Assembly (NCBI RefSeq): GCF_000027125.1
Contig: NC_017626.1
Length of the DNA stretch: 64,000 nt
Direction: 5' to 3' (one strand)
DNA from: Escherichia coli 042
GTDB lineage: Bacteria; Pseudomonadota; Gammaproteobacteria; Enterobacterales; Enterobacteriaceae
Part shown: piece after piece, positions 1 to 64,000 of the stretch
Numbering within the stretch: the first letter of the stretch is position 1
How the letters are laid out: the number at the start of each line of letters is the position of its first letter
Position numbers and translations under genes: made by a program
Notes under the pieces: generated by a model
The model's input: only the letters and a program-made list of their open reading frames with translations
Told to the model about the DNA's origin: nothing
Databases searched by the model: none

Positions 1-637
1 CCGCCAGGGCGGACTGATAACTTTTTATCCGGTAATGCCATCCTTGATCACTGTGGAGCAGCGGTTTCTCCCCTTCAGCAAGGCTTTCCAGCCCCTTATT
101 TAACATCCGCTTCACCAGCTCCTCTGTAGGCCTGCAGGCCGTTTCCCACGCCACGATTTCCCCGTTAAACAAATCAAGTATCGGGGACAGGTACAGTTTT
201 TGTCCGCCAGCCCTGAATTCGGTGATATCTGTCACCCATTTCTCACAGGGAGCTTCCGCTTTGAACTGCCGCTGAAGGATATTTTCTGCAGCGAGTCCCA
301 TATTTCCCCGGTAAGACCGGTATTTCTTCAGGCGCACAGGAGACTTCAGGCCGAGCTGTTGCATCAGTTTTCGCACTGTTTTGCCACTGAACTTAAGACC
401 TCTTTTCTGAAGCTCACAATGGATCCGCCGGTACCCATAACATCCCCGGTGTTCATGGAAGATGGAGGCTATGAGCTGTTTCACATCAGCATACTTGTCC
501 TTAGCCTTCTGCAGTGACAGCTGGTAGTACAGCGTGCTTCTGGCCAGCCCTGCAGCCTTTAACAGGTCAGACTGGCAGTGTCCGCACCTCAGGCTCCGGA
601 TGACTTTCGTTTTTTCTCCAGCTCCTGGCGCTTTTTT
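1..637 (-). CDS. IS3-family transposase OrfB (DDE integrase domain), 5' portion only; expressed by -1 frameshift from OrfA; 3' end outside window
   Basis: Manual -1 frame translation downstream of the slippery site is open to the window edge and shows an rve-type catalytic core. Confidence 0.7.
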
Positions 638-1110
638 TCCAGGAGATGCTCCTGCATGGCTTTCAGATATGCATTTTCTGCGCGAAGATAACGCAGCTCA
701 TTCTTCATCTCTTCCGGCGTCATGTTTGCCTCGTTTTCATGGGTATCATCAGAACGGGTCATGCTTTTCTCCTTCCTGCGCCTGATAAAGGCCTCATTAC
801 CAGATTTGCGGTAGCCTTTTATCCAGTTTTTAACCGTGTTGTGGCTGGGAATGTTAAACCGGGCAGCTACCCGGGGTAGAGACTCAGAATGCCCGAGAGC
901 ATAAAGAACCACGCAAAGTTTATCTTCAGGAGAATAGCTACGCTTGTGTCTGCAATCCAGTGCCCGAGGACCGTGAAGAAGAAAAAGATTAATCCAGTGT
1001 GAGAGGCTGGTGTGAGAAAGTTGAAAGAGTTTTGCCGTAGAAATGATGCCTGCATGACCAGCCAGGTAATGATTTACAGCGGCAAGTTTTACTTCAAATG
1101 AATGTTTCAT
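589..1110 (-). CDS. IS3-family transposase OrfA (HTH DNA-binding); ATG at 1108-1110 (track begins at an upstream GTG)
   Basis: 173 aa with HTH N-terminus and C-terminal leucine-zipper-like charged region; resembles IS150 OrfA as recalled. Confidence 0.8.
   Translation of the reverse strand: MKHSFEVKLAAVNHYLAGHAGIISTAKLFQLSHTSLSHWINLFLLHGPRALDCRHKRSYSPEDKLCVVLYALGHSESLPRVAARFNIPSHNTVKNWIKGYRKSGNEAFIRRRKEKSMTRSDDTHENEANMTPEEMKNELRYLRAENAYLKAMQEHLLEKKRQELEKKRKSSGA
631..638 (-). other. Programmed -1 ribosomal frameshift site (A AAA AAG) of the IS3-family transposase
   Basis: Plus strand CTTTTTTT = AAAAAAAG on the coding strand, at the OrfA/OrfB overlap. Confidence 0.6.
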
Positions 1111-1186
1111 AAACTGCACCTTCAGATGTCAGATTATGTCCAACATTTGGGGTGCAGTTCATACGCCGCATCCGGCAATAAATGAC

Positions 1187-1417
1187 TCAACGTTGTCCCG
1201 CTTCTGGTTTGCGCGATTTTTGCCAGTAAAAATGCTCGCGCAAACCTTCCGCCGACTCTTCCGCCACAGCACGCAATTCATCGCTGTCCGCTTCATGACG
1301 CAGTTGATGATCCACATTCTTTACCCACATAAATTCATGTCCTTTGTGCCCTGCCATGAGTTGTCCTGAGAACAGCGCACACGTTAATAAGACAACCGAT
1401 AACGCCTTCGTAAACAT
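1187..1417 (-). CDS. yncJ: DUF2554-family small secreted protein YncJ
   Basis: 76 aa ORF, N-terminal signal peptide (MFTKALSVVLLTCALFSGQLMA), ATG start; matches YncJ as recalled. Confidence 0.85.
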   Translation of the reverse strand: MFTKALSVVLLTCALFSGQLMAGHKGHEFMWVKNVDHQLRHEADSDELRAVAEESAEGLREHFYWQKSRKPEAGQR

Positions 1418-1638
1418 CCCGCCACCTTTTTCTCACCTTTTGCCGCTATGATGCCGATCGTTTCTTGAGGTTATTATTCAGTTTTGCAAATTAGCGCAAA
1501 GAAATTCTGGAATCTTCCTTCCTGATTTTGCATTGCATTCTGCCGTTGCGGCGATTAAGTGCTATTTTCGAGAAAATTACACACGGAGGTAAACAATAAT
1601 GTTTACTTTGTTGATATACTCAGCGGCAGGGAGGCGAT

Positions 1639-1815
1639 GTGAAACAAAGCGAGTTCAGACGTTGGCTCGAATCTCAGGGCGTCAATGTAGCAAATGGCAG
1701 CAACCATTTAAAACTCAGGTTTCACGGGAGGCGCAGTGTCATGCCGCGTCACCCCAGCGAAGAGATTAAAGAACCATTACGTAAAGCCATTCTGAAACAA
1801 CTCGGTTTGAGTTAA
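1639..1815 (+). CDS. hicA: HicA mRNA interferase toxin (GTG start)
   Basis: 58-codon ORF not in the track (below size cut-off): VKQSEFRRWLESQGVNVANGSNHLKLRFHGRRSVMPRHPSEEIKEPLRKAILKQLGLS; immediately upstream of hicB. Confidence 0.85.
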   Translation: MKQSEFRRWLESQGVNVANGSNHLKLRFHGRRSVMPRHPSEEIKEPLRKAILKQLGLS

Positions 1816-1839
1816 TCGCCAATTAAAAAGGTTAATGAC

Positions 1840-2277
<438 letters not shown>

Positions 2278-2355
2278 TAACAGTTAATGAAAAGTTGTCA
2301 TTTTTAACAACTGATATAGACTGCCGAATCACCTGCACATAATAACGATTCGATA

Positions 2356-3762
2356 ATGAAAAAATACCAGCAGCTTGCAGAACAATTACGCGAGCAGATT
2401 GCGTCGGGTATCTGGCAACCCGGAGATCGTTTGCCTTCGTTGCGTGACCAGGTGGCGCTTTCTGGCATGAGCTTTATGACTGTCAGCCATGCCTATCAGT
2501 TGCTCGAAAGTCAGGGATATATTATCGCGCGACCGCAGTCGGGTTATTACGTTGCGCCACAGGCAATAAAAATGCCGAAAGCGCCAGTCATTCCAGTCAC
2601 ACGAGATGAAGCAGTCGATATCAACACCTATATTTTTGATATGTTGCAGGCCAGTCGTGATCCGTCGGTAGTTCCGTTTGCCTCGGCCTTTCCCGACCCG
2701 CGACTTTTCCCCCTCCAACAACTAAACCGCTCGCTGGCGCAGGTAAGCAAAACCGCCACGGCGATGAGCGTGATTGAAAACTTACCGCCAGGAAACGCAG
2801 AACTGCGTCAGGCTATTGCTCGTCGCTATGCCTTACAGGGCATCACTATTTCTCCTGATGAAATTGTCATTACCGCCGGGGCGTTAGAGGCATTAAACCT
2901 CAGTTTACAAGCGGTAACGGAACCAGGCGATTGGGTGATAGTAGAGAATCCTTGTTTCTACGGCGCGTTGCAGGCGCTGGAGCGGTTACGGCTGAAGGCG
3001 TTATCGGTGGCGACGGATGTTAAAGAAGGGATCGATCTTCAGGCGCTGGAACTGGCGTTGCAGGAGTATCCGGTGAAAGCGTGCTGGCTGATGACTAATA
3101 GCCAGAATCCACTCGGATTTACCTTAACGCCGCAAAAAAAAGCACAACTGGTGGCGTTGCTCAATCAGTACAACGTAACGCTGATTGAAGATGACGTGTA
3201 CAGCGAACTTTATTTTGGACGGGAAAAACCGCTGCCTGCGAAAGCGTGGGATCGCCACGATGGTGTTTTGCATTGCTCTTCGTTTTCGAAATGTCTGGTG
3301 CCTGGTTTTCGTATTGGTTGGGTCGCCGCCGGAAAACATGCACGTAAAATTCAACGATTGCAGTTGATGAGTACGCTTTCCACCAGCTCACCGATGCAGC
3401 TTGCGCTGGTGGATTACCTTTCCACGCGCCGATACGACGCCCATCTTCGTCGCCTGCGTCGCCAGCTTGCGGAACGTAAACAACGTGCCTGGCAGGCACT
3501 GCTGCGTTATCTGCCTGCGGAAGTGAAAATTCATCATAATGACAGCGGTTATTTTCTCTGGCTGGAACTCCCCGCGCCGTTAGATGCGGGCGAATTAAGC
3601 CTGGCGGCACTGACGCATCATATCAGTATTGCGCCGGGTAAAATGTTTTCTACCGGTGAAAACTGGTCACGTTTTTTTCGTTTTAATACCGCGTGGCAGT
3701 GGGGAGAACGTGAAGAACAGGCGGTAAAACAATTAGGCAAATTTATTCAAGAACGGCTGTAA
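2356..3762 (+). CDS. ydcR: MocR/GntR-family transcriptional regulator fused to a PLP aminotransferase-like domain
   Basis: 468 aa; N-terminal GntR HTH, C-terminal fold-type I aminotransferase domain. Confidence 0.9.
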   Translation: MKKYQQLAEQLREQIASGIWQPGDRLPSLRDQVALSGMSFMTVSHAYQLLESQGYIIARPQSGYYVAPQAIKMPKAPVIPVTRDEAVDINTYIFDMLQASRDPSVVPFASAFPDPRLFPLQQLNRSLAQVSKTATAMSVIENLPPGNAELRQAIARRYALQGITISPDEIVITAGALEALNLSLQAVTEPGDWVIVENPCFYGALQALERLRLKALSVATDVKEGIDLQALELALQEYPVKACWLMTNSQNPLGFTLTPQKKAQLVALLNQYNVTLIEDDVYSELYFGREKPLPAKAWDRHDGVLHCSSFSKCLVPGFRIGWVAAGKHARKIQRLQLMSTLSTSSPMQLALVDYLSTRRYDAHLRRLRRQLAERKQRAWQALLRYLPAEVKIHHNDSGYFLWLELPAPLDAGELSLAALTHHISIAPGKMFSTGENWSRFFRFNTAWQWGEREEQAVKQLGKFIQERL

Positions 3763-4006
3763 TAGCGTTTAATTAAATTCCTCTCAGGTTGGGTAATATG
3801 AATTTCGAATAGCAGTCATATTTCCTAACTCCTTGTCTATACTCCAGAAGATAACCTTACAGACGGCATAATGCGCGGTAGCTCACAACCTGATTAAATT
3901 TTCTCAGGGGCGAAGGTGTGCCTGCAAGCCGCCGTCTATGGTTAAACAAGGAGATATTTTTACGGCACGGCGGCTGAACAATTAATTACGACAGGAGTAA
4001 GACCTT

Positions 4007-5152
4007 ATGAGCAAGACATTTGCCCGCAGCAGCCTGTGTGCGCTCACCATGACAATAATCACCGCTCATGCCGCCGAACCGCCTACCAATTTAGATAAAC
4101 CGGAAGGGCGACTGGATATTATCGCCTGGCCGGGATACATCGAACGCGGACAAACTGATAAACAATACGACTGGGTAACGCAATTCGAAAAAGAGACAGG
4201 CTGCGCGGTGAATGTGAAAACCGCCGCGACTTCCGATGAAATGGTCAGTCTGATGACCAAAGGGGGTTACGATCTGGTTACAGCATCCGGCGATGCCTCG
4301 CTGCGCCTGATTATGGGCAAACGCGTGCAGCCGATTAATACCGCATTGATTCCCAACTGGAAAACGCTCGATCCGCGCGTGGTTAAAGGCGACTGGTTTA
4401 ACGTTAGTGGCAAAGTTTATGGCACACCCTACCAATGGGGGCCGAACCTGTTGATGTACAACACTAAAACCTTCCCGACGCCGCCGGATAGCTGGCAAGT
4501 GGTCTTTGTTGAGCAGAATCTGCCGGACGGCAAGAGCAATAAAGGCCGCGTACAGGCCTATGATGGCCCTATCTACATTGCGGACGCTGCGTTGTTCGTT
4601 AAAGCCACTCAGCCGCAGTTGGGCATCAGCGATCCGTATCAACTCACCGAAGAACAGTACCAGGCGGTGCTGAAAGTGCTGCGCGATCAACACAGTTTGA
4701 TCCATCGCTACTGGCATGACACGACCGTGCAAATGAGCGATTTCAAAAACGAGGGTGTGGTTGCTTCCAGTGCCTGGCCCTATCAGGCCAACGCCCTGAA
4801 AGCCGAAGGCCAGCCTGTCGCTACCGTTTTCCCGAAAGAGGGCGTTACCGGTTGGGCTGACACCACCATGCTACATAGCGAAGCGAAACATCCGGTTTGC
4901 GCCTACAAATGGATGAACTGGTCATTAACGCCAAAAGTGCAGGGCGATGTGGCGGCCTGGTTTGGCTCGTTACCAGTAGTGCCGGAAGGGTGTAAAGCCA
5001 GTCCGTTATTAGGCGAGAAAGGTTGTGAAACAAACGGTTTTAACTATTTCGATAAAATCGCCTTCTGGAAAACGCCTATAGCAGAAGGGGGCAAGTTTTT
5101 TCCCTACAGTCGCTGGACGCAGGATTACATTGCCATTATGGGCGGTCGCTAA
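4007..5152 (+). CDS. ydcS: Periplasmic polyamine-binding protein of ABC transporter (PotD/PotF family)
   Basis: 381 aa with signal peptide; first gene of ydcSTUV-patD cluster. Confidence 0.9.
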   Translation: MSKTFARSSLCALTMTIITAHAAEPPTNLDKPEGRLDIIAWPGYIERGQTDKQYDWVTQFEKETGCAVNVKTAATSDEMVSLMTKGGYDLVTASGDASLRLIMGKRVQPINTALIPNWKTLDPRVVKGDWFNVSGKVYGTPYQWGPNLLMYNTKTFPTPPDSWQVVFVEQNLPDGKSNKGRVQAYDGPIYIADAALFVKATQPQLGISDPYQLTEEQYQAVLKVLRDQHSLIHRYWHDTTVQMSDFKNEGVVASSAWPYQANALKAEGQPVATVFPKEGVTGWADTTMLHSEAKHPVCAYKWMNWSLTPKVQGDVAAWFGSLPVVPEGCKASPLLGEKGCETNGFNYFDKIAFWKTPIAEGGKFFPYSRWTQDYIAIMGGR

Positions 5153-5169
5153 CTTCGCTGGGGTGTTTT

Positions 5170-6183
5170 ATGACGTACGCAGTGGAGTTTGACAACGTCT
5201 CGCGGTTGTACGGTGACGTGCGCGCAGTAGATGGCGTCAGTATTGCGATAAAAGATGGTGAATTCTTCTCTATGCTGGGGCCGTCCGGCTCCGGCAAAAC
5301 CACCTGCCTGCGCCTGATTGCTGGCTTCGAACAGCTTTCCGGCGGGGCTATCTCTATCTTTGGTAAACCCGCCAGCAATCTGCCACCGTGGGAGCGGGAC
5401 GTGAATACCGTCTTTCAGGACTACGCGCTATTTCCGCATATGTCGATTCTTGACAACGTGGCCTATGGGCTGATGGTCAAAGGCGTGAATAAAAAGCAGC
5501 GGCATGCGATGGCGCAAGAGGCGCTGGAGAAAGTGGCGTTGGGGTTTGTACAGCAACGTAAACCGTCACAACTTTCTGGTGGTCAGCGCCAACGGGTTGC
5601 TATTGCCAGAGCACTGGTGAATGAACCGCGCGTATTGCTGTTGGATGAACCGCTCGGCGCGCTGGATCTCAAATTGCGTGAGCAGATGCAACTTGAGCTG
5701 AAAAAGCTGCAACAGTCTCTCGGTATCACTTTTATCTTCGTTACCCACGATCAGGGCGAAGCGTTATCGATGTCCGATCGTGTTGCGGTTTTCAATAATG
5801 GACGCATTGAGCAGGTCGATTCCCCGCGTGACCTCTATATGCGCCCGCGCACGCCGTTTGTTGCCGGATTCGTCGGGACATCGAATGTTTTTGATGCACT
5901 GATGGCAGACAAACTTTGTGGCATGACGGGAAGCTTCGCCCTGCGACCGGAACATATCCGCTTCAACATCCCCGGCGAAGTGCAGGCCAATGGCACGATC
6001 CAGGCGGTGCAATATCAGGGCGCAGCGACTCGTTTTGAACTGAGACTGAACGGTGGTGAAAAACTGCTGGTGAGTCAGGCCAATATGACAGGCGAAGAAC
6101 TGCCTGCCACGCTCACGCCCGGACAACAAGTGATGGTTTCCTGGTCGCGTGATGTGATGGTGCCGCTGGTTGAGGAGAGGTGA
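5170..6183 (+). CDS. ydcT: ABC transporter ATP-binding protein (PotA-like)
   Basis: 337 aa; Walker A GPSGSGKTT, ABC signature LSGGQRQR, Walker B LLLDEP. Confidence 0.9.
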   Translation: MTYAVEFDNVSRLYGDVRAVDGVSIAIKDGEFFSMLGPSGSGKTTCLRLIAGFEQLSGGAISIFGKPASNLPPWERDVNTVFQDYALFPHMSILDNVAYGLMVKGVNKKQRHAMAQEALEKVALGFVQQRKPSQLSGGQRQRVAIARALVNEPRVLLLDEPLGALDLKLREQMQLELKKLQQSLGITFIFVTHDQGEALSMSDRVAVFNNGRIEQVDSPRDLYMRPRTPFVAGFVGTSNVFDALMADKLCGMTGSFALRPEHIRFNIPGEVQANGTIQAVQYQGAATRFELRLNGGEKLLVSQANMTGEELPATLTPGQQVMVSWSRDVMVPLVEER

Positions 6184-7125
6184 ATGGCGATGAACGTATT
6201 GCAATCACCTTCACGTCCAGGAGTTGGAAAGATATCCGGCTTTTTCTGGCGAAAACCAGGACTGGGGCTGTTTTTGTTGCTGCTTGGCCCGCTAATGTGG
6301 TTTGGCATTGTCTATTTCGGCTCGCTGCTAACGCTGTTATGGCAGGGCTTTTATACTTTTGACGATTTCACCATGTCGGTAACGCCGGAACTGACGCTGG
6401 CGAATATCCGTGCGCTGTTTAATCCGGCGAATTACGACATCATTCTCCGCACGCTGATTATGGCTGTGGCAGTCACTATCGCCAGCGCCATTCTGGCTTT
6501 TCCAATGGCGTGGTATATGGCGCGCTATACCAGCGGGAAAATGAAAGCGTTTTTTTATATCGCGGTAATGTTGCCGATGTGGGCGAGCTACATTGTTAAA
6601 GCCTATGCCTGGACGTTATTGCTGGCGAAAGATGGTGTGGCGCAGTGGTTTTTACAACATCTGGGGCTGGAACCACTGCTGACAGCGTTCCTTACATTAC
6701 CAGCGGTGGGCGGTAACACGCTGTCAACTTCCGGGCTGGGGCGCTTTCTGGTGTTTCTCTATATCTGGCTGCCGTTCATGATCCTGCCCGTGCAGGCGGC
6801 GCTTGAGCGTTTGCCGCCGTCATTGTTGCAGGCGTCGGCTGATCTTGGCGCACGTCCACGGCAAACCTTTCGCTATGTGGTACTGCCGCTGGCAATCCCG
6901 GGTATTGCCGCTGGCTCTATCTTTACCTTTTCACTCACACTGGGCGATTTTATCGTCCCGCAGCTGGTTGGCCCTCCAGGATATTTTATCGGCAATATGG
7001 TTTATTCCCAGCAGGGAGCGATTGGCAATATGCCGATGGCGGCGGCATTCACCCTGGTGCCGATTGTTCTCATCGCACTGTACCTGGCGTTCGTGAAACG
7101 TCTGGGAGCGTTCGATGCACTCTGA
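6184..7125 (+). CDS. ydcU: ABC transporter permease (PotB-like)
   Basis: 313 aa multi-pass membrane protein; start abuts ydcT stop. Confidence 0.9.
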
Positions 7126-7909
7126 ACGCGCACCGTTTTTCCTCAAACTGGCGGCCTGGGGCGGCGTGGTTTTCCTACATTTTCCCATTCTGATTATCGC
7201 CGCCTATGCGTTTAACACTGAAGATGCGGCGTTTAGTTTTCCACCGCAAGGCCTGACGCTGCGCTGGTTTAGCGTGGCAGCACAGCGCAGTGATATTCTT
7301 GAGGCTGTGACACTGTCACTTAAAGTGGCGGTGCTGGCGACATTAATTGCGCTGGTGTTAGGGACGCTGGCCGCTGCCGCGCTGTGGCGACGAGACTTTT
7401 TCGGCAAAAACGCCATTTCGCTGTTACTGCTGCTGCCCATTGCGCTGCCGGGTATTGTCACTGGTCTGGCGCTATTAACCGCCTTTAAAACCATCGATCT
7501 GGAGCCGGGATTTTTCACCATCGTGGTCGGTCATGCGACTTTTTGCGTAGTGGTGGTGTTTAACAATGTCATCGCCCGTTTTCGCCGCACCTCGTGCAGT
7601 CTGGTTGAGGCGTCAATGGATCTTGGGGCCAATGGCTGGCAAACCTTCCGCTACGTAGTGTTGCCGAATCTCAGTTCGGCGCTACTGGCAGGAGGAATGC
7701 TGGCGTTTGCCTTGTCGTTCGATGAAATCATCGTGACGACCTTTACGGCAGGTCATGAACGAACGTTACCGTTGTGGTTGCTCAATCAGCTTGGGCGACC
7801 GCGTGATGTACCGGTAACCAACGTGGTGGCACTGCTGGTTATGTTGGTAACAACCTTGCCGATCCTGGGAGCCTGGTGGCTAACCCGCGAAGGCGACAAT
7901 GGTCAATAA
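7115..7909 (+). CDS. ydcV: ABC transporter permease (PotC-like)
   Basis: 264 aa membrane protein, overlaps ydcU by 11 nt. Confidence 0.9.
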
Positions 7910-7930
7910 CCACTGATACAGGAATATGCT

Positions 7931-9355
7931 ATGCAACATAAGTTACTGATTAACGGAGAACTGGTTAGCGGCGAAGGGGAGAAACAGCCTGTCTATAATC
8001 CGGCAACGGGGGAAGTTTTACTGGAGATTGCCGAGGCATCTGCAGAGCAGGTCGATGCCGCTGTTCGTGCAGCAGATGCAGCATTTGCCGAATGGGGGCA
8101 AACCACGCCGAAAGCGCGTGCGGAATGCCTGCTGAAACTGGCGGATGTAATCGAAGAAAATGGTCAAGTTTTTGCCGAACTGGAGTCCCGTAACTGTGGC
8201 AAACCGCTGCATAGTGCGTTCAATGATGAAATTCCGGCGATTGTCGATGTCTTTCGCTTTTTCGCCGGAGCAGCTCGCTGCCTGAATGGTCTGGCGGCAG
8301 GTGAATATCTTGAAGGTCATACTTCGATGATCCGTCGCGATCCGTTGGGGGTCGTGGCTTCGATCGCACCGTGGAATTATCCGCTGATGATGGCTGCGTG
8401 GAAACTGGCTCCGGCGCTGGCGGCAGGGAATTGCGTAGTGCTCAAACCATCAGAAATTACCCCGCTGACAGCGTTGAAGTTGGCAGAGCTGGCGAAAGAT
8501 ATCTTCCCAGCTGGCGTGATTAACGTGCTGTTTGGCAGAGGCAAAACGGTGGGCGATCCGCTGACCGGACATCCCAAAGTACGGATGGTGTCACTGACGG
8601 GCTCTATCGCCACTGGGGAACACATCATCAGCCATACCGCGCCGTCCATAAAGCTTACTCATATGGAACTTGGAGGCAAAGCGCCAGTGATAGTTTTTGA
8701 TGATGCGGATATTGAAGCGGTGGTCGAAGGTGTACGTACTTTTGGCTATTACAATGCCGGACAGGATTGTACTGCGGCTTGTCGGATCTACGCGCAAAAA
8801 GGTATTTACGATACGCTGGTGGAAAAACTCGGTGCTGCAGTGGCAACGTTAAAATCTGGTGCGCCGGATGACGAGTCTACGGAGCTTGGACCTTTAAGCT
8901 CACTGGCGCATCTCGATCGCGTCAGCAAAGCAGTAGAAGAGGCGAAAGCGACAGGGCACATCAAAGTGATCACTGGCGGTGAAAAGCGCAAGGGTAATGG
9001 CTATTACTATGCGCCGACGCTACTGGCTGGCGCATTACAGGACGATGCCATCGTGCAAAAAGAGGTATTTGGTCCGGTAGTGAGTGTTACGCTCTTTGAC
9101 AATGAAGAACAGGTGGTAAACTGGGCAAATGACAGCCAGTACGGACTTGCATCCTCGGTATGGACGAAAGATGTGGGCAGGGCGCATCGCGTCAGCGCAC
9201 GGCTACAATATGGTTGTACCTGGGTCAATACCCATTTCATGCTGGTAAGTGAAATGCCGCACGGTGGGCAGAAACTTTCTGGTTACGGCAAGGATATGTC
9301 ACTTTATGGGCTGGAGGATTACACCGTCGTCCGCCACGTCATGGTTAAACATTAA
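7931..9355 (+). CDS. patD: Gamma-aminobutyraldehyde dehydrogenase (aldehyde dehydrogenase family)
   Basis: 474 aa; ALDH family features (ELGGK, catalytic Cys region GQDCTAA). Confidence 0.9.
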
Positions 9356-9577
9356 GTTAAATGTTAGTGGCTGTTATAGGGCGGCCACTATCGTTTTAGG
9401 TTCTGAGTGTAATGGTGATTAAGTATCAGAATGATTACATTAATAACTAGCGGAAAAATTAGGCAGTTATTATGATCTAAATGTATGTTGGTGATTTTTC
9501 ATCCTGTCATAGTTGATTCGCATAAGGCTTTAGAGTATCGTTATTAACCTAATAATTTATAAGTAGAAGTATTAACA

Positions 9578-10387
9578 ATGAAAGTTCAATTGTATAAATT
9601 CACGGAAGATAAAAATAAAACCCTTACCTTCAGGTGGACGAAAAAACACTTTGAGTTTTGTATGGATAATAAAATCTTTTTAAATCATAAGGGGAAGAAG
9701 TCGTATAAAGAAAGAAATTTATTTCTTTTCTCAAAAGGTGACAAGATAACAATTGAAGATAATGTTATTGCTGAAGAATATTCAACAATGCCTGTAAAAA
9801 ATTTCTCCAGTGTCGGCGCTTTTTCATTCCCGACCTGTCATTTTACAGGGAATATACATATAGGTCGATTTTGTAGTATTGCATCAAATGTAAAAATAAT
9901 GGGTGGAAATCATCCTTTGAATCGTTTTACTACTCACATGATGACTTATAACGGTGAATTTGATAAGTTTGCTAAGAGTGAGTTTGAACGTAGCTGGACA
10001 TTGAAACCATTCATTACCAAACCTGAAAATCCGATTATAGGAAATGATGTCTGGATAGGAAATGATGTTGTACTGAAAGGTGGCATCGCAATAGGTGATG
10101 GTGCTGTTATTGCTGCCAATTCCGTTGTTACCAAAGATGTGCCCCCATATGCCATAGTTGCAGGAGTTCCTGCAAAAATAATCAGATTTAGATTTGATTC
10201 AAATGTTATTGATGAATTGTTGAGAATAAAGTGGTGGAATTATAATTACTCAGATCTTCCGGATAATAACAAATGTGATGATATAAATTATTTTGTTGAA
10301 GAGATGAATCGATTGATATCAAATGGAAATATTCAAGAGATGGACTATAAAAAATTCAATCTTTCTGAGATATTTAGAGACCTATAA
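9578..10387 (+). CDS. Hexapeptide-repeat (left-handed beta-helix) acetyltransferase, XAT-like (Vat/CatB-type)
   Basis: 269 aa; C-terminal IGNDVWIGNDVVL…IGDGAVIAANSVVTKDVPPYAIVAGVPAKIIRFRFD…LLRIKWWN resembles streptogramin/chloramphenicol acetyltransferases as recalled; AT-rich insert absent from the K-12 patD–yncL spacer as I recall it. Confidence 0.6.
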   Translation: MKVQLYKFTEDKNKTLTFRWTKKHFEFCMDNKIFLNHKGKKSYKERNLFLFSKGDKITIEDNVIAEEYSTMPVKNFSSVGAFSFPTCHFTGNIHIGRFCSIASNVKIMGGNHPLNRFTTHMMTYNGEFDKFAKSEFERSWTLKPFITKPENPIIGNDVWIGNDVVLKGGIAIGDGAVIAANSVVTKDVPPYAIVAGVPAKIIRFRFDSNVIDELLRIKWWNYNYSDLPDNNKCDDINYFVEEMNRLISNGNIQEMDYKKFNLSEIFRDL

Positions 10388-10788
10388 TTATCTGTTCTGC
10401 ATGATAAATGGGCAAGATAACCAGTTCGGGGTTTGCAATTTCAATGGGACAGCGTCATCAAGGAGGTTGCAATCATCCTGCCATGCATATACTTTACGCC
10501 ATCTTTTTATATTTACTTTATTCCCTGAAAGTATAAAGCATTTATAGACTCCCGCGCGTCTAAAGTATTGATGATAGAAAAATGTGAAAACAAGGTTCCC
10601 TTTGAATCAGTAAGCTGTCTGTATAGACGACAGGAGGGGGATGTTTTCTACTTATTTCAATGTAGATGTCAGGAAAAAGAAGTAAATATTAAGGATAATG
10701 TTGTAAACCTGGAGAGTATGAGATGATCTTGCGTACTGTCAGAGCACTGATTTCTCTGACAGTACGTGCTGCGTGCAAAATCACTACA

Positions 10789-10884
10789 TCAAATAAACCA
10801 GCCAAATCTCATAGAGATAAGAGTAAACAAACCAACAGCAGCAAAGACATTTATCAGTACTACAGTTCTACTGGAAACATTCAT
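10789..10884 (-). CDS. yncL: Small membrane protein YncL (31 aa)
   Basis: Manual translation MNVSSRTVVLINVFAAVGLFTLISMRFGWFI; the plus-strand track ORF 10723-10920 is antisense to it. Confidence 0.8.
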   Translation of the reverse strand: MNVSSRTVVLINVFAAVGLFTLISMRFGWFI

Positions 10885-11078
10885 TTTTGCCACCTTTTAT
10901 CATTGCCCCTATGTGTATAGTACGGGTTAAGAAAATCCGCAATAATACTCATTCTGAAGATGGATAAGGGCAAGTTGCTGTTTGATGATTTTTTCTCAAA
11001 CTGGTGAAAAAACTTGATGCACGTCAAAAAATGACGCATATTTGCGCGCGTTTTATTCATCTGGCTGGACGCCCGTAC

Positions 11079-11252
11079 ATGTCTCTCTATCAACACATGC
11101 TTGTTTTTTATGCGGTTATGGCAGCAATCGCATTTCTTATCACCTGGTTTCTTTCTCACGATAAGAAACGCATCCGTTTCTTAAGCGCCTTTCTGGTGGG
11201 GGCAACATGGCCGATGAGTTTCCCGGTGGCGCTGTTGTTTTCACTGTTTTAA
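11079..11252 (+). CDS. ortT: Orphan membrane toxin OrtT (YdcX), 57 aa
   Basis: MSLYQHMLVFYAVMAAIAFLITWFLSHDKKRIRFLSAFLVGATWPMSFPVALLFSLF; track ORF begins at an upstream ATG. Confidence 0.8.
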   Translation: MSLYQHMLVFYAVMAAIAFLITWFLSHDKKRIRFLSAFLVGATWPMSFPVALLFSLF

Positions 11253-11337
11253 ATCTTACTCACTGGCTTGACGGCACCACACAGACTTATATCATTTGGA
11301 TGAATCGATAAATTTCACAAGTGGCTAAGGAGAAAGT

Positions 11338-11571
11338 ATGTCGCATCTGGATGAAGTCATCGCGCGCGTGGATGCCGCGATTGAAGAGAGCGTCATTGCC
11401 CATATGAACGAATTATTAATCGCCCTGAGCGATGACGCGGAGTTAAGTCGGGAAGATCGCTATACCCAGCAGCAGCGTTTGCGCACCGCTATTGCTCATC
11501 ATGGTCGCAAGCATAAAGAAGATATGGAAGCGCGCCACGAACAGTTAACCAAAGGCGGTACCATCCTCTGA
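11338..11571 (+). CDS. ydcY: Uncharacterised protein YdcY
   Basis: 77 aa ORF, conserved position between ortT and ydcZ. Confidence 0.8.
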   Translation: MSHLDEVIARVDAAIEESVIAHMNELLIALSDDAELSREDRYTQQQRLRTAIAHHGRKHKEDMEARHEQLTKGGTIL

Positions 11572-12021
11572 TTAAAATGAGCGTCTGGCCACCAGCCAGG
11601 CGCCAACCACAAGTAAAATTGCGCCACAAATTGGGCCGATCAACGCCCGAAGTGGTACGCCATGGCTGCGGAAGATATCCAGCACCAGACCGCCAATCAG
11701 CTGGCTGGCGACCAGTACTGCAATAGTTGTTGCCGCTCCCACATTCTGATATCCGCTGATACTGGCGAAGACAAAAAACGATCCAAGCAAGCCAGGTATA
11801 AGTGTCCACCAGCGCACGCTGGACACCAGTTCACCAAACCCCTCCATACCTTGTTTAAACCACAAAATAGAAACGAACAGCACAATTCCTACCAAAGAGT
11901 TCAGCAACATGGCGATGAGAATGGTAGAGGAGCTCTGGGTGATGCGCACCATCAGCGTGTTTTGCACCACCAGACCAATTCCGGCGGCAATCAAAAAAGC
12001 AAGGGTAAGCGACTGATTCAT
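11572..12021 (-). CDS. ydcZ: Inner membrane protein YdcZ (DMT-like)
   Basis: 149 aa, four predicted TM helices. Confidence 0.85.
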   Translation of the reverse strand: MNQSLTLAFLIAAGIGLVVQNTLMVRITQSSSTILIAMLLNSLVGIVLFVSILWFKQGMEGFGELVSSVRWWTLIPGLLGSFFVFASISGYQNVGAATTIAVLVASQLIGGLVLDIFRSHGVPLRALIGPICGAILLVVGAWLVARRSF

Positions 12022-12536
12022 CCAATCGCGTCCGGTTCAGTGCGCTCGTCGAGTTGCAACTGCATAAATGTCAGATCCAGCCAGCGCCCAAATTTAGTGC
12101 CTACCTGCGGCATTTGCGCGGTGACGACAAATCCCAGCGACTGGTGGAGATGCAGCGAAGCCTGATTTTGCGATTCGATCCCCGCGACCATGACATGCTT
12201 CCCGCAATCCCGCGCTTCATCAATCAATCGGCTTAACAATTTACGCCCCAGACCTTTGCCCTGATGATCGGGATGGACATAAACCGAATGTTCCACGGTA
12301 TGGCGAAAACCATCGAAACTACGCCAGTCGCCAAACGAGGCATATCCTGTAACGACGCCATCTTCTTCACTCACCAGCACCGGATAACCTGCTATGGTCC
12401 GCGCTTCAAACCAGGCAATGCGGTTATCTGCATCCACCGTTTGGTCATTCCAGATAGCCGCCGTATACAACACGGCGTGGTTATAAATTTCCGCAATGGC
12501 AGCACAGTCGGCTTTGCGGGCAAAACGGATGGACAT
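12018..12536 (-). CDS. mnaT: GNAT-family L-amino acid N-acyltransferase
   Basis: 172 aa GNAT fold (acetyl-CoA motif QGKGLGRKLL); overlaps ydcZ start by 4 nt. Confidence 0.85.
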   Translation of the reverse strand: MSIRFARKADCAAIAEIYNHAVLYTAAIWNDQTVDADNRIAWFEARTIAGYPVLVSEEDGVVTGYASFGDWRSFDGFRHTVEHSVYVHPDHQGKGLGRKLLSRLIDEARDCGKHVMVAGIESQNQASLHLHQSLGFVVTAQMPQVGTKFGRWLDLTFMQLQLDERTEPDAIG

Positions 12537-12716
12537 GTCTGGCCTCGATTAAATAATGATGATGACGTTATCAATACTATCGAAAACAGCCCGAAGCAAC
12601 GGATTCCTCGATGAAATTATTGCGTGTTGCAGAGGGGATGTGACGGCTGCAAACAAAACCAATCCCGTGAGCCTGCTACTATTGATCGATTCATGCCAAA
12701 AGCACAGGAGAGCATT

Positions 12717-13754
12717 ATGGGGCAACAAAAACAGCGTAATCGACGTTGGGTTCTGGCCTCGCGTCCGCATGGCGCGCCGGTTCCGGAGAATTTCCGTCTT
12801 GAAGAAGATGATATCGCCACACCGGGTGAGGGACAGGTGTTACTGCGCACAGTTTATTTGTCACTGGACCCGTATATGCGTGGACGTATGAGCGATGAGC
12901 CATCTTATTCACCGCCGGTTGATATTGGCGGCGTGATGGTCGGCGGCACGGTGAGCCGTGTCGTGGAGTCGAATCATCCTGATTATCAGCCTGGCGACTG
13001 GGTGCTGGGCTACAGTGGATGGCAGGACTATGACATATCCAGTGGTGATGATCTGGTGAAACTTGGCGATCATCCGCAAAATCCATCGTGGTCGCTGGGT
13101 GTGCTGGGGATGCCAGGCTTTACCGCTTATATGGGGCTGCTGGATATCGGTCAGCCCAAAGAGGGCGAAACGCTGGTGGTAGCTGCGGCGACAGGACCAG
13201 TGGGGGCGACGGTGGGTCAAATCGGCAAACTTAAAGGTTGCAGGGTGGTGGGGATAGCCGGTGGCGCGGAAAAATGCCGCCATGCTACCGAGGTGTTAGG
13301 CTTTGATGTTTGTCTTGACCATCACGCGGATGATTTTGCCGAACAACTGGCGAAAGCGTGCCCAAAAGGCGTTGATATCTATTATGAAAACGTGGGCGGT
13401 AAAGTATTTGATGCGGTGCTACCGTTACTTAATACATCTGCGCGCATTCCCGTCTGCGGCTTAGTGAGCAGCTATAACGCTACAGAGCTACCACCCGGCC
13501 CGGATCGTTTACCTCTGCTGATGGCTACGGTGCTGAAAAAACGTATTCGCTTGCAAGGATTTATTATCGCTCAGGATTATGGTCACCGCATCCATGAGTT
13601 TCAGAAGGAGATGGGGCAATGGGTGAAAGAGGATAAAATCCACTACCGCGAAGAAATTACTGACGGTTTAGAGAATGCGCCACAGACATTTATCGGCCTG
13701 CTGAAGGGTAAAAACTTCGGCAAAGTGGTGATCCGCGTGGCGGGTGATGATTAA
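12717..13754 (+). CDS. curA: NADPH-dependent curcumin/dihydrocurcumin reductase (MDR superfamily)
   Basis: 345 aa from ATG at 12717 (track begins at an upstream ATG); Rossmann motif AAATGPVGATVGQ. Confidence 0.85.
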   Translation: MGQQKQRNRRWVLASRPHGAPVPENFRLEEDDIATPGEGQVLLRTVYLSLDPYMRGRMSDEPSYSPPVDIGGVMVGGTVSRVVESNHPDYQPGDWVLGYSGWQDYDISSGDDLVKLGDHPQNPSWSLGVLGMPGFTAYMGLLDIGQPKEGETLVVAAATGPVGATVGQIGKLKGCRVVGIAGGAEKCRHATEVLGFDVCLDHHADDFAEQLAKACPKGVDIYYENVGGKVFDAVLPLLNTSARIPVCGLVSSYNATELPPGPDRLPLLMATVLKKRIRLQGFIIAQDYGHRIHEFQKEMGQWVKEDKIHYREEITDGLENAPQTFIGLLKGKNFGKVVIRVAGDD

Positions 13755-13951
13755 AGATACGACGGCGGCGTAAGCCGCCATAAAAATCCAGGCAAAAAGC
13801 TTATTTTCAGCTTTAATTAACTAACCACGTCATTGTTCTGCTGCTAATAACAACAAAGGTGAGTGGTTTATGATTATTCACTTTAATACCCCAGGTGAAC
13901 TCCTTCTGCCATGCAGGCAGGGTTGGACAGAAAACACGCGAAGGAATTAAA

Positions 13952-14617
13952 ATGCCTGGAACGGAAAAAATGAAACATGTCAGTTTGACTCTGCAGGTTG
14001 AGAATGACCTGAAACATCAGCTTAGTATTGGCGCACTAAAACCTGGCGCACGCCTGATTACTAAAAATCTGGCGGAGCAATTAGGTATGAGTATTACACC
14101 TGTGCGTGAAGCATTATTACGTCTGGTTTCGGTGAATGCGCTTTCTGTCGCACCAGCGCAAGCATTTACAGTTCCGGAAGTGGGGAAACGTCAATTAGAC
14201 GAAATCAATCGGATCCGCTACGAGCTGGAATTAATGGCAGTTACTCTGGCTGTTGAAAACCTCACCCCGCAAGACCTGGCGGAACTCGAGGAATTGCTCG
14301 AGAAATTACAGCAGGCGCAAGAAAAGGGCGACATGGAACAAATCATTAATGCGAACAGGCTATTTCGCTTAGCGATTTATCATCGTTCAAATATGCCCAT
14401 CCTGTGTGAGATGATTGAGCAACTGTGGGTCAGGATGGGACCTGGTTTACATTATCTCTATGAAGCGATTAATCCAGCGGAATTACGGGAGCGTATAGAA
14501 AACTATCGTCTATTACTCGCCGCGTTAAAAGCAAAAGACAAAGAGGGATGCAGACATTGTCTTGCTGAAATTATGCAACAAAATATTGCTATTTTATACC
14601 AGCAATACAATCGTTAA
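13952..14617 (+). CDS. mcbR: GntR/FadR-family transcriptional regulator
   Basis: 221 aa from internal ATG; N-terminal GntR HTH. Confidence 0.85.
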   Translation: MPGTEKMKHVSLTLQVENDLKHQLSIGALKPGARLITKNLAEQLGMSITPVREALLRLVSVNALSVAPAQAFTVPEVGKRQLDEINRIRYELELMAVTLAVENLTPQDLAELEELLEKLQQAQEKGDMEQIINANRLFRLAIYHRSNMPILCEMIEQLWVRMGPGLHYLYEAINPAELRERIENYRLLLAALKAKDKEGCRHCLAEIMQQNIAILYQQYNR

Positions 14618-14620
14618 AGT

Positions 14621-14643
14621 AAATGCCCGGCAAATACCGGGCA
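14621..14643. terminator. Hairpin between convergent mcbR and yncD
   Basis: GCCCGG-CAAATA-CCGGGC stem-loop; T-rich flank on the yncD strand. Confidence 0.5.
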
Positions 14644-14652
14644 TCAAGGTAA

Positions 14653-16755
14653 TTACTCAAATCGCCATGCAATATTCATGCCGACACCATAATTTCGCCC
14701 GGGCGCAGGTTCGTAATATCGCCCGTTTGACTCATTGACAATGACAGAACCAACGTATTCTTTATCGAATAAATTATCGACACGACCAAATAAATCCACA
14801 GTTAAATTGTGGTAATTGTATTTATACCCGGTGAATAAGCCGACGAGAGTATAAGACGGCGCTTTGGCCGTATTTTCATCATCTGCCATAATATCGCCCA
14901 TATAACGCGCTTCCGTACCTGCATACCAGCCATCCTCCGGTACATAACCTATCGACGCAAAGCCCATATTACGGGCGATCCCTGGCATCCGATTACCGTT
15001 ACAATCCTGTTCATTGCAAACATTGCTGCGATAGGTCGCATCGAGCCAGGTCCAGGACGCTTTTACACGAAAATCTCCCGCGAAACGTTGATCCCATGCC
15101 AGCTCAGCGCCTTGACGACGGGTCTTTCCGGCATTTTTGTAAGTCGTACGCCCACCGCTACTGCTATCGACAACAATTTCATCATCGGTGTCGGTCTGGA
15201 ACAATGCGAGACTAAGCAGCCCATCACCAATACGCGTTTTACTGCCGATCTCAATTGTATCGTTGGTGGATGGTTTTAAACCAAAGTTCATACCGCTTTG
15301 ACCGTCAGCACGATAAGACAGCTCATTAATCGTCGGCGTTTCAAAACCTCGCCCGGCTGCCAGATAGATATTCCAGGCATCGGTCATTGCATATTTTAAC
15401 GAACCGGCAGGTAGCCATTTGTGATAACTGGCATCACCGCTGTCATCGCCGTTACCCGGAGTAACGTAATGGTCGTTGGAATCAAACCATACGGAGCTGT
15501 AGCGCACGCCAGCATCCAGCGACAGTTTTTCGCTCAGCTGCCACTGTGTCTGCAAATAGGGATCGACGTTCCACATCAGATTGCGTTCGTCACGGCGCAA
15601 CTCACCTTTTTGCCCGTATTCCGGCACGCCGCTATTCAGGCGGAAGTTATTGTAGCCTTTGCGATTTTCACTCATGTTTTCGTAGTTCAGGCCGGTAGTG
15701 AACGTGAGCGGAACGCCCAGCTCGCCACGGTGTGTCCAGCGGCTGTCTATCCCCTGATAATGGCGTTGCAGAGTAATCACGCCGCCCGCATGCGACGGGT
15801 TAAGTTGTGGTGCCATCGGGATTGACTGGTACTGGGTCGTTTCTCGCTCCCCGGCATACATCATCACACTCATATCATCTTGTGCGCTCAGGCTACGTTC
15901 ATAGCGCAACCCAGCCTGAGTTTGCTTGATGGTTTTTCGCGTGTCGTACTGTTCAGCGCGTGGCGCTTGTTGCGGATTCGCCTTCCATTCTGCTTCGGTT
16001 AGCCCACCTGGGTCATCTGCTTTGATATCCACACTATTGAAAATCAGGCTTAATTTGCTGGCGTCATCAATGCGTACGCCCAGTTTGGCATTGGCTAAAT
16101 TTTTCTGTGCGCCACTATGATCACGATAGCCGTGGGTCGTAAAGCGCGTGGTTGAGACGGTGTAATCGACATCGCCAGGCTGAGTGCCGTCGCCCATTGC
16201 GCCTGTTGCTTTCAGCCCATAGCGCCAGCTGCCAAAACTGCCGTAGTAACTACTGGCTTCAATGGTTGGTGGCTGTTGTCCGGTCTGGGTGATGACATTC
16301 ATTACACCGCCAGACGCGTTGCCATACAGAGCAGAGAAGGGGCCGCGCAGCACTTCCACATTTTGTACACTGCTTAAATCGATGTTGGATGTTTGCCCTT
16401 GTCCGTCGGGCATGGTGGCGGGAATACCGTCCACATACAGGCGAATACCGCGAATTCCGTAAGTGGAGCGGGAGCCAAATCCGCGAATCGACAGCTGTAA
16501 ATCTTGCGCATAGTTCTGCCGGTTTTGTACCTGCAAACCAGGCACGCTGGTCAGTGATTCGGACAAGTTAATGCGCGGTGTTGCCAGGCGCATCTCCTCG
16601 CCATCCACCACGCTCACGGCTGCTGGGGTATCCAGTTCTGAAACCACCTGCGGCGTGGCACTGACAATCATGGTCTGTTCATCAGCGGCAAAAACAACAG
16701 GGGAAAGGACAAGCAGTGCGGGCAAAACGGTCTGTCGGACGGAAAAAATCTTCAT
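14653..16755 (-). CDS. yncD: TonB-dependent outer-membrane receptor
   Basis: 700 aa from ATG at 16755 with signal peptide; ends in RFE; track ORF is N-terminally over-extended. Confidence 0.9.
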   Translation of the reverse strand: MKIFSVRQTVLPALLVLSPVVFAADEQTMIVSATPQVVSELDTPAAVSVVDGEEMRLATPRINLSESLTSVPGLQVQNRQNYAQDLQLSIRGFGSRSTYGIRGIRLYVDGIPATMPDGQGQTSNIDLSSVQNVEVLRGPFSALYGNASGGVMNVITQTGQQPPTIEASSYYGSFGSWRYGLKATGAMGDGTQPGDVDYTVSTTRFTTHGYRDHSGAQKNLANAKLGVRIDDASKLSLIFNSVDIKADDPGGLTEAEWKANPQQAPRAEQYDTRKTIKQTQAGLRYERSLSAQDDMSVMMYAGERETTQYQSIPMAPQLNPSHAGGVITLQRHYQGIDSRWTHRGELGVPLTFTTGLNYENMSENRKGYNNFRLNSGVPEYGQKGELRRDERNLMWNVDPYLQTQWQLSEKLSLDAGVRYSSVWFDSNDHYVTPGNGDDSGDASYHKWLPAGSLKYAMTDAWNIYLAAGRGFETPTINELSYRADGQSGMNFGLKPSTNDTIEIGSKTRIGDGLLSLALFQTDTDDEIVVDSSSGGRTTYKNAGKTRRQGAELAWDQRFAGDFRVKASWTWLDATYRSNVCNEQDCNGNRMPGIARNMGFASIGYVPEDGWYAGTEARYMGDIMADDENTAKAPSYTLVGLFTGYKYNYHNLTVDLFGRVDNLFDKEYVGSVIVNESNGRYYEPAPGRNYGVGMNIAWRFE

Positions 16756-16996
16756 GAAAAAAGCCAGGTTAAGAATGGGAAAACGCCGCCATGGTAATAA
16801 AATTGTAAATATATGGAAAACGAAACGGCACGATACGTTAAGTAATTGAGAAAATTGTAGTCGTAACGGCAAGAAATGCTCCACATTTGAGAAAATAATG
16901 ATTACCATTCCCATTTATAACAAGAGCGTAACGATGATTACGCTTAGCGAAGCATTGTGAAGCAGCAAAAATATCGGTTCATCAAAGGGAGTCGTC

Positions 16997-18058
16997 ATGC
17001 ATTTACGTCATCTGTTTTCATCGCGCCTGCGTGGTTCATTACTGTTAGGTTCATTGCTTGTTGCTTCATCATTCAGCACGCAGGCTGCAGAAGAAATGCT
17101 GCGTAAAGCGGTAGGTAAAGGTGCCTACGAAATGGCTTATAGCCAGCAGGAGAACGCGCTGTGGCTCGCCACTTCGCAAAGCCGCAAACTGGATAAAGGC
17201 GGCGTGGTTTATCGTCTTGATCCGGTTACTCTGGAAGTGACGCAGGCGATCCATAACGATCTCAAGCCGTTTGGTGCCACCATCAATAACACGACTCAGA
17301 CGTTGTGGTTTGGTAACACTGTAAACAGCGCGGTCACGGCGATAGATGCCAAAACGGGCGAAGTGAAAGGCCGTCTGGTGCTGGATGATCGTAAGCGCAC
17401 GGAAGAGGTGCGCCCGCTGCAACCGCGTGAGCTGGTAGCTGATGATGCCACGAACACCGTTTACATCAGTGGTATTGGTAAAGAGAGCGTGATTTGGGTC
17501 GTTGATGGCGAGAATATCAAACTGAAAACCGCCATCCAGAACACCGGTAAAATGAGTACCGGTCTGGCGCTGGATAGCAAAGGCAAACGTCTTTACACCA
17601 CTAACGCTGACGGCGAATTGATTACCATCGACACCGCCGACAATAAAATCCTCAGCCGTAAAAAGCTGCTGGATGACGGCAAAGAGCACTTCTTTATCAA
17701 CATTAGCCTTGATACCGCCAGGCAGCGTGCATTTATCACCGATTCTAAAGCCGCAGAAGTGTTAGTGGTCGATACCCGTAATGGCAATATTCTGGCGAAG
17801 GTTGCGGCACCGGAATCACTGGCTGTGCTGTTTAACCCGGCGCGTAATGAAGCCTACGTAACGCATCGTCAGGCAGGTAAAGTCAGTGTGATTGACGCGA
17901 AAAGCTATAAAGTGGTGAAAACGTTCGATACGCCGACTCATCCGAACAGCCTGGCGCTGTCTGCCGATGGCAAAACGCTGTATGTCAGTGTGAAACAAAA
18001 ATCCACTAAACAGCAGGAAGCTACCCAGCCGGACGATGTGATTCGTATTGCGCTGTAA
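16997..18058 (+). CDS. yncE: Beta-propeller protein YncE (secreted)
   Basis: 353 aa with signal peptide and repeated propeller blades. Confidence 0.9.
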   Translation: MHLRHLFSSRLRGSLLLGSLLVASSFSTQAAEEMLRKAVGKGAYEMAYSQQENALWLATSQSRKLDKGGVVYRLDPVTLEVTQAIHNDLKPFGATINNTTQTLWFGNTVNSAVTAIDAKTGEVKGRLVLDDRKRTEEVRPLQPRELVADDATNTVYISGIGKESVIWVVDGENIKLKTAIQNTGKMSTGLALDSKGKRLYTTNADGELITIDTADNKILSRKKLLDDGKEHFFINISLDTARQRAFITDSKAAEVLVVDTRNGNILAKVAAPESLAVLFNPARNEAYVTHRQAGKVSVIDAKSYKVVKTFDTPTHPNSLALSADGKTLYVSVKQKSTKQQEATQPDDVIRIAL

Positions 18059-18141
18059 TAGATATGGCGAGGGTGAAAACGGAGAGACTTGCCTGACTTT
18101 TATCACGCCGTATCCGGTACCTTCGTCAGTAATTTGAATTT

Positions 18142-18160
18142 GCCCGGCACGTAGCCGGGC
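18142..18160. terminator. Hairpin between convergent yncE and ansP
   Basis: GCCCGGC-ACGTA-GCCGGGC followed by AATTTTG. Confidence 0.5.
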
Positions 18161-18170
18161 AATTTTGCAA

Positions 18171-19670
18171 TTAACTCGCCGTTTCAGGCTTAAACACAAT
18201 TTCCTGTTGTTCTTCATCTTCCTCGACGACTGGCGCAGTGCTGTGAATTTCAGCAACGCGTTTGCGCACACCAAACCAGCCTATAACCAGCAGAATACCG
18301 ATAATCGGCAGCGCCGCGATGGTATAAGTCCCGTTCGGGTAATCGAACGCCATCAGCACGAGGACGCTCAGCAAAAACAGTAATGTCAGCCAGGAAGTGA
18401 AGGGCGCGCCAGGCAGTTTAAAACTCACATCCGCGGCTTTGCCTTCTTTAATCGCTTTACGCAGGCGCATCTGGCACACGATGATAAACGCCCATGAGGC
18501 GATGATTCCCAGCGACGCGAAGTTCAACACAATCTCAAATACGCGCGACGGCACCAGATAGTTGAGGAATACGCCGACGACATACACAACCAGTGTCGCC
18601 AGAATCCCGGCATACGGCACATGCTGACGACTCATTTTCGCCATAAAACTCGGTGCGGAACCGCCCATCGCCATTGAGCGCAGAATACGTCCGGTGCAGT
18701 ACAGACCTGAGTTCAGGCTGGAGAGGGCAGCGGTCAGCACCACAATGTTCATAATGCTGCCGATATATGGCACACCCAGTTTAGAGAAAAACGTCACGAA
18801 CGGACTTTGCCCCGCCTGATATGCGCTCCACGGCAATAACATAACCAGCAACACCACGGAGCCGACGTAAAACAGGCCAATACGCCAAATCACACTGTTA
18901 ATCGCTTTAGGCACCATGGTCTGCGGATCTTTACATTCTCCGGCAGCTGTACCCACCATTTCAATGGAGGCAAAAGCAAACACTACGCCCTGAATCAACA
19001 CCAGCGCAGGCAGCAAACCGTGGGGGAAGAAGCCGCCATTATCGGTAATTAAATGAAAACCAGTGGTGTTGCCATCCAGCGGCTGACCACTACCGAGGAA
19101 CACTGTACCCACGACCAAAAAGGTCACAATGGCGAGCACTTTAATAAGCGCAAACCAGAACTCCATCTCGGCAAACCATTTCACACCGATCATATTCATG
19201 GTGCCAACGATGGTCAGCGCAGCGAGCGCAAAGACCCACTGCGGCACGCCGCCAAACGCACCCCAGTAATGCATATACAGAGCGACGGCGGTAATATCGA
19301 CAATCCCCGTCATCGCCCAGTTGATGAAGTACATCCAGCCTGCAACGTAAGCGGCTTTCTCTCCTAAAAACTCACGGGCATAAGAGACAAAACTGCCACT
19401 GGAAGGGCGGTGTAGCACCAGCTCACCCAATGCACGCAGAATAAAAAATGAAAACAGGCCGCAGATTAAATAGACCAGTGCCAGTGCTGGCCCCGCCATT
19501 TGCAGTCGGGCTCCCGCGCCTAAAAACAAACCCGTACCAATCGCGCCGCCAATGGCGATCATCTGTACCTGGCGATTGCCCATCGCTTTGTGATACCCCT
19601 CTTCGTGGGCATTAAGCCAGCGGCGTTTCGCGGCGTGCTGATCTGAAGTGTCGGTGTCGTGTTTACTCAT
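18171..19670 (-). CDS. ansP: L-asparagine permease (APC family)
   Basis: 499 aa from ATG at 19670; 12-TM amino-acid permease. Confidence 0.9.
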   Translation of the reverse strand: MSKHDTDTSDQHAAKRRWLNAHEEGYHKAMGNRQVQMIAIGGAIGTGLFLGAGARLQMAGPALALVYLICGLFSFFILRALGELVLHRPSSGSFVSYAREFLGEKAAYVAGWMYFINWAMTGIVDITAVALYMHYWGAFGGVPQWVFALAALTIVGTMNMIGVKWFAEMEFWFALIKVLAIVTFLVVGTVFLGSGQPLDGNTTGFHLITDNGGFFPHGLLPALVLIQGVVFAFASIEMVGTAAGECKDPQTMVPKAINSVIWRIGLFYVGSVVLLVMLLPWSAYQAGQSPFVTFFSKLGVPYIGSIMNIVVLTAALSSLNSGLYCTGRILRSMAMGGSAPSFMAKMSRQHVPYAGILATLVVYVVGVFLNYLVPSRVFEIVLNFASLGIIASWAFIIVCQMRLRKAIKEGKAADVSFKLPGAPFTSWLTLLFLLSVLVLMAFDYPNGTYTIAALPIIGILLVIGWFGVRKRVAEIHSTAPVVEEDEEQQEIVFKPETAS

Positions 19671-19936
19671 TGCTCTCCCTGATTGCTTTAATGAAAAAGT
19701 CATATAAGTTGCCATGAACAATGTTTATTCATCCTGGCGATGATAGTTATCACCATTATTCTTTATGGGTATAAAACTATCGGCGCAGCATCCTACCCGT
19801 TATCGATAAACGATGCAAAACATCCCCTTACAATCCTGAAGGGGAATAATACAACTGACGAAAAAATGACAAATCCTTTTGCTGGTTAACCTGTGTACTG
19901 TCCTACACTTAATCTTTAAAAGATTGTGAGGGGCAT

Positions 19937-20554
19937 ATGATTAAGGTGTATGGCGTACCCGGATGGGGCTCTACAATCAGTGAGCTGATGCTAACACTGG
20001 CTGATATTCCTTATCAGTTCGTTGATGTCAGTGGTTTTGACCACGAGGGAACCTCACGCGAGTTATTGAAAACCCTGAACCCGTTGTGTCAGATTCCGAC
20101 ACTGGCGCTGGAAAATGACGAGATTATGACGGAGACAGCGGCGATTGCATTGATGGTTCTCGATCGTCGCCCGGACCTTGCGCCACCGGTTGGGCGCGCC
20201 GAACGTCAGCAGTTTCAACGGCTATTGGTCTGGCTGGTTGCTAATGTCTATCCAACATTCACTTTCGCCGATTACCCTGAGCGTTGGGCTCCTGACGCAC
20301 CCGAACAGTTAAAGAATAATGTTATTGAATATCGTAAATCGCTTTATATCTGGCTGAATTCACAATTGACCGCTGAACCTTATGCCTTTGGCGAGCAACT
20401 AACGCTGGTGGACTGTTATCTCTGCACCATGCGCACATGGGGGCCGGGGCATGAATGGTTTCACGATAATGCGCAGAATATCAGCGCGATCGCTGAAGCT
20501 GTATGTCAGTTACCGAAATTACAAGAAGTATTAAAAAGGAATGTCATTATTTAA
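19937..20554 (+). CDS. yncG: Glutathione S-transferase-like protein
   Basis: 205 aa with GST N- and C-terminal domain pattern. Confidence 0.85.
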   Translation: MIKVYGVPGWGSTISELMLTLADIPYQFVDVSGFDHEGTSRELLKTLNPLCQIPTLALENDEIMTETAAIALMVLDRRPDLAPPVGRAERQQFQRLLVWLVANVYPTFTFADYPERWAPDAPEQLKNNVIEYRKSLYIWLNSQLTAEPYAFGEQLTLVDCYLCTMRTWGPGHEWFHDNAQNISAIAEAVCQLPKLQEVLKRNVII

Positions 20555-21093
20555 CAATAATGCCGGAGGTTAATGTTAATGAATCACTGGCGTAATTAAC
20601 TGGATATCCATTTGTTTGCTATGAATAGTAATTAAAGTTGGTACAACTATTTATATGATTGATGTAATTTCGTTTTTTATATGAAATATCAATTTAATAT
20701 AATCCGAAAATAAAACATCTTTTCGCATGTAGAGAAACATGTCGATATGATAGTGCAGTGCAGATCATGTCATCAGGGTAGGGCGGTAGCGTATTTAATC
20801 AGGGAAAGATTACGCAACGCTGCTTTTTTGTATTGAACGATTCGCATTTTATGTTTAAAAATTGCGATATTCCTTATTTCCTGAAGCTGTTTTTATTGCT
20901 TATACATGATCAAATACTCCTTACATAATTAAGGAGAACAAAATGGAACTTAATACACGCCAACAATTTGTATTACTTAAATAGACCAGTGAAGGTACGC
21001 ATCAGAACATCCGGTGAAGTGATTAATATTTCGTTGAATATTTCTCCCGATTTTTGAAACCTGCTGCTGTAGAAATTCTGAACAGGAGGAATT

Positions 21094-21378
21094 ATGCCTT
21101 TAGCAGCCAAACTCACCGACAAAGGCACCCAGCACGACGGTTATTACGAGACCGTCATCACCGCCGGGTCATCCACCGTCTTTATCGATGGTCTTCCCGC
21201 AGCCCGTCAGGGAGATCCGCTGACGCCGCATGCTAAACCGAAGCATCCCCCTCATCCCCGTAAAATCGCCAGAGGTTCTTCAACCGTCTTTATTGACGGC
21301 CTGCCCGCCGCCAGAAGCGGTGATGCTGTTGACTGCGGCGGCGTGGTTATTGGTGGCGGTACGGTAAATATAGGCTGA
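21094..21378 (+). CDS. PAAR-repeat protein (T6SS spike-tip)
   Basis: 94 aa; duplicated SSTVFIDGLPAAR(Q/S)GD motif typical of PAAR; strong AGGAGG RBS; 18 nt upstream of vgrG. Confidence 0.75.
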   Translation: MPLAAKLTDKGTQHDGYYETVITAGSSTVFIDGLPAARQGDPLTPHAKPKHPPHPRKIARGSSTVFIDGLPAARSGDAVDCGGVVIGGGTVNIG

Positions 21379-21396
21379 TATGTCTGAGAGGTATTT

Positions 21397-23802
21397 ATGT
21401 CCTTAAAAGGTCTTCGCTTTACGCTGGAGGTTGACGGCCAGGAGCCGGACACCTTTGCAGTGGTGAATTTCAGGTTAATCCAGAACCAGTCATATCCGTT
21501 TGTGATGAGTGTGGATGTTGCCAGCGACTCTTTTATGCAGACGGCGGAGATGCTGCTGGAGAAGAAGGCGACACTGACCATCTGGCAGGGCGCAGTGGCG
21601 CAGCGTTATGTCACCGGCGTGGTGGCGGGTTTTGGCATGCAGGAGAATAACGGCTGGCAGATGCGTTATCACCTGCGTATTGAGCCGCCGTTATGGCGGT
21701 GCGGGCTGCGGCAGAACTTTCGTATCTTCCAGCAGCAGGATATCCGGACGATATCGGCCACGTTACTGAACGAGAACGGCGTCACGGAGTGGACGCCGCT
21801 GTTTTATGAGGACCATCCGGCGCGGGAGTTCTGTGTCCAGTACGGGGAGTCGGACCTGGCGTTTCTGTCCCGGCTGTGGGCGGAGGAGGGTCTTTTCTTC
21901 TTTGAGCGGTTTGCGGCGGACAGTCCGGAGCAGAAGCTGACGCTGTGCGACGATGTGGCGGGGCTGTCACAGGCGGGGGAGTTTCCGTTTAACCCGGACA
22001 CATCGGCAGGTGCGGAGACGGAGTGTGTCAGTATGTTCCGTTATGAGGCGCATGTCCGCCCGTCATCGGTGCAGAGCCAGGATTACACCTTTAAGGTGCC
22101 GGACTGGCCGGGGATGTATGAGCAGCAGGGTGAGAACCTGAACGGACAGCTGGAGCAGTATGAGATATTTGATTATCCGGGAAGGTACAAGGATGAACAG
22201 CACGGCAAGGATTTCACGCTGTACCAGATGGAGAGCCTGCGCAGTGATGCGGAAAAGGCCACAGGGCAGAGTAATTCGCCGAAGCTGTGGCCGGGAACGC
22301 GGTTTATGCTGACGGGGCATCCGCAGAAGATGCTGAACCGTGAATGGCAGGTGGTACAGAGCATACTGTCAGGAAACCAGCCGCAGGCGCTGCACGGCAG
22401 CCAGGGAAAGGGAACCACGCTGGGCAATCAGTTAGAGGTGATACCGGCGGACCGGACGTGGCGTCCACGGCTGCAAAACAAACCGAAGGTGGACGGGCCA
22501 CAGAGCGCCATCGTCACCGGTCCTGCGGGAGAGGAAATCTTCTGCGATGAACATGGACGGGTACGGGTGAAGTTCCACTGGGACCGTTATCACGGGATGA
22601 CGGAGGCGAGTTCATGCTGGGTGCGGGTATCGCAGGCGTGGGCGGGGCCGGGGTTCGGTAACCTGGCGATACCACGGGTGGGTCAGGAGGTGATAGTGGA
22701 CTTCCTGAACGGCGACCCGGACCAGCCGATAATCATGGGGCGGACGTACCATGAGGACAACCGTTCGCCGGGCGACCTGCCGGGAACGAAGACGCAGATG
22801 ACCATCCGGTCAAAAACCTATAAAGGAAGCGGATTTAACGAGCTGCGGTTTGAAGACGCCACCAGTAATGAGCAGGTGTATATCCATGCCCAGAAGAACA
22901 TGGATACGGAGGTGCTCAACGACCGGACAACGGATGTGAAACATGACCATACGGAAACCATCGGGAACGACCAGAAGATAACGGTGGTGAAGGGGCAGAC
23001 GGTTCAGGTCGGGACCAGAAAAGAAGGGGGCCACGACCAGAGTATCACGGTGGCGAACGACCGGTGCATCACGGTACGTAATGACCAGACGCTGCAGGTG
23101 ACGAATGACCGGACGGTGAGCGTGAGTAATGATGACGGCCTGTACGTCAGAAATGACCGTAAAGTGACGGTGGAAGGGAAGCAGGAGCATAAGACGACGG
23201 GGAACCATATCAGTCTGGTGGAGGGAAAGCACAGCCTGGTGGTGAAGGGGGACCTGGCGAGGAAGGTGAGTGGCGCGCTGGGGATAAAGGTGGACGGGGA
23301 TATCGTGCTGGAGAGCAGCAGCCGGATAAGCCTGAAGGTGAGTGGCTCGTTTGTGGTCATCCATTCAGGGGGCGTGGACATCGTCGGGCCGAAAATCAAT
23401 CTCAATAGCGGCGGTAGTCCGGGGACGCCGGTGCCGGCGCTGCAACCGGCGGTGCTGAAGACACTGGGGGATGAGAAGAGTGGTGATGGCAGTGATTCCG
23501 GAGAAGAAAATGAAGACTCTGGAGGGAACTGCGTGACCGGAAGTGGTGGTGATGATCGAGGTGACGATGAGGATGAACCTGAAAAATATACTCTCCAGTT
23601 CCATTTTACAGACGATGACGGGATACCGTATTCAGAAACCCGCTACATTGCCTTCTTTGAGGATGGCACGCAGACCCGCGGAGAAACGGATGAAGAGGGG
23701 TATACAGAGCGTTTTTTTGTATCTAGCAAACATGAAATTAAAGTGAAGTTGTTATTTGCGAATGATGATTTTCTCTCAATGGAAGGACACTATGGACGAT
23801 AA
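21397..23802 (+). CDS. vgrG: Type VI secretion spike protein VgrG with acidic linker and C-terminal extension domain
   Basis: 801 aa; N-terminus MSLKGLRFTLEVDGQEPDTFAVVNFRL…IWQG…RIFQ matches VgrG gp27/gp5 core; C-terminal repeat-rich beta-helix; Gly/Asp/Glu-rich linker then ~70 aa terminal domain. Confidence 0.85.
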   Translation: MSLKGLRFTLEVDGQEPDTFAVVNFRLIQNQSYPFVMSVDVASDSFMQTAEMLLEKKATLTIWQGAVAQRYVTGVVAGFGMQENNGWQMRYHLRIEPPLWRCGLRQNFRIFQQQDIRTISATLLNENGVTEWTPLFYEDHPAREFCVQYGESDLAFLSRLWAEEGLFFFERFAADSPEQKLTLCDDVAGLSQAGEFPFNPDTSAGAETECVSMFRYEAHVRPSSVQSQDYTFKVPDWPGMYEQQGENLNGQLEQYEIFDYPGRYKDEQHGKDFTLYQMESLRSDAEKATGQSNSPKLWPGTRFMLTGHPQKMLNREWQVVQSILSGNQPQALHGSQGKGTTLGNQLEVIPADRTWRPRLQNKPKVDGPQSAIVTGPAGEEIFCDEHGRVRVKFHWDRYHGMTEASSCWVRVSQAWAGPGFGNLAIPRVGQEVIVDFLNGDPDQPIIMGRTYHEDNRSPGDLPGTKTQMTIRSKTYKGSGFNELRFEDATSNEQVYIHAQKNMDTEVLNDRTTDVKHDHTETIGNDQKITVVKGQTVQVGTRKEGGHDQSITVANDRCITVRNDQTLQVTNDRTVSVSNDDGLYVRNDRKVTVEGKQEHKTTGNHISLVEGKHSLVVKGDLARKVSGALGIKVDGDIVLESSSRISLKVSGSFVVIHSGGVDIVGPKINLNSGGSPGTPVPALQPAVLKTLGDEKSGDGSDSGEENEDSGGNCVTGSGGDDRGDDEDEPEKYTLQFHFTDDDGIPYSETRYIAFFEDGTQTRGETDEEGYTERFFVSSKHEIKVKLLFANDDFLSMEGHYGR

Positions 23803-24583
23803 TAATCAAACTTCTGGACAACCAAAGCCAGAGCCAGAAGAATGTGTGAAAGAGCAAAAAATAACTGATCATTTTAAAATAATGATTGATAAGGCTCGTA
23901 AGGCACAAAAGTTGGTTTTGATAAAAAGAGCAGATGATCTTTTGAGATGGGGAGCACAGGAGGAATATGATTTCAGTAAGATCTTTGGTGTTAAAGGAAA
24001 TAAGGAGGTTAATATAAGAAAATATGGACATAATACAGGTAGGCGCATGAATGCTAGATTTCTTATGATGGATGGTGTGAGAAGATTAATGATTATAGCT
24101 AATGATTTAACAATGAGCAGTTTTATAAATTATACAGGTTGTAATGAATTTGCAGCATTCGTCAGCCCAAGTAAGGATATGCCCTATATAATTAACATAG
24201 GCGCAAAATTTGAGTATAGAGATGGCAAAAAAAATCCAGTAACGGGAAAGGATTCTCATGTTGCTACTTTATGTCATGAAATGTCTCATATTCAGTGGTA
24301 TTATGGGGATAATAAAAAAGGTGGTATGTGGTCACAGGATTATACAACTACTGATAAATATTCAACGTGCAAAGAGGATGAAGTTTCATATGACGAACAT
24401 ATCCGTATTGCAACTAAACTGATCTCTAAACAAAAAGATCAAATATTCGAGAATGCATATAACATAGAAAGATATTTTGAAATAAGATTAATTGAAAGTG
24501 AGATAGACTCGATTAATGATGAAATATTAAGCAATTCAGTTAAGAAAAAAATAGCGGAATTAGAAAAAGCACTTCTCCATTAA
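23792..24583 (+). CDS. Candidate T6SS cargo effector with HExxH zinc-metallopeptidase-like motif
   Basis: 264 aa from ATG at 23792, overlapping the vgrG stop by 11 nt; GGAAGGA RBS; HEMSH at 24275-24289; ~30% GC by eye; no family recognised. Confidence 0.5.
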   Translation: MDDNNQTSGQPKPEPEECVKEQKITDHFKIMIDKARKAQKLVLIKRADDLLRWGAQEEYDFSKIFGVKGNKEVNIRKYGHNTGRRMNARFLMMDGVRRLMIIANDLTMSSFINYTGCNEFAAFVSPSKDMPYIINIGAKFEYRDGKKNPVTGKDSHVATLCHEMSHIQWYYGDNKKGGMWSQDYTTTDKYSTCKEDEVSYDEHIRIATKLISKQKDQIFENAYNIERYFEIRLIESEIDSINDEILSNSVKKKIAELEKALLH

Positions 24584-24606
24584 CTAATAAGTCGAGAAAT
24601 ATATTA

Positions 24607-25428
24607 ATGCTGCAAGCTATAAAAAAAATCATAATAATGACAATCGTAAATATTATATTTTTCTATTCCTTTCAATCGACTGCGGATGAAATGGTTTTAA
24701 TAAAAAAATACGGGTTTGGGCTTGAGAGAGATATCAAAGGAAGGCCATTAATTTATCCTATCGAAAATTATGATGAGTGTAAGAAAAAATGCAATCATAT
24801 GAATTATATAGCGGATGTCAATGCTCAATTAGCTATGAGTAAAAAAAATAACAGGATTTTTGCTAACATAACCTTTACTAACAATAGCTCTACCACGTAT
24901 TTTTTTTCTAAATATTACCTACCTATGAAAGTAAAAGATGGAAAAGGAGATGAATATGATGCGATATGCAAAAAACCATTCAGAATCAACTCTGGGAATA
25001 TCACGTTGGACTACTTAGGTGGTTCATGTCCTTTTGAAATTAATACGAATCCTGAACGGTGGAATACTATTAAACCAGGTCGTAGTTTTTTGTTGAGTAT
25101 AACCTTAAATGATATGTATGCCTTTATACCAGGAGATAATTATTATTTTATAAAATCATCTGGCTATAAATTTGTTAATGACAAGTGGTTTACACTCAAA
25201 TCAATCAATAATATTTTTCTTTATTTTTTAAATTTAAAAATTAATTGTGCTGATGATTTTTTTGATATTAATAATTTTACTACATGTGATAATTTGTTAT
25301 TAGATGAAAAAAAACACTTTTTTATTAATCAGTTATGGGCAATTGAGGATGAAAAAAATTCTATTTACGTCACCCCTGATGAAATTTCTATAAGTATAGA
25401 CGGCGATAACTTAAAGTTGCCATATTAG
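24607..25428 (+). CDS. Candidate cognate immunity protein (periplasmic, signal-peptide-bearing)
   Basis: 273 aa, AT-rich; N-terminal hydrophobic segment IIIMTIVNIIFFYSFQSTA; several Cys; directly downstream of the effector candidate. Confidence 0.45.
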   Translation: MLQAIKKIIIMTIVNIIFFYSFQSTADEMVLIKKYGFGLERDIKGRPLIYPIENYDECKKKCNHMNYIADVNAQLAMSKKNNRIFANITFTNNSSTTYFFSKYYLPMKVKDGKGDEYDAICKKPFRINSGNITLDYLGGSCPFEINTNPERWNTIKPGRSFLLSITLNDMYAFIPGDNYYFIKSSGYKFVNDKWFTLKSINNIFLYFLNLKINCADDFFDINNFTTCDNLLLDEKKHFFINQLWAIEDEKNSIYVTPDEISISIDGDNLKLPY

Positions 25429-25447
25429 GAATCTGTGAAAGAACAAG

Positions 25448-25936
25448 GTGCGCCGCTTTTTTGTACTAAATAATTCGCATTTTAGTCACGGCAGAGAAGA
25501 AATCCATCTTCATATTGTTTGCGATGTCCCTGATGAACTTATTGATTTCACGTTTGAATGGAAAGGTCAGAAGAAATTATGCGTGGCAGTCTCCTTTTGG
25601 TCAATAATAGCAGAACAAAAGAAAGAGCCAGAAATGACGGTCAGATATTATATCAGTTCTGCTGATTTAACCGCAAAAAAGTTCGCCACAGCGATACGAA
25701 ATCACTGGCACGTGGAGAATAAGCTGCACTGGCGTCTGGACGTGGTAATGAACGAAGACGACTGCAAAATAAGAAGAGGAAACGCCGCAGAATTATTTTC
25801 AGGGATACGGCACATCGCTATTAATATTTTAACGAATGATAAGGTATTCAAGGCAGGGTTAAGACGCAAGATGCGAAAAGCAGCTATGGACAGAGACTAC
25901 CTCGCGTCAGTCCTTGCGGGGAGCGGGCTTTCGTAA
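25448..25936 (+). pseudogene. ISAs1-family (H-repeat-associated) transposase, C-terminal fragment
   Basis: C-terminal ~140 aa resemble H-repeat-associated proteins ([30 protein letters not shown]…); N-terminal two-thirds absent. Confidence 0.7.
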
Positions 25937-26044
25937 TCTTGCCCTGGCGATCGAATAGCGCAGATGACGGTGCTCTAAATTTGAATCTAATAAGCCGGTG
26001 TTATTTTTCATCCACTATTAAAATCTTGACACAACGAGGCAACA

Positions 26045-26605
26045 ATGAAAAAAAGCAAAAAAATTAAAACAATGAACCATCAAAATAATAGCGGGATACA
26101 AAATCAACCAGACTATCACATCGAAATAGAAAGAAAAAATATGGTAAGATTGCTTGATGAACGTATTGATAAAGTTTACGGTTCATTGCTAGGACCAATG
26201 AAAAAGAAAAATATAGATAAAATACGTCATTTTACACTTGATGTAATGGTGTTTATTCTTGACACGAACCCTCGTGTTTGTAATAAATTATCCAGGGAAA
26301 TAATATCTTTAGCGCAAAATACCTTCATTGAAAAAAACGTTAATTTTTCAACTTTTAATAATGAACAGCATAGAATAAGGGAGTATATGAATGAAGGTGG
26401 TGGAATACGATGGTTTACATGGGATAACCCCGAGATATCTTTTGTTCGTGCATCTTTTGGCCTTTTTGTCAAAATGGAAACAAAAGGTGATCATGAACAT
26501 ACACTAAGTGACACATTTCTTCAGATTGTTGAGTGTGTTAATTTAAATATAGGACTTATTGCAAAAGATGAACTGGTAAAAATCATCAATAAACACTTTA
26601 TGTAA
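26045..26605 (+). CDS. Hypothetical protein (AT-rich accessory ORF, no recognisable domain)
   Basis: 186 aa ORF with GAGG RBS; low GC; no TM segments. Confidence 0.4.
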   Translation: MKKSKKIKTMNHQNNSGIQNQPDYHIEIERKNMVRLLDERIDKVYGSLLGPMKKKNIDKIRHFTLDVMVFILDTNPRVCNKLSREIISLAQNTFIEKNVNFSTFNNEQHRIREYMNEGGGIRWFTWDNPEISFVRASFGLFVKMETKGDHEHTLSDTFLQIVECVNLNIGLIAKDELVKIINKHFM

Positions 26606-26964
26606 AAATATACTTCTGTATGAAGTTATAATAATACAGTGAAAATCATCAAATTATTAATTAATGATGCTCTTTGTTATTATTTACTTTTTACAATTGA
26701 ATCAGGGGTTTTATTTTCTGTAGTAAAGTTGTATTTTTGCTAAAGGTGATAAAGTACAGGTGTTTATATTAAATTAGAACTCCCCTTAATTATCATAAAT
26801 ACAAAGAGGTGAAAACATGCGGGGGTGTTTTCGTTAAATAATACCATGGTGAATTAATAACATGCTATCAGTGATATACATATTTTCTCTAACAAAGTTT
26901 TAGTAAAATTACGCGTAGTAAGAAGATTCCGCCAAAGATTCCATATAATAATATTAAGGTTGTT

Positions 26965-27600
26965 ATGAATAAAGGTAATAGATTACAACAGTTAGAAGAT
27001 GCGTGTCGTGATATTATTAAAATTAACATGTGGTATGAACTCCCCGATTATGTATTTTTTTCAATATCTGACACCATCGATGGGACGAGTGATGAATTCG
27101 CAATAAATGTGTATAAAAATATCGATAAAAGTCTTCTTGAAATATTATTGCATCCATCTGTTTTACTGTCAGTTGTTGAGTCCTTACAAAGTAATACTAT
27201 AGCTGAGTATATCGTGAAATTGTCTGAAATAGAGATGAATTATGACGACTTGCTAATATCGGATGTTAAATCATGTCTTTTTATCAACTATGGATTCAAT
27301 AACAGTGAATCGGTTGCGCTATTTAATAAGATTTACCGCGAATTAAAAGATATTGTAAAATCATCAAGAGTACATATAGATCATGAGAAAGATATTTTTG
27401 ATGGCCTTAATCAAATCTTGGCTTTTTCCGATAATAATAAACATGAGTATTTTTTATATATAAAGGCATATTGGCTCAGTTTATACTTTTGTGAAATTTC
27501 ACAGAACGTGAGAGAAAGAGATAAGTTGTCATTTTATTATAATGAATTTTCTGTCCGATTTCCTAATGTTGTCCTATATCCGTCATGCTACAAATTGTAA
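26965..27600 (+). CDS. Hypothetical protein (AT-rich accessory ORF, no recognisable domain)
   Basis: 211 aa ORF with AAGG RBS; low GC. Confidence 0.4.
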   Translation: MNKGNRLQQLEDACRDIIKINMWYELPDYVFFSISDTIDGTSDEFAINVYKNIDKSLLEILLHPSVLLSVVESLQSNTIAEYIVKLSEIEMNYDDLLISDVKSCLFINYGFNNSESVALFNKIYRELKDIVKSSRVHIDHEKDIFDGLNQILAFSDNNKHEYFLYIKAYWLSLYFCEISQNVRERDKLSFYYNEFSVRFPNVVLYPSCYKL

Positions 27601-27725
27601 GGCTTGGCACCTGAAATTCATTGTTAATTCGAGACGCTTGATTGTCCACTATATCAAAACAGTCATACCTCGGAATTTTCTCGCATTAGTCCATACGGTA
27701 TTCAATATTCGCAACTGTGCCCTGA

Positions 27726-27926
27726 AATAAAAAACTGCAAAACTGCTTTTTCTTGACCTGTCCCAATCACGCAAGACTACTTTTAGTAGAGACCTCCAGC
27801 TATGTCGATTTTAGTGCCGCCCGCGCATTTTATACAAAACAGGGCTTTATTAATGAAGCTATAATACGCAATTACTATGATGTTGGTGAGGATAAATTAA
27901 TCTTCACTAAAAATATGCAATCGTGA
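27726..27926 (+). pseudogene. GNAT acetyltransferase C-terminal remnant
   Basis: Manual translation …DFSAARAFYTKQGFINEAIIRNYYDVGEDKLIFTKNMQS*; in-frame stop just upstream, no plausible start. Confidence 0.35.
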
Positions 27927-27992
27927 GATAAAATATGCTTTTAACTCATATTGAAACATTGCTTAAGCAACTTGGTTGCTGCATATGATTCT

Positions 27993-28562
27993 TTAGCCCG
28001 CGGTGACTCGCTTGCCGCTGGTAACAAACGTGCCAGCACCTAAGTGATGTAGTGTATTGAGTTTATCATCATCAAACTGCCAGCGGCCTTCGACAAATAC
28101 CCGTGCGTCTGCCGCTGCTGATACCACCTCGCCAAACAGCGTGTCGTATTTTTCTTGCGCGGAAGTCGCAGGTAGCAAGCGGCACTCCATCCACGCCAGA
28201 CATTTTTCCTCGACCAGAGGCAAACCAAGTACCGGACCTTTCACTACTGGAATGCCGTAGCAATTAAATTTATCTTCTTCACGACCCGACACACTTCCCA
28301 CCGCCCACGTCCAGTTAGTTGCTGCAACGCCCGGGATAACGATGCCAAATTTACCGTTACGTTCAATCAACTCCCTGGTCCATGTCGATTTATCTACCAC
28401 GATCGCAACACGTGGCGGTTCAAACTCTACCGGCATCGACCAGGCCGCAGCCATCACATTACGTCGCTGTGATTTTTCATCAAAAGTTGTTATCAAAATA
28501 GTTGGGCCATGATTTAACAGACGGCTGGCATGGTGTAATTCGACAGGGATGAATCGGCTCAC
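27993..28562 (-). CDS. yddH: Flavin reductase-like protein
   Basis: 189 aa, flavin reductase-like fold; GTG start. Confidence 0.85.
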   Translation of the reverse strand: MSRFIPVELHHASRLLNHGPTILITTFDEKSQRRNVMAAAWSMPVEFEPPRVAIVVDKSTWTRELIERNGKFGIVIPGVAATNWTWAVGSVSGREEDKFNCYGIPVVKGPVLGLPLVEEKCLAWMECRLLPATSAQEKYDTLFGEVVSAAADARVFVEGRWQFDDDKLNTLHHLGAGTFVTSGKRVTAG

Positions 28563-28736
28563 GGTATCGCCTCGCTAAGAAGGGGGTTTTAAAAGCGTAG
28601 CTCGTAACGCTATAAGTAACGAAATTAACGGGATTGGCGATTTGCGAACGTGATGCATGTCCGCGATCGCACAAAATAGCCGGTGCGGCGTCTATTCCAG
28701 GTTATAAGTTGAGAAAACCACTAAGGGAAACGCCTG

Positions 28737-29582
28737 ATGACGCCCATTCTGAATCATTATTTTGCCCGTATTAACTGGTCGGGAGCTGCTGCGGTCAATA
28801 TTGATACGCTGCGTGCATTGCACCTGAAACACAATTGCACCATTCCATTCGAAAACCTCGACGTTTTGCTGCCAAGGGAAATACAGCTTGATGATCAATC
28901 GCTGGAAGAGAAACTGGTGACAGCCCGTCGTGGTGGTTACTGTTTTGAGCAGAATGGCGTGTTTGAGCGGGTGTTACGCGAGCTGGGGTTTAACGTTCGC
29001 AGCTTGTTAGGGCGCGTAGTGTTATCAAATCCGCCAGCATTACCGCCGCGCACCCATCGTTTGTTGTTGGTGGAACTGGAAGGGGAAAAATGGATTGCTG
29101 ATGTCGGTTTCGGTGGACAGACGCTAACCGCGCCGATTCGTTTAGTTCCCGATCTCGTGCAGATCACGCCACACGGAGAGTATCGGTTGTTACAGGAGGG
29201 TGATGATTGGGTGTTGCAGTTTAATCATCATCAGCACTGGCAGTCGATGTACCGTTTTGATCTCTGCGAGCAGCAACAAAGCGATTATGTAATGGGCAAT
29301 TTCTGGTCTGCGCACTGGCCGCAGTCGCATTTTCGCCATCATTTGCTGATGTGCCGCCATTTGCCGGACGGCGGCAAGCTGACACTGACCAATTTTCATT
29401 TTACCCATTATGAAAATGGGCACGCGGTGGAGCAGCGAAATCTACCAGATGTGGCGTCGTTATATGCCGTGATGCAGGAACAGTTTGGTCTGGGCGTAGA
29501 TGATGCGAAACATGGCTTTACTGTGGATGAGTTAGCGATGGTGATGGCGGCGTTTGATACGCACCCGGAGGCGGGAAAATAA
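28737..29582 (+). CDS. nhoA: Arylamine N-acetyltransferase (N-hydroxyarylamine O-acetyltransferase)
   Basis: 281 aa NAT family with catalytic Cys in RRGGYCFEQN. Confidence 0.9.
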   Translation: MTPILNHYFARINWSGAAAVNIDTLRALHLKHNCTIPFENLDVLLPREIQLDDQSLEEKLVTARRGGYCFEQNGVFERVLRELGFNVRSLLGRVVLSNPPALPPRTHRLLLVELEGEKWIADVGFGGQTLTAPIRLVPDLVQITPHGEYRLLQEGDDWVLQFNHHQHWQSMYRFDLCEQQQSDYVMGNFWSAHWPQSHFRHHLLMCRHLPDGGKLTLTNFHFTHYENGHAVEQRNLPDVASLYAVMQEQFGLGVDDAKHGFTVDELAMVMAAFDTHPEAGK

Positions 29583-29585
29583 TTT

Positions 29586-29660
29586 ATGTCAGGTTGCCGG
29601 ATGCGGCGTAAACGCCTTATCCGGCATACATAGACCTGATAAGCGAAGCGCATCAGGCAA
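29586..29660. repeat. REP (repetitive extragenic palindrome) units between nhoA and yddE
   Basis: GCCGGATGCGGCGTAAACGCCTTATCCGGC … GCGCATCAGGC palindromic units. Confidence 0.7.
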
Positions 29661-29665
29661 CGGTT

Positions 29666-30559
29666 TCAGAATTCAATTGCCCATTCGGCATGAAACAAAA
29701 TCACCGCTGTGCCAGAAATGGTGACTTTCTCCGGTTGGTTATTGCGAATTGTCACCGTCACTTCAATCACGCCGTCACGCCCCAATGCGCGCCCCTGATG
29801 GCCTTTAACATGCAACACGTTGCCATCGTGGGGCAATACGTTGTGATGTACCAACCATGCACCCATCGGGCCATTGGCATTGCCAGTCACCGGATCTTCC
29901 ACAATACCAATCGCAGGCGAGAACATGCGACCATCGGTTTCATTTTTGCCTGGGCGGATCTGGAACGGGAAGAAACCATTGCAGCCAATCTGTTTGCTGA
30001 TAGCGGTCAGCGCAGCAAGATCAGGCGAAAGGGCGTCGATATCCACTTCTGGTTTCAGTGGGATCATCACTTTTGAGTGTCCTGTGGTTGCCACCTGAAT
30101 TGGCAAGCCTGACAAAATATCGTCCTCAGTGAGATGAAGCGCGTTGATAATCGCTGCACGTGTTTCACCTTCCAGCGGTGGCTCAAAGCCCGGCGTACCT
30201 TGTTCCAGCGAAATACGATAATCATCGTTGTGATTTTCGATAGTCACGCGATGTTTTCCTGACAGTGACGTTTGCCAGACCGTGCAATTTCCTAAACCTA
30301 ACACCTTCGCACGTACATAGTGCGCAGCTACTGTCGCGTGACCACAAATCGGCACTTCAACTGTTGGCGTAAAGTAGCGGATGCGCACATCGCTGTCGTC
30401 GCTGTGCAGCAGAAAAGCAGTTTCCGAATGACCTAATTCGCGGGCGATAAGCTGCATTTGCGCTTCACTGAGATTATCGGCGGGGAAAACAACACCGGCA
30501 GAATTGCCGCGAAACGGTTGTGAGGTAAAAGCATCGACGTGGTACACCTGCGGTTTCAT
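29666..30559 (-). CDS. yddE: PhzF-family isomerase
   Basis: 297 aa PhzF/DapF-like fold. Confidence 0.9.
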   Translation of the reverse strand: MKPQVYHVDAFTSQPFRGNSAGVVFPADNLSEAQMQLIARELGHSETAFLLHSDDSDVRIRYFTPTVEVPICGHATVAAHYVRAKVLGLGNCTVWQTSLSGKHRVTIENHNDDYRISLEQGTPGFEPPLEGETRAAIINALHLTEDDILSGLPIQVATTGHSKVMIPLKPEVDIDALSPDLAALTAISKQIGCNGFFPFQIRPGKNETDGRMFSPAIGIVEDPVTGNANGPMGAWLVHHNVLPHDGNVLHVKGHQGRALGRDGVIEVTVTIRNNQPEKVTISGTAVILFHAEWAIEF

Positions 30560-30637
30560 TAACGTTCTCCTGTGGCTGGAGAACTATCATAGCCTGCAAG
30601 TGGCCGGAGAGCGAAGGGCTATCCGGCCAGGGTGAAA

Positions 30638-41832: not shown

Positions 41833-42933
41833 TTAGAACTGATAGGTAATGCCCGTTGCGACGATGTTATCGGTGCGAATATCTACGGCACGGGTAAAGT
41901 CGCTTTCATCAATCAGGTTGATTTTATAATCAACATAGGTCGACATATTTTTGTTGAAGAAATACGTCGCACCAACGTCGATATACTCAATCATGTCCTG
42001 GTCGCCGTAGCGGCCCAGATCTCTGCCTTTCGATTTCAGGTAAGCGAGTGATGGGCGCAAGCCGAAGTCGAATTGATATTGTGCCACTACTTCAAAACTT
42101 TGTGCTTTGTTAGAGATATAACCATCGCCATAGGTGGTCATGTTTAATGTTTCAGCGTAATTAGCTGCAAAGTAGATGTTGTTGGCATCATATTTTATAC
42201 CTGTAGCCCACAGTTCTGCATTCTTACCGGAGGCATTGAGAGGATTAGCAGCGGCTCTTTCCTGCGCATTTGTCCGATCGGATTTGGTATACACCGCACC
42301 GATACCAAAGCCATCATAAACATAAGTTGAGGAGATACCGAAACCGTCACCATTGGCACGCGTGTAGTCAGCACCATAAAGATGACCATTGTCAGTGCGT
42401 TCATTTTTGCCTTGATATTGCGCGGCAAAGTTCAGACCTTCAATTAAGCCGAAGAAATCGTAGTTGCGATAGGTTGCCACACCGGTAGTACGGTATGTCA
42501 TGAAGACATCTTTCTGACTCCAGGTATCGCCACCAAATTCTGGCAACATATCGGTCCATGAACCAATGTCATAGCCGACACCGTAGTTACGACCATAGTC
42601 CAGAGAGCCAAATTCACTAATTTTTAAACCTGCATAGGCCAGACGGGTCTTGTTACCGCGCGAGCCGTTGGCTTCATCGTTATAGCCTTTAAAATCATAT
42701 TCCCAGTGACCAAAACCAATCATTTGATCATTGATTTGCGTTTCTCCTTTAAAGCCGAGACGGGCATAAGTTTTATCACCATCGTCACGCTTATCATCAG
42801 TAAAATAACGTAGAGCGGTAACCTTGCCATAAAGGTCGAGTTTATTACCATCCTTGTTATAGACTTCGGCAGCGTGTGCTACGTTCGCAGCTAACAAACC
42901 AGTTACAACCACCGCAACTATTTTTAATTTCAT
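41833..42933 (-). CDS. General porin of the OmpC/OmpF family (intact; yddL-like)
   Basis: 366 aa with signal peptide …AANVAHA, ends in aromatic Y-Q-F, Gly/Tyr-rich beta-strand pattern. Confidence 0.8.
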
Positions 42934-43191
42934 TTAACAGAATCCTTTTAATTATCGTTAAACGTATTTTCTAAACGAATTTTAAACGGCGTCATTTATA
43001 AATGACATACTGTTTTTAAAATAGAATGGTGATTAAAAACAATGAGAAAAATAGATGAAATAATATTATTTATCGATATGTGATCGAAGTCGAAATGAAA
43101 TATAAGGTGAACTACTGGTATTTGAAATTTATTTTTTTATATTGTCGGAATTTATCTGATTAACTGCCGGGCCGTAGACCCGACAATTATT

Positions 43192-44073
43192 TTAGCCACG
43201 ACGTGTCGCCAGCCAGCAGAGCAGGGAACCGCCGCAGACCATTAGCGCGCCTTGCCAGAACGAGAACGACAGCGGGGCGCTGAGCAGCACGGCTGCAAGC
43301 GCTGAGGAAAGGACGGGCGTAAAATACGAACCTACCGCCATAATGGTGACGTTGCCATGTAATATACCGACGTTCCATGCAGCATAAGCAAATCCTAAGG
43401 TAAATGCCGCAGAGATGAGTTTAATCATGACTGGCGTGCTAAATACCATTTCTGGTTGTGGCGTGAGAAAATAGTAAACCCACAGACTTGCTCCCGTTAG
43501 CAGGACAAAAACGGTAATTCCGTTAAATCCGCGTGCGTATTTATTCGTTACTGTGCAGTAGGCTGCCCAGATAAACGCACCAATAAACGCCAGGAAATAA
43601 CTCAATGGGCTGGTGGTGATATTATTGATGATTTCATCATAATGTAACCCATTGTCACCACCTAACACCCAGCAGACGCCAACCAGGGCTAATAATAATC
43701 CTGGTACAATCAGCCAGTTGGTTTTCTGACCATTAAACAGAATGGCAAAGAGAATTGTCAGGCTGGGCCACAGATAGTTCACCATACCCACTTCAATCGC
43801 CTGATGACGGGTCGCCGCATATCCTAAGGAAAGCGCCAGACAGATTTCATAGCTGACGAATAACAGACACCCGGCGAGTAAATAGCCTTTCGGGATCTGC
43901 CGAATACGCGGAAATCCAACCGTGAAGATTAACAGCAGCCCGCTTAATGAATAGATAGCAGCTGCGCCGCCGACCGGGCCGAGCCCCTCACTGACACCGC
44001 GAATCAATCCTACCATCGTGCTCCACAGGACGATCGCTATTAGCCCTATGAGCGTTGCTTTTTGTCGTGTCAT
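43192..44073 (-). CDS. yddG: Aromatic amino acid exporter (DMT superfamily)
   Basis: 293 aa, 10-TM EamA-type. Confidence 0.9.
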   Translation of the reverse strand: MTRQKATLIGLIAIVLWSTMVGLIRGVSEGLGPVGGAAAIYSLSGLLLIFTVGFPRIRQIPKGYLLAGCLLFVSYEICLALSLGYAATRHQAIEVGMVNYLWPSLTILFAILFNGQKTNWLIVPGLLLALVGVCWVLGGDNGLHYDEIINNITTSPLSYFLAFIGAFIWAAYCTVTNKYARGFNGITVFVLLTGASLWVYYFLTPQPEMVFSTPVMIKLISAAFTLGFAYAAWNVGILHGNVTIMAVGSYFTPVLSSALAAVLLSAPLSFSFWQGALMVCGGSLLCWLATRRG

Positions 44074-44226
44074 GCTCGCTGTTTTGTCTCTCTTGCCGTT
44101 AAAAATTAAGCTGAATTTTATAGCATTTTTTTAACTGGCCTGTCAGGCAGTGGTGCGTTTTTCTACCGCTATTGAGGTAGGTCAATTTGCGCAGGCGGAT
44201 TATTTTGTGGCAAACACGTGTTCTTT

Positions 44227-44240
44227 TTGATTTCGCGCAA
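44227..44240 (+). promoter_or_regulatory. Possible FNR half-site region in fdnG promoter
   Basis: TTGAT-TTCG-CGCAA resembles TTGAT-N4-ATCAA, ~65 nt upstream of the fdnG ATG. Confidence 0.3.
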
Positions 44241-44304
44241 AAAGATTCAGAATTTTGCTGTTAGTTTCCTCGCGCAGTAATACCCCTGAAAAAAGAGGAA
44301 AGCA

Positions 44305-47300
44305 ATGGACGTCAGTCGCAGACAATTTTTTAAAATCTGCGCGGGCGGTATGGCTGGAACAACGGTAGCGGCATTGGGCTTTGCCCCGAAGCAAGCACTG
44401 GCTCAGGCGCGAAACTATAAATTATTACGCGCGAAAGAGATCCGTAACACCTGCACATACTGTTCCGTAGGTTGCGGGCTATTGATGTATAGCCTGGGTG
44501 ATGGCGCGAAAAACGCCAGAGAAGCGATTTATCACATTGAAGGTGACCCGGATCATCCGGTAAGCCGTGGTGCGCTGTGCCCGAAAGGGGCCGGTTTGCT
44601 GGATTACGTCAACAGCGAAAACCGTCTGCGCTACCCGGAATATCGTGCGCCAGGTTCTGACAAATGGCAGCGCATTAGCTGGGATGAAGCATTCTCCCGT
44701 ATTGCGAAGCTGATGAAAGCTGACCGTGACGCTAACTTTATTGAAAAGAACGAGCAGGGCGTAACGGTAAACCGTTGGCTTTCTACCGGTATGCTGTGTG
44801 CCTCCGGTGCCAGCAACGAAACCGGGATGCTGACTCAAAAATTTGCCCGCTCCCTCGGGATGCTGGCGGTAGACAACCAGGCGCGCGTCTGACACGGACC
44901 AACGGTAGCAAGTCTTGCTCCAACATTTGGTCGCGGTGCGATGACCAACCACTGGGTGGATATCAAAAACGCTAACGTCGTGATGGTGATGGGCGGTAAC
45001 GCTGCTGAAGCGCATCCCGTCGGTTTCCGCTGGGCGATGGAAGCGAAAAACAACAACGATGCAACCTTGATCGTTGTCGATCCCCGTTTTACGCGTACCG
45101 CTTCTGTGGCGGATATTTACGCACCTATTCGTTCCGGTACGGACATTACGTTCCTGTCTGGCGTTTTGCGCTACCTGATCGAAAACAACAAAATCAACGC
45201 CGAATACGTTAAGCATTACACCAACGCCAGCCTGCTGGTGCGTGATGATTTTGCTTTCGAAGATGGCCTGTTCAGCGGTTATGACGCTGAAAAACGCCAG
45301 TACGATAAATCGTCCTGGAACTATCAGTTCGATGAAAACGGCTATGCGAAACGCGATGAAACACTGACTCATCCGCGCTGTGTGTGGAACTTGCTGAAAG
45401 AGCACGTTTCCCGCTACACGCCGGACGTCGTTGAAAACATCTGCGGTACGCCAAAAGCAGACTTCCTGAAAGTGTGTGAAGTGCTGGCCTCCACCAGCGC
45501 GCCGGATCGCACAACCACCTTCCTGTACGCGCTGGGCTGGACGCAGCACACCGTGGGTGCGCAGAACATCCGCACCATGGCGATGATCCAATTGCTGCTC
45601 GGTAACATGGGTATGGCTGGTGGCGGCGTGAACGCATTGCGTGGTCACTCCAACATTCAGGGCCTGACCGACTTAGGTCTGCTCTCAACCAGCCTGCCGG
45701 GTTATCTGACGCTGCCGTCAGAAAAACAGGTTGATTTGCAGTCGTATCTGGAAGCGAATACGCCGAAAGCGACGCTGGCTGATCAGGTGAACTACTGGAG
45801 CAACTATCCGAAGTTCTTCGTTAGCCTGATGAAATCTTTCTACGGTGATGCTGCACAGAAAGAGAACAACTGGGGCTATGACTGGCTGCCGAAGTGGGAC
45901 CAGACCTACGACGTCATCAAGTATTTCAACATGATGGATGAAGGCAAAGTCACCGGTTATTTCTGCCAGGGCTTTAACCCGGTTGCGTCCTTCCCGGACA
46001 AAAACAAAGTGGTGAGCTGCCTGAGCAAGCTGAAGTACATGGTGGTTATCGATCCGCTGGTGACTGAAACCTCTACCTTCTGGCAGAACCACGGCGAGTC
46101 GAACGATGTCGATCCGGCGTCCATTCAGACTGAAGTATTCCGTCTGCCTTCGACCTGCTTTGCTGAAGAAGATGGTTCTATTGCTAACTCCGGTCGCTGG
46201 TTGCAGTGGCACTGGAAAGGTCAGGACGCGCCGGGCGAAGCGCGTAACGACGGCGAAATTCTGGCGGGTATCTACCATCATCTGCGCGAGCTGTACCAGG
46301 CCGAAGGTGGTAAAGGCGTAGAACCGCTGATGAAGATGAGCTGGAACTACAAGCAGCCGCACGAACCGCAATCTGACGAAGTAGCTAAAGAGAACAACGG
46401 CTACGCGCTGGAAGATCTCTATGATGCCAATGGCGTGCTGATTGCGAAGAAAGGTCAGTTGCTGAGTAGCTTTGCGCATCTGCGTGATGACGGTACAACC
46501 GCATCTTCTTGCTGGATCTACACCGGTAGCTGGACAGAGCAGGGCAACCAGATGGCTAACCGCGATAACTCCGACCCGTCCGGTCTGGGGAATACGCTGG
46601 GATGGGCCTGGGCGTGGCCGCTCAACCGTCGCGTACTCTACAACCGTGCTTCGGCGGATATCAACGGTAAACCGTGGGATCCGAAACGGATGCTGATCCA
46701 GTGGAACGGCAGCAAGTGGACGGGTAACGATATTCCGGACTTCGGCAATGCCGCGCCAGGTACACCAACCGGACCGTTTATCATGCAGCCGGAAGGGATG
46801 GGACGCCTGTTTGCCATCAACAAAATGGCGGAAGGTCCGTTCCCGGAACACTACGAGCCAATCGAAACGCCGCTGGGCACTAACCCGCTGCATCCGAACG
46901 TGGTGTCTAACCCGGTTGTTCGTCTGTATGAACAAGACGCGCTGCGGATGGGTAAAAAAGAGCAGTTCCCGTATGTGGGTACGACCTATCGTCTGACCGA
47001 GCACTTCCACACCTGGACCAAGCACGCGTTGCTCAACGCAATTGCTCAGCCGGAACAGTTTGTGGAAATCAGCGAAACGCTGGCGGCGGCGAAAGGCATT
47101 AATAATGGCGATCGTGTCACTGTCTCAAGCAAGCGTGGATTTATCCGCGCGGTGGCGGTGGTAACGCGCCGTCTGAAACCGCTGAATGTAAACGGTCAGC
47201 AGGTTGAAACGGTGGGTATTCCAATCCACTGGGGCTTTGAGGGTGTCGCGCGTAAAGGTTATATCGCTAACACTCTGACGCCGAATGTCGGTGATGCAAA

Positions 47301-47352
47301 CTCGCAAACGCCGGAATATAAAGCGTTCTTAGTCAACATCGAGAAGGCGTAA
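44305..47352 (+). CDS. fdnG: Formate dehydrogenase-N alpha subunit (selenoprotein; in-frame UGA = Sec at 44890-44892)
   Basis: Track ORFs 44305-44892 and 44941-47352 are in the same frame, split only by TGA; Tat signal RRQFFK; sequence around Sec …ARV-U-HGPTVASLAPTFGRGAMTN. Confidence 0.9.
44893..44935 (+). promoter_or_regulatory. SECIS stem-loop directing selenocysteine insertion in fdnG
   Basis: Immediately 3' of the in-frame UGA; …CGGTAGCAAGTCTTGCTCC… can form a hairpin. Confidence 0.6.
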
Positions 47353-47364
47353 GGGGGCGAACAG

Positions 47365-48249
47365 ATGGCTATGGAAACGCAGGACATTATCAAAAGGTCC
47401 GCAACTAACTCCATCACGCCGCCTTCTCAGGTGCGTGATTACAAAGCAGAAGTCGCGAAACTTATCGACGTTTCCACCTGTATCGGTTGTAAAGCCTGTC
47501 AGGTGGCGTGTTCGGAGTGGAACGACATCCGTGATGAAGTGGGGCACTGCATCGGGGTTTACGATAACCCCGCCGATCTGAGCGCCAAGTCCTGGACGGT
47601 GATGCGCTTTAGCGAAACCGAACAGAACGGCAAGCTGGAGTGGCTGATCCGTAAAGACGGCTGTATGCACTGTGAAGATCCGGGCTGCCTGAAGGCGTGC
47701 CCGTCTGCTGGTGCAATCATTCAGTACGCTAACGGGATTGTCGATTTCCAGTCGGAAAACTGCATCGGCTGTGGTTACTGCATTGCCGGGTGTCCGTTTA
47801 ATATTCCGCGCCTCAACAAAGAGGATAACCGGGTATATAAATGCACGCTCTGCGTCGATCGCGTCAGCGTCGGCCAGGAACCGGCTTGTGTGAAAACCTG
47901 TCCGACCGGGGCTATCCACTTCGGCACCAAGAAGGAGATGCTGGAGCTGGCGGAACAGCGCGTGGCGAAACTGAAAGCGCGTGGTTACGAACATGCTGGC
48001 GTCTACAACCCGGAAGGGGTCGGTGGTACGCACGTTATGTACGTGCTGCATCACGCCGATCAGCCGGAGCTGTATCACGGTCTGCCGAAAGATCCGAAGA
48101 TCGACACCTCGGTAAGCCTGTGGAAAGGCGCGCTGAAACCGCTGGCAGCGGCTGGCTTTATTGCCACTTTTGCCGGGTTGATTTTCCACTACATCGGTAT
48201 TGGCCCGAATAAGGAAGTGGACGATGACGAGGAGGATCATCATGAGTAA
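47365..48249 (+). CDS. fdnH: Formate dehydrogenase-N beta subunit (4Fe-4S)
   Basis: 294 aa with four CxxCxxCxxxCP clusters and C-terminal TM anchor. Confidence 0.9.
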
Positions 48250-48895
48250 GTCGAAAATGATTGTGCGCACCAAATTTATTGATCGCGCCTGTCACTGGAC
48301 CGTGGTGATTTGCTTCTTCCTGGTGGCGCTGTCCGGGATTTCGTTCTTCTTCCCGACGCTGCAATGGCTGACGCAAACCTTCGGTACGCCGCAGATGGGA
48401 CGCATTTTGCACCCGTTCTTCGGCATTGCGATTTTCGTCGCGCTGATGTTTATGTTTGTGCGTTTTGTGCATCACAACATCCCGGATAAGAAAGATATTC
48501 CGTGGCTGTTGAACATTGTCGAAGTATTAAAAGGCAATGAGCACAAAGTGGCGGATGTCGGTAAGTACAACGCCGGGCAAAAGATGATGTTCTGGTCGAT
48601 CATGAGCATGATTTTCGTGCTGCTGGTGACCGGGGTGATTATCTGGCGTCCGTACTTTGCGCAGTACTTCCCGATACAGGTTGTCCGTTATAGCCTGCTG
48701 ATCCACGCGGCTGCGGGTATCATCCTGATCCACGCCATCCTGATCCATATGTATATGGCATTCTGGGTGAAAGGATCGATTAAAGGGATGATCGAAGGAA
48801 AGGTGAGCCGTCGCTGGGCGAAGAAACACCATCCACGCTGGTATCGTGAAATCGAGAAGGCAGAAGCGAAAAAAGAGAGTGAAGAAGGGATATAA
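48242..48895 (+). CDS. fdnI: Formate dehydrogenase-N gamma subunit (cytochrome b556)
   Basis: 217 aa from ATG at 48242 overlapping the fdnH stop; 4 TM. Confidence 0.9.
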
Positions 48896-48949
48896 TCTCT
48901 TTTGAACTTTAAGCTGAAAATGGCGCTGTAAAAGGCGTCATTTTCATAT

Positions 48950-49080
48950 TGTAGACAACGTAGGCTTTGTTCATGCCGGATGCGGCGTGACGCCTTATCC
49001 GGCCTACAAACCCTTCAAATCCAATAGATTGCAGTGAACTTGTAGGCCTGATAAGCGTAGCGCATCAGGCAATGTTGCGT
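48950..49080. repeat. REP element cluster downstream of fdnI
   Basis: Inverted copies GCCGGATGCGGCGTGACGCCTTATCCGGCCTACAA … GTAGGCCTGATAAGCGTAGCGCATCAGGC. Confidence 0.7.
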
Positions 49081-49122
49081 TTGTCATCAGTTCTAAATGG
49101 CGCTTTATAAAGTGCCATTTTT

Positions 49123-49407
49123 TTATTGCGTAACCAGACGGCGTAATCGCGACACATCCACCGTTTTTTCAGCCTCTGCCAGACTCCAGGCGTTTTGCAG
49201 ATTCAGCCACATTTGCGGCGAACTGCCGATCACCACGGAAAGTTTAATTGCCATTTCTGGCGTCAAAGCTGCTTTTCCGGTCAGCAATCGGCTTGCCGTT
49301 GAGGGCGCAATTTCCATTGCTCTGGCAAACTCGCGCAGGCTGACATTAAGTTCGTCCAGTGATTCCTGAATAATGTCCCCCGGGCGGGGATGATTGGCCA
49401 TTTTCAT
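49123..49407 (-). CDS. yddM: HigA-like antitoxin (XRE-family HTH)
   Basis: 94 aa with HTH ([22 protein letters not shown]); immediately downstream of and 1-nt overlapping a RelE/HigB-like ORF. Confidence 0.8.
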
Positions 49408-49685
49408 CAGTGATAGTCCTCGTAATCCAGTATGTATGCATCGCCATTGACGAATTCAAATGTGATTCGCCAGTTGCCCGAGACAGATATCGCCCAAATT
49501 CCATCGCGATCGCCGCTTAACGGGTGTAGTCGGTAACCGGGCATATCGATATCAGCAAGACAGCTTGCCGCATCAATCACAGCAAGTCGATGGCGTAATC
49601 GTTTGACTTGCGTCGGTATAACGCCGGAGGTTTTGCCGAGAAGAAACAAGTCACGCAATCCCTTGTGTCTGAAATTCATTATCAT
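49407..49685 (-). CDS. HigB-like toxin (RelE/ParE superfamily mRNA interferase)
   Basis: 92 aa small basic protein upstream of the HTH antitoxin; toxin-first order typical of HigBA; ATGA start/stop overlap. Confidence 0.65.
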
Positions 49686-49870
49686 CTCTTCATCCTTGTT
49701 CCCTCGAAAGGAACACTATCACTATTGTTCCGTGCAGCGCAACAAATTTCGCTACGTTTTCGCGAATTGTGAGGGGAAAGATGGGGGAGGAAAAGAAGAA
49801 GAGTGAAATTGCGGAAAGCGTCTCGCAAAACAGGCTGCGACCCGAACATGGCAGTCGCAGCAAAGGCTTC

Positions 49871-50881
49871 TTAGCGGCGGAAATCAATCACCATACGGCC
49901 ACGGATTTTGCCTTCTTCCATCTCAGTAAAGATGGTGTTGATGTCCGCTAACGGACGCAGGGCGACTTTCGGCACCACTTTGCCTTCGGCGGCAAACTGG
50001 AAGGCTTCGGTGAGATCCTGGCGCGTGCCGACCAGCGAACCGACCACTTCAATACCATCCAGCACCAGCCGTGGGATATCCAGGCTCATAGACTCCGGCG
50101 GCAGACCGACTGCCACAACACGCCCGCCTGCACGAACGGCATCGACCGCAGAGTTAAACGCAGCTTTAGCTACCGCTGTCACCACCGCAGCGTGTGCACC
50201 ACCGGTTTTCTCCTGCACAATTTTGGCGGCGTCTTCGGTGCGTGAGTTAATCGCTAAATCTGCACCCATTTCGGTTGCCAGTTTCAACTGCTCATCATTG
50301 ACATCAATGGCGATCACTTTGGCGTTAAAGACATTCTTCGCGTATTGCAGGGCGAGGTTACCCAGACCGCCAAGACCGTAGATAGCAATCCACTGCCCTG
50401 GACGAATTTTTGACAGCTTAACGGCTTTGTAGGTGGTGACCCCCGCACAGGTAATGCTGCTGGCCGCCGCCGAGTCCAGACCATCTGGCACTTTTACCGC
50501 GTAATCGGCGACCACGATGCACTCTTCCGCCATCCCGCCATCAACGCTGTATCCGGCATTTTTAACTGAACGGCAGAGCGTTTCGTTACCACTGTTACAG
50601 TATTCGCAATGACCGCATCCTTCGTAAAACCACGCCACGCTGGCACGATCGCCTGGTTTTAATGAGGTGACACCTGGGCCAACTTCTGCCACCACACCGA
50701 TGCCTTCATGGCCCAGAATTACGCCGGTTTTGTCACCAAAATCGCCATTCTTAACATGAAGATCGGTGTGACATACACCACAACACTCCATTTTCAGCAG
50801 GGCTTCGCCATGTTTCAGTGAGCGCAGTGTTTTATCCGTAACGTCAACATGATGATCCTTCGTAACAACTGCAGCCTTCAT
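49871..50881 (-). CDS. adhP: Zn-dependent alcohol dehydrogenase, propanol-preferring
   Basis: 336 aa from ATG at 50881; MDR motifs GHEGIG and GLGGLG. Confidence 0.9.
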
Positions 50882-51014
50882 AGTTCCTCCTTTTCGGATG
50901 ATGTTCTGCATAGCAGGTGAGGCAAATGAGATTTATTCGCCACTACCCAGTATGGATGAGATCTGAAAAAGGGAGAGGGAAATTGCCCGGTAGCCTTCAC
51001 TACCGGGCGCAGGC

Positions 51015-52712
51015 TTAGATGGAGGTACGGCGGTAGTCGCGGTATTCGGCCTGCCAGAAATTATCATCAATGGCCTGTTGCAGAGCTTCGGCGGAGGTTT
51101 TCACCGCCACGCCTTGCTGCTGCGCCATTTTGCCAACCGCAAAGGCAATTGCGCGGGAGACTTTCTGAATATCTTTCAGTTCCGGTAGTACCAGACCTTC
51201 GCCGTTCAGGACCAGCGGCGAATACTGAGCAAGCGTTTCACTTGCCGACATCAGCATCTCATCGGTGATACGTGACGCGCCGGAAGCAATAACGCCCAGC
51301 CCGATGCCCGGGAAAATAAAGGCGTTGTTACACTGGGCGATAGGGTAGATTTTATCTTTCCATACCACTGGGTTAAACGGACTGCCAGTGGCGACCAGCG
51401 CGTTACCTTCAGTCCAGGCGATAATGTCCTGCGGTGTGGCTTCCACGCGTGAAGTCGGGTTAGACAGCGGCATCACGATCGGACGCGGACAGTGTTTATG
51501 CATCTCACGGATGATCTCTTCCGTAAACAGCCCGGTCTGTCCTGAGACGCCAATCAGAATATCTGGTTTTACATTACGCACCACATCCAGCAGTGACAGC
51601 ACATCGCTGTCGGTATCCCAGTCACTGAGGTTTTCGCGTTTCTGCACCAGTTTGGTCTGGAAAGGCAGCAGGTTCGGCATCTTGTCGGTCAGCAGGCCAA
51701 AGCGATCGACCATAAAGACTTTCTGCCGCGCCGCTTCCTCGCTTAATCCTTCGCGCTGGGTCTGGGCGATGATCATTTCGGCAATGCCGCATCCCGCTGA
51801 ACCTGCGCCAAGGAAGACGATTTTTTTCTCGCTCAGTTGACCACCCGCCGCGCGGCTGGCTGCGATCAGTGTGCCGACCGTTACCGCCGCGGTGCCCTGA
51901 ATGTCATCGTTAAAAGAACAAATTTCATTGCGATAGCGGTTAAGTAACGGCATCGCATTTTTTTGTGCGAAGTCTTCAAACTGCAACAGCACGTCCGGCC
52001 AGCGTTGTTTCACAGCCTGGATAAATTCATCAACGAATTCATAGTATTCGTCGTCAGTGATACGCGGATTACGCCAGCCCATATACAGCGGATCGTTAAG
52101 CAGCTGTTGGTTGTTCGTTCCGACATCCAGCACCACCGGAAGGGTATACGCCGGGCTGATGCCGCCACAAGCGGTATAGAGCGACAGTTTACCGATCGGA
52201 ATGCCCATCCCGCCGATGCCCTGGTCACCAAGCCCCAGAATACGTTCGCCGTCAGTCACCACAATCACTTTAATATTATGGTTCGGCACGTTTTGCAGAA
52301 TATCGTCCATATTGTGGCGGTTCTGGTAAGAGATAAACACGCCGCGTGAACGGCGGTAGATCTCAGAAAAACGCTCACAGGCTGCGCCGACGGTTGGGGT
52401 ATAAATAACAGGCATCATCTCATCAAGATGATTGTTTACCAGACGGTAGAAGAGGGTTTCGTTAGTGTCCTGGATGTTACGCAGGTAGATGTGTTTGTCG
52501 ATTTCGGTTTTGAATCCCTGATACTGGATCCATGCTCGTTCCGCTTGTTCTTCGATGGTTTCGACCACTTCCGGCAGTAACCCCAGCAGGTTGAAGTTAC
52601 GGCGTTCTTCCATGCTGAAGGCGCTGCCTTTATTCAACAACGGAAATTCCAGCAGTACAGGGCCAGCGTAAGGAATATAAAGCGAACGCTGTTTTTTTGT
52701 TTTTGGTTCCAT
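51015..52712 (-). CDS. maeA: NAD-dependent malic enzyme
   Basis: 565 aa from ATG at 52712 ([10 protein letters not shown]…); malic enzyme signature. Confidence 0.9.
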
Positions 52713-52868
52713 GTCACTCACTCTTTTTTGAATATCCATCCCTGGCACGCTTTTATCGTCTTTGCTTTACCGCCAGGGCGTCGGCCCCAAGTATAAAGCA
52801 GATAAAAACAAAAACACCATTGCGCAGGCAATGGTGTTTAATCGTCATTGAGGACTGATGGTTATGAA

Positions 52869-53006
52869 TTACTTTTCAGCGGGGCGTTTTCTGCCGGTTG
52901 GGTTATTTACCACGCTGGATTTGTCACCTTCGGTAACTATTTTGCGCTGGTTAGAAATTTTATGGTCCAGTCCAAGAATATGACGTGCCTGACGGTTCGA
53001 TTTCAT
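52869..53006 (-). CDS. sra: Stationary-phase ribosome-associated protein Sra (RpsV), 45 aa
   Basis: Manual translation [45 protein letters not shown]; not in track (below size cut-off). Confidence 0.85.
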
Positions 53007-53107
53007 TTTAACTCCTCAATCCTGTTGCTAGTTTTAAGGACAACATCGCCGTAGCGAAGAAACACGTGCTAAACCCCTAAATTAGGTTGCCGATCAAGCA
53101 TAGCACC

Positions 53108-53323
53108 TTAAAGCGTAGGGTGCTGGCCACTGACCACATAATTGATCGTTTGCTGGTAGATATCACTGAGGATGTCGTTATCAGAAGCTTCCACCCATTT
53201 GGTCAGCTCCATGAGAATGTCATCTTCAGTGACAACACCGTGCTCTGCCCGAAGGCCTTGCTCAATGGCATTAACCAGAGCGGGTTCTGCTGTTGAATTT
53301 TCTGCCTGATAATAAGTAAACAT
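53108..53323 (-). CDS. bdm: Biofilm-dependent modulation protein Bdm
   Basis: 71 aa from internal ATG (MFTYYQAENSTAEP…). Confidence 0.85.
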   Translation of the reverse strand: MFTYYQAENSTAEPALVNAIEQGLRAEHGVVTEDDILMELTKWVEASDNDILSDIYQQTINYVVSGQHPTL

Positions 53324-53667
53324 AGCGATTCTCCGTGTCTGTGTATTTTTGGTGTCTGCTACGGATCGCAGATATATAAAGCACATTCAGCATGGCAAAT
53401 ATTTGCCGCTTCGTTGTTAAGATTAGTCCTGGTTGATAATTTTTATATTATAACACCATGATATTCATAGGGATTGTAATTGGGGCGATCCGATTAATAT
53501 TGATACAATATCTTTTGGATTATATATTCCCCGTTATCTATTGTGGGAATTTAATTTAAGTACAGAGATAATGTTTTCGCCGGATTTTATTCGGAATATC
53601 CTGCTTATCCTCGTGCGGTTTCTCACGTAGTCTATAATTTCCTTTTTAAGCCCACAGGAGAGCAACA

Positions 53668-54099
53668 ATGACAATCCATAAGAAAGGTCAGGCACACTGG
53701 GAAGGCGATATCAAACGCGGGAAGGGAACTGTATCCACCGAGAGCGGCGTGCTGAACCAACAGCCGTATGGATTTAACACGCGTTTTGAAGGCGAAAAAG
53801 GAACCAACCCTGAAGAACTGATTGGCGCAGCGCATGCCGCATGTTTCTCAATGGCGCTTTCATTAATGCTGGGGGAAGCGGGATTCACGCCAACATCGAT
53901 TGATACCACCGCCGATGTGTCGCTGGATAAAGTGGATGCAGGTTTTGCGATTACTAAAATCGCACTGAAGAGCGAAGTTGCGGTGCCGGGTATTGATGCC
54001 TCTACTTTTGACGGCATTATCCAGAAAGCAAAAGCAGGATGCCCGGTTTCTCAGGTACTGAAAGCTGAAATTACGCTTGATTACCAGTTGAAATCGTAA
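53668..54099 (+). CDS. osmC: Osmotically inducible peroxiredoxin OsmC
   Basis: 143 aa OsmC/Ohr family with the two conserved Cys. Confidence 0.9.
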   Translation: MTIHKKGQAHWEGDIKRGKGTVSTESGVLNQQPYGFNTRFEGEKGTNPEELIGAAHAACFSMALSLMLGEAGFTPTSIDTTADVSLDKVDAGFAITKIALKSEVAVPGIDASTFDGIIQKAKAGCPVSQVLKAEITLDYQLKS

Positions 54100-54154
54100 A
54101 GCGTTGCCGGATGACGCGTCAGGCGCGTGATTGCCTGATGCGTTGTTAGCGTCT

Positions 54155-64000: not shown

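Follow-up and report, generated by a model that had tools for sequence, protein, structure and literature searches.

The first 1,161 nucleotides of the window, by which we mean the whole stretch of 64,000 nucleotides of Escherichia coli 042 DNA that was analysed, are, judged by their sequence, an ordinary copy of the already described insertion sequence IS1397, from which they differ in nothing of substance. The explanation of this region that we consider very probably correct is that a recent and visibly intact IS1397 lies in the loop of a REP (palindromic unit), that its transposase OrfAB is made by frameshifting, and that a hairpin at its left end blocks read-through expression.

Identity of the element

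The initial annotation stated that the window opens inside an IS3-family, IS150-like element, and it named neither IS1397 nor the REP half in the flank. The first part of this description holds, and the element extends from the window edge to a1161 on the minus strand (Table 1). When 5,426 complete E. coli genomes were searched by megablast with positions 1-1161, 1,721 of them had matches, 5,504 in total, and all of these matches carry the RefSeq feature name 'IS3-like element IS1397 family transposase', with identities of 99.1-99.8%. In some strains the copy number of IS1397 reaches 32 to 40 or more. The copy in strain PCN033 has the full length of 1,432 bp and is the same as the window copy at 1159 of 1161 nucleotides, the 2 differences being synonymous. 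The window holds 81% of IS1397, and the last 271 bp, comprising the end of orfB with the catalytic residue E391 and the right inverted repeat (IRR), lie outside it. What the window copy shares with IS1397 is a nucleotide identity of about 99.8% to annotated copies, the same OrfA and OrfAB, the length of 1,432 bp (in full copies), the insertion into a REP loop, and probably the 3-bp duplication, one copy of which is in the window.

The left and right terminal repeats of full IS1397 copies match at 21 of 25 positions, and the ends are TG..CA. On the minus strand the tip at a1161 reads 5'-TGAACTGCACCCC, and the right end of IS1397, in minus-strand sense, reads ...GGGGTTCAGTTCA. The terminal criterion of the IS3 family is 5'-TG...CA-3', and the left inverted repeat (IRL) in the window begins with TGAAC (1161-1157). 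These TG..CA ends and a TTGGACA/TTAGACA core are kept in 50 or more relatives.

Table 1 Features of the IS1397 copy and of its flank (window positions)
Feature	Positions	Strand	Description
IS1397, nucleotides 1-1161 of 1,432	1..1161	-	Left end, orfA, and 5' three quarters of orfB
orfB frame (-1 relative to orfA)	1..631	-	HTH_21 and rve; open to the window edge
Codons of putative catalytic residues D295 and D355 of orfB	229-227; 49-47	-	Encoded in the window
orfA	589..1110	-	ATG at 1110, 173 aa, TGA 591-589; two HTH regions and a leucine-zipper-like C-terminus
Candidate frameshift-stimulator hairpin	590..627	-	38 nt, starts 4 nt past the heptamer
Slippery heptamer A AAA AAG	631..637	-	In phase with orfA, 0 frame GAA AAA AAG (639-631)
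SD-like AGGAG	649..653	-	12 nt before the heptamer; fits the 6-17 nt rule of PMC4066793
Leader hairpin (predicted)	1108..1163	-	13-bp outer stem and inner 8-bp stem 1125-1145
Shine-Dalgarno AAGGUG of orfA	1117..1122	-	6 nt before AUG, inside the 3' arm of the hairpin
IRL, left terminal inverted repeat	1137..1161	-	TGAACTGCACCCCAAATGTTGGACA; agrees with IRR of full copies, TGAACTGAACCCCAAAACCTGGACA
Target duplication, one copy of the expected 3 bp	1162..1164		TAC on + / GTA in IS orientation; partner outside the window
Right half of split REP (palindromic unit)	1162..1176		TACGCCGCATCCGGC
yncJ, intact	1187..1417	-	Co-oriented with orfA, directly upstream of the IS left end

orfA, orfB, and assignment to the IS150 group

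In a 99.8% identical copy, the CDS start annotated in RefSeq is the same orfA ATG, and over 1,000 contigs encode exactly this OrfA protein of 173 aa. No stop interrupts the -1 frame between about position 690 and position 1, and the conceptual OrfAB within the window has 370 aa with 0 stops; stops in the OrfB frame, which had been named as a finding that would speak against the initial annotation, are absent from the heptamer to base 1. For E391 and for K398, seven residues after it as the DD(35)E pattern with K/R of the IS3 family requires, the source is the full copy with 99.8% identity, in which D355 and E391 are spaced by 35 residues. Pfam recognizes HTH_28/HTH_Tnp_1 in OrfA and HTH_21 and rve in OrfB (rve 1.3e-16), and the conceptual fusion scores 387 bits with the NCBIfam model NF033516 (transpos_IS3), for which the cut-off is 160.

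IS150 is the K-12 insertion sequence nearest to the element in the window: the OrfB sequence is 52% identical to InsK of IS150, 32% to InsF of IS3, and about 23% to InsD of IS2. An IS3-family match was present, and the Pfam, NCBIfam, and OrfB results agree with the family and group that had been proposed. By these sequence criteria, and by the long OrfA of about 170 aa expected in this group, the assignment to the IS150 group is correct within a comparison that covered IS150, IS3, and IS2.

With IS150 (insJ/insK of K-12) the element has in common an OrfA of 173 aa, the 52% identical OrfB, the A AAA AAG heptamer, and similar terminal repeats (TGTACTGCACCC..TTGGAC). It differs in its OrfA, which is only 27% identical to InsJ over the full length, and in its leader, since that of IS150 has only a short CCATTT/AAATGG stem in which the tip is not included. 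To our knowledge, IS150 has not been reported to be REP-specific.

Predicted programmed frameshift

The DDE transposase OrfAB would be made through a programmed -1 frameshift at A AAA AAG. The initial annotation had linked OrfA and OrfB by this heptamer, and it is indeed found at 637-631 in the correct phase, followed by an open -1 frame. A fusion made at this site has 449 aa and is, residue for residue, the IS1397 transposase deposited at NCBI on 71 contigs; a fusion made at a second A-run corresponds to 1 deposited NCBI protein. The match of the fusion to the NCBI protein is an agreement with annotation practice, and the frameshifting itself is a prediction from the sequence.

Signals for frameshifting are described as an SD-like motif 6-17 nt upstream and/or a hairpin 4-10 nt downstream of X_XXZ_ZZN (PMC4066793). 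IS1397 has this layout, with A_AAA_AAG in phase, AGGAG at 12 nt, and a hairpin at +4. The candidate stimulator hairpin has a predicted dG of -13.5 and a z of -2.7, and 1 of 200 shuffled sequences was equally stable; in a comparison with relatives it was not conserved. The heptamer A_AAA_AAG was found in phase in 39 of 52 distinct relatives, and an SD-like motif at a matching distance was found in 29 of 42. In the relatives and in IS150, the heptamer is located within the conserved codons ...YLKKL, with GGAG about 12 nt upstream. IS1397 is unlike them in that the codons homologous to these, YLKA (669-658), do not form a slippery site, and its SD-like motif and heptamer are found 27 nt farther downstream.

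Insertion into a REP between rlhA and yncJ

IS1397 inserts specifically into REPs, according to PMC1525189, which cites Clement 1999 and Wilde 2001 and 2003. The sequences at this site point to the same behaviour, as the REP palindrome is split exactly in its loop. Between rlhA and yncJ, K-12 and strain C4 carry an intact REP, GCCGGGTAAGGCGTTACGCCGCATCCGGC, and their empty sites read GGCGTTACGCCG; the half on the rlhA side of the intact site is GGCCGGGTAAGGCGT, and the other half adjoins the tip of the element in the window. The element inserted into the loop of this REP, between the convergent genes rlhA (ydcP) and yncJ, presumably with duplication of 3 bp (TAC).

The insertion point falls between the two stop codons, 66 bp from that of rlhA and 22 bp from that of yncJ, and neither gene is interrupted. 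For the distance from the terminus to the yncJ stop the initial annotation had given about 26 bp, which is close to the 25 bp (1162-1186) counted between the tip at 1161 and the stop codon at 1189-1187. Its placement of ydcP there in K-12 was confirmed, with ydcP (now rlhA) on the other side of yncJ. As to its question whether ydcP is disrupted, the gene is not disrupted in the comparator strains, where the insertion point falls in the interval past its stop given above.

Positions 1162-9000 of the window are 100% identical to strain C4 and others, and C4 has the intact REP without the IS. Because strains with 100% identical flanks keep an intact REP, the insertion is, on this sequence comparison, recent. 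Among the 5,426 complete E. coli genomes, none was found with the junction of IS, yncJ, and intact hicAB. Only strain E7-1N7 has an IS at the same REP, and there it is a full copy in the same orientation, with GTA on both sides and rlhA intact; this IS is a variant with 2.4% divergence, and hicAB is mostly deleted in E7-1N7. The copy in PCN033 likewise splits a canonical REP, GCCGGATGCGGC-GTA-AACGCCTTATCCGGCCTAC, with GTA on both sides. Most relatives have a target duplication of 3-4 bp, as do E7-1N7 and PCN033 with their 3-bp GTA. From these other strains we infer the intactness of the window copy, the second TAC, and the junction with rlhA, the other end of the element being beyond the window.

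ISKpn1 and ISPsy8, two REP-targeting members of the IS3 family, resemble IS1397 in that they insert at the symmetry axis of the REP hairpin with a 3-bp direct repeat (PMC1525189); they differ in having other hosts and other REP types, and they are likened here by description. One of the relatives studied below, L051 from P. syringae, may be ISPsy8-like.

Two parts of this account have rivals. Instead of a simple intact insertion, the window could hold an element truncated beyond the window edge, or the product of an IS-mediated rearrangement, so that the far side is not rlhA/ydcP. The window does start inside the element, the junction of IS, yncJ, and hicAB is absent from all complete E. coli genomes searched, and the high copy number in some strains favours recombination between copies. 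Against these points, the visible 1,161 bp contain no stops and only 2 synonymous differences from an active-looking copy, rlhA adjoins the REP in strains with 100% identical flanks, and E7-1N7 has a full copy at this very site with rlhA intact, which makes truncation or rearrangement very unlikely. For OrfAB, the rival is RNA polymerase slippage during transcription on the seven A (638-632), or slippage at G AAA AAA C (616-609). In IS1447, which is also a member of the IS3 family, a run of seven A was enough to cause transcriptional slippage (PMC6211511), the insertion of one A yields the same protein as a -1 shift, and the fusion at the second A-run exists once at NCBI. However, the phase of the heptamer is exactly that needed for tandem tRNA-Lys slippage, and the SD-like motif and hairpin are spaced as in a ribosomal frameshift signal. 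The same heptamer is also reported, in PMC4066793, to direct ribosomal frameshifting in IS150, a proven case stimulated by a stem-loop (Vogele et al. 1991). The second run, G AAA AAA, re-pairs poorly in the P site and has a single deposited protein, compared with 71 contigs for the first site. We therefore regard slippage at either run as unlikely and ribosomal frameshifting at A AAA AAG as the better explanation.

A predicted hairpin at the left end covers the orfA ribosome-binding site

The inverted pair that had been noted at 1112-1160 is exact, consisting of AACTGCACC (1112-1120) and GGTGCAGTT (1151-1159). A repeat finder extended it to arms of 12 nt (1109-1120 and 1151-1162) that are 92% complementary and 30 nt apart. 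The RNA fold of the left end has a predicted energy of -30.6 kcal/mol and a z of -4.4, and none of 200 shuffled sequences was as stable. In the outer stem, 2 nucleotides of the flank and nucleotides 1-11 of the IS pair with GGUGCAGUUUAUG, which contains the Shine-Dalgarno sequence and the start codon of orfA, so that both GGUG and AUG lie inside the stem. In the calculations, opening the region from the Shine-Dalgarno sequence to the AUG (1122-1105) costs 16-18 kcal/mol in transcripts that come from yncJ or the flank, as opposed to 6-8 in transcripts that start after about nucleotide 10 of the IS. Opening energy was used instead of per-nucleotide accessibility of the Shine-Dalgarno sequence, which is uninformative since a weak local stem covers GGUG too.

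No sigma-70-like promoter was found in a promoter scan of positions 500-1700, and a circle-junction promoter, inspected by hand, was unconvincing. An Rfam search of positions 1-1500 gave no match.

Conservation of the hairpin among relatives

Relatives were collected as 80 loci with 38-57% amino acid identity from contigs of one genome per species, their tips and start codons were located, and 52 distinct leaders were obtained. A tblastn search against plasmids yielded no relatives of intermediate identity. In 51 of the 52 leaders, an inverted complement of the terminal repeat, containing the Shine-Dalgarno sequence, comes after the repeat and ahead of the start codon, and in 51 of the 52 relatives z is below -2. 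The mean z of the leaders is -6.8, and that of the right ends is -0.5; because the right ends average this value, a terminal repeat does not by itself bring the hairpin with it. Nucleotides -14 to -5 are on average 86% paired in the relatives, and 42 of the 52 leaders have a run of at least four T ahead of the start codon.

The sequences of the stem vary between lineages, and the pairing of the arms is maintained. Cognate arms pair with -26.9 kcal/mol compared with -19.8 kcal/mol for permuted arms, and none of 10,000 permutations reached the observed value. In a fold-registered alignment, both partners vary in 12 of 23 pairs, and 103 compensatory cells were counted compared with 29 +/- 7 after shuffling (0 of 500 shuffles reached the observed count); this covariation signal is lost when the partners are slid. 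The fold-registered alignment, which uses the own fold of each sequence, leans towards structure, and the test of cognate and non-cognate arms is independent support. A plain MAFFT alignment of the leaders misplaced the 3' arm and was left out of the pair counts. Stem columns 2 and 7 often hold G.U pairs. The excess of G.U on the sense strand is modest (74 vs 43), and the sense strand is the more stable one in 33 of 52 leaders. At the level of sequence, these results are evidence of selection on the left-end hairpin in this IS clade.

A hairpin at both ends of the IS was also considered and was rejected: IRR of IS1397 has a small AACTGAA/TTCAGTT pair (z -2.1), and the relatives have none (mean -0.5).

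The initial annotation had offered either a transposase binding site or a hairpin for the inverted pair. The hairpin fits better, and a binding site fits less well since the ribosome-binding site of orfA lies within the partner arm, the arms covary, and the right end has no conserved hairpin. A more specific form of the DNA-level reading is that the pair is a palindromic site at which OrfA or OrfAB binds the IRL and an inverted internal copy of it, for instance to repress its own gene, or a cruciform with a role in transposition. In favour of this, the transposase has to bind the terminal repeat, which forms the 5' arm, covariation like that of paired RNA would also arise if a single protein read both half-sites, the asymmetry between sense and antisense is only modest, and recognition of DNA structure is conceivable for an element that targets hairpin-forming DNA. 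Opposed to this are the right end, which has the same repeat without a conserved partner arm (see the mean z values above), the frequent G.U pairs at the two stem columns, and the 3' arm, which always holds the Shine-Dalgarno sequence, abuts the start codon, and mostly comes with the T-run, features that are sensible for an RNA and not for a binding site. A palindromic protein site or a cruciform thus appears improbable to us. That the pair is a chance repeat without function is hardly credible: although only 9 bp are exact in the one sequence, its z value and the retention of the hairpin with compensatory changes in all relatives except one already contradict chance. The hairpin formed in RNA is the reading that we develop below.

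Proposed role of the left-end hairpin

In the model that we propose, the hairpin most likely silences or terminates read-through transcripts, which here would come from yncJ. We infer that it acts at the RNA level and blocks read-through expression. An IS that inserts into the loop of a REP or terminator splits the host hairpin and would therefore receive transcription from the upstream gene, in this case yncJ. In a transcript that arrives from outside, which at this site means from yncJ (same strand, 25 bp upstream), both arms would be present and the orfA ribosome-binding site would be locked up. A transcript that starts inside the element and lacks the 5' arm would be translatable. The model depends on such an internal start, for which the promoter scan gave no candidate; the poor U-tract of IS1397 and the modest strand asymmetry are two further weaknesses of it. 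Most of the relatives have a U-run after the stem, at which transcripts from outside would also terminate. Termination at the left end is plausible only for these relatives and not for IS1397, since the stem of IS1397 is followed by no more than UUUAU, and a scan of positions 500-1700 gave 0 terminators.

Fold-back inhibition has reportedly been described for IS10/IS50 by Mahillon and Chandler in 1998. At the left end of IS200, structures sequester the Shine-Dalgarno sequence or stop impinging transcription (PMC4513863). The likeness to IS200 consists in an inverted repeat at the left end with its 3' arm over the transposase ribosome-binding site, proposed to neutralise transcription from outside (PMC4513863). 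IS200 and IS10/IS50 differ from IS1397 in belonging to other IS families with unrelated sequences. The feature that is predicted for the IS1397 clade in particular is a single long hairpin in which the terminal repeat itself is the 5' arm.

Targeting of hairpin loops among relatives

For 37 distinct insertions of relatives, both flanks were available, and when the IS and one copy of the duplication were removed, a hairpin was rebuilt in most of them, its loop containing or adjoining the 3-4 bp that are duplicated. Many of the rebuilt target hairpins consist of an A-tract, stem, loop, stem, and T-tract and are terminator-like, and those of Pseudomonas marginalis look like REPs. The own flanks pair with -22.2 kcal/mol and permuted flanks with -13.0 kcal/mol, and 0 of 10,000 permutations reached the observed value. 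In the literature searched, itself a partial coverage, no description of this wider pattern of terminator-loop targeting was found.

The comparison suggests a wider preference for the loops of hairpins, including terminator-like hairpins, with the REP targeting of IS1397 as one instance. It is possible, and we put this forward only tentatively, that a strategy is shared across the clade, in which IS150-group relatives from Firmicutes to Proteobacteria insert in the loops of REPs and terminator-like stems, and the left-end hairpin that they carry, usually with a U-run behind it, replaces the destroyed terminator and insulates the transposase gene from the gene upstream. A bolder version, in which DNA in hairpin form is what the transposase recognises, both in the target and at the left end of the element, is conceivable.

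At the level of the strain, the insertion in the window is a matter of routine mobile-element annotation, and it is usable as a strain marker, being absent from strains with identical flanks. The splitting of the shared REP may affect the 3' ends of the yncJ and rlhA transcripts. The by-products of the comparison are of modest specialist interest; the broader preference for loops, if true, would account both for the rarity of gene disruption by these elements and for their need to be shielded from read-through.

Insertion sites of IS1397 and its relatives

Among the 5,426 E. coli genomes, strain E7-1N7 had the only complete genome carrying an IS at the rlhA-yncJ REP, the site occupied by IS1397 in the window, and the two insertions are identical in position, orientation, and, for the one copy of it that lies in the window, GTA duplication. 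The E7-1N7 locus diverges from the window by 2.4% in the IS and 2.8% in the flank, and all that is left of its hicA/hicB genes is a remnant of hicB.

A hairpin loop was also the insertion site of IS1397 relatives, whose transposases share 38-57% amino acid identity with that of IS1397 (fetched loci L008, L012, L016, L018-L020, L023, L029, L030, L032, L035, L039, L040, L042, L044, L045, L066, L070, L071, L075, L083, and L085). Their hosts were Bacillaceae, Paenibacillus, Pseudomonas, Halomonas, Ensifer, and Massilia. Once the IS was taken out in silico together with one copy of the 3-4 bp duplication, a strong stem-loop was rebuilt from the flanks with the duplication at its loop, often terminator-like in consisting of an A-tract, a stem, and a T-tract. 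The relatives' own flanks paired at -22.2 kcal/mol, whereas permuted flanks gave -13.0 kcal/mol, and none of 10,000 permutations reached the own-flank value.

Copy number and plasmid occurrence

The copy number of IS1397 ranges widely across E. coli genomes, with a median of 2 places per carrier genome, 32 places in strain SK0189, and at least 40 in strain BH100 (hits H8, H30/H44). Only 7 of 5,504 places were plasmid-borne. A search of plasmids for relatives at 60-95% identity found none, and the nearest plasmid-borne OrfA relative, at 35% identity, belongs to an unnamed IS3-family element that adjoins sta1, a heat-stable enterotoxin gene.

Features of IS1397, its relatives, and the E7-1N7 locus
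Feature	Location	Remark
IS at the rlhA-yncJ REP	L001 4728-6159	E7-1N7
hicB remnant	L001 6580-6657	E7-1N7; 78 nt
Unnamed IS3-family element	L004 1495-2840	plasmid pRHB16-C13_4
Right end with the inverted pair AACTGAA/TTCAGTT	L005 2895-2948	IS1397 copy of strain PCN033; outside the window
A_AAA_AAG in YLKKL codons	L086 3160-3175	IS150
YLKA codons	window 658-669, minus strand	IS1397
AGGAG-12 nt-A_AAA_AAG cassette	window 631-653, minus strand	IS1397

Right end and frameshift cassette

At the right end of IS1397, the small inverted pair (z -2.1) overlaps the stop codon of orfB. The terminal repeats IRL and IRR differ at position 8 (C/A), and each partner arm carries the matching base. A right-end hairpin was sought in the relatives and none was found (mean z -0.5).

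The frameshift cassette of IS1397 is shifted. In IS150 and the relatives, A_AAA_AAG falls within the codons for a conserved YLKKL, and a GGAG precedes it by about 12 nt, whereas IS1397 has a non-slippery YLKA at the homologous position and carries its cassette 27 nt downstream, where it is accompanied by a hairpin that the relatives lack.

Five relatives, four from Pseudomonas asuensis (L006, L007, L009, and L010) and one from P. oryzihabitans (L046), carry one fused ORF, 451-463 amino acids long. Since these elements combine a fused ORF with the lack of any in-phase slippery heptamer, they appear, judging from their sequences, to make their transposase without frameshifting.

Follow-up and report, generated by a model that had tools for sequence, protein, structure and literature searches.

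The named systems closest to the gene analysed here are the Vat and CatB/PaXAT enzymes, ApmA, NeuO and Orf11. VatD (1khr) and VatA (4hus) are XAT β-helix proteins in which a protruding loop bears the catalytic His, and ApmA (7jm0), a protein of 274 aa, has an XAT core preceded by an extra N-terminal region, which directs the enzyme to another class of drugs (PMC7885111). NeuO of E. coli K1 (3jqy) is a solitary, prophage-borne hexapeptide sugar O-acetyltransferase with His/Trp catalysis (PMC3046976); its gene lies away from the polysaccharide cluster that it serves, which makes it a precedent for a lone gene modifying a surface glycan. Orf11 of the C. jejuni LOS locus, a protein of 276 aa, is a characterised sialate 9-O-acetyltransferase according to PMC8319020, PMC3513307 and PMC2174954, citing Houliston et al. 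2006, and its gene ends the cst-neuBCA sialylation operon.

The gene compared here with these systems was found in a 64,000-nt stretch of E. coli 042 DNA (hereafter, the window), whose ORF list contains a 269-aa ORF between patD and yncL. The GC content drops to 0.29–0.39 over roughly 9300–10800 and is about 0.52 on either side, and the remainder of the window outside the patD–yncL segment has 49% GC. The original prediction, made from the letters of the window, had placed a 269-aa ORF in a low-GC insert at 9356–10720 and suggested that this insert is absent from the K-12 patD–yncL spacer. The ORF list and the GC profile bear out the first part, and the comparison with K-12 BW2952, in which yncL follows patD without an intervening gene, agrees with the second. 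The coordinates were also essentially right, because in the base-level alignment with K-12 BW2952 the extra DNA spans 9357..10693 and is followed by a divergent block of 20 bp; the right end thus falls at 10693, or at 10713 if this block is counted, and beyond 10713 the identity with K-12 BW2952 is about 100%. In RefSeq, the identical region of strain Ecol_316 is annotated as patD, WP_000867994.1, yncL, ortT and ydcY, with the product name "CatB-related O-acetyltransferase" for WP_000867994.1. The features of the locus are collected in Table 1.

Table 1. Features of the patD–yncL locus of E. coli 042 (positions in the window)
Feature	Coordinates	Strand	Basis
AT-rich variable segment, 1337 bp, 33.4% GC	9357..10693		K-12 alignment; genome counts
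XAT-like hexapeptide O-acetyltransferase gene, predicted soluble product, WP_000867994.1	9578..10387	+	ORF, RefSeq, Pfam/NCBIfam, PDB relatives, AF2
Terminator-like hairpin (11 pairs; 9365–9390) and T-run	9365..9400	+	Terminator scan
Upstream region, presumed promoter and 5ʹUTR	9497..9577	+	Conserved with the locus of the Citrobacter homologue
Non-coding tail of the segment, 306 bp	10388..10693		ORF list; Rfam; allele divergence
Left copy of the imperfect 19-bp direct repeat, AAACATTAAGTTAAATGTT, includes the patD stop codon	9347..9365		Sequence; repeat finder
Right copy of the direct repeat, AAATATTAAGGATAATGTT	10684..10702		Sequence; repeat finder
20-bp block, 7/20 mismatches between insert-bearing and insert-free haplotypes	10694..10713		Alignment

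The terminator-like hairpin begins 10 nt past the patD stop codon, within the left end of the segment, and is conserved in other E. coli alleles; it is probably the patD terminator in the strains that carry the segment. The blastn alignment to the homologue loci L003–L006 begins 88 bp upstream of the ORF. A weak σ70-like match (TTTAGA-16-AATAAT) is located in this region at 9529–9556, with the scan yielding no more sites than it does in shuffled sequence. In the tail, where the alleles diverge by 4–7%, which looks neutral, neither a gene nor an RNA family or terminator could be recognised from the ORF list and Rfam, and when the segment was compared with the Citrobacter and Cedecea loci, no homology was found beyond the ORF. 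A small RNA or riboswitch was considered for the whole segment and rejected, as Rfam gave no match at E ≤ 1.

The 269-aa protein carries Pfam PF00132 hexapeptide repeats (48.2 bits against a gathering cut-off of 27), and its AF2 model, with a pLDDT of 91.4, gave fold matches to XAT-type structures. The closest solved structures were those of VatD, VatA, CatB and ApmA, which align over residues ~60–230 only, and the identity to the Vat enzymes was 30–34% over ~165 residues. In the alignment with VatD, His112 falls on the catalytic His82. Across 58 homologues, His112 is nearly invariant and Trp159, in the motif NDVWIG that is conserved in Vat as well, is invariant, and this is exactly the type of His/Trp catalytic pair described for acetyl-CoA-dependent β-helix enzymes (PMC3046976). 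The β-helix fold, the loop insertion with the catalytic His and the conserved Trp of the neighbouring subunit are all present, and the product is thus a predicted left-handed β-helix acetyltransferase of the XAT-like class, with the same catalytic architecture as CatB/PaXAT (3eev, 6mfk, 1xat). As no hydrophobic segment was found in the 269-aa protein, it is predicted to be soluble. The hexapeptide β-helix, Vat/CatB-like call made from the letters alone therefore holds at the family level, supported by PF00132 and the fold matches, and the catalytic His, for which an alignment with Vat had been suggested, is in place. The N-terminal extension that had been put at ~70 aa also exists, but its length relative to VatD is ~33 residues, query residue 61 being aligned with VatD residue 28; in addition, there is a C-terminal extension of ~22 residues relative to VatD, which had gone unmentioned. 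Besides these extra residues, the protein differs from Vat in that Tyr37 of VatD is aligned with Thr70 by HMMER, in a region where the alignment is uncertain.

Full-length homologues were found in Citrobacter (77% identity), Cedecea (71%), Enterobacter sp. Ag1 (70%), Providencia (56%), Kluyvera (53%) and Rahnella (46%), and those of the Enterobacterales all bear the same generic product name as the E. coli protein. Their genomic contexts are wholly different from each other, and most copies are solitary, namely those of E. coli, Citrobacter, Cedecea/Enterobacter Ag1, Rahnella and the host of homologue P0032. No glycosyltransferase or sugar-nucleotide genes were found near these solitary copies, and no glycan, sialic-acid synthesis or sialyltransferase genes were found next to the E. 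coli gene, between patD and yncL. Of the family members, only those of Campylobacter, Brochothrix, Enterococcus and Providencia were seen to be linked to glycan genes. In Brochothrix, the homologue and the first part of a GtfA/GtfB glycoprotein-glycosylation operon overlap, and that of Enterococcus thailandicus lies inside a teichoic-acid or polysaccharide locus. In Providencia, the homologue is divergently paired with an enzyme of GT52, a family that includes sialyltransferases, as prophage cargo adjoining a tail-fibre gene. The Kluyvera homologue comes immediately after the genes for tail fibre and tail-fibre assembly in a P2-like prophage, a typical position for lysogenic-conversion genes.

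The Campylobacter homologues connect the E. coli protein to Orf11. The C. lari homologue P0108 is 40% identical over residues 41–267, and the C. jejuni homologue P0127 is 39% identical over residues 66–269 (E 6e-45); in both, the similarity extends through the C-terminal extension to the very end of the protein. The homologue is the last gene of the LOS sialylation operon in C. lari and C. jejuni, with the LOS locus order cgtA, cst, neuB, neuC, neuA, P0127, waaV, waaF. On this gene order, rather than on the published sequence of Orf11, P0127 is identified as the positional orthologue of Orf11, which appears to be the sole characterised member identified for the extended clade. Orf11 and the E. 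coli protein are of the same length class (276 and 269 aa), have a hexapeptide/XAT-like core, and are both soluble acetyl-CoA enzymes by prediction or description; through P0127, they also share the same sub-threshold match profile to Vat, CatB and TIGR03308. On the other hand, the E. coli gene has no adjacent sialic-acid or other glycan biosynthesis genes, the first ~40–65 residues have no convincing alignment, and at 39–40% identity the acceptor specificity is not assured. NeuO is a more distant comparison: only the hexapeptide segment aligns (residues 149–204, E 3e-10), NeuO belongs to a different subfamily, and its phase-variable heptad repeat is missing from the E. coli 042 gene.

The resemblance to resistance enzymes was then weighed against these relatives. 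The protein scored 125.5 bits against NCBIfam Vat (NF000311, equivalog cut-off 300), 105.7 bits against CatB (NF000490, cut-off 350) and 81 bits against ApmA (NF000084, cut-off 550), which is just 15–42% of the curated cut-offs. The gene could be read as encoding a cryptic O- or N-acetyltransferase for xenobiotics or antibiotics, a chromosomal proto-resistance XAT inactivating chloramphenicol, streptogramin A or another drug, since its nearest solved structures are resistance enzymes, its catalytic His is conserved, it is solitary as expected of a stand-alone detoxifying enzyme, and the XAT class does hold real antibiotic-modifying enzymes, ApmA showing how an N-terminal extension can bring in a new drug. 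However, the N-terminal region showed no relatedness to that of ApmA by sequence, profile or fold comparison, and in phmmer searches with the shared core (residues 61–230), members from glycan loci scored 134–158 bits compared to 99–104 bits for VatA/VatD; together with the pairwise similarity through the C-terminal extension, the protein is thus closer to the Orf11-type clade than to Vat or CatB. Further, the members from sialic-acid and teichoic-acid operons give the identical sub-threshold profile, so that the Vat/CatB resemblance characterises the entire clade and does not in itself hint at drug modification. Among 72,556 plasmid records, no Enterobacterales plasmid carries a close relative, and the gene lacks the integron-cassette or plasmid context of CatB and is not plasmid-borne like Vat. 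Selection for a Vat function is unlikely in E. coli, a species with an intrinsic insensitivity to streptogramins. We consider an antibiotic substrate unlikely on these grounds.

The strongest NCBIfam match was TIGR03308, the phosphonate-operon hexapeptide transferase (131.6 bits), which raises the alternative that a small metabolite, neither carbohydrate nor antibiotic, is acetylated, for example an aminophosphonate or other toxic analogue. The matches listed from the genome collection were mostly generic XAT cores, and among them were 13 N-extended relatives with heterogeneous loci, in which glycan and phn contexts are mixed: the neighbours include Kdo transferases, heptosyltransferases, a WaaP-type kinase and sugar-nucleotide enzymes, and for some of the 13 they are phosphonate-operon genes, including PhnJ, and phosphonate-binding proteins. 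These phosphonate neighbours and the solitary position of the E. coli gene would fit such a role. The TIGR03308 score, however, is under the family cut-off of 201.65, no phn genes occur at the E. coli locus or near the Citrobacter, Cedecea, Rahnella, Providencia and Kluyvera copies, and the match does not discriminate, because TIGR03308 is also the best match of the glycan-locus proteins. A small-metabolite acceptor is therefore very doubtful. Longer members of the family were observed to carry an extra domain, Pfam PF28160.

Upon counting the segment in complete E. coli genomes, we found it in 1148–1158 of 5426 (~21%), with ~79% lacking it, including K-12, NU14 and O157:H7. Three alleles were distinguished: that of the window, one of ~95.4%, which 955 genomes carry, and one of ~93%. 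All of them have the full-length ORF. The dN/dS ratio among the three alleles was 0.07–0.09 at dS 0.09–0.24, and 0.08 in comparison with the Citrobacter homologue. Because of these low ratios and the full ORF in all three alleles, the acetyltransferase gene is under purifying selection and is not a remnant. The opposite case, a decaying remnant of an old acquired island with an ORF intact by chance, no current function and possibly silenced, could appeal to the AT-rich, foreign-looking segment, to its loss from most genomes, to IS1, which disrupts or deletes it in several strains, and to the scan that found no strong promoter; set against the selection over dS up to 0.24, the intact catalytic residues and the 3,523 member sequences of the RefSeq protein cluster, it is extremely improbable.

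The word "insertion" in the original prediction was correct in that there is extra DNA relative to K-12, but it is misleading with regard to history. The copies of the direct repeat at the two junctions are identical at 15/19 positions, and ATTAAG is perfectly matched at each breakpoint; K-12 has one hybrid copy of the 19-bp repeat. The form of the adjoining 20-bp block goes with the presence or absence of the segment and not with lineage: K-12, NU14 and O157 are identical in it, the other form being common to the window, 2013C-4282 and cM2a. For each strain pair, the dS of the gene runs parallel to that of the neighbouring 3ʹ portion of patD, with gene/patD values of 0.087/0.117 for the window and 2012C-4227, 0.202/0.223 for the window and 2013C-4282, and 0.243/0.193 for 2012C-4227 and 2013C-4282, indicating that the segment has been at this site since those lineages split. 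The insert-free flanks (K-12, NU14, O157:H7) nest within the diversity of the insert-bearing flanks, the divergence being 7 per mille between K-12 and cM2a compared to 44–53 per mille between the insert-bearing 2013C-4282 and all others, and one identical junction was present in all three insert-free genomes checked. Considering this co-divergence with patD and the shared junction, the "insertion" is most likely an old presence/absence polymorphism of which K-12 carries the deletion, and the data are most simply explained by the ancient acquisition of an AT-rich gene and the later spread of a single deletion allele. As the comparison is drawn within E. coli, the direction may also be the reverse, a single old insertion. 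The GC content of the ORF is 7–16 points under that of the host DNA in GC-rich Enterobacterales and matches the host in Providencia, Campylobacter, Brochothrix and Enterococcus, as would fit low-GC organisms as the source.

Several other identities were tried and rejected. A mobile element (IS, transposon or integron cassette) was dismissed, since the 1337 bp contain no transposase or integrase, no IS ends and no attC; inverted repeats in the segment are weak and at chance level, and the junctions carry the direct repeat instead. Plasmid- or phage-borne spread was ruled out by the searches of plasmid and phage records: the single 100% match in the plasmid set is a 4.9-Mb record, evidently a chromosome, and the phage records contain no close relatives and give distant matches to the core only. 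An anti-phage defence protein was rejected as well, with no PADLOC match, and the PHROGs matches were to function-unknown families only. A paper on ST131 uses the same product name for a capsule-locus gene at a different locus, and no mention of the E. coli protein accessions was found in the literature.

Taken together, we favour a carbohydrate O-acetyltransferase of the XAT-like class, encoded by an old horizontally acquired gene of which K-12 has a deletion allele, and we give this joint explanation a probability of about 0.55. The segment would carry one functional accessory gene, whose product would be a cytoplasmic, probably trimeric, acetyl-CoA-dependent O-acetyltransferase from a distinct clade extended at both termini. 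By analogy with the family, His112, on the loop protruding from the β-helix, would activate the acceptor hydroxyl, and Trp159 of the neighbouring subunit would line the acetyl-CoA tunnel. Rather than streptogramin A or chloramphenicol, the acceptor is most likely a carbohydrate, be it a sugar or an intermediate of a surface glycan, because members of the clade, including Orf11, are located in surface-glycan operons or in lysogenic-conversion slots of prophages. As the copies in E. coli and in the hosts of its nearest homologues are solitary, this association with glycans comes from relatives of 36–56% identity only, at which acceptor specificity can change, and as the segment is spread over many O-serogroups, no particular surface polymer is implicated. 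The AT-rich segment was probably acquired horizontally long ago and then inherited with its flanks, and the allele of K-12 and most strains would be a deletion made at the short direct repeat. Of the two roles first proposed, a resistance determinant or a sugar/LPS acetyltransferase, the scores, the phmmer comparison and the plasmid records favour the second and leave the first unsupported. Best homologues that are polysaccharide O-acetyltransferases with no antibiotic-modifying members, or a missing catalytic His, had been named as findings that would speak against the antibiotic reading; the evidence agrees with the former in spirit, and the His is present.

It is also conceivable, although we think it improbable enough to be called speculative, that a domesticated enzyme of the lysogenic-conversion type O-acetylates a conserved surface glycan, with LPS core, ECA and colanic acid as candidates, or a scavenged sialic/nonulosonic acid, in about one fifth of E. 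coli. If this were true, phage receptors or immune recognition would be altered, and balancing selection on that surface phenotype would then underlie the old presence/absence polymorphism and the single deletion junction that is shared across phylogroups.

Vat/CatB-like hexapeptide proteins tempt pipelines and readers into calls of latent resistance. The gene described here is already annotated and is an uncharacterised accessory gene whose closest characterised relative is a sialate O-acetyltransferase and not a resistance enzyme; judged from sequence, it is not a likely resistance determinant. A common accessory gene of E. coli that more probably encodes a carbohydrate O-acetyltransferase is thus likely to be a false positive in resistome surveys. 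For the family, the large clade generically named "CatB-related O-acetyltransferase" is now linked to a characterised member, Campylobacter Orf11. For E. coli, the gene is otherwise an ordinary accessory gene, and it opens the question of a lineage-specific surface modification.

At the left end of the variable segment between patD and yncL, insert-bearing E. coli strains have a probable patD terminator hairpin that is contributed by the segment itself, and in the insert-free strain K-12, patD transcription presumably ends at a bidirectional hairpin shared with yncL. Directly right of the other junction lies a 20-bp block in which 7 of 20 positions are mismatched between the insert-bearing and insert-free haplotypes. 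The variant of this block tracks the presence or absence of the segment even in distant lineages, and the DNA past it is approximately 100% identical between the two haplotypes. The difference may have originated from imprecise deletion or repair. In the insert-bearing strain 2012C-4227, the annotation marks a frameshift in ortT, an orphan toxin gene situated just past yncL.

Several E. coli genomes in the presence/absence survey (H32, H77, H78, and H88) carried IS1 in or beside the acetyltransferase gene, which was annotated in them as two pieces. In strain cM2a, the middle of the variable segment was swapped for IS1 and the acetyltransferase gene was gone. These disruptions and deletions fit recurrent loss of the gene. 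In the plasmid collection PLSDB, patD-region DNA was contained in one 4.9 Mb E. coli record (NZ_CP141089.1), which is evidently chromosomal and carries its plasmid label in error.

Coordinates of the features described at the patD-yncL locus and around homologues in other genera
Feature	Sequence	Position
Probable patD terminator hairpin	Window	9365-9400
IS1 replacement in cM2a (L017)	Window equivalent	~9517-10492
20-bp block	Window	10694-10713
Bidirectional hairpin, presumed K-12 patD terminator	Window equivalent	~10734-10766
ortT, annotated frameshifted	2012C-4227 (L016)	2309-2483
Prophage cargo	Providencia (L010)	8576-9893
Prophage cargo	Providencia (L011)	8075-10392
Colicin-domain and immunity genes	Cedecea (L007)	8300-9906

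Outside E. coli, the homologue and its GT52 neighbour adjoin defence modules in Providencia prophage cargo, and these modules are unlike between strains: one strain has DarT with a NADAR antitoxin (DarTG), and another has a reverse transcriptase with an AAA_21 ATPase (retron- or Abi-like) adjoining the integrase. In Cedecea, a chromosomal pair of genes encoding a pore-forming colicin-domain protein and a colicin immunity protein lies about 1.5 kb downstream of the homologue, and the context in Enterobacter sp. Ag1 (L029) is the same. Campylobacter and Helicobacter family members (P0137, P0141, P0143, P0144, and P0151) are 373-420 aa long, with an extra domain assigned to PF28160 by precomputed annotation.

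In E. coli ST131, a gene annotated by the same generic name, 'CatB-related O-acetyltransferase', adjoins a second kpsS in the rearranged KL112 capsule locus (bioRxiv 10.64898/2025.12.15.689991). If this gene is a true member of the acetyltransferase's clade, it would provide an example of glycan linkage from E. coli.

What the first reader, a model, noticed from the sequence alone, without database searches (positions are those of the whole stretch)
23400..23802. VgrG C-terminal extension and abrupt GC drop mark a modular recombination junction
After the conserved beta-helix, VgrG continues with a Gly/Asp/Glu-rich acidic linker (…GDEKSGDGSDSGEENEDSGG…DDRGDDEDEPE) and a ~70-aa terminal domain (YTLQFHFTDDDGIPYSETRYIAFFEDG…). 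Nucleotide composition shifts from GC-rich vgrG core to AT-rich cargo near this point. This looks like a swappable adaptor (possibly transthyretin-like) that specifies which effector is loaded.
Basis: partly seen in the sequence, partly recalled or inferred. Interest (0 to 1): 0.55.

Follow-up and report, generated by a model that had tools for sequence, protein, structure and literature searches.

The report
VgrG spike's swappable effector-docking domain
The end of this E. coli type VI secretion spike gene encodes a flexible acidic linker and a small transthyretin-like docking domain; both were joined by recombination, with the AT-rich metallopeptidase toxin gene behind them, onto a GC-rich spike core, which is a clear example of an already known way of arming the spike.

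Summary
VgrG (21397-23802, 801 aa) ends with a Gly/Asp/Glu-rich linker and a terminal domain of about 58 aa plus a 15-aa tail. Composition drops in two steps. Third-codon-position GC (GC3) falls from 0.74 to 0.37 at codon 695 (nt 23479). Total GC falls to about 0.30 at about nt 23710.

Both steps coincide with homology breakpoints against other E. coli vgrG alleles: 23481 against a Tle1/DUF4123-type vgrG, and 23708 against the CFT073 allele.

The terminal domain belongs to the VgrG C-terminal transthyretin-like (TTR) family. A profile built from it hits the solved TTRs of P. aeruginosa VgrG2b (E 6e-10) and EAEC VgrG1 (E 2.6e-9). The AlphaFold model superposes on 6sjl at 1.1 Å.

The next gene overlaps vgrG by 11 nt. 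It encodes an M35/aspzincin-like metallopeptidase and is followed by a putative immunity gene. All ten close enterobacterial relatives examined carry a homologous peptidase. TTRs that are 48-62% identical carry unrelated cargo (Amidase_2, Ntox44 and unnamed proteins). The domain is therefore a generic docking module. Any cargo specificity probably lies in its variable last third and tail, and this is untested.

This is a new member of a known kind. Interest is modest.

The parts
21094..21378 (+). Minimal PAAR protein gene (94 aa), 18 nt upstream of vgrG
   Evidence: NCBIfam NF033420 T6SS_PAAR_dom, E 1.4e-46, full length. Annotated as a T6SS PAAR protein in the identical locus of strain EcPF15.
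21397..23481 (+). GC-rich vgrG core: gp27/OB/gp5 beta-helix, residues 1-695
   Evidence: Pfam Phage_GPD, Phage_base_V and Gp5_trimer_C. GC 0.585, GC3 0.743. 94% identical to a vgrG in a T6SS gene cluster over 21388-23481, with the match ending at 23481.
23479..23481 (+). Junction J1 (codon 695): the GC3 breakpoint and the homology breakpoint coincide
   Evidence: Maximum-likelihood GC3 breakpoint at nt 23479, LLR 27.4 against a permutation maximum of 8.6. BLAST matches to L001 and to the L004 vgrG remnant both end at 23481. The megablast hit H39 ends at query position 682, which is window 23481.
23467..23580 (+). Gly/Asp/Glu/Ser-rich low-complexity linker (residues ~691-728)
   Evidence: Sequence. 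GC3 0.317. pLDDT below 50 in the single-sequence model. Relatives have linkers of similar composition but different sequence. The EAEC TTR is reported to hang on a flexible linker (PMC10715212).
23581..23754 (+). Transthyretin-like (TTR) domain, residues 729-786
   Evidence: Profile A1 hits 6h56 (VgrG2b) at E 6.1e-10 and 6sjl (EAEC VgrG1 residues 781-830) at E 2.6e-9. The AF2 model built with A1 has a core pLDDT of about 90 and is all-beta. Foldseek top match is 6sjl_A, rmsd 1.1 A over 54 columns, probability 1.00. 76 representative proteins match at E<=1e-3, mostly at the extreme C-terminus.
23708..23718 (+). Junction J2 inside the TTR (R772-F774), next to a T7 run at 23712-23718; total GC falls to ~0.30 here
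   Evidence: The CFT073 allele is 93% identical over 21093-23708 and then diverges. Maximum-likelihood total-GC breakpoint at 23700-23713. The T run is read from the sequence.
23755..23802 (+). 15-aa C-terminal tail (FANDDFLSMEGHYGR) and stop codon; contains the effector's Shine-Dalgarno sequence and start codon
   Evidence: Low pLDDT (55) when modelled alone. Tail classes differ between alleles. GGAAGGA at 23781-23787 and ATG at 23792 are read from the sequence.
23792..24583 (+). Cargo effector: M35/aspzincin-like zinc metallopeptidase (263 aa, HEMSH at 162-166), overlapping vgrG by 11 nt
   Evidence: RefSeq CDS 'peptidase M35' at these coordinates. Family profile A3 hits the M35 structures 2x3a (E 1.4e-7) and 1g12 (E 4.4e-6). 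The single sequence scores only E 0.005 against Pfam Aspzincin_M35. GC 0.324.
24607..25428 (+). Putative cognate immunity protein (273 aa, hydrophobic N-terminus)
   Evidence: Homologues (23-42% identity) follow every homologous effector examined. No Pfam or NCBIfam family matches. CFT073 and Nissle retain it as an orphan downstream of a different effector.
20797..20851 (.). Left copy of a 55-nt direct repeat that brackets the PAAR-vgrG-effector-immunity block; the right copy is at 25430-25484, abutting the ISAs1 remnant
   Evidence: the repeat finder family D1, 76% identity, spacing 4633 nt. Window 20800-20953 matches the sequence next to ISAs1 in L001 and L004. ISAs1 remnant identified by NF033564.

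Best explanation
Proposed reading. The last 110 residues of this orphan VgrG form an 'internal adaptor': a disordered acidic linker, a ~58-aa transthyretin-like beta-sandwich and a short tail. They hang from the side of the spike tip, while the small PAAR protein encoded upstream caps the beta-helix.

Each of the three TTR domains of the trimer tethers one copy of the M35-like metallopeptidase encoded by the overlapping next gene. The most likely mode is edge-to-edge beta-strand complementation with the effector's conserved N-terminal region, reinforced by the VgrG tail. The toxin then rides on the spike into a neighbouring cell's periplasm. The following gene protects the producer.

In evolutionary terms, the linker, TTR, effector and immunity gene form an AT-rich cassette. 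It is joined to a GC-rich, highly conserved spike core by homologous recombination. Two nested crossover points are used: the end of the core (codon 695) and the conserved first two-thirds of the TTR (codon ~772). Recombination at either point re-arms the spike.

Shown here: the domain architecture, TTR family membership, both junctions, the cargo linkage in relatives, and displaced remnants and orphan immunity genes. Inferred: physical binding, the strand-complementation mode, the delivery route and where specificity lies.
For: TTR membership. Profile A1 hits the solved VgrG TTRs in 6h56 (E 6e-10) and 6sjl (E 2.6e-9). The AF2 model has a core pLDDT of about 90. Its best PDB match is the EAEC VgrG1-Tle1 structure, rmsd 1.1 A.

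Junctions. The GC3 breakpoint at nt 23479 equals the BLAST breakpoint at 23481 against a Tle1/DUF4123-type vgrG (L001). It also equals the end of the vgrG 3' remnant left behind in JX21CE8, where a vgrG-TTR-M35-immunity block sits in front of the remnant plus DUF4123 and Tle1. The CFT073 allele breaks at 23708 and has a different M35 effector. It keeps the window-type immunity gene as an orphan at 98.7% identity.

Cargo linkage. Ten TTR-ending VgrG loci, including this window, from E. coli, another Escherichia species, Salmonella, Trabulsiella and two unnamed assemblies are all followed by homologous HExxH peptidases (23-63% identity). Nine of them have a homologous immunity gene immediately downstream; CFT073 keeps the window-type gene further downstream as an orphan.

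Operon features. The effector start overlaps the vgrG stop by 11 nt and has a Shine-Dalgarno sequence inside the tail codons. No DUF4123, DUF1795 or DUF2169 chaperone gene lies in the island.

Literature. Tle1's N-terminal strand complements the EAEC TTR, which hangs on a flexible linker, and PAAR binds the needle independently of the TTR (PMC10715212). The same edge-to-edge mode is modelled for VgrG17-Tae17, with the post-TTR tail threading into the effector (PMC11796386). vgrG 3' ends are exchanged by recombination (PMC6899460). An M35-peptidase from an orphan vgrG locus of a B2 E. coli strain is toxic only when sent to the periplasm (PMC7904677).
Against: This VgrG lacks the DUF2345 extension, which contributes to cargo binding in EAEC VgrG1 and VgrG2b (PMC10673891).

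TTR identity does not predict cargo class. The L022 TTR is 70% identical over the N-part yet precedes a protein without HExxH. The Budvicia TTR (55%) precedes an Amidase_2 protein.

Tail class 'xQxIDMxxGGxxE' accompanies effectors that are only ~30% identical to each other.

The shared N-terminal cargo motif did not reach significance (38 of 500 shuffles scored at least as high).

No T6SS core genes lie in the window, so activity of the system in this strain is unknown. The published periplasmic-toxicity result was not sequence-matched to this effector.
Confidence: 0.75

Rival explanations
1. The TTR domain is not the loading site. The effector would be carried some other way (on the beta-helix sides, on PAAR, or by an unrecognised chaperone). 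The TTR would serve another role such as spike stability, baseplate fit or binding a target-cell surface.
For: TTR or CarboxypepD_reg-like sandwiches are generic binding modules; a few family members give weak Pfam hits to CarboxypepD_reg and SpaA. TTR sequence does not sort by cargo class. In EAEC, further contacts on the gp5 needle stabilise Tle1 (PMC10715212). In E. coli PAR, a DUF2345 protein bridges VgrG and an M35 effector (PMC10673891).
Against: The two solved or tested homologues use the TTR for cargo binding. The PAAR here is a minimal 94-aa protein with no extension. No adaptor gene and no DUF2345 are present. The TTR always sits at the extreme C-terminus, directly before the cargo gene.
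Confidence: 0.13
2. The C-terminal extension is itself the payload, as in an 'evolved' VgrG: a small toxic or adhesive domain rather than an adaptor.
For: Evolved VgrGs with C-terminal effector domains exist, for example VgrG2b (PMC6899460). The best PDB profile hit lies within the chain named 'effector domain of VgrG2b'.
Against: The match is to the TTR segment (chain residues 7-65) of that construct, not to its peptidase domain. The domain is only ~58 aa and all-beta, with no catalytic motif. A dedicated toxin-immunity pair follows immediately.
Confidence: 0.04
3. There is no recombination junction. The GC drop would merely reflect the amino-acid composition of an acidic linker and local codon drift within one vertically inherited gene.
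For: The linker is rich in Asp, Glu, Gly and Ser, whose codons could shift composition. The N-terminal part of the TTR has an intermediate GC3 of 0.54.
Against: The shift is in third positions (0.74 to 0.37; LLR 27.4 against a permutation maximum of 8.6). It coincides to within 2 nt with homology breakpoints in independent alleles, and with a displaced remnant in JX21CE8. A different C-terminal module on a 94%-identical core shows the same GC3 drop at residue ~691.
Confidence: 0.02

Closest known systems
EAEC VgrG1 C-terminal TTR domain loading the Tle1 phospholipase (PDB 6sjl/6sk0; Flaugnatti et al., as cited in PMC10715212)
   Same: A small transthyretin-like sandwich at the extreme C-terminus of VgrG, on a flexible linker, with the cargo gene immediately downstream. 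Sequence-profile homology at E 2.6e-9 and rmsd 1.1 A.
   Different: EAEC VgrG1 has a DUF2345 beta-helix extension before the TTR; this VgrG has none. The cargo is a phospholipase rather than an M35-like peptidase. This VgrG has a ~40-aa acidic linker and a 15-aa post-TTR tail. Identity is only about 28%.
P. aeruginosa VgrG2b (PA0262): VgrG-DUF2345-TTR-metallopeptidase fusion (PDB 6h56; PMC6899460)
   Same: The best profile hit (E 6e-10) is its TTR segment. The TTR is directly followed by an HExxH metallopeptidase that acts in the periplasm, with a periplasmic immunity protein. Recombination at the vgrG 3' end is documented in strain BL21.
   Different: There the peptidase is fused to the spike; here it is a separate, translationally coupled gene. 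The E. coli effector-family profile hits the M35 enzymes AsaP1 and GfMEP but not 6h56, so homology between the two peptidases was not detected. No DUF2345 is present here.
A. baumannii VgrG17-Tae17 (PMC11796386)
   Same: A TTR-like sandwich completed by one effector strand, plus a post-TTR tail that threads into the effector. This matches the TTR-plus-tail layout seen here.
   Different: That complex is an AlphaFold model supported by mutagenesis. The cargo is a peptidoglycan hydrolase. No sequence comparison with VgrG17 was made here.
E. coli orphan vgrG islands / VT modules (Ma et al. 2018, cited in PMC6730261) and 'module 5, M35-peptidase' of B2 strain BCE049 (PMC7904677)
   Same: An orphan PAAR-vgrG-toxin-immunity island outside the main T6SS cluster in ExPEC. 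An M35-like effector that is toxic in the periplasm.
   Different: In the passages read, those papers do not describe the TTR domain, the linker or the nested junctions. Identity of the BCE049 protein to this effector was not checked.
C-terminal toxin displacement and orphan immunity arrays in Rhs and CDI systems
   Same: A conserved delivery core, a sharp junction to a polymorphic AT-rich toxin/immunity cassette, displaced 3' remnants and retained orphan immunity genes. The island occupies the locus that holds rhsE in K-12 (my knowledge of the K-12 map).
   Different: The toxin here is a separate cargo protein. What is swapped onto the core is a docking domain rather than the toxin domain itself.
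PAAR-TTR proteins (Shneider et al. 2013, cited in PMC6899460)
   Same: Homologous TTR domains (35-40% identity) end PAAR proteins on Yersinia and Pantoea plasmids, and a 392-aa putative cargo gene follows directly.
   Different: The carrier is PAAR rather than VgrG. The PAAR in this window has no TTR.

Membership tests
VgrG/PAAR C-terminal transthyretin-like (TTR) adaptor domain | Sequence homology to experimentally solved VgrG TTR domains | tested here: met
   Profile A1 (78 sequences) hits 6h56 chain residues 7-65 at E 6.1e-10 and 6sjl residues 781-830 at E 2.6e-9.
VgrG/PAAR C-terminal transthyretin-like (TTR) adaptor domain | Small beta-sandwich fold that superposes on a solved TTR | tested here: met
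   AF2 with alignment: mean pLDDT 80, core about 90, five strands. Foldseek top match 6sjl_A, rmsd 1.1 A over 54 columns, probability 1.00; 5-hydroxyisourate hydrolase (a transthyretin-related protein) at rmsd 2.1 A. The Foldseek E-value is only 8.8e-3 because the domain is short.
VgrG/PAAR C-terminal transthyretin-like (TTR) adaptor domain | Position at the extreme C-terminus of the spike protein, after the beta-helix, on a flexible linker | tested here: met
   Residues 729-786 of 801. The linker at 691-728 is low-complexity with pLDDT below 50. In relatives the domain ends 1-20 residues from the C-terminus.
VgrG/PAAR C-terminal transthyretin-like (TTR) adaptor domain | Direct binding of the cognate cargo effector, and a requirement for its delivery | not testable with these tools
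   Only genomic linkage is available: the cargo gene overlaps the vgrG stop, and homologous cargo follows all ten close relatives examined.
VgrG/PAAR C-terminal transthyretin-like (TTR) adaptor domain | Match to a curated domain model | tested here: not met
   No Pfam family matches the domain even at E<=10. Only 1 of 78 members reaches E<=0.001 against CarboxypepD_reg or SpaA. NCBIfam covers only the core. Pfam-A and NCBIfam appear to have no model for this family.
DUF2345-containing VgrG (EAEC VgrG1 / VgrG2b architecture) | DUF2345 (PF10106) beta-helix extension between gp5 and the TTR | tested here: not met
   Pfam finds Gp5_trimer_C up to residue 621 and no DUF2345. More distant TTR-bearing VgrGs (P0077, P0044, P0062, P0028) do have DUF2345.
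Peptidase M35 / aspzincin (the cargo) | HExxH zinc-binding motif | tested here: met
   HEMSH at residues 162-166; H162, E163 and H166 are invariant across five divergent homologues.
Peptidase M35 / aspzincin (the cargo) | Sequence homology to characterised M35 enzymes | tested here: met
   Family profile A3 hits AsaP1 (2x3a) at E 1.4e-7 and Grifola peptidyl-Lys metalloendopeptidase (1g12) at E 4.4e-6, over about 80 residues around the active site. The single sequence gives Pfam Aspzincin_M35 at only E 0.005.
Peptidase M35 / aspzincin (the cargo) | Third zinc ligand: the Asp of the GTxDxxYG motif | tested here: inconclusive
   An invariant Asp (D183) lies 17 residues after the second His, but the surrounding motif is not GTxDxxYG. 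No effector structure was modelled.
Peptidase M35 / aspzincin (the cargo) | Proteolytic activity and its substrate | not testable with these tools
   The only evidence is a literature report of periplasmic toxicity for an M35-peptidase from a comparable E. coli locus (PMC7904677), not sequence-matched here.
T6SS orphan vgrG effector island | PAAR, VgrG, effector and immunity genes co-oriented and tightly spaced, outside the main T6SS cluster | tested here: met
   Gene gaps are 18 nt, -11 nt and 23 nt. The flanks are ansP-yncG and yddH-nhoA, and no tss core genes occur in the first 50 kb of the window.

The most novel reading that the evidence does not exclude
The TTR may be a two-part docking device used across unrelated T6SS cargo. 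Its conserved first two-thirds would accept a short N-terminal strand carried by cargo of many families: EQKITD (this M35 effector), QVNITR (a 271-aa unknown protein), QVNISR (Tae4), EQKITK (a 318-aa unknown protein), DNQITK (Ntox44), and possibly YHLSTR in the cargo of PAAR-TTR proteins. That strand would be a general 'TTR-targeting signal'. The variable last third and post-TTR tail are exactly what junction J2 swaps together with the toxin, and they would supply cargo specificity.
Probability: 0.25. Interest if true: 0.55.

Novelty: new member of a known kind. Interest (0 to 1): 0.3.

Why it matters
It gives a base-pair-resolved natural example of how E. coli re-arms a conserved T6SS spike. 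Two nested crossover points, at the end of the spike core and inside the docking domain, let a linker-TTR-toxin-immunity cassette be exchanged, leaving remnants and orphan immunity genes behind.

The locus is common: about 12% of complete E. coli genomes carry it, including UTI89, 536 and the species type strain, with variant alleles in CFT073 and Nissle. It therefore bears on competition among gut and urinary-tract strains.

In practical terms, it shows that Pfam-A and NCBIfam do not detect this widespread VgrG/PAAR TTR family. It also marks residues 772-801 as the place to look for cargo specificity, and 695/728 as natural splice points for engineering spikes that carry chosen cargo.

Tried and rejected
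1. Single-sequence AlphaFold of residues 671-801 gave a poor model (pLDDT 52.6). It was superseded by the alignment-based model.

2. The word-index protein search with the C-terminal 85 aa returned only 20 short hits; several are frameshifted fragments and no full-length VgrG was returned. The exhaustive representative search was used instead.

With the narrower A2 it returned only 4 loci, so no large cargo census was possible.

4. I looked for homology between this effector and the VgrG2b peptidase (6h56), to test a split-versus-fused relationship. It was not detected with the single sequence or with profile A3.

5. I tried to obtain the EAEC Tle1 N-terminus for comparison with the cargo motif. 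Accession NC_017626.1 is not in the collection. A Tle1 query aligned only to residues 186-318 of 6sjl_D.

6. A de novo search for a shared N-terminal cargo motif across 7 unrelated cargo families scored 213 against a null of 186 +/- 16. 38 of 500 shuffles scored at least as high, so it is not significant and is kept only as a hypothesis (the first attempt timed out).

7. I tested whether TTR identity sorts by cargo class. It does not sort cleanly.

8. The idea that the GC drop is a codon-composition artefact of the acidic linker was rejected on GC3 and on the matching homology breakpoints.
Full report
**What is at the site**

The window is E. coli chromosome. Over the first ~29.6 kb, the gene coordinates annotated in uropathogenic strain EcPF15 match the window's ORFs; the 2.7 kb that was aligned directly (22800-25500) is 100% identical.

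Between ansP-yncG and yddH-nhoA lies a co-oriented block:
- PAAR, 21094-21378
- vgrG, 21397-23802 (801 aa)
- a gene annotated 'peptidase M35', 23792-24583
- a hypothetical gene, 24607-25428
- an ISAs1 remnant and two AT-rich ORFs

K-12 carries rhsE at this position (my knowledge of the K-12 map). No T6SS core genes are in the first 50 kb of the window, so this is an orphan vgrG island.

**Check of the observation**

The quoted peptide strings are present. Pfam and NCBIfam recognise the spike core only up to about residue 621-672, and nothing matches beyond that.

The composition shift is real and large. The vgrG core has GC 0.585 and GC3 0.743. The effector has 0.324 / 0.25 and the next gene 0.282 / 0.266. 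Flanking housekeeping genes are near 0.50.

The drop has two steps:
- Third-position GC breaks at codon 695 / nt 23479 (0.744 to 0.374; LLR 27.4, against a maximum of 8.6 in 500 permutations).
- Total GC breaks at 23700-23713 (0.576 to 0.302; LLR 152).

Because GC3 falls, this is not simply the codon content of an acidic linker.

**The junctions are recombination junctions**

BLAST against other E. coli loci gives breakpoints at the same places.

- *J1.* A vgrG sitting next to tssB, tssC and hcp in strain 2017-02-2CC is 94.4% identical from 21388 to exactly 23481. It then continues with a different polar linker and a short tail, followed by DUF4123 and Tle1 genes. Its GC3 also drops at residue ~691.
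- *Displaced remnant.* In strain JX21CE8, a vgrG-linker-TTR-M35-immunity block (86% identical to 21388-24495) sits directly upstream of a vgrG 3' remnant. The remnant corresponds to window 23282-23481 and is followed by DUF4123 and Tle1. This is the footprint expected when a new cassette displaces an old 3' end.
- *J2.* The CFT073/Nissle allele is 93% identical through 23708, inside the terminal domain. It then diverges through a different 200-aa M35-like effector (32% identical). Identity resumes at 98.7% over the window-type immunity gene, which is therefore an orphan there.

J1 (23479-23481) and J2 (23708-23712) match the two composition steps.

**Distribution in E. coli**

- 659 of 5426 complete genomes carry the 338-nt C-terminal module.
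- 492 of these have it over at least 80% of its length.
- 127 are in the 90-95% identity band, which includes the CFT073-type alleles listed.
- 13 are in the 60-80% band, where JX21CE8 lies.

**What the terminal domain is**

An exhaustive HMMER search of 1.84 billion representative proteins with residues 727-801 found 76 proteins at E<=1e-3. The matched segment lies within about 20 residues of the C-terminus in most of them and is sometimes duplicated. The longer ones are VgrGs, some of the gp5-only type and some with DUF2345.

The consensus is xYxLxFxFxDDDGxPYxNTxYIAxxxDGxxxxGxTDxxGxTExF...IxxxL. Pfam has no model that detects it.

A profile of 78 members hits two solved structures. One is the TTR segment of the P. 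aeruginosa VgrG2b C-terminal construct (6h56, E 6.1e-10). The other is the TTR of EAEC VgrG1 in its complex with Tle1 (6sjl, residues 781-830, E 2.6e-9).

AlphaFold with that alignment gives an all-beta domain with core pLDDT about 90 and a poorly ordered tail. Its best PDB match is 6sjl_A at rmsd 1.1 Å. Homologous TTRs also end PAAR proteins on Yersinia and Pantoea plasmids, as known from the literature.

**The cargo**

The next gene starts at ATG 23792, 11 nt before the vgrG stop. A GGAAGGA Shine-Dalgarno sequence lies inside the codons of the VgrG tail.

The protein has HEMSH. A five-member family profile hits the M35 aspzincins AsaP1 (E 1.4e-7) and GfMEP (E 4.4e-6), but not the VgrG2b peptidase.

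The following 273-aa protein has a hydrophobic N-terminus (read by eye). Homologues of it lie immediately downstream of the homologous effector in nine of the ten loci examined; CFT073 keeps the window-type gene further downstream as an orphan. It is the likely immunity protein. A paper on a B2 mastitis strain reports that an M35-peptidase from an orphan two-vgrG effector locus is toxic to E. coli only when exported to the periplasm (PMC7904677). I did not verify that it is the same protein.

**Is the domain cargo-specific?**

In ten loci where the TTR is a close enterobacterial relative, the downstream gene is always a homologous HExxH peptidase at 23-63% identity. The loci are:
- this window
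- CFT073
- JX21CE8
- an Escherichia sp. (L006)
- two Salmonella (L013, L015)
- two Trabulsiella (L008, L009)
- L014 and L021

Equally similar TTRs precede unrelated cargo:
- Amidase_2 in Budvicia (55% identical; Pfam E 2e-13)
- Ntox44 (53%)
- an unnamed 303/271-aa family
- a 314-aa protein (62%)
- Tae4

Split at J2, the first 44 residues of the domain are well conserved regardless of cargo, and the last 14 residues and the tail are variable. Mean identity for the N-part is 0.66 within a cargo family and 0.52 between families. For the C-part it is 0.42 and 0.32.

So the family is a generic docking module. If there is specificity, it lies in residues ~772-801, which is the segment that J2 swaps together with the toxin. 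This part is inference.

**Mechanism**

By homology with the EAEC system, the TTRs hang on flexible linkers at the sides of the needle. PAAR caps the tip independently of the TTR, and the effector's N-terminal strand completes the TTR sheet (PMC10715212). In the A. baumannii VgrG17-Tae17 model, the post-TTR tail additionally threads into the effector (PMC11796386).

The effectors here share a conserved N-terminal region (CVxxQKITxxFxxM...AQKxVL...W...F..IFG). Similar short strands (QVNITR, QVNISR, EQKITK, DNQITK) open unrelated cargo proteins. However, an unbiased motif search over seven families was not significant: 38 of 500 shuffles scored at least as high.

**Comparison with what is known**

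TTR internal adaptors (EAEC VgrG1, VgrG2b, VgrG4b, VgrG17, PAAR-TTR), recombination at vgrG 3' ends (PMC6899460) and E. coli vgrG islands with polymorphic toxins (PMC6730261) are all established.

This locus differs from the solved examples in three ways. It lacks DUF2345. It has a long acidic linker and a distinct tail. It carries a separate, translationally coupled M35-like cargo. The nested second junction inside the TTR is a modest new detail.

**Verdict**

The finding is a new member of a known kind, with interest about 0.3.

Noticed in passing
window 20797-20851 and 25430-25484 (also 20800-20953; 25475-25936): A 55-nt direct repeat (76% identical, 4633 nt apart) brackets the PAAR-vgrG-effector-immunity block. 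The right copy abuts the ISAs1 remnant. The left one matches sequence next to ISAs1 copies in other strains' vgrG islands, which suggests ISAs1 ends bound or helped move the cassette.
   Followed up: partly
L003 (CFT073) 9108-9995; Nissle 1917 likewise; corresponds to window 24595-25484: CFT073 and Nissle have a different M35-like effector after vgrG but keep the window-type immunity gene at 98.7% identity further downstream. It is an orphan immunity gene, implying successive cassette displacement.
   Followed up: partly
L004 (JX21CE8) 9103-9449: Within a T6SS gene cluster, a vgrG 3' remnant (equivalent to window 23282-23481 plus a Tle1-type tail) sits behind the vgrG-TTR-M35-immunity block and in front of DUF4123 and Tle1.
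   Followed up: yes
L002 (O145:H28 RM12761) 5071-5981; window 22870-23747 missing: In O145 strains vgrG is truncated at the equivalent of 22870. The missing stretch, including the linker and TTR, is replaced by ~900 nt encoding a small C39 cysteine-peptidase-domain protein and a hypothetical protein. The M35 gene there is annotated only as fragments.
   Followed up: no
L005 (MS 200-1), insertion at window 23647-23653: An IS21-family element (istA/istB) is inserted inside the TTR-coding region with an apparent 7-bp overlap. It separates vgrG from its effector.
   Followed up: no
window 23712-23718: A T7 homopolymer lies immediately 3' of junction J2. Several database fragments (P0012, P0017-P0020) are frameshifted translations of this region; for example P0017 ends ...YTERFLYLANMKLK. 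These are probably assembly errors, but slippage that truncates the tail is not excluded.
   Followed up: no
window 26045-26605 and 26965-27600: Two AT-rich ORFs (GC 0.30; 186 and 211 aa) lie between the ISAs1 remnant and yddH. They match no NCBIfam family and are annotated hypothetical. They may be orphan immunity genes or remnants of earlier cassettes.
   Followed up: no
P0021, P0028, P0056 (VgrG C-termini); P0034, P0068, P0075: Some VgrGs end in two tandem TTR domains. Some non-VgrG proteins consist of 4-5 TTR-like repeats separated by acidic or Pro-rich linkers (consensus WxxIELxDEDGRPxxxxRYxxxLPDGxxxEGxLDExGxAR).
   Followed up: no
L018 1317-3804 (record CP011602.1): The spike is split into two genes: a 549-aa VgrG followed by a separate 267-aa DUF2345+TTR protein, then a 271-aa cargo. 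This resembles the split arrangement reported for E. coli PAR in PMC10673891.
   Followed up: no
window 21157-21204 and 21265-21312: There is an internal 48-nt direct repeat (75% identical) within the PAAR gene. It encodes the repeated ...SSTVFIDGLPAAR... segment of the PAAR fold.
   Followed up: no
L008 (Trabulsiella odontotermitis) ~7200-7330: The mechanically called start of the M35-like effector there is too late. The upstream in-frame sequence encodes ...EEGNILHQKITDPFKKM..., which includes the conserved N-terminal strand motif but has no ATG, GTG or TTG upstream of it in frame. The vgrG in that assembly is also broken into pieces.
   Followed up: partly

Follow-up and report, generated by a model that had tools for sequence, protein, structure and literature searches.

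The open reading frame (ORF) at positions 24607–25428 of the window, by which we mean the whole 64,000-nt stretch of Escherichia coli 042 DNA analysed here (NC_017626.1), very probably encodes an exported, disulfide-bonded immunity protein against its own type VI secretion system (T6SS) toxin, an M35 zinc protease. The immunity reading is well supported, in view of the conserved linkage between the two genes, the toxin/antidote pair of E. coli PAR and the periplasm-only killing by the BCE049 effector, but it is known as a kind, and a homologue has already been tested. The family to which the ORF belongs is unannotated, with neither a Pfam nor an NCBIfam model.

The T6SS island and its M35 effector

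The ORF lies in a small T6SS island between the core genes ansP-yncG and yddH-nhoA of the E. coli chromosome, a site that in K-12 is occupied by rhsE. The genes follow the order PAAR, VgrG, effector, ORF, and are all co-oriented (Table 1). The 3' end of vgrG overlaps the start of the effector gene by 11 nt, and only a 23-nt gap separates the effector stop codon from the ORF start on the same strand. The ORF is thus directly downstream of the HExxH protein, as the first-pass annotation had stated. The stretch from 23700 to 25500 was 100% identical to strain EcPF15 and others, and the island stretch was carried by 644 of 5426 complete E. coli genomes (~12%).

Table 1. Features of the T6SS island and of the ORF, with their positions in the window.
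Feature	Position	Strand	Basis
PAAR spike-tip protein, first gene of the island	21094..21378	+	NCBIfam NF033420 T6SS_PAAR_dom, E 1.4e-46; RefSeq concurs
VgrG spike protein, 801 aa	21397..23802	+	TIGR03361, E 5e-180
VgrG C-terminal segment, aa 727-793, probable effector-docking domain; start of the AT-rich cargo module	23575..23775	+	Identity to other VgrG C-termini; GC fall
M35/aspzincin-like zinc metallopeptidase effector, 263 aa	23792..24583	+	RefSeq name 'peptidase M35'
HEMSH zinc-binding and catalytic motif, effector residues 162-166	24275..24289	+	Read from sequence
Effector Asp183 in GGMxxxD, probable third zinc ligand (aspzincin GTxD equivalent)	24338..24340	+	Invariant in effector alignment
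Immunity-family ORF, 273 aa	24607..25428	+	ORF list, RefSeq, family searches
Predicted Sec (SPase I) signal peptide, ORF residues 1-26, STA/DE junction	24607..24684	+	Rule-based call and family pattern
ORF beta-sandwich core (predicted), about residues 70-190, with conserved C121-C141; resembles M35 pro-domain or BsuPI inhibitor	24814..25176	+	
ISAs1 transposase fragment, distal end of the cargo module	25448..25936	+	NF033564, profile positions 201-314 only

Within the last ~70 codons of vgrG, the GC content falls from ~0.6 to about 0.3–0.35 and stays low through the ORF; this drop marks a horizontally exchanged cargo module. Residues 727–793 of VgrG share 47–54% identity with the C-termini of VgrGs that are otherwise ~25% identical and that carry the same effector family. 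This C-terminal segment of ~65 aa also occurs at two other loci (L007, 8819–9493; L011, 1–435), and it ends the split 'DUF2345' fragment in Citrobacter and in E. coli PAR. It may be this segment, rather than DUF2345 as such, that recognises the M35 effector family.

At the distal end of the module, the ISAs1 (H-repeat) fragment abuts the immunity gene and is annotated in RefSeq as a pseudogene without its N-terminus. In one database protein (P0084), an immunity-family member is fused by read-through to the same transposase tail. Between this fragment and yddH are two AT-rich ORFs, 26045–26605 (186 aa) and 26965–27600 (211 aa), which RefSeq lists as hypothetical and for which neither NCBIfam nor PADLOC gave a match; both may be left over from earlier cargo modules.

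In the effector alignment, H162, E163 and H166 were invariant, as were G177, G178, M179 and D183; the homologues read GGMGTDD where AsaP1 reads AGTDD. The predicted fold of the effector matched M35 enzymes, and the top structural matches included the catalytic-only structures 1g12 and 1eb6. With its HExxH motif, a downstream Asp ligand motif and an M35 catalytic fold, the effector belongs to the M35/aspzincin peptidases. No publication linking aspzincins with type VI secretion was found in a literature search.

We also observed a short form of the effector (~195–200 aa) that has no internal insertion, at L019, L026, L028 and L025 (7229–7594). Here a DD motif comes shortly after HE(F/M)SH, reading YTDD in L019 and Nissle and NSDD in L026. 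The short form is closer to the canonical aspzincins and is still paired with the immunity family of the ORF.

Linkage, divergence and relatives of the pair

Profile HMMs were built for both the effector and the ORF families. An exhaustive HMMER search gathered 88 representatives of clusters at 50% identity for the ORF family; about 60 of these clusters are full-length (250–320 aa) and share 22–39% identity with the ORF. The named members and the AFDB matches all come from Enterobacteriaceae, namely Escherichia, Salmonella, Citrobacter, Enterobacter, Buttiauxella, Superficieibacter, Phytobacter, Trabulsiella and Cronobacter. The ORF itself gave no significant Pfam, NCBIfam or PADLOC match, and a Pfam scan of 41 aligned family members found zero matches. 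Searching the PDB sequences with either the ORF or the family profile (the latter up to E 10) gave no match either, the pro-domain of AsaP1 included. The 41-sequence alignment was too diverse for deriving a search pattern, and a scan of the species genomes with the family motif [DGN]NIxLDYLG[GRH] found no relative.

When loci were entered from the effector, a member of the ORF family was the next ORF downstream in 9/9 cases (3/3 in the species-genome scan and 6/6 in contig look-ups), spanning Buttiauxella, Superficieibacter, Escherichia sp., Salmonella, Enterobacter sp., Citrobacter and one metagenome contig. When they were entered from the ORF family, an effector homologue lay directly upstream in five of six, the exception being a 1.8-kb contig. 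Adjacency, co-orientation and linkage across lineages, as in a T6SS effector-immunity pair, were therefore all found.

The identities of effector and ORF co-varied over 78 pairwise comparisons (Spearman 0.52), and in 91% of these the ORF was the more diverged partner. An immunity protein usually diverges more than its effector. In complete E. coli genomes, copies with at least 80% coverage numbered 631 for the ORF versus 514 for the effector, and copies of the ORF family without an effector occurred in Nissle 1917 and in Citrobacter. Displaced and orphan copies are typical of immunity genes.

The arrangements at some of these loci deserve description. In Nissle 1917 (L028, NZ_CM189243, 4216–6797), the chromosomal site of the window island is taken by another M35 effector, a short-form one of 200 aa, which is paired with an immunity-family gene of its own; this pair is followed by a copy of the window-type immunity gene at 98.7% DNA identity, whose start is lost and whose C-terminus is frameshifted. 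This looks like cassette displacement that left an orphan. Two tandem effector-immunity cassettes were seen inside the main T6SS cluster of Citrobacter sp. (L007, 6249–11279) and of E. coli PAR (L015, 33273–39429), the second sitting behind a VgrG remnant. Citrobacter also has an extra immunity copy without an effector (L007, 7916–8734).

The pair in E. coli PAR supplies the direct precedent. There, M35^PAR (AKO63_2955) was lethal to E. coli, and the toxicity was relieved when the next gene (AKO63_2956) was co-expressed (PMC10673891). We mapped these tags to RS15260 and RS15265 at L015 by gene order, not from a tag table. The window effector shares 30% identity with RS15260 (E 2e-32), and the window ORF shares 31% identity with RS15265 over 136 aa (E 2e-20); RS15265 also matched the HMM of the ORF family at E 1e-84. 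The order VgrG, effector, immunity is common to both loci. However, the two pairs have different surroundings. That of PAR belongs to the main T6SS cluster at metV and follows a VgrG interrupted by a frameshift, with the DUF2345 part encoded as a product of its own; the window pair occupies an orphan PAAR-vgrG island flanked by yncG and yddH. The window VgrG is also of another type, its close relatives having Gp5_trimer_C and no DUF2345 in precomputed Pfam assignments. Since the PAR and window proteins are only ~30% identical, cross-protection is not expected. Together with the conserved linkage to the effector, this toxic pair rescued by co-expression agrees with the earlier suggestion, made from the DNA alone, that the ORF is an immunity protein.

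The second precedent concerns the compartment. The M35 peptidase of 'module 5' in E. coli BCE049 had an inhibitory effect on E. coli only if a PelB leader was attached (PMC7904677). The chromosomal island is common to BCE049 and the window, and a single residue, N242D, separates the two effectors. The first-pass annotation had reasoned that a periplasmic immunity protein would place the target of the effector in the envelope, and the requirement for the leader supports this. Unlike in PAR, only the effector was tested in that study (PMC7904677).

In the BCE049 assembly (L017, 21062–21833), the effector is intact apart from N242D, but three single-base indels, all in A/T homopolymer runs, divide the downstream immunity gene into two ORFs. 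Either this is an assembly error, or BCE049 has the effector without a working immunity gene. Homopolymer frameshifts affect the ORF gene in both BCE049 and Nissle 1917; unless they are assembly errors, not every strain maintains an intact copy.

A further comparison is offered by the Tpe/Tpi family, which comprises the C-terminal domain of VgrG2b with PA0261, Tpe1 with Tpi1, and SARI_02727 with SARI_02726 (PMC6899460, PMC12992299). As proposed for the window, a T6SS metallopeptidase acting in the prey periplasm is set against a downstream-encoded, exported, cysteine-containing immunity protein. Immunity in that family requires export and, for PA0261, also DsbA (PMC6899460). However, SARI_02726 is a 154-aa lipoprotein with Pfam DUF7480 and the NCBIfam model for T6SS immunity lipoproteins, whereas the window ORF, at 273 aa, is about twice that size, has no lipobox and matched neither model. 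We considered the ORF as a member of the PA0261/Tpi family (DUF7480, PF24295) and rejected this, there being no match in the ORF or in the 41 members, and the size, the lipobox and the partner family being different. Nor did the partner effector prove to be a member of the VgrG2b C-terminal family.

Predicted export signal and cysteine pairs of the ORF

The ORF list and RefSeq gave the identical frame and ATG start for the ORF, which RefSeq names hypothetical protein WP_001544554. Its N-terminus has lysines at positions 6 and 7, a hydrophobic core at residues 8–22 (best 15-residue Kyte-Doolittle mean, 2.35), and then S24-T25-A26 followed by D27, which obeys the −3/−1 rule for signal peptidase I. 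The signal-peptide call was made by rule-based inspection and family conservation. Over the whole 273 aa, we found no lipobox, the first cysteine being at residue 58, and no second hydrophobic segment. The ORF was accordingly rejected as a lipoprotein, and the export signal it carries led us to reject a cytoplasmic chaperone or adaptor.

These features are shared by the family, which argues against a chance occurrence. A strongly hydrophobic N-terminus was seen in 36 of the 41 aligned members; among the remaining five, at least P0016 and P0044 start within the mature region, which suggests truncated gene calls. A later membrane segment was present in none of the 41, and a lipobox-like string in two. 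Most members end the N-terminal region with A followed by (S/D/G)E, ~8 residues ahead of a conserved KYGYG motif. The recurrence of this junction at a fixed distance to KYGYG suggests a conserved processing site. The N-terminal hydrophobic segment that the first-pass annotation had quoted (residues 8–26) is confirmed, and its reading as an export signal fits both the −3/−1 rule and the conservation.

All six cysteines of the ORF (58, 62, 121, 141, 214 and 227) are in the mature part, and two pairs of them are conserved, in line with the earlier mention of several cysteines. C121 and C141 were both present in 37 of 41 members and both absent in four, never occurring singly; C214 and C227 were both present in 35 members and both absent in three. 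Such joint presence and absence is what one would expect if both pairs form structural disulfides. C58 and C62 are limited to the ORF and its closest Salmonella relative. The conserved export signal and the strict pairing of C121 with C141 also favour the disulfide-bonded, periplasmic character proposed at first reading.

It is conceivable, though improbable, that the ORF product is an immunity protein which is not soluble but stays in the inner membrane through a signal-anchor helix that escapes cleavage. The hydrophobic core is long (15 residues), cleavage was called by rule, and anchored immunity proteins exist in the analogous Tpe/Tpi system, Tpi1 of Acinetobacter baylyi being reported as one (PMC6899460). 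Yet the small-x-small sequence S-T-A directly follows the core, and the junction of A with (S/D/G)E keeps a constant distance to KYGYG in most members. We therefore prefer a soluble, exported immunity protein.

Predicted fold and proposed mode of inhibition

An AF2 model of the ORF, built with the family alignment as input, had a pLDDT of 85.9 and a pTM of 0.76. It predicted a signal helix, a beta-rich core at residues 35–190, two helices and a terminal hairpin. The best structural match of the modelled beta-sandwich was the non-catalytic part of the M35 zymogen AsaP1 (PDB 2X3A), which we take to be the inhibitory pro-domain, and the next was the BsuPI protease inhibitor (PDB 3ISY). The match was assigned to the non-catalytic part because 1g12 and 1eb6 were in the same structure library and yet were absent from the ORF match list. 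The 123 aligned residues also approximate the remainder of the 293 resolved AsaP1 residues after a catalytic domain of ~170 residues. In the model, the beta-sandwich could thus be superposed on an M35 zymogen pro-domain.

A Foldseek search against AFDB50 pointed the same way: the first matches outside the family included precursors named 'Lysine-specific metallo-endopeptidase domain-containing' and one BsuPI-domain protein, alongside several uncharacterised proteins of ~165–210 aa, at E about 1e-8 to 1e-7. At the level of sequence, no homology of the ORF family to pro-domains or to BsuPI was detected (PDB profile search at E up to 10; Pfam BsuPI), and the link to pro-domains comes entirely from predicted structure.

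The ORF differs from AsaP1 (PDB 2X3A) and BsuPI (PDB 3ISY, PMC3901451) in several respects. It would be a separate exported polypeptide, not an N-terminal extension of a protease, and it adds a conserved N-terminal KYGYG segment and a C-terminal helical/hairpin region of ~80 residues. Besides the lack of detectable sequence similarity, a zymogen-like docking geometry was not reproduced when the two partners were modelled as one chain. For that model, AF2 was given a single chain in which a 30-residue linker joined the mature ORF to the effector, together with an alignment of 15 paired rows and further unpaired rows from both families. The fused model reached a pLDDT of 82.6 and a pTM of only 0.60. 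It did not superpose on the whole AsaP1 zymogen, 175 of the 293 zymogen residues being aligned, which speaks neither for nor against a pro-domain-like geometry. We would give close to an even chance that the ORF acts as a pro-domain-in-trans inhibitor of the effector. That the family descends from, or converged on, the inhibitory pro-domain of M35 zymogens seems to us possible but slightly short of even.

The pro-domains of M35 proteases are generally credited with a chaperone function in folding in addition to inhibition. A pro-domain-like fold could thus also suit a folding helper or secretion accessory, that is, a pro-domain-like chaperone in trans or a loading adaptor for the active toxin, and tight linkage to the effector would suit such an accessory gene equally well. 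We consider this very unlikely. The conserved Sec signal and T6SS cargo loaded on VgrG in the cytoplasm would put the two proteins in different compartments of the producer, and copies without an effector persist. Moreover, the downstream gene in PAR removed toxicity on co-expression and was not required for it (PMC10673891), and the BCE049 effector was toxic in the periplasm with no ORF gene supplied (PMC7904677). That the ORF is a second exported toxin, or an unrelated envelope protein travelling with the cargo module, is hardly credible: no annotated family matches it and its function is read by analogy, but it is strictly adjacent to one effector family across genera, diverges faster than the effector, has an inhibitor-like predicted fold and has a homologue in PAR with a rescue phenotype.

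Under the immunity reading, the ORF product would carry a Sec signal peptide that directs its export, with probable cleavage behind Ala26. It would fold in the periplasm, with putative disulfides C121-C141, C214-C227 and, probably, a lineage-specific C58-C62 bond. An effector injected into the periplasm by the type VI system of a sister cell would then be bound by the immunity protein, which would block its protease activity. Because the modelled beta-sandwich resembles both the M35 zymogen pro-domain and the BsuPI inhibitor, the most likely mode would be occlusion of the active-site cleft, with the pro-domain supplied in trans. In this scheme we infer the cleavage site, the disulfide pairing, the direct binding and the pro-domain-like geometry of the ORF.

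Such a pair might have arisen if an ancestral secreted pro-M35 protease was split in two. The catalytic domain would have gained an N-terminal VgrG-docking region and become T6SS cargo, and the pro-domain would have become a separately exported periplasmic protein that inhibits the incoming toxin in trans.

In hundreds of E. coli genomes, those of uropathogenic, avian and probiotic lineages among them, the ORF carries the label 'hypothetical'. Its assignment as an immunity gene completes a common E. coli effector module and defines a family missing from Pfam and NCBIfam. The new lead is the pro-domain/BsuPI-like fold predicted for the ORF. The origins of immunity proteins are poorly understood, and a pro-domain turned into a trans-acting antidote, if true, would be a clear example, giving an immunity protein a concrete origin and a ready-made mechanism of inhibition. 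A specific inhibitor would also help in the search for the periplasmic substrate of the toxin.

Follow-up and report, generated by a model that had tools for sequence, protein, structure and literature searches.

Remnants of an ISAs1 transposase gene and a GNAT acetyltransferase gene, with two probable orphan immunity genes between them, at the RhsE rearrangement hot spot of Escherichia coli 042

The interval described here lies in a 64,000-nucleotide stretch of the Escherichia coli 042 chromosome (contig NC_017626.1), hereafter the window, and forms the right side of a rearrangement hot spot of E. coli, yncG–yddH (RhsE); it displays ordinary genome decay. Genes b1455–b1461 are given as an Rhs region, with H-repeats at the tips of Rhs elements (PMC3032704). 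Two dead gene remnants, of an ISAs1 transposase and a GNAT acetyltransferase, enclose two intact orphan ORFs, which we call orf186 and orf211. The window has the same flanking core genes as the K-12 ydcC–pptA–yddH region (yncG on the left; yddH, nhoA, yddE, and narV on the right), and both have an ISAs1 element left of yddH. K-12 carries pptA, whereas the window lacks this gene and has orf186–orf211–ΔGNAT in its place. The interval is 100% identical to E. coli C4 and to many other RefSeq genomes, in which the gene order is yncG–PAAR–VgrG–M35–hyp–ISAs1(pseudo)–hyp–hyp–yddH–nhoA. The features of the interval and its borders are as follows, in window coordinates.

20800–20953, + strand: second ISAs1/H-repeat remnant, with left inverted repeat (CAGGGAAAGAT...), 5′ untranslated region, and nt 1–11 of the transposase CDS
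25437–25484, + strand: what is left of the ISAs1 left end, degenerate and with its left inverted repeat, at 83–87% identity to the corresponding ends of intact copies
25448–25936, + strand: 162-codon ORF with GTG start, reading from left-end sequence across the junction at 25484 into the transposase frame
25484–25947, + strand: 3′ part of ISAs1 (463 bp), encoding transposase residues 228–378, with stop at 25934–25936 and right inverted repeat ...TAATCTTGCCCTGG
25948–25974, no strand: 27-bp stretch between the right end of ISAs1 and the onset of collinearity with strain PT62
26045–26605, + strand: orf186, intact AT-rich ORF, probable orphan immunity gene for a Rhs/T6SS deaminase-like C-terminal toxin
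26965–27600, + strand: orf211, intact AT-rich ORF, probable orphan immunity gene for an EndoU-type toxin
27762–27926, + strand: 3′ remnant of a GNAT acetyltransferase gene, residues ~105–155 of 155, with stop at 27924–27926 and junction at 27761–27765
27927–27992, no strand: spacer from the GNAT stop to the yddH stop, within which the accessory region ends when compared with K-12
27993–28562, − strand: yddH, flavin reductase family, the first conserved core gene on the right, convergent with the GNAT fragment

Judged from its alignment with intact copies, 25437–25947 is an ISAs1/H-repeat element from which 776 internal bp have been deleted. The loss was internal and no mere 5′ truncation, because the left end of the element is retained. 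This left end is 47–48 bp long, begins with an inverted repeat (25437–25450) that reads CTGTGAAAGAACA instead of CAGGGAAAGATCA (three mismatches), and has diagnostic variants in common with the UTI89 remnant at the same site. The 3′ part is 95–97% identical at the DNA level to K-12 ydcC and other intact copies, and its right inverted repeat ends at 25947. At the deletion junction CGCATTTTA is joined to GTCACGGCAGAG, with 1 nt of microhomology. No target-site duplication was seen around either ISAs1 remnant when the flanks of 25437/25947 and of 20800 were inspected. Within the ISAs1 family, the element corresponds to the E. coli H-repeat (ISEc1; K-12 ydcC, H-rptE of the RhsE element): over its last 151 codons it matches YdcC at 94% identity, it has the same right inverted repeat (...ATCTTGCCCTGG) and a recognisable but degenerate left one, and remnant and H-rptE occupy the same chromosomal locus (RhsE, b1455–b1461). 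Unlike intact ISEc1/ydcC, the remnant is without 776 internal bp, the DDE_Tnp_1_assoc domain, and most of the DDE domain, and is a dead derivative.

A preliminary description of this DNA had reported a truncated ISAs1 transposase at 25448–25936 of which only the C-terminal third remained. The remnant is real, with a match far beyond chance, and the ORF aligns with residues 226–378 of the 378 residues of K-12 YdcC (94% identity, E = 7e-105, BLASTP); the retained share is 151 of 378 residues (40%) rather than a third. Its first 12 codons (25448–25483) derive from the left end of the element and not from transposase coding sequence. The ORF passes the NCBIfam model NF033564 (transpos_ISAs1) with 117.3 bits (E = 7.5e-34; curated cut-off 70 bits), covering only profile positions 201–314 of 314, and Pfam DDE_Tnp_1 (PF01609) is covered only at profile positions 139–200 of 200. 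Full-length YdcC contains DDE_Tnp_1_assoc at residues 9–94 and DDE_Tnp_1 at residues 102–343 (profile 3–200). DDE_Tnp_1_assoc (PF13808) was absent from the 162-codon ORF in the Pfam search, and this region falls inside the 776-bp deletion; going by the motifs, the segments of both aspartates (IAIDGK and ITTDAMG in YdcC) would also have been deleted. Without DDE_Tnp_1_assoc at its N-terminus and the first two-thirds of the DDE domain, the remnant is unable to encode a transposase. In the identical genomes, PGAP annotates 25475–25936 as a pseudogene ('ISAs1 family transposase, incomplete, missing N-terminus'). As the 162-codon ORF is free of internal stops, a truncated protein may be translated from it; presumably, neither the ISAs1 nor the GNAT remnant is expressed.

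The preliminary description had further placed a stop-interrupted GNAT C-terminus at 27726–27926, just before yddH. The fragment itself is genuine, its match being likewise far beyond chance: the last 51 residues of this translation match residues 105–155 of the 155-residue GNAT of strain PT62 (WP_040063150.1) with 92% identity (E = 1e-34, BLASTP), and the PT62 gene has the same position as the remnant, tail-to-tail with yddH. 'Stop-interrupted' is imprecise, however. DNA homology to the GNAT gene begins at ~27762–27765, not at 27726, and the TGA at 27723–27725 sits in sequence unrelated to GNAT; the gene is thus truncated by deletion and not interrupted by a stop codon. Window positions 27765–32000 correspond to 11251–15499 of the PT62 locus (L007) and 25975–27767 to 9001–10787, from which it follows that 463 bp are missing at the junction; on the right, collinearity continues through yddH. 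Three nucleotides at the junction (CAC) fit neither of the PT62 flanks exactly, which limits the precision of the breakpoint to about ±3 nt. Compared with the PT62 gene, residues 1–104 and 157 bp of upstream sequence are deleted, the acetyl-CoA-binding motif included: motif A (defined as Q/R-x-x-G-x-G/A) is HQRQGVGHLL at residues ~82–91 of the intact protein, the breakpoint falls at ~residue 104, and the motif is absent from the window. The intact protein passes Pfam Acetyltransf_7 (PF13508; 34.9 bits vs 27) and Acetyltransf_1 (PF00583; 29 bits vs 20.7), whereas the fragment alone has no Pfam match at E ≤ 0.1, with neither of these two models satisfied. The 51 remaining codons are unable to make an acetyltransferase. 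PGAP provides no annotation for the remnant in RefSeq.

The nearest solved relative of the PT62 GNAT is PDB 2r7h, a 'putative D-alanine N-acetyltransferase' (E = 1e-13), followed more distantly by RimI-like enzymes. A role as toxin of a type II toxin–antitoxin system (TacT/AtaT-like) or as a defence gene was considered and rejected, the best solved and NCBIfam relatives being 2r7h and RimI and not toxin–antitoxin toxins. No antitoxin ORF was found upstream of the intact PT62 gene, where the 293-bp gap holds only ORFs of ≤28 codons, and the GNAT had no PADLOC match.

The two ORFs between the remnants matched no family above threshold in Pfam, NCBIfam, or PADLOC. Homologues of orf186 (60–72% identity) are located 3 bp downstream of Rhs-CT/T6SS effector genes, and the two proteins encoded upstream of such homologues have a C-terminal region of ~436 residues in common that is 80% identical. 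A homologue of orf211 (63% identical) is located 17 bp downstream of an ORF with an EndoU_bacteria domain (PF14436), in a DUF2169/PAAR T6SS cluster. In view of these gene neighbourhoods, earlier Rhs/T6SS toxin modules most likely left orf186 and orf211 behind as orphan immunity genes, whose products would act in immunity. Orphan toxin/immunity modules have been described at Rhs, CDI, and T6SS loci (Poole et al. 2011, PMC3150448). Like these modules, orf186 and orf211 are small, AT-rich, and situated in a Rhs/vgrG locus, with homologues directly after polymorphic toxin domains. Unlike in orphan toxin/immunity modules, there is no toxin-coding remnant upstream of either ORF: tblastn searches of the window and PT62 with the EndoU, Rhs-CT, and T6SS-effector neighbours gave no hit below E = 0.1. 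The G+C content is low (26–35%) over 25.9–27.8 kb, which fits old horizontally acquired cargo. Homologues of orf211 carry the name 'aminopeptidase', for which there is no family support.

Comparison with PT62 and K-12 places the borders of the accessory region differently. Homology to PT62 stops exactly between 20799 and 20800, and the second ISAs1 remnant at 20800–20953 (93% identity to intact ISAs1 copies at their left ends) forms the left edge of the PAAR–VgrG island. The right boundary had been put near 27.95 kb, which agrees with the comparison to K-12, where it falls between the GNAT stop at 27926 and the yddH stop at 27993 (27.93–27.99 kb; the K-12 match was extended back to 27959 by BLAST, with high identity from ~27985). 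Relative to PT62 it does not apply, as the PAAR–VgrG island then comprises 20800–25974 and ends at ~25.95–25.97 kb. The orf186–orf211–GNAT block at 25975–27926 is collinear with PT62 (orf186 at 92.8%) and, as read from the alignments, was present at the locus before the PAAR–VgrG island. The accessory region is nested, with the T6SS island inside an older orphan-immunity/GNAT segment that is itself an alternative to pptA. A pptA 3′ remnant in 27927–27992 was rejected; the similarity is not significant, with 212 of 2,000 shuffles attaining the local alignment score (18). An apparent 'frameshift' in the M35 effector gene was likewise rejected as a sign of decay: an additional A in a poly-A run at 24545 (+1) alters only the last residues and leaves the HEMSH motif intact.

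We consider it very probable that this part of the RhsE hot spot consists of two remnants killed by deletion, ISAs1 and GNAT, with two probable orphan immunity ORFs between them. An ISAs1/H-repeat element once located downstream of a PAAR–VgrG–M35 effector/immunity cassette would have lost 776 internal bp by illegitimate recombination, so that the left end now adjoins the last 463 bp. The 155-codon GNAT gene, tail-to-tail with yddH in the GNAT-type allele, would have been cut back by a deletion of 463 bp (microhomology of no more than 4 nt) that removed the promoter region and the first ~104 codons. Each deletion presumably occurred as a single event. The presumed ancestor, with an intact ISAs1 between a 273-residue ORF and orf186, was found in 0 of 5,426 complete E. 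coli genomes, the set used for all allele counts, at ≥80% coverage of a chimeric query.

Other histories of the ISAs1 remnant are conceivable. It could be a hybrid formed by homologous or illegitimate recombination of two ISAs1 copies, an old resident as source of the left end and a younger copy with which orf186–orf211 arrived. Such an origin, which we regard as unlikely, would account for the lower identity of the left end to intact copies (83–87% vs 95–97% for the right part) and for the joining of the same right part to differing downstream flanks among strains; yet at 48 bp the left end is too short for this difference in identity to count, and the join connects nt ~27 (from the aligned start) with nt ~804, positions of the element that are not homologous, over just 1 nt of microhomology, so that homologous exchange alone could not have yielded the junction. 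It is far less probable still that the T6SS island or another element was inserted into an intact ISAs1 in a single event, making the remnant a simple 5′ truncation. With a second ISAs1 left end at the far left of the island, 20800–20953 and 25484–25947 could in principle be the halves of one split element, but we rejected this pairing as the two are not adjacent in element coordinates: the left piece ends at nt 11 of the transposase gene and the right piece starts at codon ~228, leaving ~670 bp missing. In addition, a second and differently diverged left end, common to UTI89, directly precedes the right piece (25437–25484), and in strains of the Rhs type each of these two positions is occupied by a separate, intact ISAs1 copy.

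The 162- and 57-codon ORFs might instead be intact short genes with conserved full-length homologues of their own. Both frames are open, the ISAs1 piece without an internal stop, and databases hold 57-residue 'hypothetical proteins' that are identical or near-identical to the GNAT piece (P0001, P0002). These 57-mers, however, are the same E. coli fragment, mechanically annotated, and every longer homologue of the GNAT piece extends N-terminally into a normal GNAT fold; the fragment lacks the acetyl-CoA motif and has a TTG start only. The ISAs1 piece aligns just to the last 40% of 378-residue transposases, opens with 12 codons of non-coding IS-end sequence, and is marked as a pseudogene by PGAP. 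The alignments largely refute this alternative, to which we assign hardly any probability. The alignment and synteny comparison with the K-12 region and other strains that the preliminary description had called for identified the pieces as fragments of 378- and 155-residue proteins. A sequencing or assembly artefact is the least probable explanation of all. ISAs1 is multicopy (median 4–5 places per genome) and a collapsed repeat might create false junctions, but many complete genomes that were sequenced independently have all 2.8 kb of the interval with 100% identity.

The 2.8-kb interval was recovered from 175 genomes at ≥80% coverage, with 176 records at ≥99% identity. At the locus, the pptA allele is the majority form (4,653 of 5,426 genomes, 86%), and the GNAT-type allele is a minority form (660–667 genomes, 12%) that is nearly always damaged. 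The GNAT deletion junction of the window occurs in 237 of the 5,426 genomes and its ISAs1 deletion junction in 218, the latter in two distinct right-flank contexts. The open 162-codon C-terminal ORF of ISAs1 is conserved in 218 genomes. Near-full-length GNAT DNA is present in 433 of the 5,426 genomes, mostly as the UTI89-type pseudogene, and full coverage including the upstream region was found in 17, of which 11 are PT62-like. The gene appears intact in only ~0.2% of complete genomes. At least five different lesions damage the GNAT allele across genomes. Besides the 463-bp deletion of the window, the independent ones comprise a nonsense mutation in JNE, a nonsense mutation with an additional frameshift in UTI89, loss of 370 bp between imperfect direct repeats in L013, and deletions extending from the 273-residue ORF in L012 and, as a secondary event, from inside ISAs1 in L011. 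That the yddH-adjacent GNAT is actively selected against in E. coli, or that the 162-codon ISAs1 ORF is kept as a truncated regulator of other ISAs1 copies, appears to us highly improbable. If true, loss of GNAT could reflect a cost of the enzyme over neutral decay, for example harmful acetylation once the toxin/immunity context had gone.

Repeated insertion and deletion at this hot spot, as the preliminary description had suggested, is borne out by many structural alleles at the same locus across genomes. K-12 carries rhsE–yncI–ydcC–pptA; PT62 has neither T6SS island nor ISAs1 and contains small ORFs, orf186, orf211, and an intact GNAT gene; UTI89 carries the PAAR–VgrG island, a different ISAs1 remnant, and the doubly damaged GNAT. 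In JNE112863 and 2012C-4502, vgrG–Rhs is situated between intact ISAs1 copies and GNAT has a premature stop. ISAs1 or IS1 abuts different points of orf211 in PCN033 and AST240, and in FDAARGOS_144 the same deleted ISAs1 as in the window abuts a 59-bp pptA tail. Three more deletion alleles were found in metagenome or SRA contigs. Multiple ISAs1 copies at the locus would offer portable homology and IS-adjacent deletion endpoints, the likely mechanism by which the same deleted ISAs1 came to lie on different right-hand flanks in different strains. The finding is minor on its own; it confirms a classic rearrangement hot spot at RhsE and fixes the breakpoints of two pseudogene remnants. For annotation, it identifies a GNAT remnant that is unannotated in RefSeq and is sometimes called a 57-residue 'hypothetical protein' by mechanical ORF callers. 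The structural alleles of the locus form a compact set that may serve as lineage markers in population genomics.

The locus is the region b1455–b1461, listed as the RhsE 'rearrangement hot spot' (PMC3032704), and the corresponding interval in K-12 holds yncH, an rhsE pseudogene, ydcD, yncI, ydcC (H-repeat/ISAs1 transposase) and pptA. The 2.8 kb around the two remnants studied here, of an ISAs1 transposase and a GNAT acetyltransferase, are 100% identical in many complete E. coli genomes (at least 80% covered in 175 genomes; at least 99% identity in 176 records). The annotated order in strain C4 is yncG, PAAR, VgrG, M35 peptidase (flagged as frameshifted), hypothetical, 'ISAs1 family transposase, incomplete, missing N-terminus', hypothetical, hypothetical, yddH, nhoA, yddE, narI. 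To its left the island is flanked by the core gene yncG, which is annotated as frameshifted in UTI89-type (L004 2924-3524) and FDAARGOS_144-type (L021 1-469) strains but is intact in window-type sequence. We recovered both remnants noted in the preliminary description, with corrected coordinates and mechanisms. The features considered are:

20800–20953, second ISAs1/H-repeat remnant (left inverted repeat, 5′ UTR and first 11 nt of the CDS), left start of the island
25448–25936, transposase ORF of 162 codons with a GTG start
26045–26605, orf186, intact and AT-rich
26965–27600, orf211, intact and AT-rich

The transposase ORF aligned to residues 226–378 of the 378 residues of YdcC (94% identity, E=7e-105) and scored above the NCBIfam ISAs1 cut-off with a profile span of only 201–314 of 314. 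Its match to Pfam DDE_Tnp_1 was confined to the final third of the profile; full-length YdcC also contains the N-terminal DDE_Tnp_1_assoc domain. DNA alignment pairs window 25484–25947 with 10501–10964 of the K-12 locus (L002) at 95% identity, and window 25458–25484 with L002 9698–9724, i.e. the left end of that K-12 element. Several aligned intact copies start with CAGGGAAAGATCA and end with ...TAATCTTGCCCTGG. Of these ends, the window retains a degenerate left one, starting at 25437, and a well-preserved right one, finishing at 25947. This makes the remnant an element with an internal deletion of 776 bp, at a junction of CGCATTTTA with GTCACGG (microhomology of 1 nt). Only a C-terminal fragment of the transposase is left, as first described, but alignment with intact copies revises the retained portion from a third to about 40% and adds the preserved left end; the ORF opens with 12 codons of non-transposase sequence. 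This pseudogene is already annotated. The remnant could possibly be a hybrid of two copies, because its left end is more diverged from intact copies (83–87% identity) than its right part (95–97%); a chimeric query for an intact ISAs1 ancestor at the exact site of the remnant gave no match. The junction of the internally deleted element was found in 218 of 5,426 genomes and in two contexts, the window type and an FDAARGOS_144 type (L021 7267-9030), in which the right end of the deleted ISAs1 runs directly into the 3′-terminal 59 bp of pptA, followed by yddH. Upstream in FDAARGOS_144, the M35 gene has given way to another effector cassette and an intact ISAs1 and survives as a C-terminal orphan of 273 nt.

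When the 27726–27926 frame was translated and searched against databases, all matches were E. coli proteins, some of which are N-terminally longer and carry GNAT Pfam domains. Strain PT62, which has no T6SS island at this locus, encodes an intact GNAT of 155 codons tail-to-tail with yddH that passes PF13508 and PF00583 and resembles PDB 2r7h (E=1e-13). The window fragment represents residues 105–155 of this protein (92% identity, E=1e-34). Two blocks are collinear at the DNA level, window 25975–27767 with PT62 (L007) 9001–10787 and window 27765–32000 with L007 11251–15499, and the gap in L007 coordinates therefore represents 463 bp missing from the window, namely 157 bp upstream and about 104 codons of GNAT. 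The junction at 27761–27765 has microhomology of at most 4 nt with 3 nucleotides unmatched, and the acetyl-CoA motif HQRQGVGHLL maps upstream of the breakpoint. A C-terminal GNAT remnant is thus present, but it is deletion-truncated rather than stop-interrupted, as the frame is opened by a TGA (27723) in GNAT-unrelated sequence. It is a routine remnant without PGAP annotation. E. coli R32_14_1F encodes an intact paralogous GNAT of 154 residues (L003 7689-8337), with 85% nucleotide identity to the fragment in the window. Its gene is located within a flagellar gene cluster, next to those for a glycosyltransferase and a lysine-N-methylase, and ISAs1 remnants follow it immediately, a setting which suggests that GNAT travels with ISAs1-associated cargo.

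Homology of the window to PT62 ends at 20799 and resumes at 25975, which puts the right end of the T6SS island at about 25.95–25.97 kb relative to PT62. The intervening segment 20800–25974 contains PAAR, VgrG, the M35 effector and a 273-residue ORF, with the deleted ISAs1 at its end. Since the second ISAs1 remnant is placed exactly where PT62 homology stops, ISAs1 remnants in like orientation stand at both ends of the PAAR–VgrG island. By this collinearity, the orf186–orf211–GNAT block predates the island at the locus. Relative to K-12, homology returns only at the yddH end (BLAST match reaching back to 27959, high identity from about 27985), in agreement with the originally proposed right boundary near 27.95 kb; the preliminary interpretation is supported, subject to the nesting of the accessory region. 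No significant similarity backed a suspected vestige of the pptA 3′ end in 27927–27992. The M35/aspzincin-like effector gene (23791-24583) has one additional A in a poly-A run at 24545 compared to UTI89, which alters only the C-terminal tail (…KKKIAELEKALLH versus …KKK); in identical genomes PGAP reports a frameshift for this gene, yet its HEMSH metalloprotease motif is intact.

The G+C content at orf186 and orf211 is 26–35%, and neither belongs to a family in Pfam, NCBIfam or PADLOC. Genes homologous to orf186 (60–72% identity) are found 3 bp 3′ of a gene for a 1,481-residue T6SS effector (Citrobacter portucalensis) or a 440-residue Rhs C-terminal ORF (E. coli), whose C-terminal regions are 80% identical and look deaminase-like by their HGKCAE...CxxC pattern. 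For orf211, a homologue with 63% identity is located 17 bp 3′ of a PF14436 EndoU_bacteria ORF, which belongs to a DUF2169/PAAR cluster in Pseudocitrobacter faecalis; neither Pfam nor NCBIfam supports the name 'aminopeptidase' given to homologues of orf211. Orphan immunity genes have been described for Rhs and CDI loci (PMC3150448). Given these neighbourhoods downstream of toxin ORFs, and with no toxin remnant detectable upstream of either gene within the window, orf186 and orf211 are best read as putative orphan immunity genes, and probably are such. In place of the PAAR–VgrG island, PT62 has three small ORFs of unannotated function and without Pfam match (90, 108 and 129 residues; L007 7849-9000), which may be further orphan immunity genes.

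Among 5,426 complete genomes, 4,653 (86%) carry the pptA allele and 660–667 (12%) GNAT-type sequence. The 463-bp deletion junction of the window with its upstream flank was present in 237 genomes and near-full-length GNAT DNA in 433, overwhelmingly as the UTI89-type pseudogene (in-frame stop and 1-nt deletion). Full-length GNAT plus upstream region was found in 17 genomes, of which 11 are PT62-like with an annotated GNAT and four have a JNE-type premature stop (126-residue product). The locus is a textbook hot spot with no sign of a new kind of system; the sole, mildly unusual point is that the yddH-adjacent GNAT has been independently inactivated so often, which might mean that an accessory gene is decaying neutrally or that GNAT is weakly selected against. 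Repeated insertion and deletion at the site, as initially suggested, plus exchange of flanks, are strongly supported by the many structural alleles across assemblies. One metagenome/SRA contig (L013) has a 370-bp GNAT deletion between imperfect 20-bp direct repeats, AATGAAGTCTGG...TTAATG and AATGATGTCTGG...TTAATG (L013 1925-1990; PT62 L007 10780-10800, 11150-11175), with a left breakpoint at most 5 bp from that of the window. On two further contigs, a deletion fuses the 273-residue ORF to GNAT codon ~110 (L012), and a secondary deletion starts within an intact ISAs1 and stops 15 nt short of the junction of the window type (L011). In PCN033, JNE112863 and AST240, orf211 is abutted at differing points by ISAs1 or IS1.

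Follow-up and report, generated by a model that had tools for sequence, protein, structure and literature searches.

What do the two AT-rich open reading frames at the distal end of a VgrG island in Escherichia coli 042 encode? We analysed a stretch of 64,000 nucleotides from this strain (the window), in which an earlier inspection of the letters and their open reading frames (the sequence-only reading) had pointed to two ORFs of 186 aa and 211 aa between an ISAs1 remnant and yddH, and had proposed them as possible orphan immunity or effector genes. Both ORFs are present at the positions described (Table 1). Judged from the gene order around their homologues in other genomes, we predict that ORF1 and ORF2 are, very probably, two unrelated orphan immunity genes of T6SS polymorphic-toxin systems.

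Locus layout and properties of the two proteins

The two ORFs are located at the yddH-proximal end of the variable yncG-yddH (rhsE/vgrG) island of E. coli, which in K-12 is the site of rhsE, ydcC (H-repeat) and pptA; both ORFs are absent from K-12. The RefSeq chromosome of E. coli CFSAN061770 (locus L001) is 100% identical to the window across 25900–27990 and is annotated in the order yncG, PAAR, VgrG, 'peptidase M35', hypothetical protein, partial ISAs1 transposase, ORF1, ORF2, yddH and nhoA. The layout is the same in the window and in L001, in agreement with the position first described, downstream of an H-repeat transposase remnant at the tail of the VgrG island. In the RefSeq annotation of L001, both ORFs are labelled 'hypothetical protein' and the transposase is labelled 'ISAs1 family transposase, incomplete, missing N-terminus'. 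The right end of the ISAs1 element was placed at window position 25946 using five aligned loci, all of which diverge past ...TAATCTTGCCCTG.

Table 1. Features of the yddH-proximal part of the island, in window positions.
Feature	Position	Strand	Remarks
PAAR-VgrG	21397-23802	+	upstream context, outside orphan pair
M35-like metallopeptidase, HEMSH motif	23756-24583	+	upstream context, outside orphan pair
273-aa protein, N-terminal hydrophobic segment	24607-25428	+	upstream context, outside orphan pair
ISAs1-family (H-repeat) element remnant	25448..25946	+	C-terminal 162 codons of transposase (25448-25936) and right end (to 25946)
Degenerate 3′-end relic of lost Rhs toxin gene	25992..26042	+	alignment to toxin 3′ ends in loci L010 and L003
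ORF1, 186 aa, ATG	26045..26605	+	predicted orphan immunity protein, YwqJ-like deaminase-fold Rhs C-terminal toxin
AT-rich spacer between ORF1 and ORF2, 359 nt	26606..26964	no strand	ORF list, relic and Rfam searches
ORF2, 211 aa, ATG	26965..27600	+	predicted orphan immunity protein, EndoU_bacteria (PF14436) RNase toxin of DUF2169/PAAR-like-associated T6SS effector
GNAT N-acetyltransferase gene, 3′ remnant	27753..27926	+	yddH-proximal edge of variable island
yddH, flavin reductase family	27993..28562	-	core-genome flank of island, conserved

The GC content over 26000–27600 is 0.27–0.31, as the low GC noted before had indicated, compared with about 0.5 for yddH/nhoA and 0.55–0.63 for VgrG. The good ribosome binding sites that had been noted correspond to Shine-Dalgarno-like motifs, seen by eye in front of ORF1 (acGAGGcaacaATG) and ORF2 (ttAAGGttgttATG). 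Promoter-like sites were no more frequent than in shuffled sequence. Likewise, the terminator scan gave results at chance level, with no terminator-like site between the two ORFs and the upstream operon, and an Rfam scan of 25400–28100 gave no match. In the spacer between ORF1 and ORF2, the plus strand has no ORF of at least 40 aa, and neither an Rfam match nor a relic of an EndoU toxin could be detected; the spacer is kept in a second type of E. coli locus, that of strain LHM10-1.

Searches of both proteins against Pfam, NCBIfam, PADLOC and PHROGs yielded no significant family, which bears out the impression that neither has a recognisable domain. PDB sequence searches with the ORF1 and ORF2 family profiles and a literature search on both RefSeq protein accessions gave no match either. 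In hydropathy profiles, no 19-residue window of ORF1 or ORF2 reached a Kyte-Doolittle value of 1.6 (maximum 1.21 and 1.51, respectively) and neither has a hydrophobic N-terminus, while the neighbouring 273-aa protein, serving as positive control, reached 1.85 at its N-terminus. As the sequence-only reading had it, neither protein has a signal peptide or a TM segment; both are predicted to be cytoplasmic, as would suit immunity to toxins whose nucleic-acid targets lie in that compartment.

Both families are tiny and are known from Enterobacteriaceae only. A word-indexed search gave 8 clusters for the ORF1 family, and when 1.84 billion representatives were searched exhaustively with an HMM profile of ORF1, 7 matches were obtained, all of them close relatives or fragments. 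For ORF2, about 20 clusters were found (E. coli, E. albertii, Shigella flexneri, Pseudocitrobacter and metagenomes); the profile search gave 20 matches, again close relatives only, of which those with a named source are all from Enterobacteriaceae and the rest from metagenome contigs. The same start, frame and length are retained in homologues at 53–72% amino-acid identity. Pairwise dN/dS between divergent members is 0.11–0.21 for ORF1 (versus its distant members) and 0.12–0.29 for ORF2. Each of the two families is under purifying selection, and the family-wide values of 0.11–0.29 indicate that ORF1 and ORF2 are real genes. In line with what the sequence-only reading would lead one to expect, the frames are conserved across genera and match no phage or housekeeping family, with the caveat of frameshifts in one E. 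coli lineage.

Gene neighbourhood of the homologues and partner toxins

To the homologues of ORF1 belongs a gene of Citrobacter portucalensis (P0006, locus L003), which begins 3 bp past the gene for a 1,481-aa PAAR-like/Rhs protein that itself comes after VgrG and DUF2169. In E. coli locus L010, the homologue P0002 has an orphan C-terminal Rhs fragment of 440 aa on its 5′ side, at a distance of 3 bp, and an ISAs1 transposase on its 3′ side, and in E. coli locus L009 the homologue is preceded only by an 89-aa remnant of the toxin C-terminal domain (CT). ORF1 is 58–60% identical to the C. portucalensis homologues and 69–72% identical to those of other E. coli. Relatives of ORF1 therefore occupy the immunity position, directly 3′ of a toxin CT on the same strand, which ORF1 in the window does not.

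The Rhs proteins of L003 and L010 have a common C-terminal domain of about 130 aa past the DPxGL core boundary (...GYHGKCAEVDAINKAL...ACxTCNPLLKIFGIM...). For both sequences, the top Pfam matches are YwqJ-deaminase (PF14431; i-E 0.0016 and 0.0094) and dCMP_cyt_deam_1 (i-E 0.0097 and 0.049), all of them sub-threshold. The Rhs-CT alone gave no match among PDB sequences. According to Table 1 of Iyer et al. 2011 (PMC3239186), deaminases of the YwqJ clade have a Gx[CH]xE motif in helix 2, a CxxC motif, one insert with a His ahead of helix 2 and another insert ahead of the CxxC, and they often end after helix 3; RHS/PAAR carriers are a further trait of the clade (Iyer et al. 2011, PMC3239186). The Rhs-CT harbours GKCAE and CTTC/CVTC and ends 13 residues past the CxxC. 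It appears to show four traits of the clade, namely Gx[CH]xE, both inserts and the truncation past helix 3, and it is likewise carried by RHS/PAAR proteins. Based on the sub-threshold Pfam matches and these motifs, the partner of the ORF1 family is probably a YwqJ-like deaminase-fold toxin.

Homologues of ORF2 follow a different toxin. On the metagenomic contig L020, a gene for a 592-aa product, truncated where the contig ends, is followed in this order by DUF2169, Tox-PAAR-like, the EndoU protein, the ORF2 homologue P0017 and ISAs1; here, the EndoU_bacteria (PF14436) protein is intact, with 388 aa, and the gap to P0017 is 16 nt. In Pseudocitrobacter faecalis and two further metagenome contigs (L004–L006), the order is the same and the effector is split. 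The EndoU_bacteria domain of the upstream gene was found in L004, L005, L006 and L020 with a Pfam E-value of at most 1e-5. In Shigella flexneri (L013), an 88-aa C-terminal EndoU remnant is located immediately 5′ of the homologue P0025, and in L014 the last 38 codons of the EndoU domain are found at the contig edge, just 5′ of the homologue P0024. These two fragments align to the same C-terminal sequence as the domains of L004–L006 and L020. In all six loci, the gap between the EndoU domain and the ORF2 homologue is 16–17 bp. Four divergent members of the ORF2 family, 53–63% identical to ORF2, are thus in the immunity position of EndoU toxins, and again it is the relatives that are found there, not the copy in the window.

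Co-occurrence with particular toxin domains was accordingly found for both families, after YwqJ-like Rhs-CTs for ORF1 and after EndoU_bacteria domains for ORF2. The immunity genes have a GC content of 0.29–0.30 versus 0.41–0.42 for the toxin CTs; both ORF1 and ORF2 belong to a narrow, fast-diverging family with a GC content below that of the toxin gene. Of the two roles first proposed, immunity is supported by the conserved gene order after toxin domains, whereas the effector role does not stand, as the relatives are in the immunity position. Since the families are found apart outside E. coli, each with its own toxin, ORF1 and ORF2 are best seen as two independent immunity genes and not as a two-gene system.

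Absence of the toxin genes and probable erosion of the array

In the window, a tblastn search with both toxin domains found nothing near ORF1 or ORF2. When the DNA of toxin plus immunity gene was searched by blastn against 5,426 complete E. coli genomes, only the immunity part was matched and neither toxin domain, in a search that would miss toxins diverged past about 65% DNA identity. Homology to the toxin-linked loci, as determined by blastn, starts 24 nt (ORF1) and 20 nt (ORF2) 5′ of the start codons. Just 5′ of ORF1, a stretch of 51 nt (25992–26042) matches the last ~20 codons of the toxin including the CxxC-NPLL motif (...CxxCNPLLKIFGIM..*); it carries a 10-nt deletion and the open frame is lost. 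Because of this gap, the relic was missed by stringent local DNA alignment and was recovered by a permissive one. The score of its local alignment to L010 was reached by 1 of 3000 shuffles, and that of the equivalent stretch in locus L002 by 8 of 3000. An extension of the relic to the ISAs1 end (25947–25991) was not significant, and local DNA alignments revealed no significant toxin relic 5′ of ORF2. The 51-nt stretch is a direct trace of a lost Rhs toxin gene 5′ of ORF1. The idea of orphan, displaced genes is supported: the toxins are absent from the window, they were not matched at the DNA level in the 5,426 E. coli genomes, and a relic of about 50 nt precedes ORF1.

Next to each other, ORF1 and ORF2 are found in 186 E. 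coli genomes, and seven genomes have ORF2 without ORF1. ORF1 is present in 186 of the 5,426 complete genomes, each with one copy, which is chromosomal and spans the full query length by DNA coverage, and ORF2 in 237, of which 193 are full length by coverage and 44 have only the 3′ 31–39%; these coverage counts hide frameshifts, with at least two ORF1 carriers split and at least three full-coverage ORF2 carriers truncated. As 175 or more carriers share at least 99% identity, the counts of intact copies carry little independent weight.

Some loci show how the array is lost. In strain EC42405, the ISAs1 end lies inside the spacer between ORF1 and ORF2; this strain has lost ORF1 and keeps an intact ORF2. 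In two further strains the ISAs1 end meets ORF2 itself, at nucleotide 387 in LCP30S3_I5 and at nucleotide 441 in the other. From these junctions we infer nested deletions, anchored at ISAs1, which would have removed ORF1 or cut into ORF2. A VgrG-less lineage (LHM10-1, 6EVA and wlxctx60) has three extra small AT-rich ORFs, followed by ORF1, ORF2 and an intact GNAT gene, which encodes 155 aa in the LHM10-1-type loci. The extra small ORFs of this array and those of an E. albertii island gave no match in Pfam or NCBIfam. In all three strains, ORF2 is frameshifted to 165 aa, and in wlxctx60 ORF1 is split as well. These frameshifts suggest that constraint is relaxed when the genes are orphans. For ORF1, comparison of the window copy with that of LHM10-1 gives a dN/dS of ~0.9 (about 0.88), from few substitutions. 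Taken together, ORF1 and ORF2 are intact in the lineage of the window, and the orphan state looks weakly constrained.

These observations bear on the alternative that ORF1 and ORF2 are former immunity genes that are now silent, for example as AT-rich DNA silenced by H-NS, or non-functional relics that are no longer selected. We regard this as a serious possibility that falls somewhat short of an even chance. It is favoured by the dN/dS value close to one between the two E. coli ORF1 variants, by the frameshifted ORF2 and split ORF1 of the VgrG-less lineage, by the ISAs1-anchored deletions together with the 44 genomes that keep only the 3′ part of ORF2, and by a promoter signal that is not above chance. 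On the other hand, both frames are intact in the window, and coverage is full in 186 of 186 ORF1 carriers and 193 of 237 ORF2 carriers, although some of these copies are frameshifted; as most carriers are near-identical, these counts have little weight. In addition, orphan immunity genes have reportedly been protective in studies of Bacteroidales AID and of Vibrio cholerae.

Possible roles and relation to known immunity systems

Two further alternatives concern the nature of the genes themselves. The first is that ORF1 and ORF2 are effectors or toxins, carried as cargo of the adjacent VgrG. They are indeed on the same strand, downstream of the PAAR-VgrG-effector operon, and have no known domain, but every informative relative follows a toxin domain and none precedes an immunity gene, the ISAs1 remnant lies between them and the VgrG operon, they are present in VgrG-less E. 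coli loci, and the profile-library searches revealed no toxin, enzyme or MIX/FIX-type motif; we therefore consider this highly improbable. Just as little credence is given to an undescribed two-gene system (toxin-antitoxin or phage defence), or to ORF2 as an 'aminopeptidase': the adjacency of the pair in E. coli and the label on some homologues speak for it, but outside E. coli the families were always found separately, each linked to a toxin of its own, ORF2 occurs without ORF1 in the seven genomes mentioned above, and PADLOC, PHROGs, Pfam and NCBIfam contain no defence or peptidase match even at E-values of up to 1–10. The name 'aminopeptidase' is given to ORF2 homologues in some NCBI and UniRef records. 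There is no Pfam or NCBIfam match behind it, and the invariant columns of the family contain no metal-binding or catalytic-triad-like motif, so that the name is probably a propagated misannotation.

For the predicted pair of orphan immunity genes, the following scenario can be proposed. ORF1 would derive from an Rhs toxin-immunity module tipped by a YwqJ-like, deaminase-fold domain, and ORF2 from a module with an EndoU-type RNase toxin on a DUF2169/PAAR-like-associated effector. By analogy, the toxin-producing cell would make the immunity protein in its own cytoplasm, and this protein would bind the cognate toxin domain and block its active site. Toxin binding and blocking of the active site are established for such pairs, for example SsdA-SsdAI. 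With both toxin genes gone in the window, the ORF1 and ORF2 proteins, if expressed, could only be defensive, and would neutralise toxins of the matching kind delivered by rival bacteria, for instance other E. coli, Citrobacter or Pseudocitrobacter. Whether they would cross-protect is uncertain, given that the toxin-linked homologues are only 58–72% (ORF1) and 53–63% (ORF2) identical to them. At the same time, ISAs1-anchored deletions and lineage-specific frameshifts would erode the array, which may partly or wholly be a relic.

In Enterobacteriaceae, orphan immunity genes and orphan CT/immunity arrays are well established on the 3′ side of Rhs, VgrG and CdiA loci. The locus resembles these arrays in its small AT-rich genes at the distal end of the island beside an H-repeat (ISAs1), in homologues that elsewhere are paired with toxin CTs, in the toxin missing from the window and in the toxin 3′ relic before ORF1. 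In classical orphan modules, however, part of the toxin CT is usually retained in fusion with some of the Rhs core, whereas in the window about 50 nt are left before ORF1 and nothing before ORF2. Moreover, neither ORF1 nor ORF2 belongs to a described Imm family.

We also compared structure models. The ORF1 model is all-α, with seven helices after a disordered, Lys-rich N-terminus; the best model has a pLDDT of 79 and a pTM of 0.76, and the remaining four of the five models are poor. Superposed on the AFDB's own model of the same protein, it gave a TM-score of 0.93. A Foldseek search of the ORF1 model against AFDB50 returned its own E. coli entries and weak uncharacterised matches, and nothing else. 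ORF2 is an acidic protein; its model is likewise all-α and weak (pLDDT 66), and its structural matches are generic helical ones only. Compared with SsdAI (PDB 7jtu chain B), the immunity protein to the T6SS ssDNA cytosine deaminase SsdA of Pseudomonas syringae, the ORF1 model gave a fold match that is modest for a helical protein and that is based on one confident ORF1 model in five. SsdAI is exclusively α-helical and occludes the active site of the deaminase (de Moraes et al. 2021, PMC7901873); the deaminase clade of SsdA differs from the YwqJ-like one. The predicted all-α fold of ORF1 agrees with the role suggested by gene context and is independent of it, which lends this role modest support.

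For YwqJ-clade toxins, Imm6 and SUKH-3 have been described as immunity families (Iyer et al. 2011, PMC3239186). They share with ORF1 the putative role, immunity to a YwqJ-like deaminase toxin borne by Rhs/PAAR proteins. In contrast, Imm6/SUKH are alpha+beta, whereas for ORF1 an all-α fold is predicted and Pfam gave no match. The families described as conferring immunity to EndoU toxins are SUKH, Imm-SuFu and Imm28 (Zhang et al. 2012, PMC3482391), as well as MafI, which was found with Salmonella Rhs-EndoU (PMC10469887) and Neisseria MafB (PMC4287609). As in these families, homologues of ORF2 are located directly downstream of an EndoU-type toxin domain, and Imm28 has been described as mostly α-helical, as predicted for ORF2. 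However, unlike SUKH, Imm-SuFu, Imm28 and MafI, ORF2 has no Pfam match even at E-values up to 10, no NCBIfam match and no match among PDB sequences.

A more far-reaching possibility is that these are two undescribed immunity families, to YwqJ-like deaminase Rhs toxins and to EndoU T6SS effectors, which are retained by ~3–4% of E. coli as an active toxin-less defence and give cross-species protection against T6SS attack by Citrobacter, Pseudocitrobacter and E. coli, and that ORF1 may be built on a helical scaffold for deaminase inhibition which is common to SsdAI and the uncharacterised DUF416 family. In this full form we consider it doubtful. If true, the shared scaffold of ORF1, SsdAI and DUF416 would hint at the function of DUF416.

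With the prediction of two orphan immunity genes, a specific role is proposed for two 'hypothetical protein' genes that are present in about 190–240 of 5,426 complete E. coli genomes, and the types of toxin to be neutralised are named for ORF1 and ORF2. Two immunity families for which there was no profile are added to the catalogue used for annotation of T6SS/Rhs islands. Furthermore, the loci at the yncG-yddH hotspot document, in the reading given above, how ISAs1-anchored deletions erode an orphan-immunity array in successive steps. As the principle of toxin-less immunity is already well established and the pattern at Rhs/VgrG/CDI loci is familiar, the gain is incremental. If ORF1 and ORF2 are still protective, they would be an example of how toxin-less immunity sets which gut competitors a strain withstands.

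Probable deletions anchored on the ISAs1 right end

In different E. coli strains, an identical ISAs1 right end (...TAATCTTGCCCTG) was found joined to the ORF1-ORF2 array at four different positions. The pattern of these junctions suggests nested deletions, in which the IS element serves as the anchor. SymE-family type I toxin genes, encoded on the opposite strand, were observed in two different Rhs loci of E. coli (L009 and L018), where they separate the Rhs immunity gene from the ISAs1/orphan region. In the RefSeq genome of E. coli CFSAN061770 (L001), whose sequence is 100% identical to the window in the region of the two ORFs, nhoA and yddE are separated by an IS1397 insertion that is absent from the window. 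The window thus derives from another strain that is closely related to CFSAN061770.

Features of the window and of related loci
Feature	Location	Remarks
ISAs1 right-end junctions compared	window 25946; L018 6854-8250; L019 4668-6653	
275-aa protein	window, within 23756-25428	first of two; HEMSH (HExxH) motif; RefSeq name 'peptidase M35'
273-aa protein	window, within 23756-25428	follows the 275-aa protein; AT-rich; hydrophobic N-terminal segment
GNAT acetyltransferase gene, 3' remnant	window 27753-27926	57 codons; between ORF2 and yddH
GNAT acetyltransferase gene, full	L002 10940-11407	155 aa
Three extra small ORFs	L002 7867-8959; L017 3882-4974	
SymE-family genes	L009 8090-8401; L018 6373-6702	
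IS1397	L001 12764-14112	absent from window (29583-29665)
ORF2 homologue and neighbours	L021 199-3321	
E. albertii island	L007/L008 9111-12114	between cusS and nfrB

Database annotation of ORF1 and ORF2

In the AFDB, ORF1 is found at 100% identity as entry D3GRJ3 from the enteroaggregative E. coli reference strain 042 and is annotated there as a shorter protein of 154 aa. Homologues of ORF2 are named 'aminopeptidase' in some NCBI and UniRef records (e.g. WP_105288505.1, at 6018-6653 of the E. coli locus L019). We rejected this assignment, as no peptidase profile or motif supports it, and the label is therefore likely a propagated misannotation.

Genes flanking the array

Upstream of the array, the start of the gene encoding the 275-aa HEMSH protein overlaps the 3′ end of VgrG. 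NCBIfam and PADLOC searches returned no match for this protein or its 273-aa neighbour. The 275-aa protein probably acts as a metallopeptidase effector linked to VgrG, with the 273-aa protein as its exported immunity protein. On the yddH side, the GNAT gene, truncated in the window, is complete in LHM10-1-type loci such as L002; ~460 bp of the LHM10-1-type locus are missing from the window. In L021, a further locus, an ORF2 homologue (61% identity) lies beside a yncG-like GST gene, a TacA-like antitoxin and GNAT acetyltransferase pair and a tautomerase gene. This arrangement suggests that, in some genomes, the GNAT gene adjoining yddH could be part of a toxin-antitoxin module of the TacAT type.

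Additional small ORFs and an E. albertii island

E. coli lineages that lack the VgrG island harbour three extra small AT-rich ORFs (90, 66-118 and 140 aa) between yncG and yddH, located 5′ of ORF1. None of the three matched an NCBIfam family, and a Pfam search with the 140-aa ORF gave no match either. These ORFs may be additional orphan immunity genes that make up a poly-immunity array. A different island, in E. albertii, holds an ORF2 homologue (59% identity) among small ORFs of 152, 82, 75-190 and 178 aa that are annotated without a function, the last two of which encode very hydrophobic products. No toxin gene was found among the genes called in this island, which may represent a second orphan cluster.

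Follow-up and report, generated by a model that had tools for sequence, protein, structure and literature searches.

An intact yddG-linked porin gene in Escherichia coli 042, a probable minor porin and the likely positional ortholog of Salmonella ompD

A 64,000-nucleotide stretch of Escherichia coli 042 (NC_017626.1; here called the window) carries narZ-narU, two LRR genes (EspR1/EspR2), a porin gene, yddG, and fdnGHI, in that order. The porin gene is already known: it is Z2239/ECs2076 of O-island 62 of enterohemorrhagic E. coli O157, is annotated in ~1,100 complete genomes, and encodes a protein whose public names are "porin OmpC" or "porin protein LC." Z2239 of O-island 62 was listed as a putative porin by Okeke 2011, who recognized yddL as resembling its 5' end and regarded yddK as an insertion; the porin has also been shortlisted previously as a putative adhesin. 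Here, we report an analysis of this gene that adds a reading of it as the E. coli ompD ortholog and a signature of a minor porin. These additions are modest and are not a discovery; a porin specialist would find none of them surprising, as the gene is annotated, is in print as a putative porin, and comes from a family that has been studied in depth.

Features of the locus

The features of the porin gene and its surroundings are listed below, with the basis for each in parentheses (A1, three-species alignment of the upstream regions; A2, 22-sequence porin alignment).

41833..42933, minus strand: porin coding sequence, ATG start, 366 codons plus stop, zero internal stops (open reading frame, full-length Porin_1 match, alignment with solved porins, synteny, dN/dS)
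42871..42933, minus strand: signal peptide, codons 1-21, cleavage site between AHA and A (crystal mature chains begin at query residue 22, AEVYNK; A2)
42538..42555, minus strand: core of loop L3, codons 127-132 (T-D-M-L-P-E), including D128 and E132 (invariant columns in A2)
42943..42947, minus strand: Shine-Dalgarno sequence AAGGA, 9 nt 5' of the ATG (read from the sequence)
42979..43008, minus strand: putative promoter-like site ATGTCA-18-TAAAAT, within the ompD-homologous upstream region (consensus scan; A1)
42934..43120, minus strand: 5' untranslated and upstream region, alignable with the upstream regions of Salmonella and Citrobacter koseri ompD (A1, mean column identity of 75%)
41788..41821, minus strand: intrinsic-terminator-like hairpin, 9-bp stem (6 GC pairs) plus T tract, starting 12 nt past the porin stop (terminator scan)
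42855..42866, minus strand: codons 23-26 (GAAGUCUAUAAC), at the position matching the MicC target of Salmonella ompD (RNAduplex; 2 mismatches to the MicC seed)
43192..44073, minus strand: yddG, aromatic amino acid exporter, upstream neighbor given as context, outside the porin gene (NCBIfam NF008676, 471 bits against a cut-off of 194)
41118..42649, no strand: segment absent from K-12-type genomes, spanning codons 95-366 of the porin together with the 5' portion of the LRR gene next to it (junctions mapped by BLAST against K-12, BL21, E24377A, and RM10410)

The signal peptide ends in AHA, and the AXA rule of signal-peptide cleavage is well established. The PEFGGD motif of loop L3 runs on to codon 136. 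Around the Shine-Dalgarno sequence, the block TAAGGATT is common to the window porin and to Salmonella and C. koseri ompD (A1). From its sequence, the site at 42979..43008 may serve as the promoter.

Family membership and fold

Pfam PF00267 (Porin_1) matched the product over the whole model (positions 1-337 of 337; E value, 2e-134; 448.6 bits against a cut-off of 23.7), and an intact open reading frame of this size with a full-length family match lies far beyond chance. Residues 22-366 aligned over the full length of mature solved porins at 59-60% identity (OmpK36, 6rd3, E value of 2.5e-127; OmpC, 2j1n, E value of 1.3e-126; OmpF and PhoE too), so relative to functional porins, the gene is neither frameshifted nor truncated. 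A reading of the window made from the sequence only had claimed an intact 366-residue general porin with a signal peptide and a C-terminal aromatic residue; the claim is borne out, as both features are present (codons 1-21; ...TYQF) and alignment with OmpK36, OmpC, OmpF, and PhoE gave neither a frameshift nor a premature stop.

The N terminus follows the family pattern of a cleavable signal peptide and then a mature AE(V/I)YNKDGNK, with residues 1-21 preceding all of the crystal chains. The roles of the constriction-zone residues are established from the OmpF and PhoE structures. In A2, the acidic residues D128 and E132 (OmpF D113 and E117) and PEFGGD, the basic residues K37, R58, R97, and R148 (OmpF K16, R42, R82, and R132), the L2 latch pair E87/R115, and the C-terminal Y364, Q365, and F366 were all invariant.

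An AlphaFold model built from the 22-sequence alignment was poor (pLDDT of 60.8, below 50 in the N-terminal half) and was set aside as fold evidence, serving for a coarse Foldseek check whose TM scores (0.76-0.83 to OmpK36, OmpC, and OmpF) carry little independent weight given the low confidence of the model. The 16-strand beta-barrel fold was therefore assigned from the 59-60% identity to solved 16-strand porins.

The "subfamily"-type model for OmpC (NCBIfam NF007841) was passed narrowly (495 against 484 bits), and the product scored below the equivalog cut-offs for OmpF (459 against 583 bits) and PhoE (458 against 599 bits). Taken broadly, the label "OmpC-family" given in the earlier reading is correct, although this gene and ompC are distinct: identity is 62% to K-12 OmpC versus 74-78% to Salmonella and Citrobacter OmpD, and the gene lies in the ompD slot beside yddG. 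OmpC proper, the PGAP label, was rejected on the yddG locus and on the 61.8% identity to K-12 OmpC, whose own locus adjoins micF. The prophage porin NmpC/Lc was rejected as well, since the flanking genes are the chromosomal yddG, fdnG, and narU, with zero phage genes. The E. coli porins OmpC, OmpF, PhoE, and OmpN share the Porin_1 family, the fold, and the eyelet chemistry with the window porin (59-63% identity) but are paralogs at other loci.

The K-12 deletion and distribution in E. coli

In MG1655, the same locus reads yddJ (a pseudogene), yddK, and yddL. The sequence-only reading had described K-12 yddL as disrupted, and rightly so: b1472 is an open reading frame of 96 codons, the first 93 residues of which are identical to the window porin before it ends in KNL and a stop, so the K-12 copy is not equally intact. 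It is the same gene with the same upstream region (98% DNA identity) but is a stub, in which a deletion joined codon 94 to the interior of the neighboring LRR gene and from which a barrel could not form.

K-12 differs from the window by two deletions. One (~40145-40785) joins the two LRR genes through a 10-bp microhomology; the other (41118-42649; 1,532 bp), with a microhomology of only ~3 bp, took out codons 95-366 of the porin along with the beginning of the LRR gene beside it. The deletion junctions are identical in K-12, BL21, E24377A, and RM10410 and therefore go back to one ancestral event rather than to recurrent breakage. K-12 yddK and yddJ are deletion remnants of the two LRR genes and not an insertion. 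In 2023, K-12 YddL was proposed to be a small outer-membrane protein of four strands with a role in the osmotic response (PMC9976479); given the mapped junction, a simple deletion remnant is more likely.

Prevalence was assessed across 5,426 complete E. coli genomes from alignment spans and translation. The PGAP label "ompC: porin OmpC" was rejected as a proxy for intactness, because it is also given to the frameshifted copy of SCU-316, and protein-cluster size was rejected as a measure of prevalence, because the 9,017-member cluster includes unrelated LepA proteins. The 3' part of the porin that is missing from K-12 was found in 1,118 genomes (~20%; in 1,101 of these, 80% or more of it was present). 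Genomes with the 5' stub and its upstream sequence numbered 4,271, implying ~3,150 K-12-like genomes (~58%), and ~1,155 genomes (~21%) had no porin sequence, such as MS 200-1, in which narU directly abuts yddG. Carriers include O157:H7, O55:H7, O145, the enteroaggregative 042 type, and many clinical isolates.

Relation to Salmonella ompD

[quoted passage not shown] Salmonella and C. koseri have the gene order fdnI-H-G, yddG, porin, gfa, smvA, smvR, narU, narZ. The window porin occupies the ompD slot, directly downstream of yddG, in the same orientation, and between fdnGHI and narU-narZ; Escherichia albertii, too, has a porin after yddG in this slot, without LRR genes. Approximately 190 nt upstream of the ATG can be aligned across E. 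coli, Salmonella, and C. koseri, Shine-Dalgarno block included.

Full-length relatives outside Escherichia were 78% (C. koseri), 73-75% (Enterobacter and Citrobacter porins), and 72-74% (Salmonella OmpD) identical to the window porin, compared with 67-68% for prophage NmpC/Lc and 59-63% for K-12 OmpN, OmpC, OmpF, and PhoE. A neighbor-joining tree, like the identities, placed the window porin nearer the OmpD clade (74-78%) than OmpC/OmpF/PhoE/OmpN (59-63%). Salmonella OmpD (74% identity) resembles it in slot, orientation, upstream region, Shine-Dalgarno block, length class, and eyelet and C-terminal residues. It differs in that the window gene is followed by EspR1/EspR2 and the Salmonella gene by gfa-smvA-smvR, and in that only ~20% of E. 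coli genomes have the gene. The closest full-length relative outside Escherichia is the yddG-linked porin of C. koseri (P0003, labeled "porin OmpC"; 78% identity, 366 residues, identical synteny), the gene for which, in contrast to that of the window, has the codon bias of a major porin (CAI, 0.72) and retains its MicC and RybB sites.

The nmpC gene is commonly stated to be the E. coli counterpart of ompD (PMC3333887). NmpC/Lc of lambdoid prophages (DLP12, PA-2), often the "OmpD" of E. coli in the literature, belongs with the window porin to the OmpD/NmpC/Lc clade (68% identity) but is prophage borne, with another signal peptide and another locus; it is nearer Salmonella OmpD (81%, versus 74% for the window porin), yet nonsyntenic. 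As NmpC is the better sequence match, ompD orthology of the window porin rests on position and upstream homology. E. coli papers naming "ompD" (olaquindox in ATCC 25922, an avian pathogenic E. coli genome-wide association study, and mucin binding) were excluded, either because nmpC/Lc was meant or because the gene was unspecified. A literature search found no paper linking ompD with yddL or O-island 62.

At synonymous sites, divergence from Salmonella and Citrobacter was similar for the porin (pS of 0.73-0.76) and its neighbors (yddG, 0.70-0.75; narU, 0.68-0.70). Between E. coli and E. albertii, the porin (pS of 0.74) exceeded the adjacent yddG (0.51); this excess, together with a dS of up to 0.18 within the species, suggests that allelic lineages of the porin are old or that the gene has recombined. 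Xenologous replacement, tested against the divergence of flanking genes, was unsupported between genera; within Escherichia, there is room for recombination or replacement.

The adjacency of yddG and the porin gene, conserved across four genera, might point to a porin that is mainly the outer-membrane partner of the YddG exporter, that is, an exit duct for toxic cations or aromatics and not a general influx pore. The terminator scan found no terminator between the two genes, and methyl viologen efflux in Salmonella needs smvA, yddG, and ompD (Santiviago 2002, as cited in PMC4215857). We consider this unlikely: most E. coli strains retain yddG without the porin, the porin has its own conserved upstream region, smvA and smvR are missing from the E. 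coli locus, and because general porins are passive, an efflux role would be additional and not exclusive.

Okeke 2011 took the whole of O-island 62 to be recently acquired, on the basis of a GC content of 33-36%, and the porin and the two LRR genes could accordingly have arrived as one horizontally acquired island, which would make the porin a foreign extra and not an ancestral ompD ortholog. The gene is missing or truncated in ~80% of E. coli genomes, its GC content (44%) lies below that of the flanks (50-55%) and of Salmonella ompD (50%), and it is more diverged from E. albertii than yddG is, all of which fit such an origin. However, Salmonella, C. koseri, and E. albertii, none of which has the LRR genes, carry a porin gene behind yddG in the matching slot and orientation; the upstream region is homologous to that of ompD; GC content separates the porin (44-48%) from the LRR genes (31-38%); relative to Salmonella and Citrobacter, the porin is as diverged at synonymous sites as its flanking genes are; the K-12 state consists of deletions with mapped junctions and not of a missing insertion; and the low GC3 of the porin is accounted for by loss of codon bias. 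Arrival as a single island is therefore improbable.

Expression level and regulation

The window porin had a CAI of 0.38 and an ENC of 51.4, against 0.68 and 34.5 for Salmonella ompD and 0.72 and 33.6 for C. koseri; values for other E. coli porin genes were 0.82/29 (ompC), 0.66/37 (ompF), 0.36/46 (phoE), and 0.47/40 (ompN). The window gene shows next to no codon bias, like phoE and the quiescent ompN, whereas the ompD genes of Salmonella and C. koseri are on a par with ompC and ompF. The CAI values depend on hand-entered Sharp-Li weights; the ENC, which is table free, agrees with them. Where Salmonella and C. koseri ompD have the -35 hexamer TTGACA, overlapping the promoter-like site, the window has TTTATA (A1). 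The one protein-level record found comes from the O157 proteome (DMEM, GeLC-MS/MS), in which Z2239 ("putative outer membrane porin, O-island 62") had 2 peptide hits versus 123 for OmpC (PMC3420319); these two could be peptides common to paralogous porins.

The sequence-only reading had suggested that the porin could alter outer-membrane permeability or act as a phage or colicin receptor, which would be plausible for any porin. From the codon usage (CAI of 0.38, ENC of 51), the altered -35 hexamer, and the 2 versus 123 peptide hits, the yddG-linked porin of E. coli is probably a minor or conditionally expressed one, alongside OmpC and OmpF, and we argue that it contributes little under standard conditions. 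The strong codon bias and high abundance of a major porin were not found in it (0.38/51 versus 0.68-0.72/34; 2 versus 123 peptides). That it should nonetheless be a major porin in carriers, like OmpD in Salmonella, with a substantial effect on permeability, antibiotic entry, and antigenicity, seems improbable to us. Such a role would suit the positional ortholog of the most abundant Salmonella porin, with an intact eyelet, strong purifying selection, and a Shine-Dalgarno sequence, promoter-like site, and terminator of its own, but its codon usage is unlike that of any major porin, its own orthologs included, and the sparse O157 peptides and degraded -35 hexamer also stand against it.

MicC targets Salmonella ompD at codons 23-26 (PMC3333887). 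With RNAduplex, the MicC seed paired with these codons of Salmonella and C. koseri ompD at -15.8 kcal/mol (at most 0.3% of shuffles as good); in the window and O157 alleles, the site was absent, with two mismatches and a duplex (-7.7 kcal/mol) equal to that of shuffled sequence, and the AST85 allele had one mismatch to the seed. The MicC site is a regulatory feature of Salmonella ompD and not a criterion of orthology. The RybB seed site early in the coding sequence (+18..+27) lies where it does in ompD but was weaker in the window, at -13.7 versus -18.3 kcal/mol, with two G-U pairs and 7-10% of shuffles as good. Pairing with SdsR was dropped, as the energies of full-length SdsR-mRNA duplexes were indistinct from those of shuffles. 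A sigma-70 SELEX entry for yddL was rejected as promoter evidence, since it describes an "internal promoter" between yddK and yddL and not one upstream of the porin.

Alleles and selection

Among 60 evenly spaced carriers, 58 had no indel in the 3' 814 nt, one was frameshifted (SCU-316), and one was partial. Further disrupted copies occur in MRSN346647, where IS903B is inserted, and in THO-008, where 80% of the gene is present, and the yddG-linked porin gene of E. albertii is split by IS1. Five alleles were intact at 366 codons, namely, those of the window, 118UI (identical), O157:H7 PV15-279, AST85, and UTME-7. O157:H7 Z2239/ECs2076 is the same gene (97.8% DNA identity) in an allelic variant with three differences (G93D, G183S, and R304I); in O157, EspR2 is split, and PV15-279 has a frameshift in EspR1, but the window has each of the two as an intact open reading frame.

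Pairwise dN/dS among the five alleles was 0.02-0.11, at a dS of up to 0.16-0.18 and with differences of only 3-4 amino acids, which indicates purifying selection; the gene is selectively maintained in carriers, and strongly so. A silent relic, intact by chance and decaying toward a pseudogene like yddL, with no functional porin made, might be read from the repeated inactivation (the K-12-type deletion, whole-locus loss, the SCU-316 frameshift, IS903B in MRSN346647, partial copies, and IS1 in E. albertii), the weak codon bias, the degraded promoter and small RNA sites, and an AT-rich upstream region that may permit H-NS silencing, but it is very unlikely, as a dN/dS of 0.02-0.11 at a dS of up to 0.18 is incompatible with neutral drift, every pore-defining residue is kept, 58 of the 60 sampled carriers are free of indels in the 3' part, and the protein was detected in the O157 proteome.

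Proposed function and history

The best explanation, in which we have considerable confidence, is that the window encodes an intact general-diffusion porin of the classical trimeric, 16-strand type, whose gene is the positional ortholog of Salmonella ompD in E. coli and which is most likely minor or conditional in expression. By analogy with its family, the 21-residue signal peptide would direct Sec export, the C-terminal ...YQF would signal assembly by the BAM complex, and the mature barrel is predicted to form a trimeric, water-filled channel. Loop L3 (PEFGGD; D128/E132), lying opposite the basic cluster K37, R58, R97, and R148, would narrow this channel, through which small hydrophilic solutes would cross passively, as in other members of the family.

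In the simplest history, a yddG-linked ompD gene would be ancestral; the LRR genes would then have been inserted 3' of the porin in the E. coli lineage, replacing gfa-smvA-smvR. Deletions in most E. coli strains would have followed, with K-12 and most A/B1 strains inheriting one 1.5-kb loss and other lineages losing the whole porin gene, such that ~20% of genomes retain the full gene.

More tentatively, the actual ompD of E. coli may have been overlooked, being a stub in K-12 and labeled "OmpC" or "Lc" where intact; it may have been demoted from a major to a low-expression porin, with loss of MicC control, and now be a presence/absence polymorphism under opposing pressures (phage, antibody, and antibiotic entry versus a niche benefit). 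Along the same lines, the field may have taken prophage nmpC for the E. coli OmpD and the regulation of OmpD for a Salmonella-specific trait.

Significance

In E. coli, the positional ortholog of Salmonella ompD would be the yddL/Z2239 locus and not prophage nmpC, and the PGAP name "porin OmpC" is misleading for the yddG-linked porin. The history proposed here would revise that of Okeke 2011, in which O-island 62 was a recent acquisition in its entirety and yddK was an insertion. K-12-based models leave out a further potential entry route for small hydrophilic antibiotics, and a further surface antigen or phage receptor, that carriers have; work on porin loss and resistance in which ompC and ompF are the only genes scored could overlook the yddG-linked porin.

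Two intact leucine-rich-repeat (LRR) open reading frames (ORFs) lay directly downstream of the porin; both were AT-rich (GC content, 31 to 38%):

39086-40381, (-) strand: intact LRR ORF, 431 aa
40404-41669, (-) strand: intact LRR ORF, 421 aa, EspR2-like gene

The two ORFs shared 29% identity, and each matched SlrP-type type III secretion system (T3SS) effectors weakly. Their counterparts in O157 Sakai are catalogued as T3SS effectors, namely, EspR1 (ECs2073; espR1 is also the PGAP name in O157) and EspR2' (ECs2074/2075); the latter is split in Sakai, whereas both ORFs were unbroken in the window and in the Escherichia coli genome AST85.

The K-12 locus (L001, 6385-7715) was compared with window positions 39086-41117. 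In K-12, yddK and the pseudogene yddJ are what remains of both LRR genes after decay and fusion at a 10-bp microhomology (ATAAxTCAAT), and not an inserted gene as proposed earlier (Okeke 2011). The fused LRR ORF of approximately 443 codons (1,332 nt) is annotated as an intact coding sequence (CDS) in E24377A. In strain 118UI, the equivalent of window 40404-41669 (locus L002, 6705-7970) carries only a 288-nt "incomplete hypothetical protein" called by PGAP; the 421-codon ORF was unbroken there, as in the window, and the annotation apparently misses the EspR2-like gene.

At the Escherichia albertii locus (L015, CP034213.1), an IS1 element split the porin in the ompD slot (5137-7014), and the two porin alignment pieces overlapped by 7 nt (window 42683-42689). 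Close by were an RHS gene and another copy of IS1, and narU was apparently shortened (390 aa).

On the other side of the porin, the 76 nt adjoining the yddG stop codon (window 43115-43190) were kept even where the whole porin/LRR segment was missing. These contained a 7-bp inverted repeat (TTGTCGG...CCGACAA) and may mark the end of the yddG transcript. Farther along was the following gene:

44305-47352, (+) strand: fdnG, given as two pieces in the ORF list, divided at an in-frame TGA (44890-44892)

This TGA encodes the well-established selenocysteine of formate dehydrogenase-N; K-12 fdnG is annotated as one CDS (3,048 nt).

The 90%-identity protein cluster of the porin also included unrelated 603-aa LepA/EF4 proteins from Roseburia, which appears to be a database clustering artifact, so the cluster size was unusable. 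A porin-like protein from an ENA metagenome contig (P0001, 365 aa) was OmpC/OmpN-like over its N-terminal ~120 residues and, from about residue 125 on, near-identical to the porin of the window, with a single difference in the 22-sequence alignment A2. This protein represents either a naturally recombined porin or an assembly chimera.

Residue 147 of the window porin (codon 42493-42495), directly preceding the eyelet arginine R148, was a lineage-specific tyrosine, in contrast to G, Q, or A in other OmpD-clade proteins; further Escherichia-specific substitutions were H76, Y83, Y100, and Y158. PhoE has at this position lysine K125, its anion-selectivity determinant. Tyrosine 147 could alter pore size or selectivity.

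Follow-up and report, generated by a model that had tools for sequence, protein, structure and literature searches.

Selenocysteine codon 196 and the downstream SECIS hairpin of fdnG in a 64-kb Escherichia coli window

The region 44305-47352 of the window, by which we mean the whole 64-kb stretch of DNA that was analysed, is almost certainly a single E. coli fdnG gene in which the UGA at 44890-44892 does not act as a stop but is recoded to selenocysteine 196, directed by a SECIS hairpin located at 44893-44935 (all features described here lie on the + strand). Because this is one selenoprotein gene, the open reading frames 44305-44892 and 44941-47352 need to be merged. The selenocysteine codon and the SECIS element of fdnG are already known, and the case is an ordinary one of textbook programmed stop-codon recoding that brings no new biology. 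Its practical value in genome scans lies in annotation: TGA 44890-44892 must not be mistaken for a frameshift, pseudogene or gene boundary.

Identity and continuity of the fdnG gene

Translation of 44305-47352 yielded 1016 codons, with stops at codon 196 and at the terminal codon only, i.e. a single CDS for the 1015-residue alpha subunit of formate dehydrogenase-N with selenocysteine at codon 196. The assignment of the gene to fdnG, made earlier from the sequence, was confirmed at several levels. Over 3.2 kb the DNA shows 100% identity with the annotated fdnG of E. coli strain 118UI and others, and identity with most strains lies at 95-99%. The encoded protein matched the TIGR01553 profile with 1624.2 bits (cut-off 814), residues 2-1014 falling on profile positions 1-1009. 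Both operon partners of fdnG are present downstream, namely fdnH, encoding the iron-sulfur beta subunit (47365-48249; TIGR01582, 482 bits), and fdnI, encoding the cytochrome b gamma subunit (48242-48895; NF007558, 486 bits), each also annotated in RefSeq. The fdnG gene was found in 5425 of 5426 complete E. coli genomes. The gene encodes the catalytic subunit of the nitrate-inducible formate dehydrogenase-N, and its codons 1-33 (44305-44403), in whose translation the motif S-R-R-Q-F-F-K was read, presumably encode a twin-arginine (Tat) signal peptide of 33 residues. The 118UI annotation was applied as it stands from position 29610 on and with an offset elsewhere; an IS1397 difference breaks the colinearity of the window and this strain upstream of 29610.

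The program-made list of open reading frames contains two entries for this region, 44305-44892 (195 amino acids, closed by the TGA at 44890-44892) and 44941-47352 (803 amino acids, in the same frame), and ATG 44941 is formally a possible start for the second. Such a list would fit a TGA that is a genuine stop, with two polypeptides of about 195 and 803 amino acids or a pseudogene as the outcome, but we regard this explanation as highly improbable. In RefSeq, fdnG of a strain with 100% identity across the 3.2-kb stretch is one CDS, and the fdnG product could be aligned without a break through residue 196 to chain A of PDB entry 1KQF (1015 residues), one chain that spans both parts. 1KQF is the solved structure for the K-12 protein. 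Moreover, the 48 nt from the TGA to ATG 44941 encode in frame the conserved HGPTVASLAPTFGRGA motif, and TGA is present at 120 of 120 proteobacterial homologous sites among the matches listed and is retained in essentially all E. coli genomes, unlike what is seen in pseudogenes. The SECIS_3 match described below also argues against a genuine stop. Translation, the single RefSeq CDS and the 1KQF chain all support the claim of the first-pass annotation that the two fdnG frames are one gene with an in-frame TGA at 44890-44892. Its remark that automated ORF callers split such genes holds for the mechanical ORF list but not for the NCBI pipeline, which handled the gene correctly.

The UGA at codon 196 (44890-44892) is the sole internal in-frame stop and was aligned to the non-standard residue 196 of 1KQF. 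It also aligns with the equivalent non-standard residue of the selenocysteine-containing Desulfovibrio formate dehydrogenases 1H0H and 6SDR, and H-G-P follows directly. Selenocysteine 196 is the active-site residue of formate dehydrogenase-N and a ligand of its molybdenum, and Berg et al. (1991, as cited in PMC13188914) are said to have reported a selenium-containing, full-length FdnG of about 110 kDa in K-12. A UHxP motif has been given for the selenocysteine site (PMC13188914). The search pattern by which the 120 homologous sites were retrieved also permitted TGC and TGT at this codon, which precedes the conserved peptide; no homologue with either cysteine codon occurred among the 120 matches listed, which left no control set lacking the UGA.

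The SECIS element and its folding

The segment 44887-44945 is a full match to the Rfam family RF01989 (SECIS_3), covering model positions 1-59 of 59 with 84.3 bits (gathering score 63) and an E-value of 1.3e-19 for the 6 kb searched or 1.4e-18 for the whole window. No other Rfam match in the 64 kb reached its gathering score. The first-pass annotation had placed a sequence able to form the SECIS hairpin after the TGA, within 44890-44935. These coordinates correspond to the outermost Rfam consensus pair, since positions 4 and 49 of the Rfam numbering fall on 44890 and 44935, and the proposal is borne out by the SECIS_3 match, by identity with the fdoG SECIS and by the register shared with fdhF. 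The fdhF-type family RF01988 (SECIS_2) scored the window element at 28.8 bits, below its gathering score of 70; the element is of the fdnG/fdoG subtype, not of the fdhF subtype.

Folding of 44890-44935 gave a single hairpin at 44893-44935, composed of a lower helix, an internal loop and an upper stem-loop, with a minimum free energy (MFE) of -12.7 kcal/mol, and its pair probabilities were 0.8-0.9 when up to 100 nt of flanking sequence was included. In the MFE structure the 5' strand of the lower helix (44895-44902) pairs with the 3' strand (44927-44935), where G44933 is bulged; this 3' strand is defined by pairing in the homologues as well. The upper stem-loop GGUAGCAAGUCUUGCUCC (44904-44921), which alone folds with -4.5 kcal/mol, occupies positions 15-32 counted from the U of the UGA and matches by register the minimal SelB-binding element of fdhF. 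It carries a U at 44906, which both the MFE structure and the Rfam consensus leave unpaired as a bulge, and an apical loop G-U-C at 44912-44914.

The same structure agrees with the constraints of the bSECIS consensus model, which were taken from PMC13188914. The in-frame UGA (44890-44892) lies within the coding region with the hairpin (44893-44935) directly downstream, and the loop of 3 nt (GUC), for which the model allows 3-9 nt, caps an upper stem whose 7 bp, for which it allows 4-16 bp, are interrupted by a single bulged U; opening of the closing A-U pair would widen the apical loop to 5 nt (AGUCU). The model also expects a G at loop position 1 or 2, with G or U as the usual next base, and the loop here begins with G44912 and U44913. 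The spacing from the UGA to the apical loop is 19 nt (44893-44911; 16-37 nt in the model), and the MFE of -12.7 kcal/mol lies below the limit of -7.5 kcal/mol.

RNA folding of 44893-44935, which had been suggested as a check on the first reading, thus recovers the hairpin, yet one that is not unusually stable, and it is a weak test on its own. A shuffle test of the folding energy gave z = -1.37, with 21 of 200 shuffles equal or better, and 15.4% of 1001 in-frame 43-nt windows along fdnG were at least as stable as the hairpin. So ordinary an energy favours the view that conserved coding sequence folds into this hairpin by chance, the conservation coming from the active-site peptide and not from an RNA signal, and the peptide UHGPTVASLAPTFGRGAMTNHW is itself highly conserved. 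Folding energy alone is no evidence for the hairpin beyond chance; the covariance model, whose score is far over threshold, and the comparative data are. When a bacterial SECIS element lies within coding sequence, folding energy has no discriminating power, in contrast to covariance models and synonymous-site covariation.

Constraint at synonymous positions

The 120 homologous sites among the matches listed come from Enterobacterales, Pseudomonas, Burkholderiales, Rhizobiales and others, and they were picked by a peptide-derived pattern that fixes the first and second codon positions, so that third positions alone are informative. A constraint was observed there that is not imposed by the encoded protein. 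In 107 of 107 distinct 110-mers among the matches listed, the Thr codon, although four-fold degenerate, was ACG and the Ser codon was AGT, and U44913, the third base of the Ser codon, was T in each of these 107 although any base was permitted there. The bulged U44906 was likewise invariant in the homologue alignment, at a second codon position fixed by the search pattern.

Pairing was followed in 54 distinct homologues among the matches listed. The upper helix was 100% paired across them, and the pairs 21-33 and 24-30 (Rfam numbering) covaried at synonymous third positions, changing by compensation only and with no mispairs: 21-33 was G-C in 29, A-U in 18, G-U in 6 and C-G in 1, and 24-30 was A-U in 23, C-G in 23 and G-C in 8. 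The observed covariation score was reached by none of 500 shuffles, and controls in slid registers fell to 24-54% paired. These data, the covariance-model score and the third positions shared by fdnG and fdoG (see below) make a chance fold of a conserved peptide-coding sequence exceedingly unlikely, and they argue for an RNA signal.

The two paralogues fdnG and fdoG share 74.8% nucleotide, 55.9% third-position and 76% amino-acid identity, and their longest identical run is 71 nt, from 44887 (the codon preceding the UGA) to 44957. Every third position of the element is identical between them, the background being 56%. The 71-nt identity might stem from gene conversion between the two genes instead of selection on the RNA, in keeping with the fact that the run goes 22 nt past the hairpin, but we consider this doubtful. 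The overhang comprises 7 codons; 2 of them (ATG and TGG) lack synonymous alternatives, another 3 are two-fold codons with biased usage, and the probability that the 5 variable third positions are identical by chance is about 0.56^5 = 0.06. In addition, the 59-mer of the window element is common to 48 of the 120 sites among the matches listed, in several genera, and recent conversion within one genome is insufficient because the identity extends across genera. The loci behind these 48 sites (L005-L123) include Photorhabdus, Providencia, Citrobacter, Enterobacter and Yersinia, the carriers being counted together and not broken down by genus.

Gene conversion would touch the 71-nt identity only and is compatible with a SECIS element. 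An extended constraint 3' of the hairpin, which the same 71-nt run had suggested, was rejected, as third positions there vary freely across species.

The lower helix behaves differently from the upper one in that two pairing registers exist, as judged from the 54 distinct homologues among the matches listed, in which the MFE register was 88.7% paired and the Rfam register 83.1%; neither is perfect in all lineages. In the enterobacterial version, to which the window element belongs, positions 12, 45 and 48 are A, U and C, and pairing is best when the helix is shifted by one base and a G is bulged, as in the MFE structure of the window element. The bases at these positions are C, C and U in most other lineages, whose helix follows the consensus register of Rfam. 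That register was discarded for the window element, as it leaves the pairs 8-48 (A-C) and 12-44 (A-G) mismatched. The switch of register might tune the efficiency of selenocysteine insertion or unwinding by the ribosome, but this seems improbable when set against neutral synonymous drift.

Predicted decoding and comparison with known elements

By analogy with the established fdhF and fdnG systems, the upper stem-loop (44904-44921) would offer its bulged U (44906) and the loop G and U (44912-44913) to the C-terminal domain of SelB, and SelB would bring GTP and selenocysteyl-tRNA(Sec), the selC product charged via SerRS, SelA and SelD. The ribosome would then melt the lower helix as the UGA enters the A site, the tethered SelB would deliver Sec-tRNA(Sec) in competition with release factor 2, and translation would proceed for 819 codons beyond the UGA. 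SelB binding, the actual insertion of selenocysteine and the competition with release factor 2 are thus predicted for fdnG from those two systems. The 64-kb window contains no tRNA genes, and selA, selB, selC and selD lie outside it; the sel machinery of the source genome is accordingly presumed from the species, in which selC (tRNA-Sec) is present in 5424 of 5426 complete genomes.

The closest counterpart is fdnG of K-12, which is the same gene with the same codon position and the same operon (fdnGHI after yddG). The window gene differs from it in nothing of substance and represents the allele of another E. coli strain; relative to the 1KQF sequence, FdnG of the window shows only two differences in the aligned parts, E127D and L342F.

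Alignment with the fdoG and fdhF elements had also been proposed with the first reading. The 46-nt UGA-plus-hairpin segment of K-12 fdoG is identical base for base to that of fdnG, with the same SECIS_3 score of 84.3 bits, and the selenocysteine codon is codon 196 in both genes. Their products differ, fdoG being the paralogue that codes for the aerobic/constitutive FDH-O and fdnG coding for FDH-N.

The SECIS element of fdhF is the experimentally dissected prototype, and the Böck laboratory reportedly worked on the fdhF and fdnG hairpins and on SelB. In K-12 fdhF, as in fdnG, the hairpin begins directly after the UGA, and G15, G16, the bulged U17, G19-C20-A21 and the loop bases G23-U24-C25 lie at equal distances from the UGA in the two genes. 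The fdnG element is in register with the fdhF-type minimal element, its upper stem-loop beginning 11 nt past the UGA, with U17 at 44906, G23 at 44912 and U24 at 44913. In fdhF the determinants for SelB are G15, G16, U17, G23 and U24 (PMC8659212). The upper stem of fdnG is one base pair longer than that of fdhF (A22-U26), which leaves a loop of 3 nt (GUC) versus 4 nt (GGUC) in fdhF, and the sequences of the lower helix and the internal loop are unlike those of fdhF. The gene fdhF, whose product is the cytoplasmic FDH-H with selenocysteine at codon 140 instead of codon 196, falls into the Rfam family SECIS_2, whereas fdnG and fdoG fall into SECIS_3.

Reading frame and surroundings of fdnG

The mechanical ORF list contains for fdnG an ORF of 195 aa (44305..44892) and one of 803 aa in the same frame (44941..47352), and the window sequence carries a TGA at 44890-44892. 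When 44305-47352 was translated in a single frame, the only stops among its 1016 codons were codon 196 and the final one; the two ORFs are thus one frame broken by a single TGA, which bears out the single interrupted gene proposed by the first-pass annotation. RefSeq has one CDS that in window terms spans exactly 44305-47352, with yddG upstream on the opposite strand and fdnH and fdnI downstream. Several E. coli genomes have an annotated fdnG that is 100% identical to the 3.2-kb stretch, and 5425 of 5426 complete genomes of the species contain the gene. The protein, with codon 196 entered as X, scored 1624 bits against TIGR01553 (FDH-N alpha; cut-off 814), and the next two ORFs matched FDH beta (TIGR01582, 482 bits) and FDH-N gamma (NF007558, 486 bits).

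That the TGA is a real stop, or the region a pseudogene, can be excluded for practical purposes. The N-terminal 195 residues of FdnG and a 299-residue stretch across codon 196 (residues 162-460) each align end to end with one and the same 1015-residue chain of PDB 1KQF, whose residue 196 is a non-standard residue. In addition, the sequence separating the TGA from the following ATG carries a conserved in-frame motif. In the alignment column of residue 196, Desulfovibrio enzymes deposited as "selenocysteine-containing" also have a non-standard residue, with H-x-P after it, and PMC13188914 gives U-H-x-P as the motif of this selenoprotein family. Finally, genome contigs were scanned with the back-translated peptide [U/C]HGPTVASLAPTFGR, leaving third positions free and allowing TGA, TGC or TGT as first codon. 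Among the matches listed, which came from Enterobacterales, Pseudomonas/Stutzerimonas, Burkholderiales, Rhizobiales, Thiobacillus, Photobacterium and others, TGA was retained at all 120 sites (120/120). For annotation, this means that the two ORFs should be merged into one selenoprotein gene.

In the parts aligned, FdnG differs from the K-12 protein in 1KQF at two residues, E127D (44683-44685) and L342F (45328-45330). A GTG-started ORF of 389 aa antisense to fdnG (44479-45648, minus strand) overlaps the selenocysteine site and is most likely a spurious frame inside the coding region. Upstream of the start codon at 44305, the TTGATTTCGCGCAA at 44227-44240 resembles the FNR half-consensus (TTGAT-N4-ATCAA) and may be an FNR site, which would fit the anaerobic and nitrate control of fdnG. 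The fdnI-yddM intergenic stretch (48969-49085) holds REP-type palindromes with sub-threshold Rfam matches on both strands (naRNA4, 31.5 bits versus 59.5; ES036, 30.1 versus 37.6), and just 3' of the fdn operon the annotation of a colinear strain predicts a HigA-family antitoxin (yddM) and RelE/ParE-family toxin pair (49123-49685, minus strand). Despite a 100% identical fdnG, the window is not colinear with E. coli strain 118UI (L124): it has an inverted IS1397-like copy at 3-1178, and the IS1397 located between nhoA and yddE in 118UI (L124 28178-29609) is missing at about 29610. A putative small type VI secretion islet with an ISAs1 transposase fragment lies between yncG and yddH (about 21094-25937) and would encode a PAAR protein, TssI/VgrG, an M35 peptidase and hypothetical proteins; its coordinates are those of the L124 annotation offset by +1435, as inferred from a 99.4%-identical colinear 118UI sequence.

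Folding and covariation of the hairpin

A hairpin-forming sequence had also been claimed to follow the TGA, and 44893-44935 does fold into a single hairpin composed of a lower helix, an internal loop and an upper stem-loop. For 44890-44935 the MFE is -12.7 kcal/mol, and 44893-44935 gives the same structure; with as much as 100 nt added to each side, mean pair probabilities remain 0.8-0.9. The hairpin thus survives the stability check suggested in the first-pass annotation, but stability is a test of little power here, because z was only -1.37 relative to dinucleotide shuffles (21 of 200 folded as well) and 15.4% of 1001 in-frame 43-nt windows along fdnG were at least as stable; by folding energy alone, the hairpin is not beyond chance. 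The covariance-model test was decisive: Rfam RF01989 (SECIS_3) matched 44887-44945 over its full length with 84.3 bits (gathering score, 63; E-values of 1.3e-19 for a 6-kb search and 1.4e-18 for the window as a whole), and it was the only Rfam family at gathering score within the 64 kb.

The possibility that the hairpin is a chance fold of a stretch coding for a conserved peptide is excluded by the synonymous sites. In all 107 distinct 110-mers among the matches listed, the four-fold-degenerate Thr codon is ACG, whose G is position 15 at the base of the upper stem (U of UGA = 1), and the Ser codon is AGT, whose T is loop U24, whereas neighboring third positions show 0.7-1.8 bits of entropy. 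In the 54 distinct 59-mers among the matches listed (alignment A1, Rfam numbering), 100% of upper-helix cells are paired. Pair 24-30 is A-U in 23, C-G in 23 and G-C in 8, and pair 21-33 is G-C in 29, A-U in 18, G-U in 6 and C-G in 1; since both join third codon positions, they are not dictated by the protein. None of 500 column shuffles reached the observed covariation score or percentage paired, and pairing fell to 24-54% when the 3' partners were slid by 1-3 columns. First and second codon positions were set by the search pattern, the sequences share ancestry, and third positions are influenced by genomic GC content. GC content could favor A-U versus G-C, but C-G/G-C alternation with zero mispairs cannot be produced by it.

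Registers of the lower helix

The lower helix is less uniform than the upper one. In the Rfam consensus register the fdnG sequence mispairs at 8-48 and 12-44, and its MFE register (44895-44902 with 44927-44935) is offset by one base and leaves G44933 as a bulge; the former is 83.1% paired and the latter 88.7% across the A1 homologues. The synonymous bases at Rfam positions 12, 45 and 48 are A12, U45 and C48 in Enterobacterales and C12, C45 and U48 in most other lineages; two alternative registers, linked to these correlated changes, occur across Proteobacteria (A1 columns 7-16 and 41-49). Such variation is consistent with published accounts, in which modulating efficiency is the lower part's only role and the ribosome has to unwind it (PMC13188914, PMC8659212). 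All aspects of the element were known before, the register variation being the sole feature here with any residual novelty.

Comparison with fdoG, fdhF and the bSECIS model

According to established knowledge (summarized in PMC13188914), the upper stem-loop would be bound by SelB·GTP·Sec-tRNA(Sec) and the lower helix unwound by the ribosome; with UGA in the A site, SelB would hand over Sec-tRNA(Sec), and the hairpin would refold once the ribosome had passed. The 64-kb window contains no tRNA gene and does not encode the selenocysteine machinery; among complete E. coli genomes, 5424 of 5426 carry selC.

Comparison elements were taken from K-12. The SECIS of fdoG is identical to that of fdnG over 46 nt from UGA and scores equally against SECIS_3, within genes sharing 76% of protein residues, 74.8% of nucleotides and 55.9% of third codon positions. 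The longest identical run, 71 nt (44887-44957; next longest, 35 nt), begins one codon before UGA and exceeds the hairpin 3' end by 22 nt, or 7 codons; because two of these have no synonym, the overhang is probably due to chance or codon bias. An extended signal 3' of the hairpin was rejected, as third positions of the overhang vary freely across species (107 distinct 110-mers among the matches listed). Part of the local identity of the two genes could stem from gene conversion between them, but conversion cannot account for an identical 59-mer at 48 of 120 sites in many genera among the matches listed.

In contrast, the fdhF SECIS matches SECIS_2 instead of SECIS_3, and the fdhF-type model gave only 28.8 bits in the window, which places the element in the fdnG/fdoG subtype. 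The following bases of fdhF are nonetheless found at the same positions in fdnG (U of UGA = 1): G15, G16, U17, G19-C20-A21 and G23-U24-C25. The SelB-binding determinants of fdhF, a 17-nt upper stem-loop 11 nt from UGA with bulged U17 and loop G23 and U24 (PMC8659212), correspond by register to 44904-44921, 44906 and 44912-44913, respectively; unlike fdhF, fdnG has one extra closing pair (A22-U26) that leaves a 3-nt loop. Both the observation and the interpretation of the first-pass annotation are correct. The fdnG element also fits all constraints of the bSECIS model as published (PMC13188914), with an apical loop of 3 nt (3-9 required) starting with G and then U (required: G at loop position 1 or 2, followed by G or U), an upper stem of 7 bp (4-16), a UGA-to-loop spacing of 19 nt (16-37) and an MFE of -12.7 kcal/mol (-7.5 or lower).
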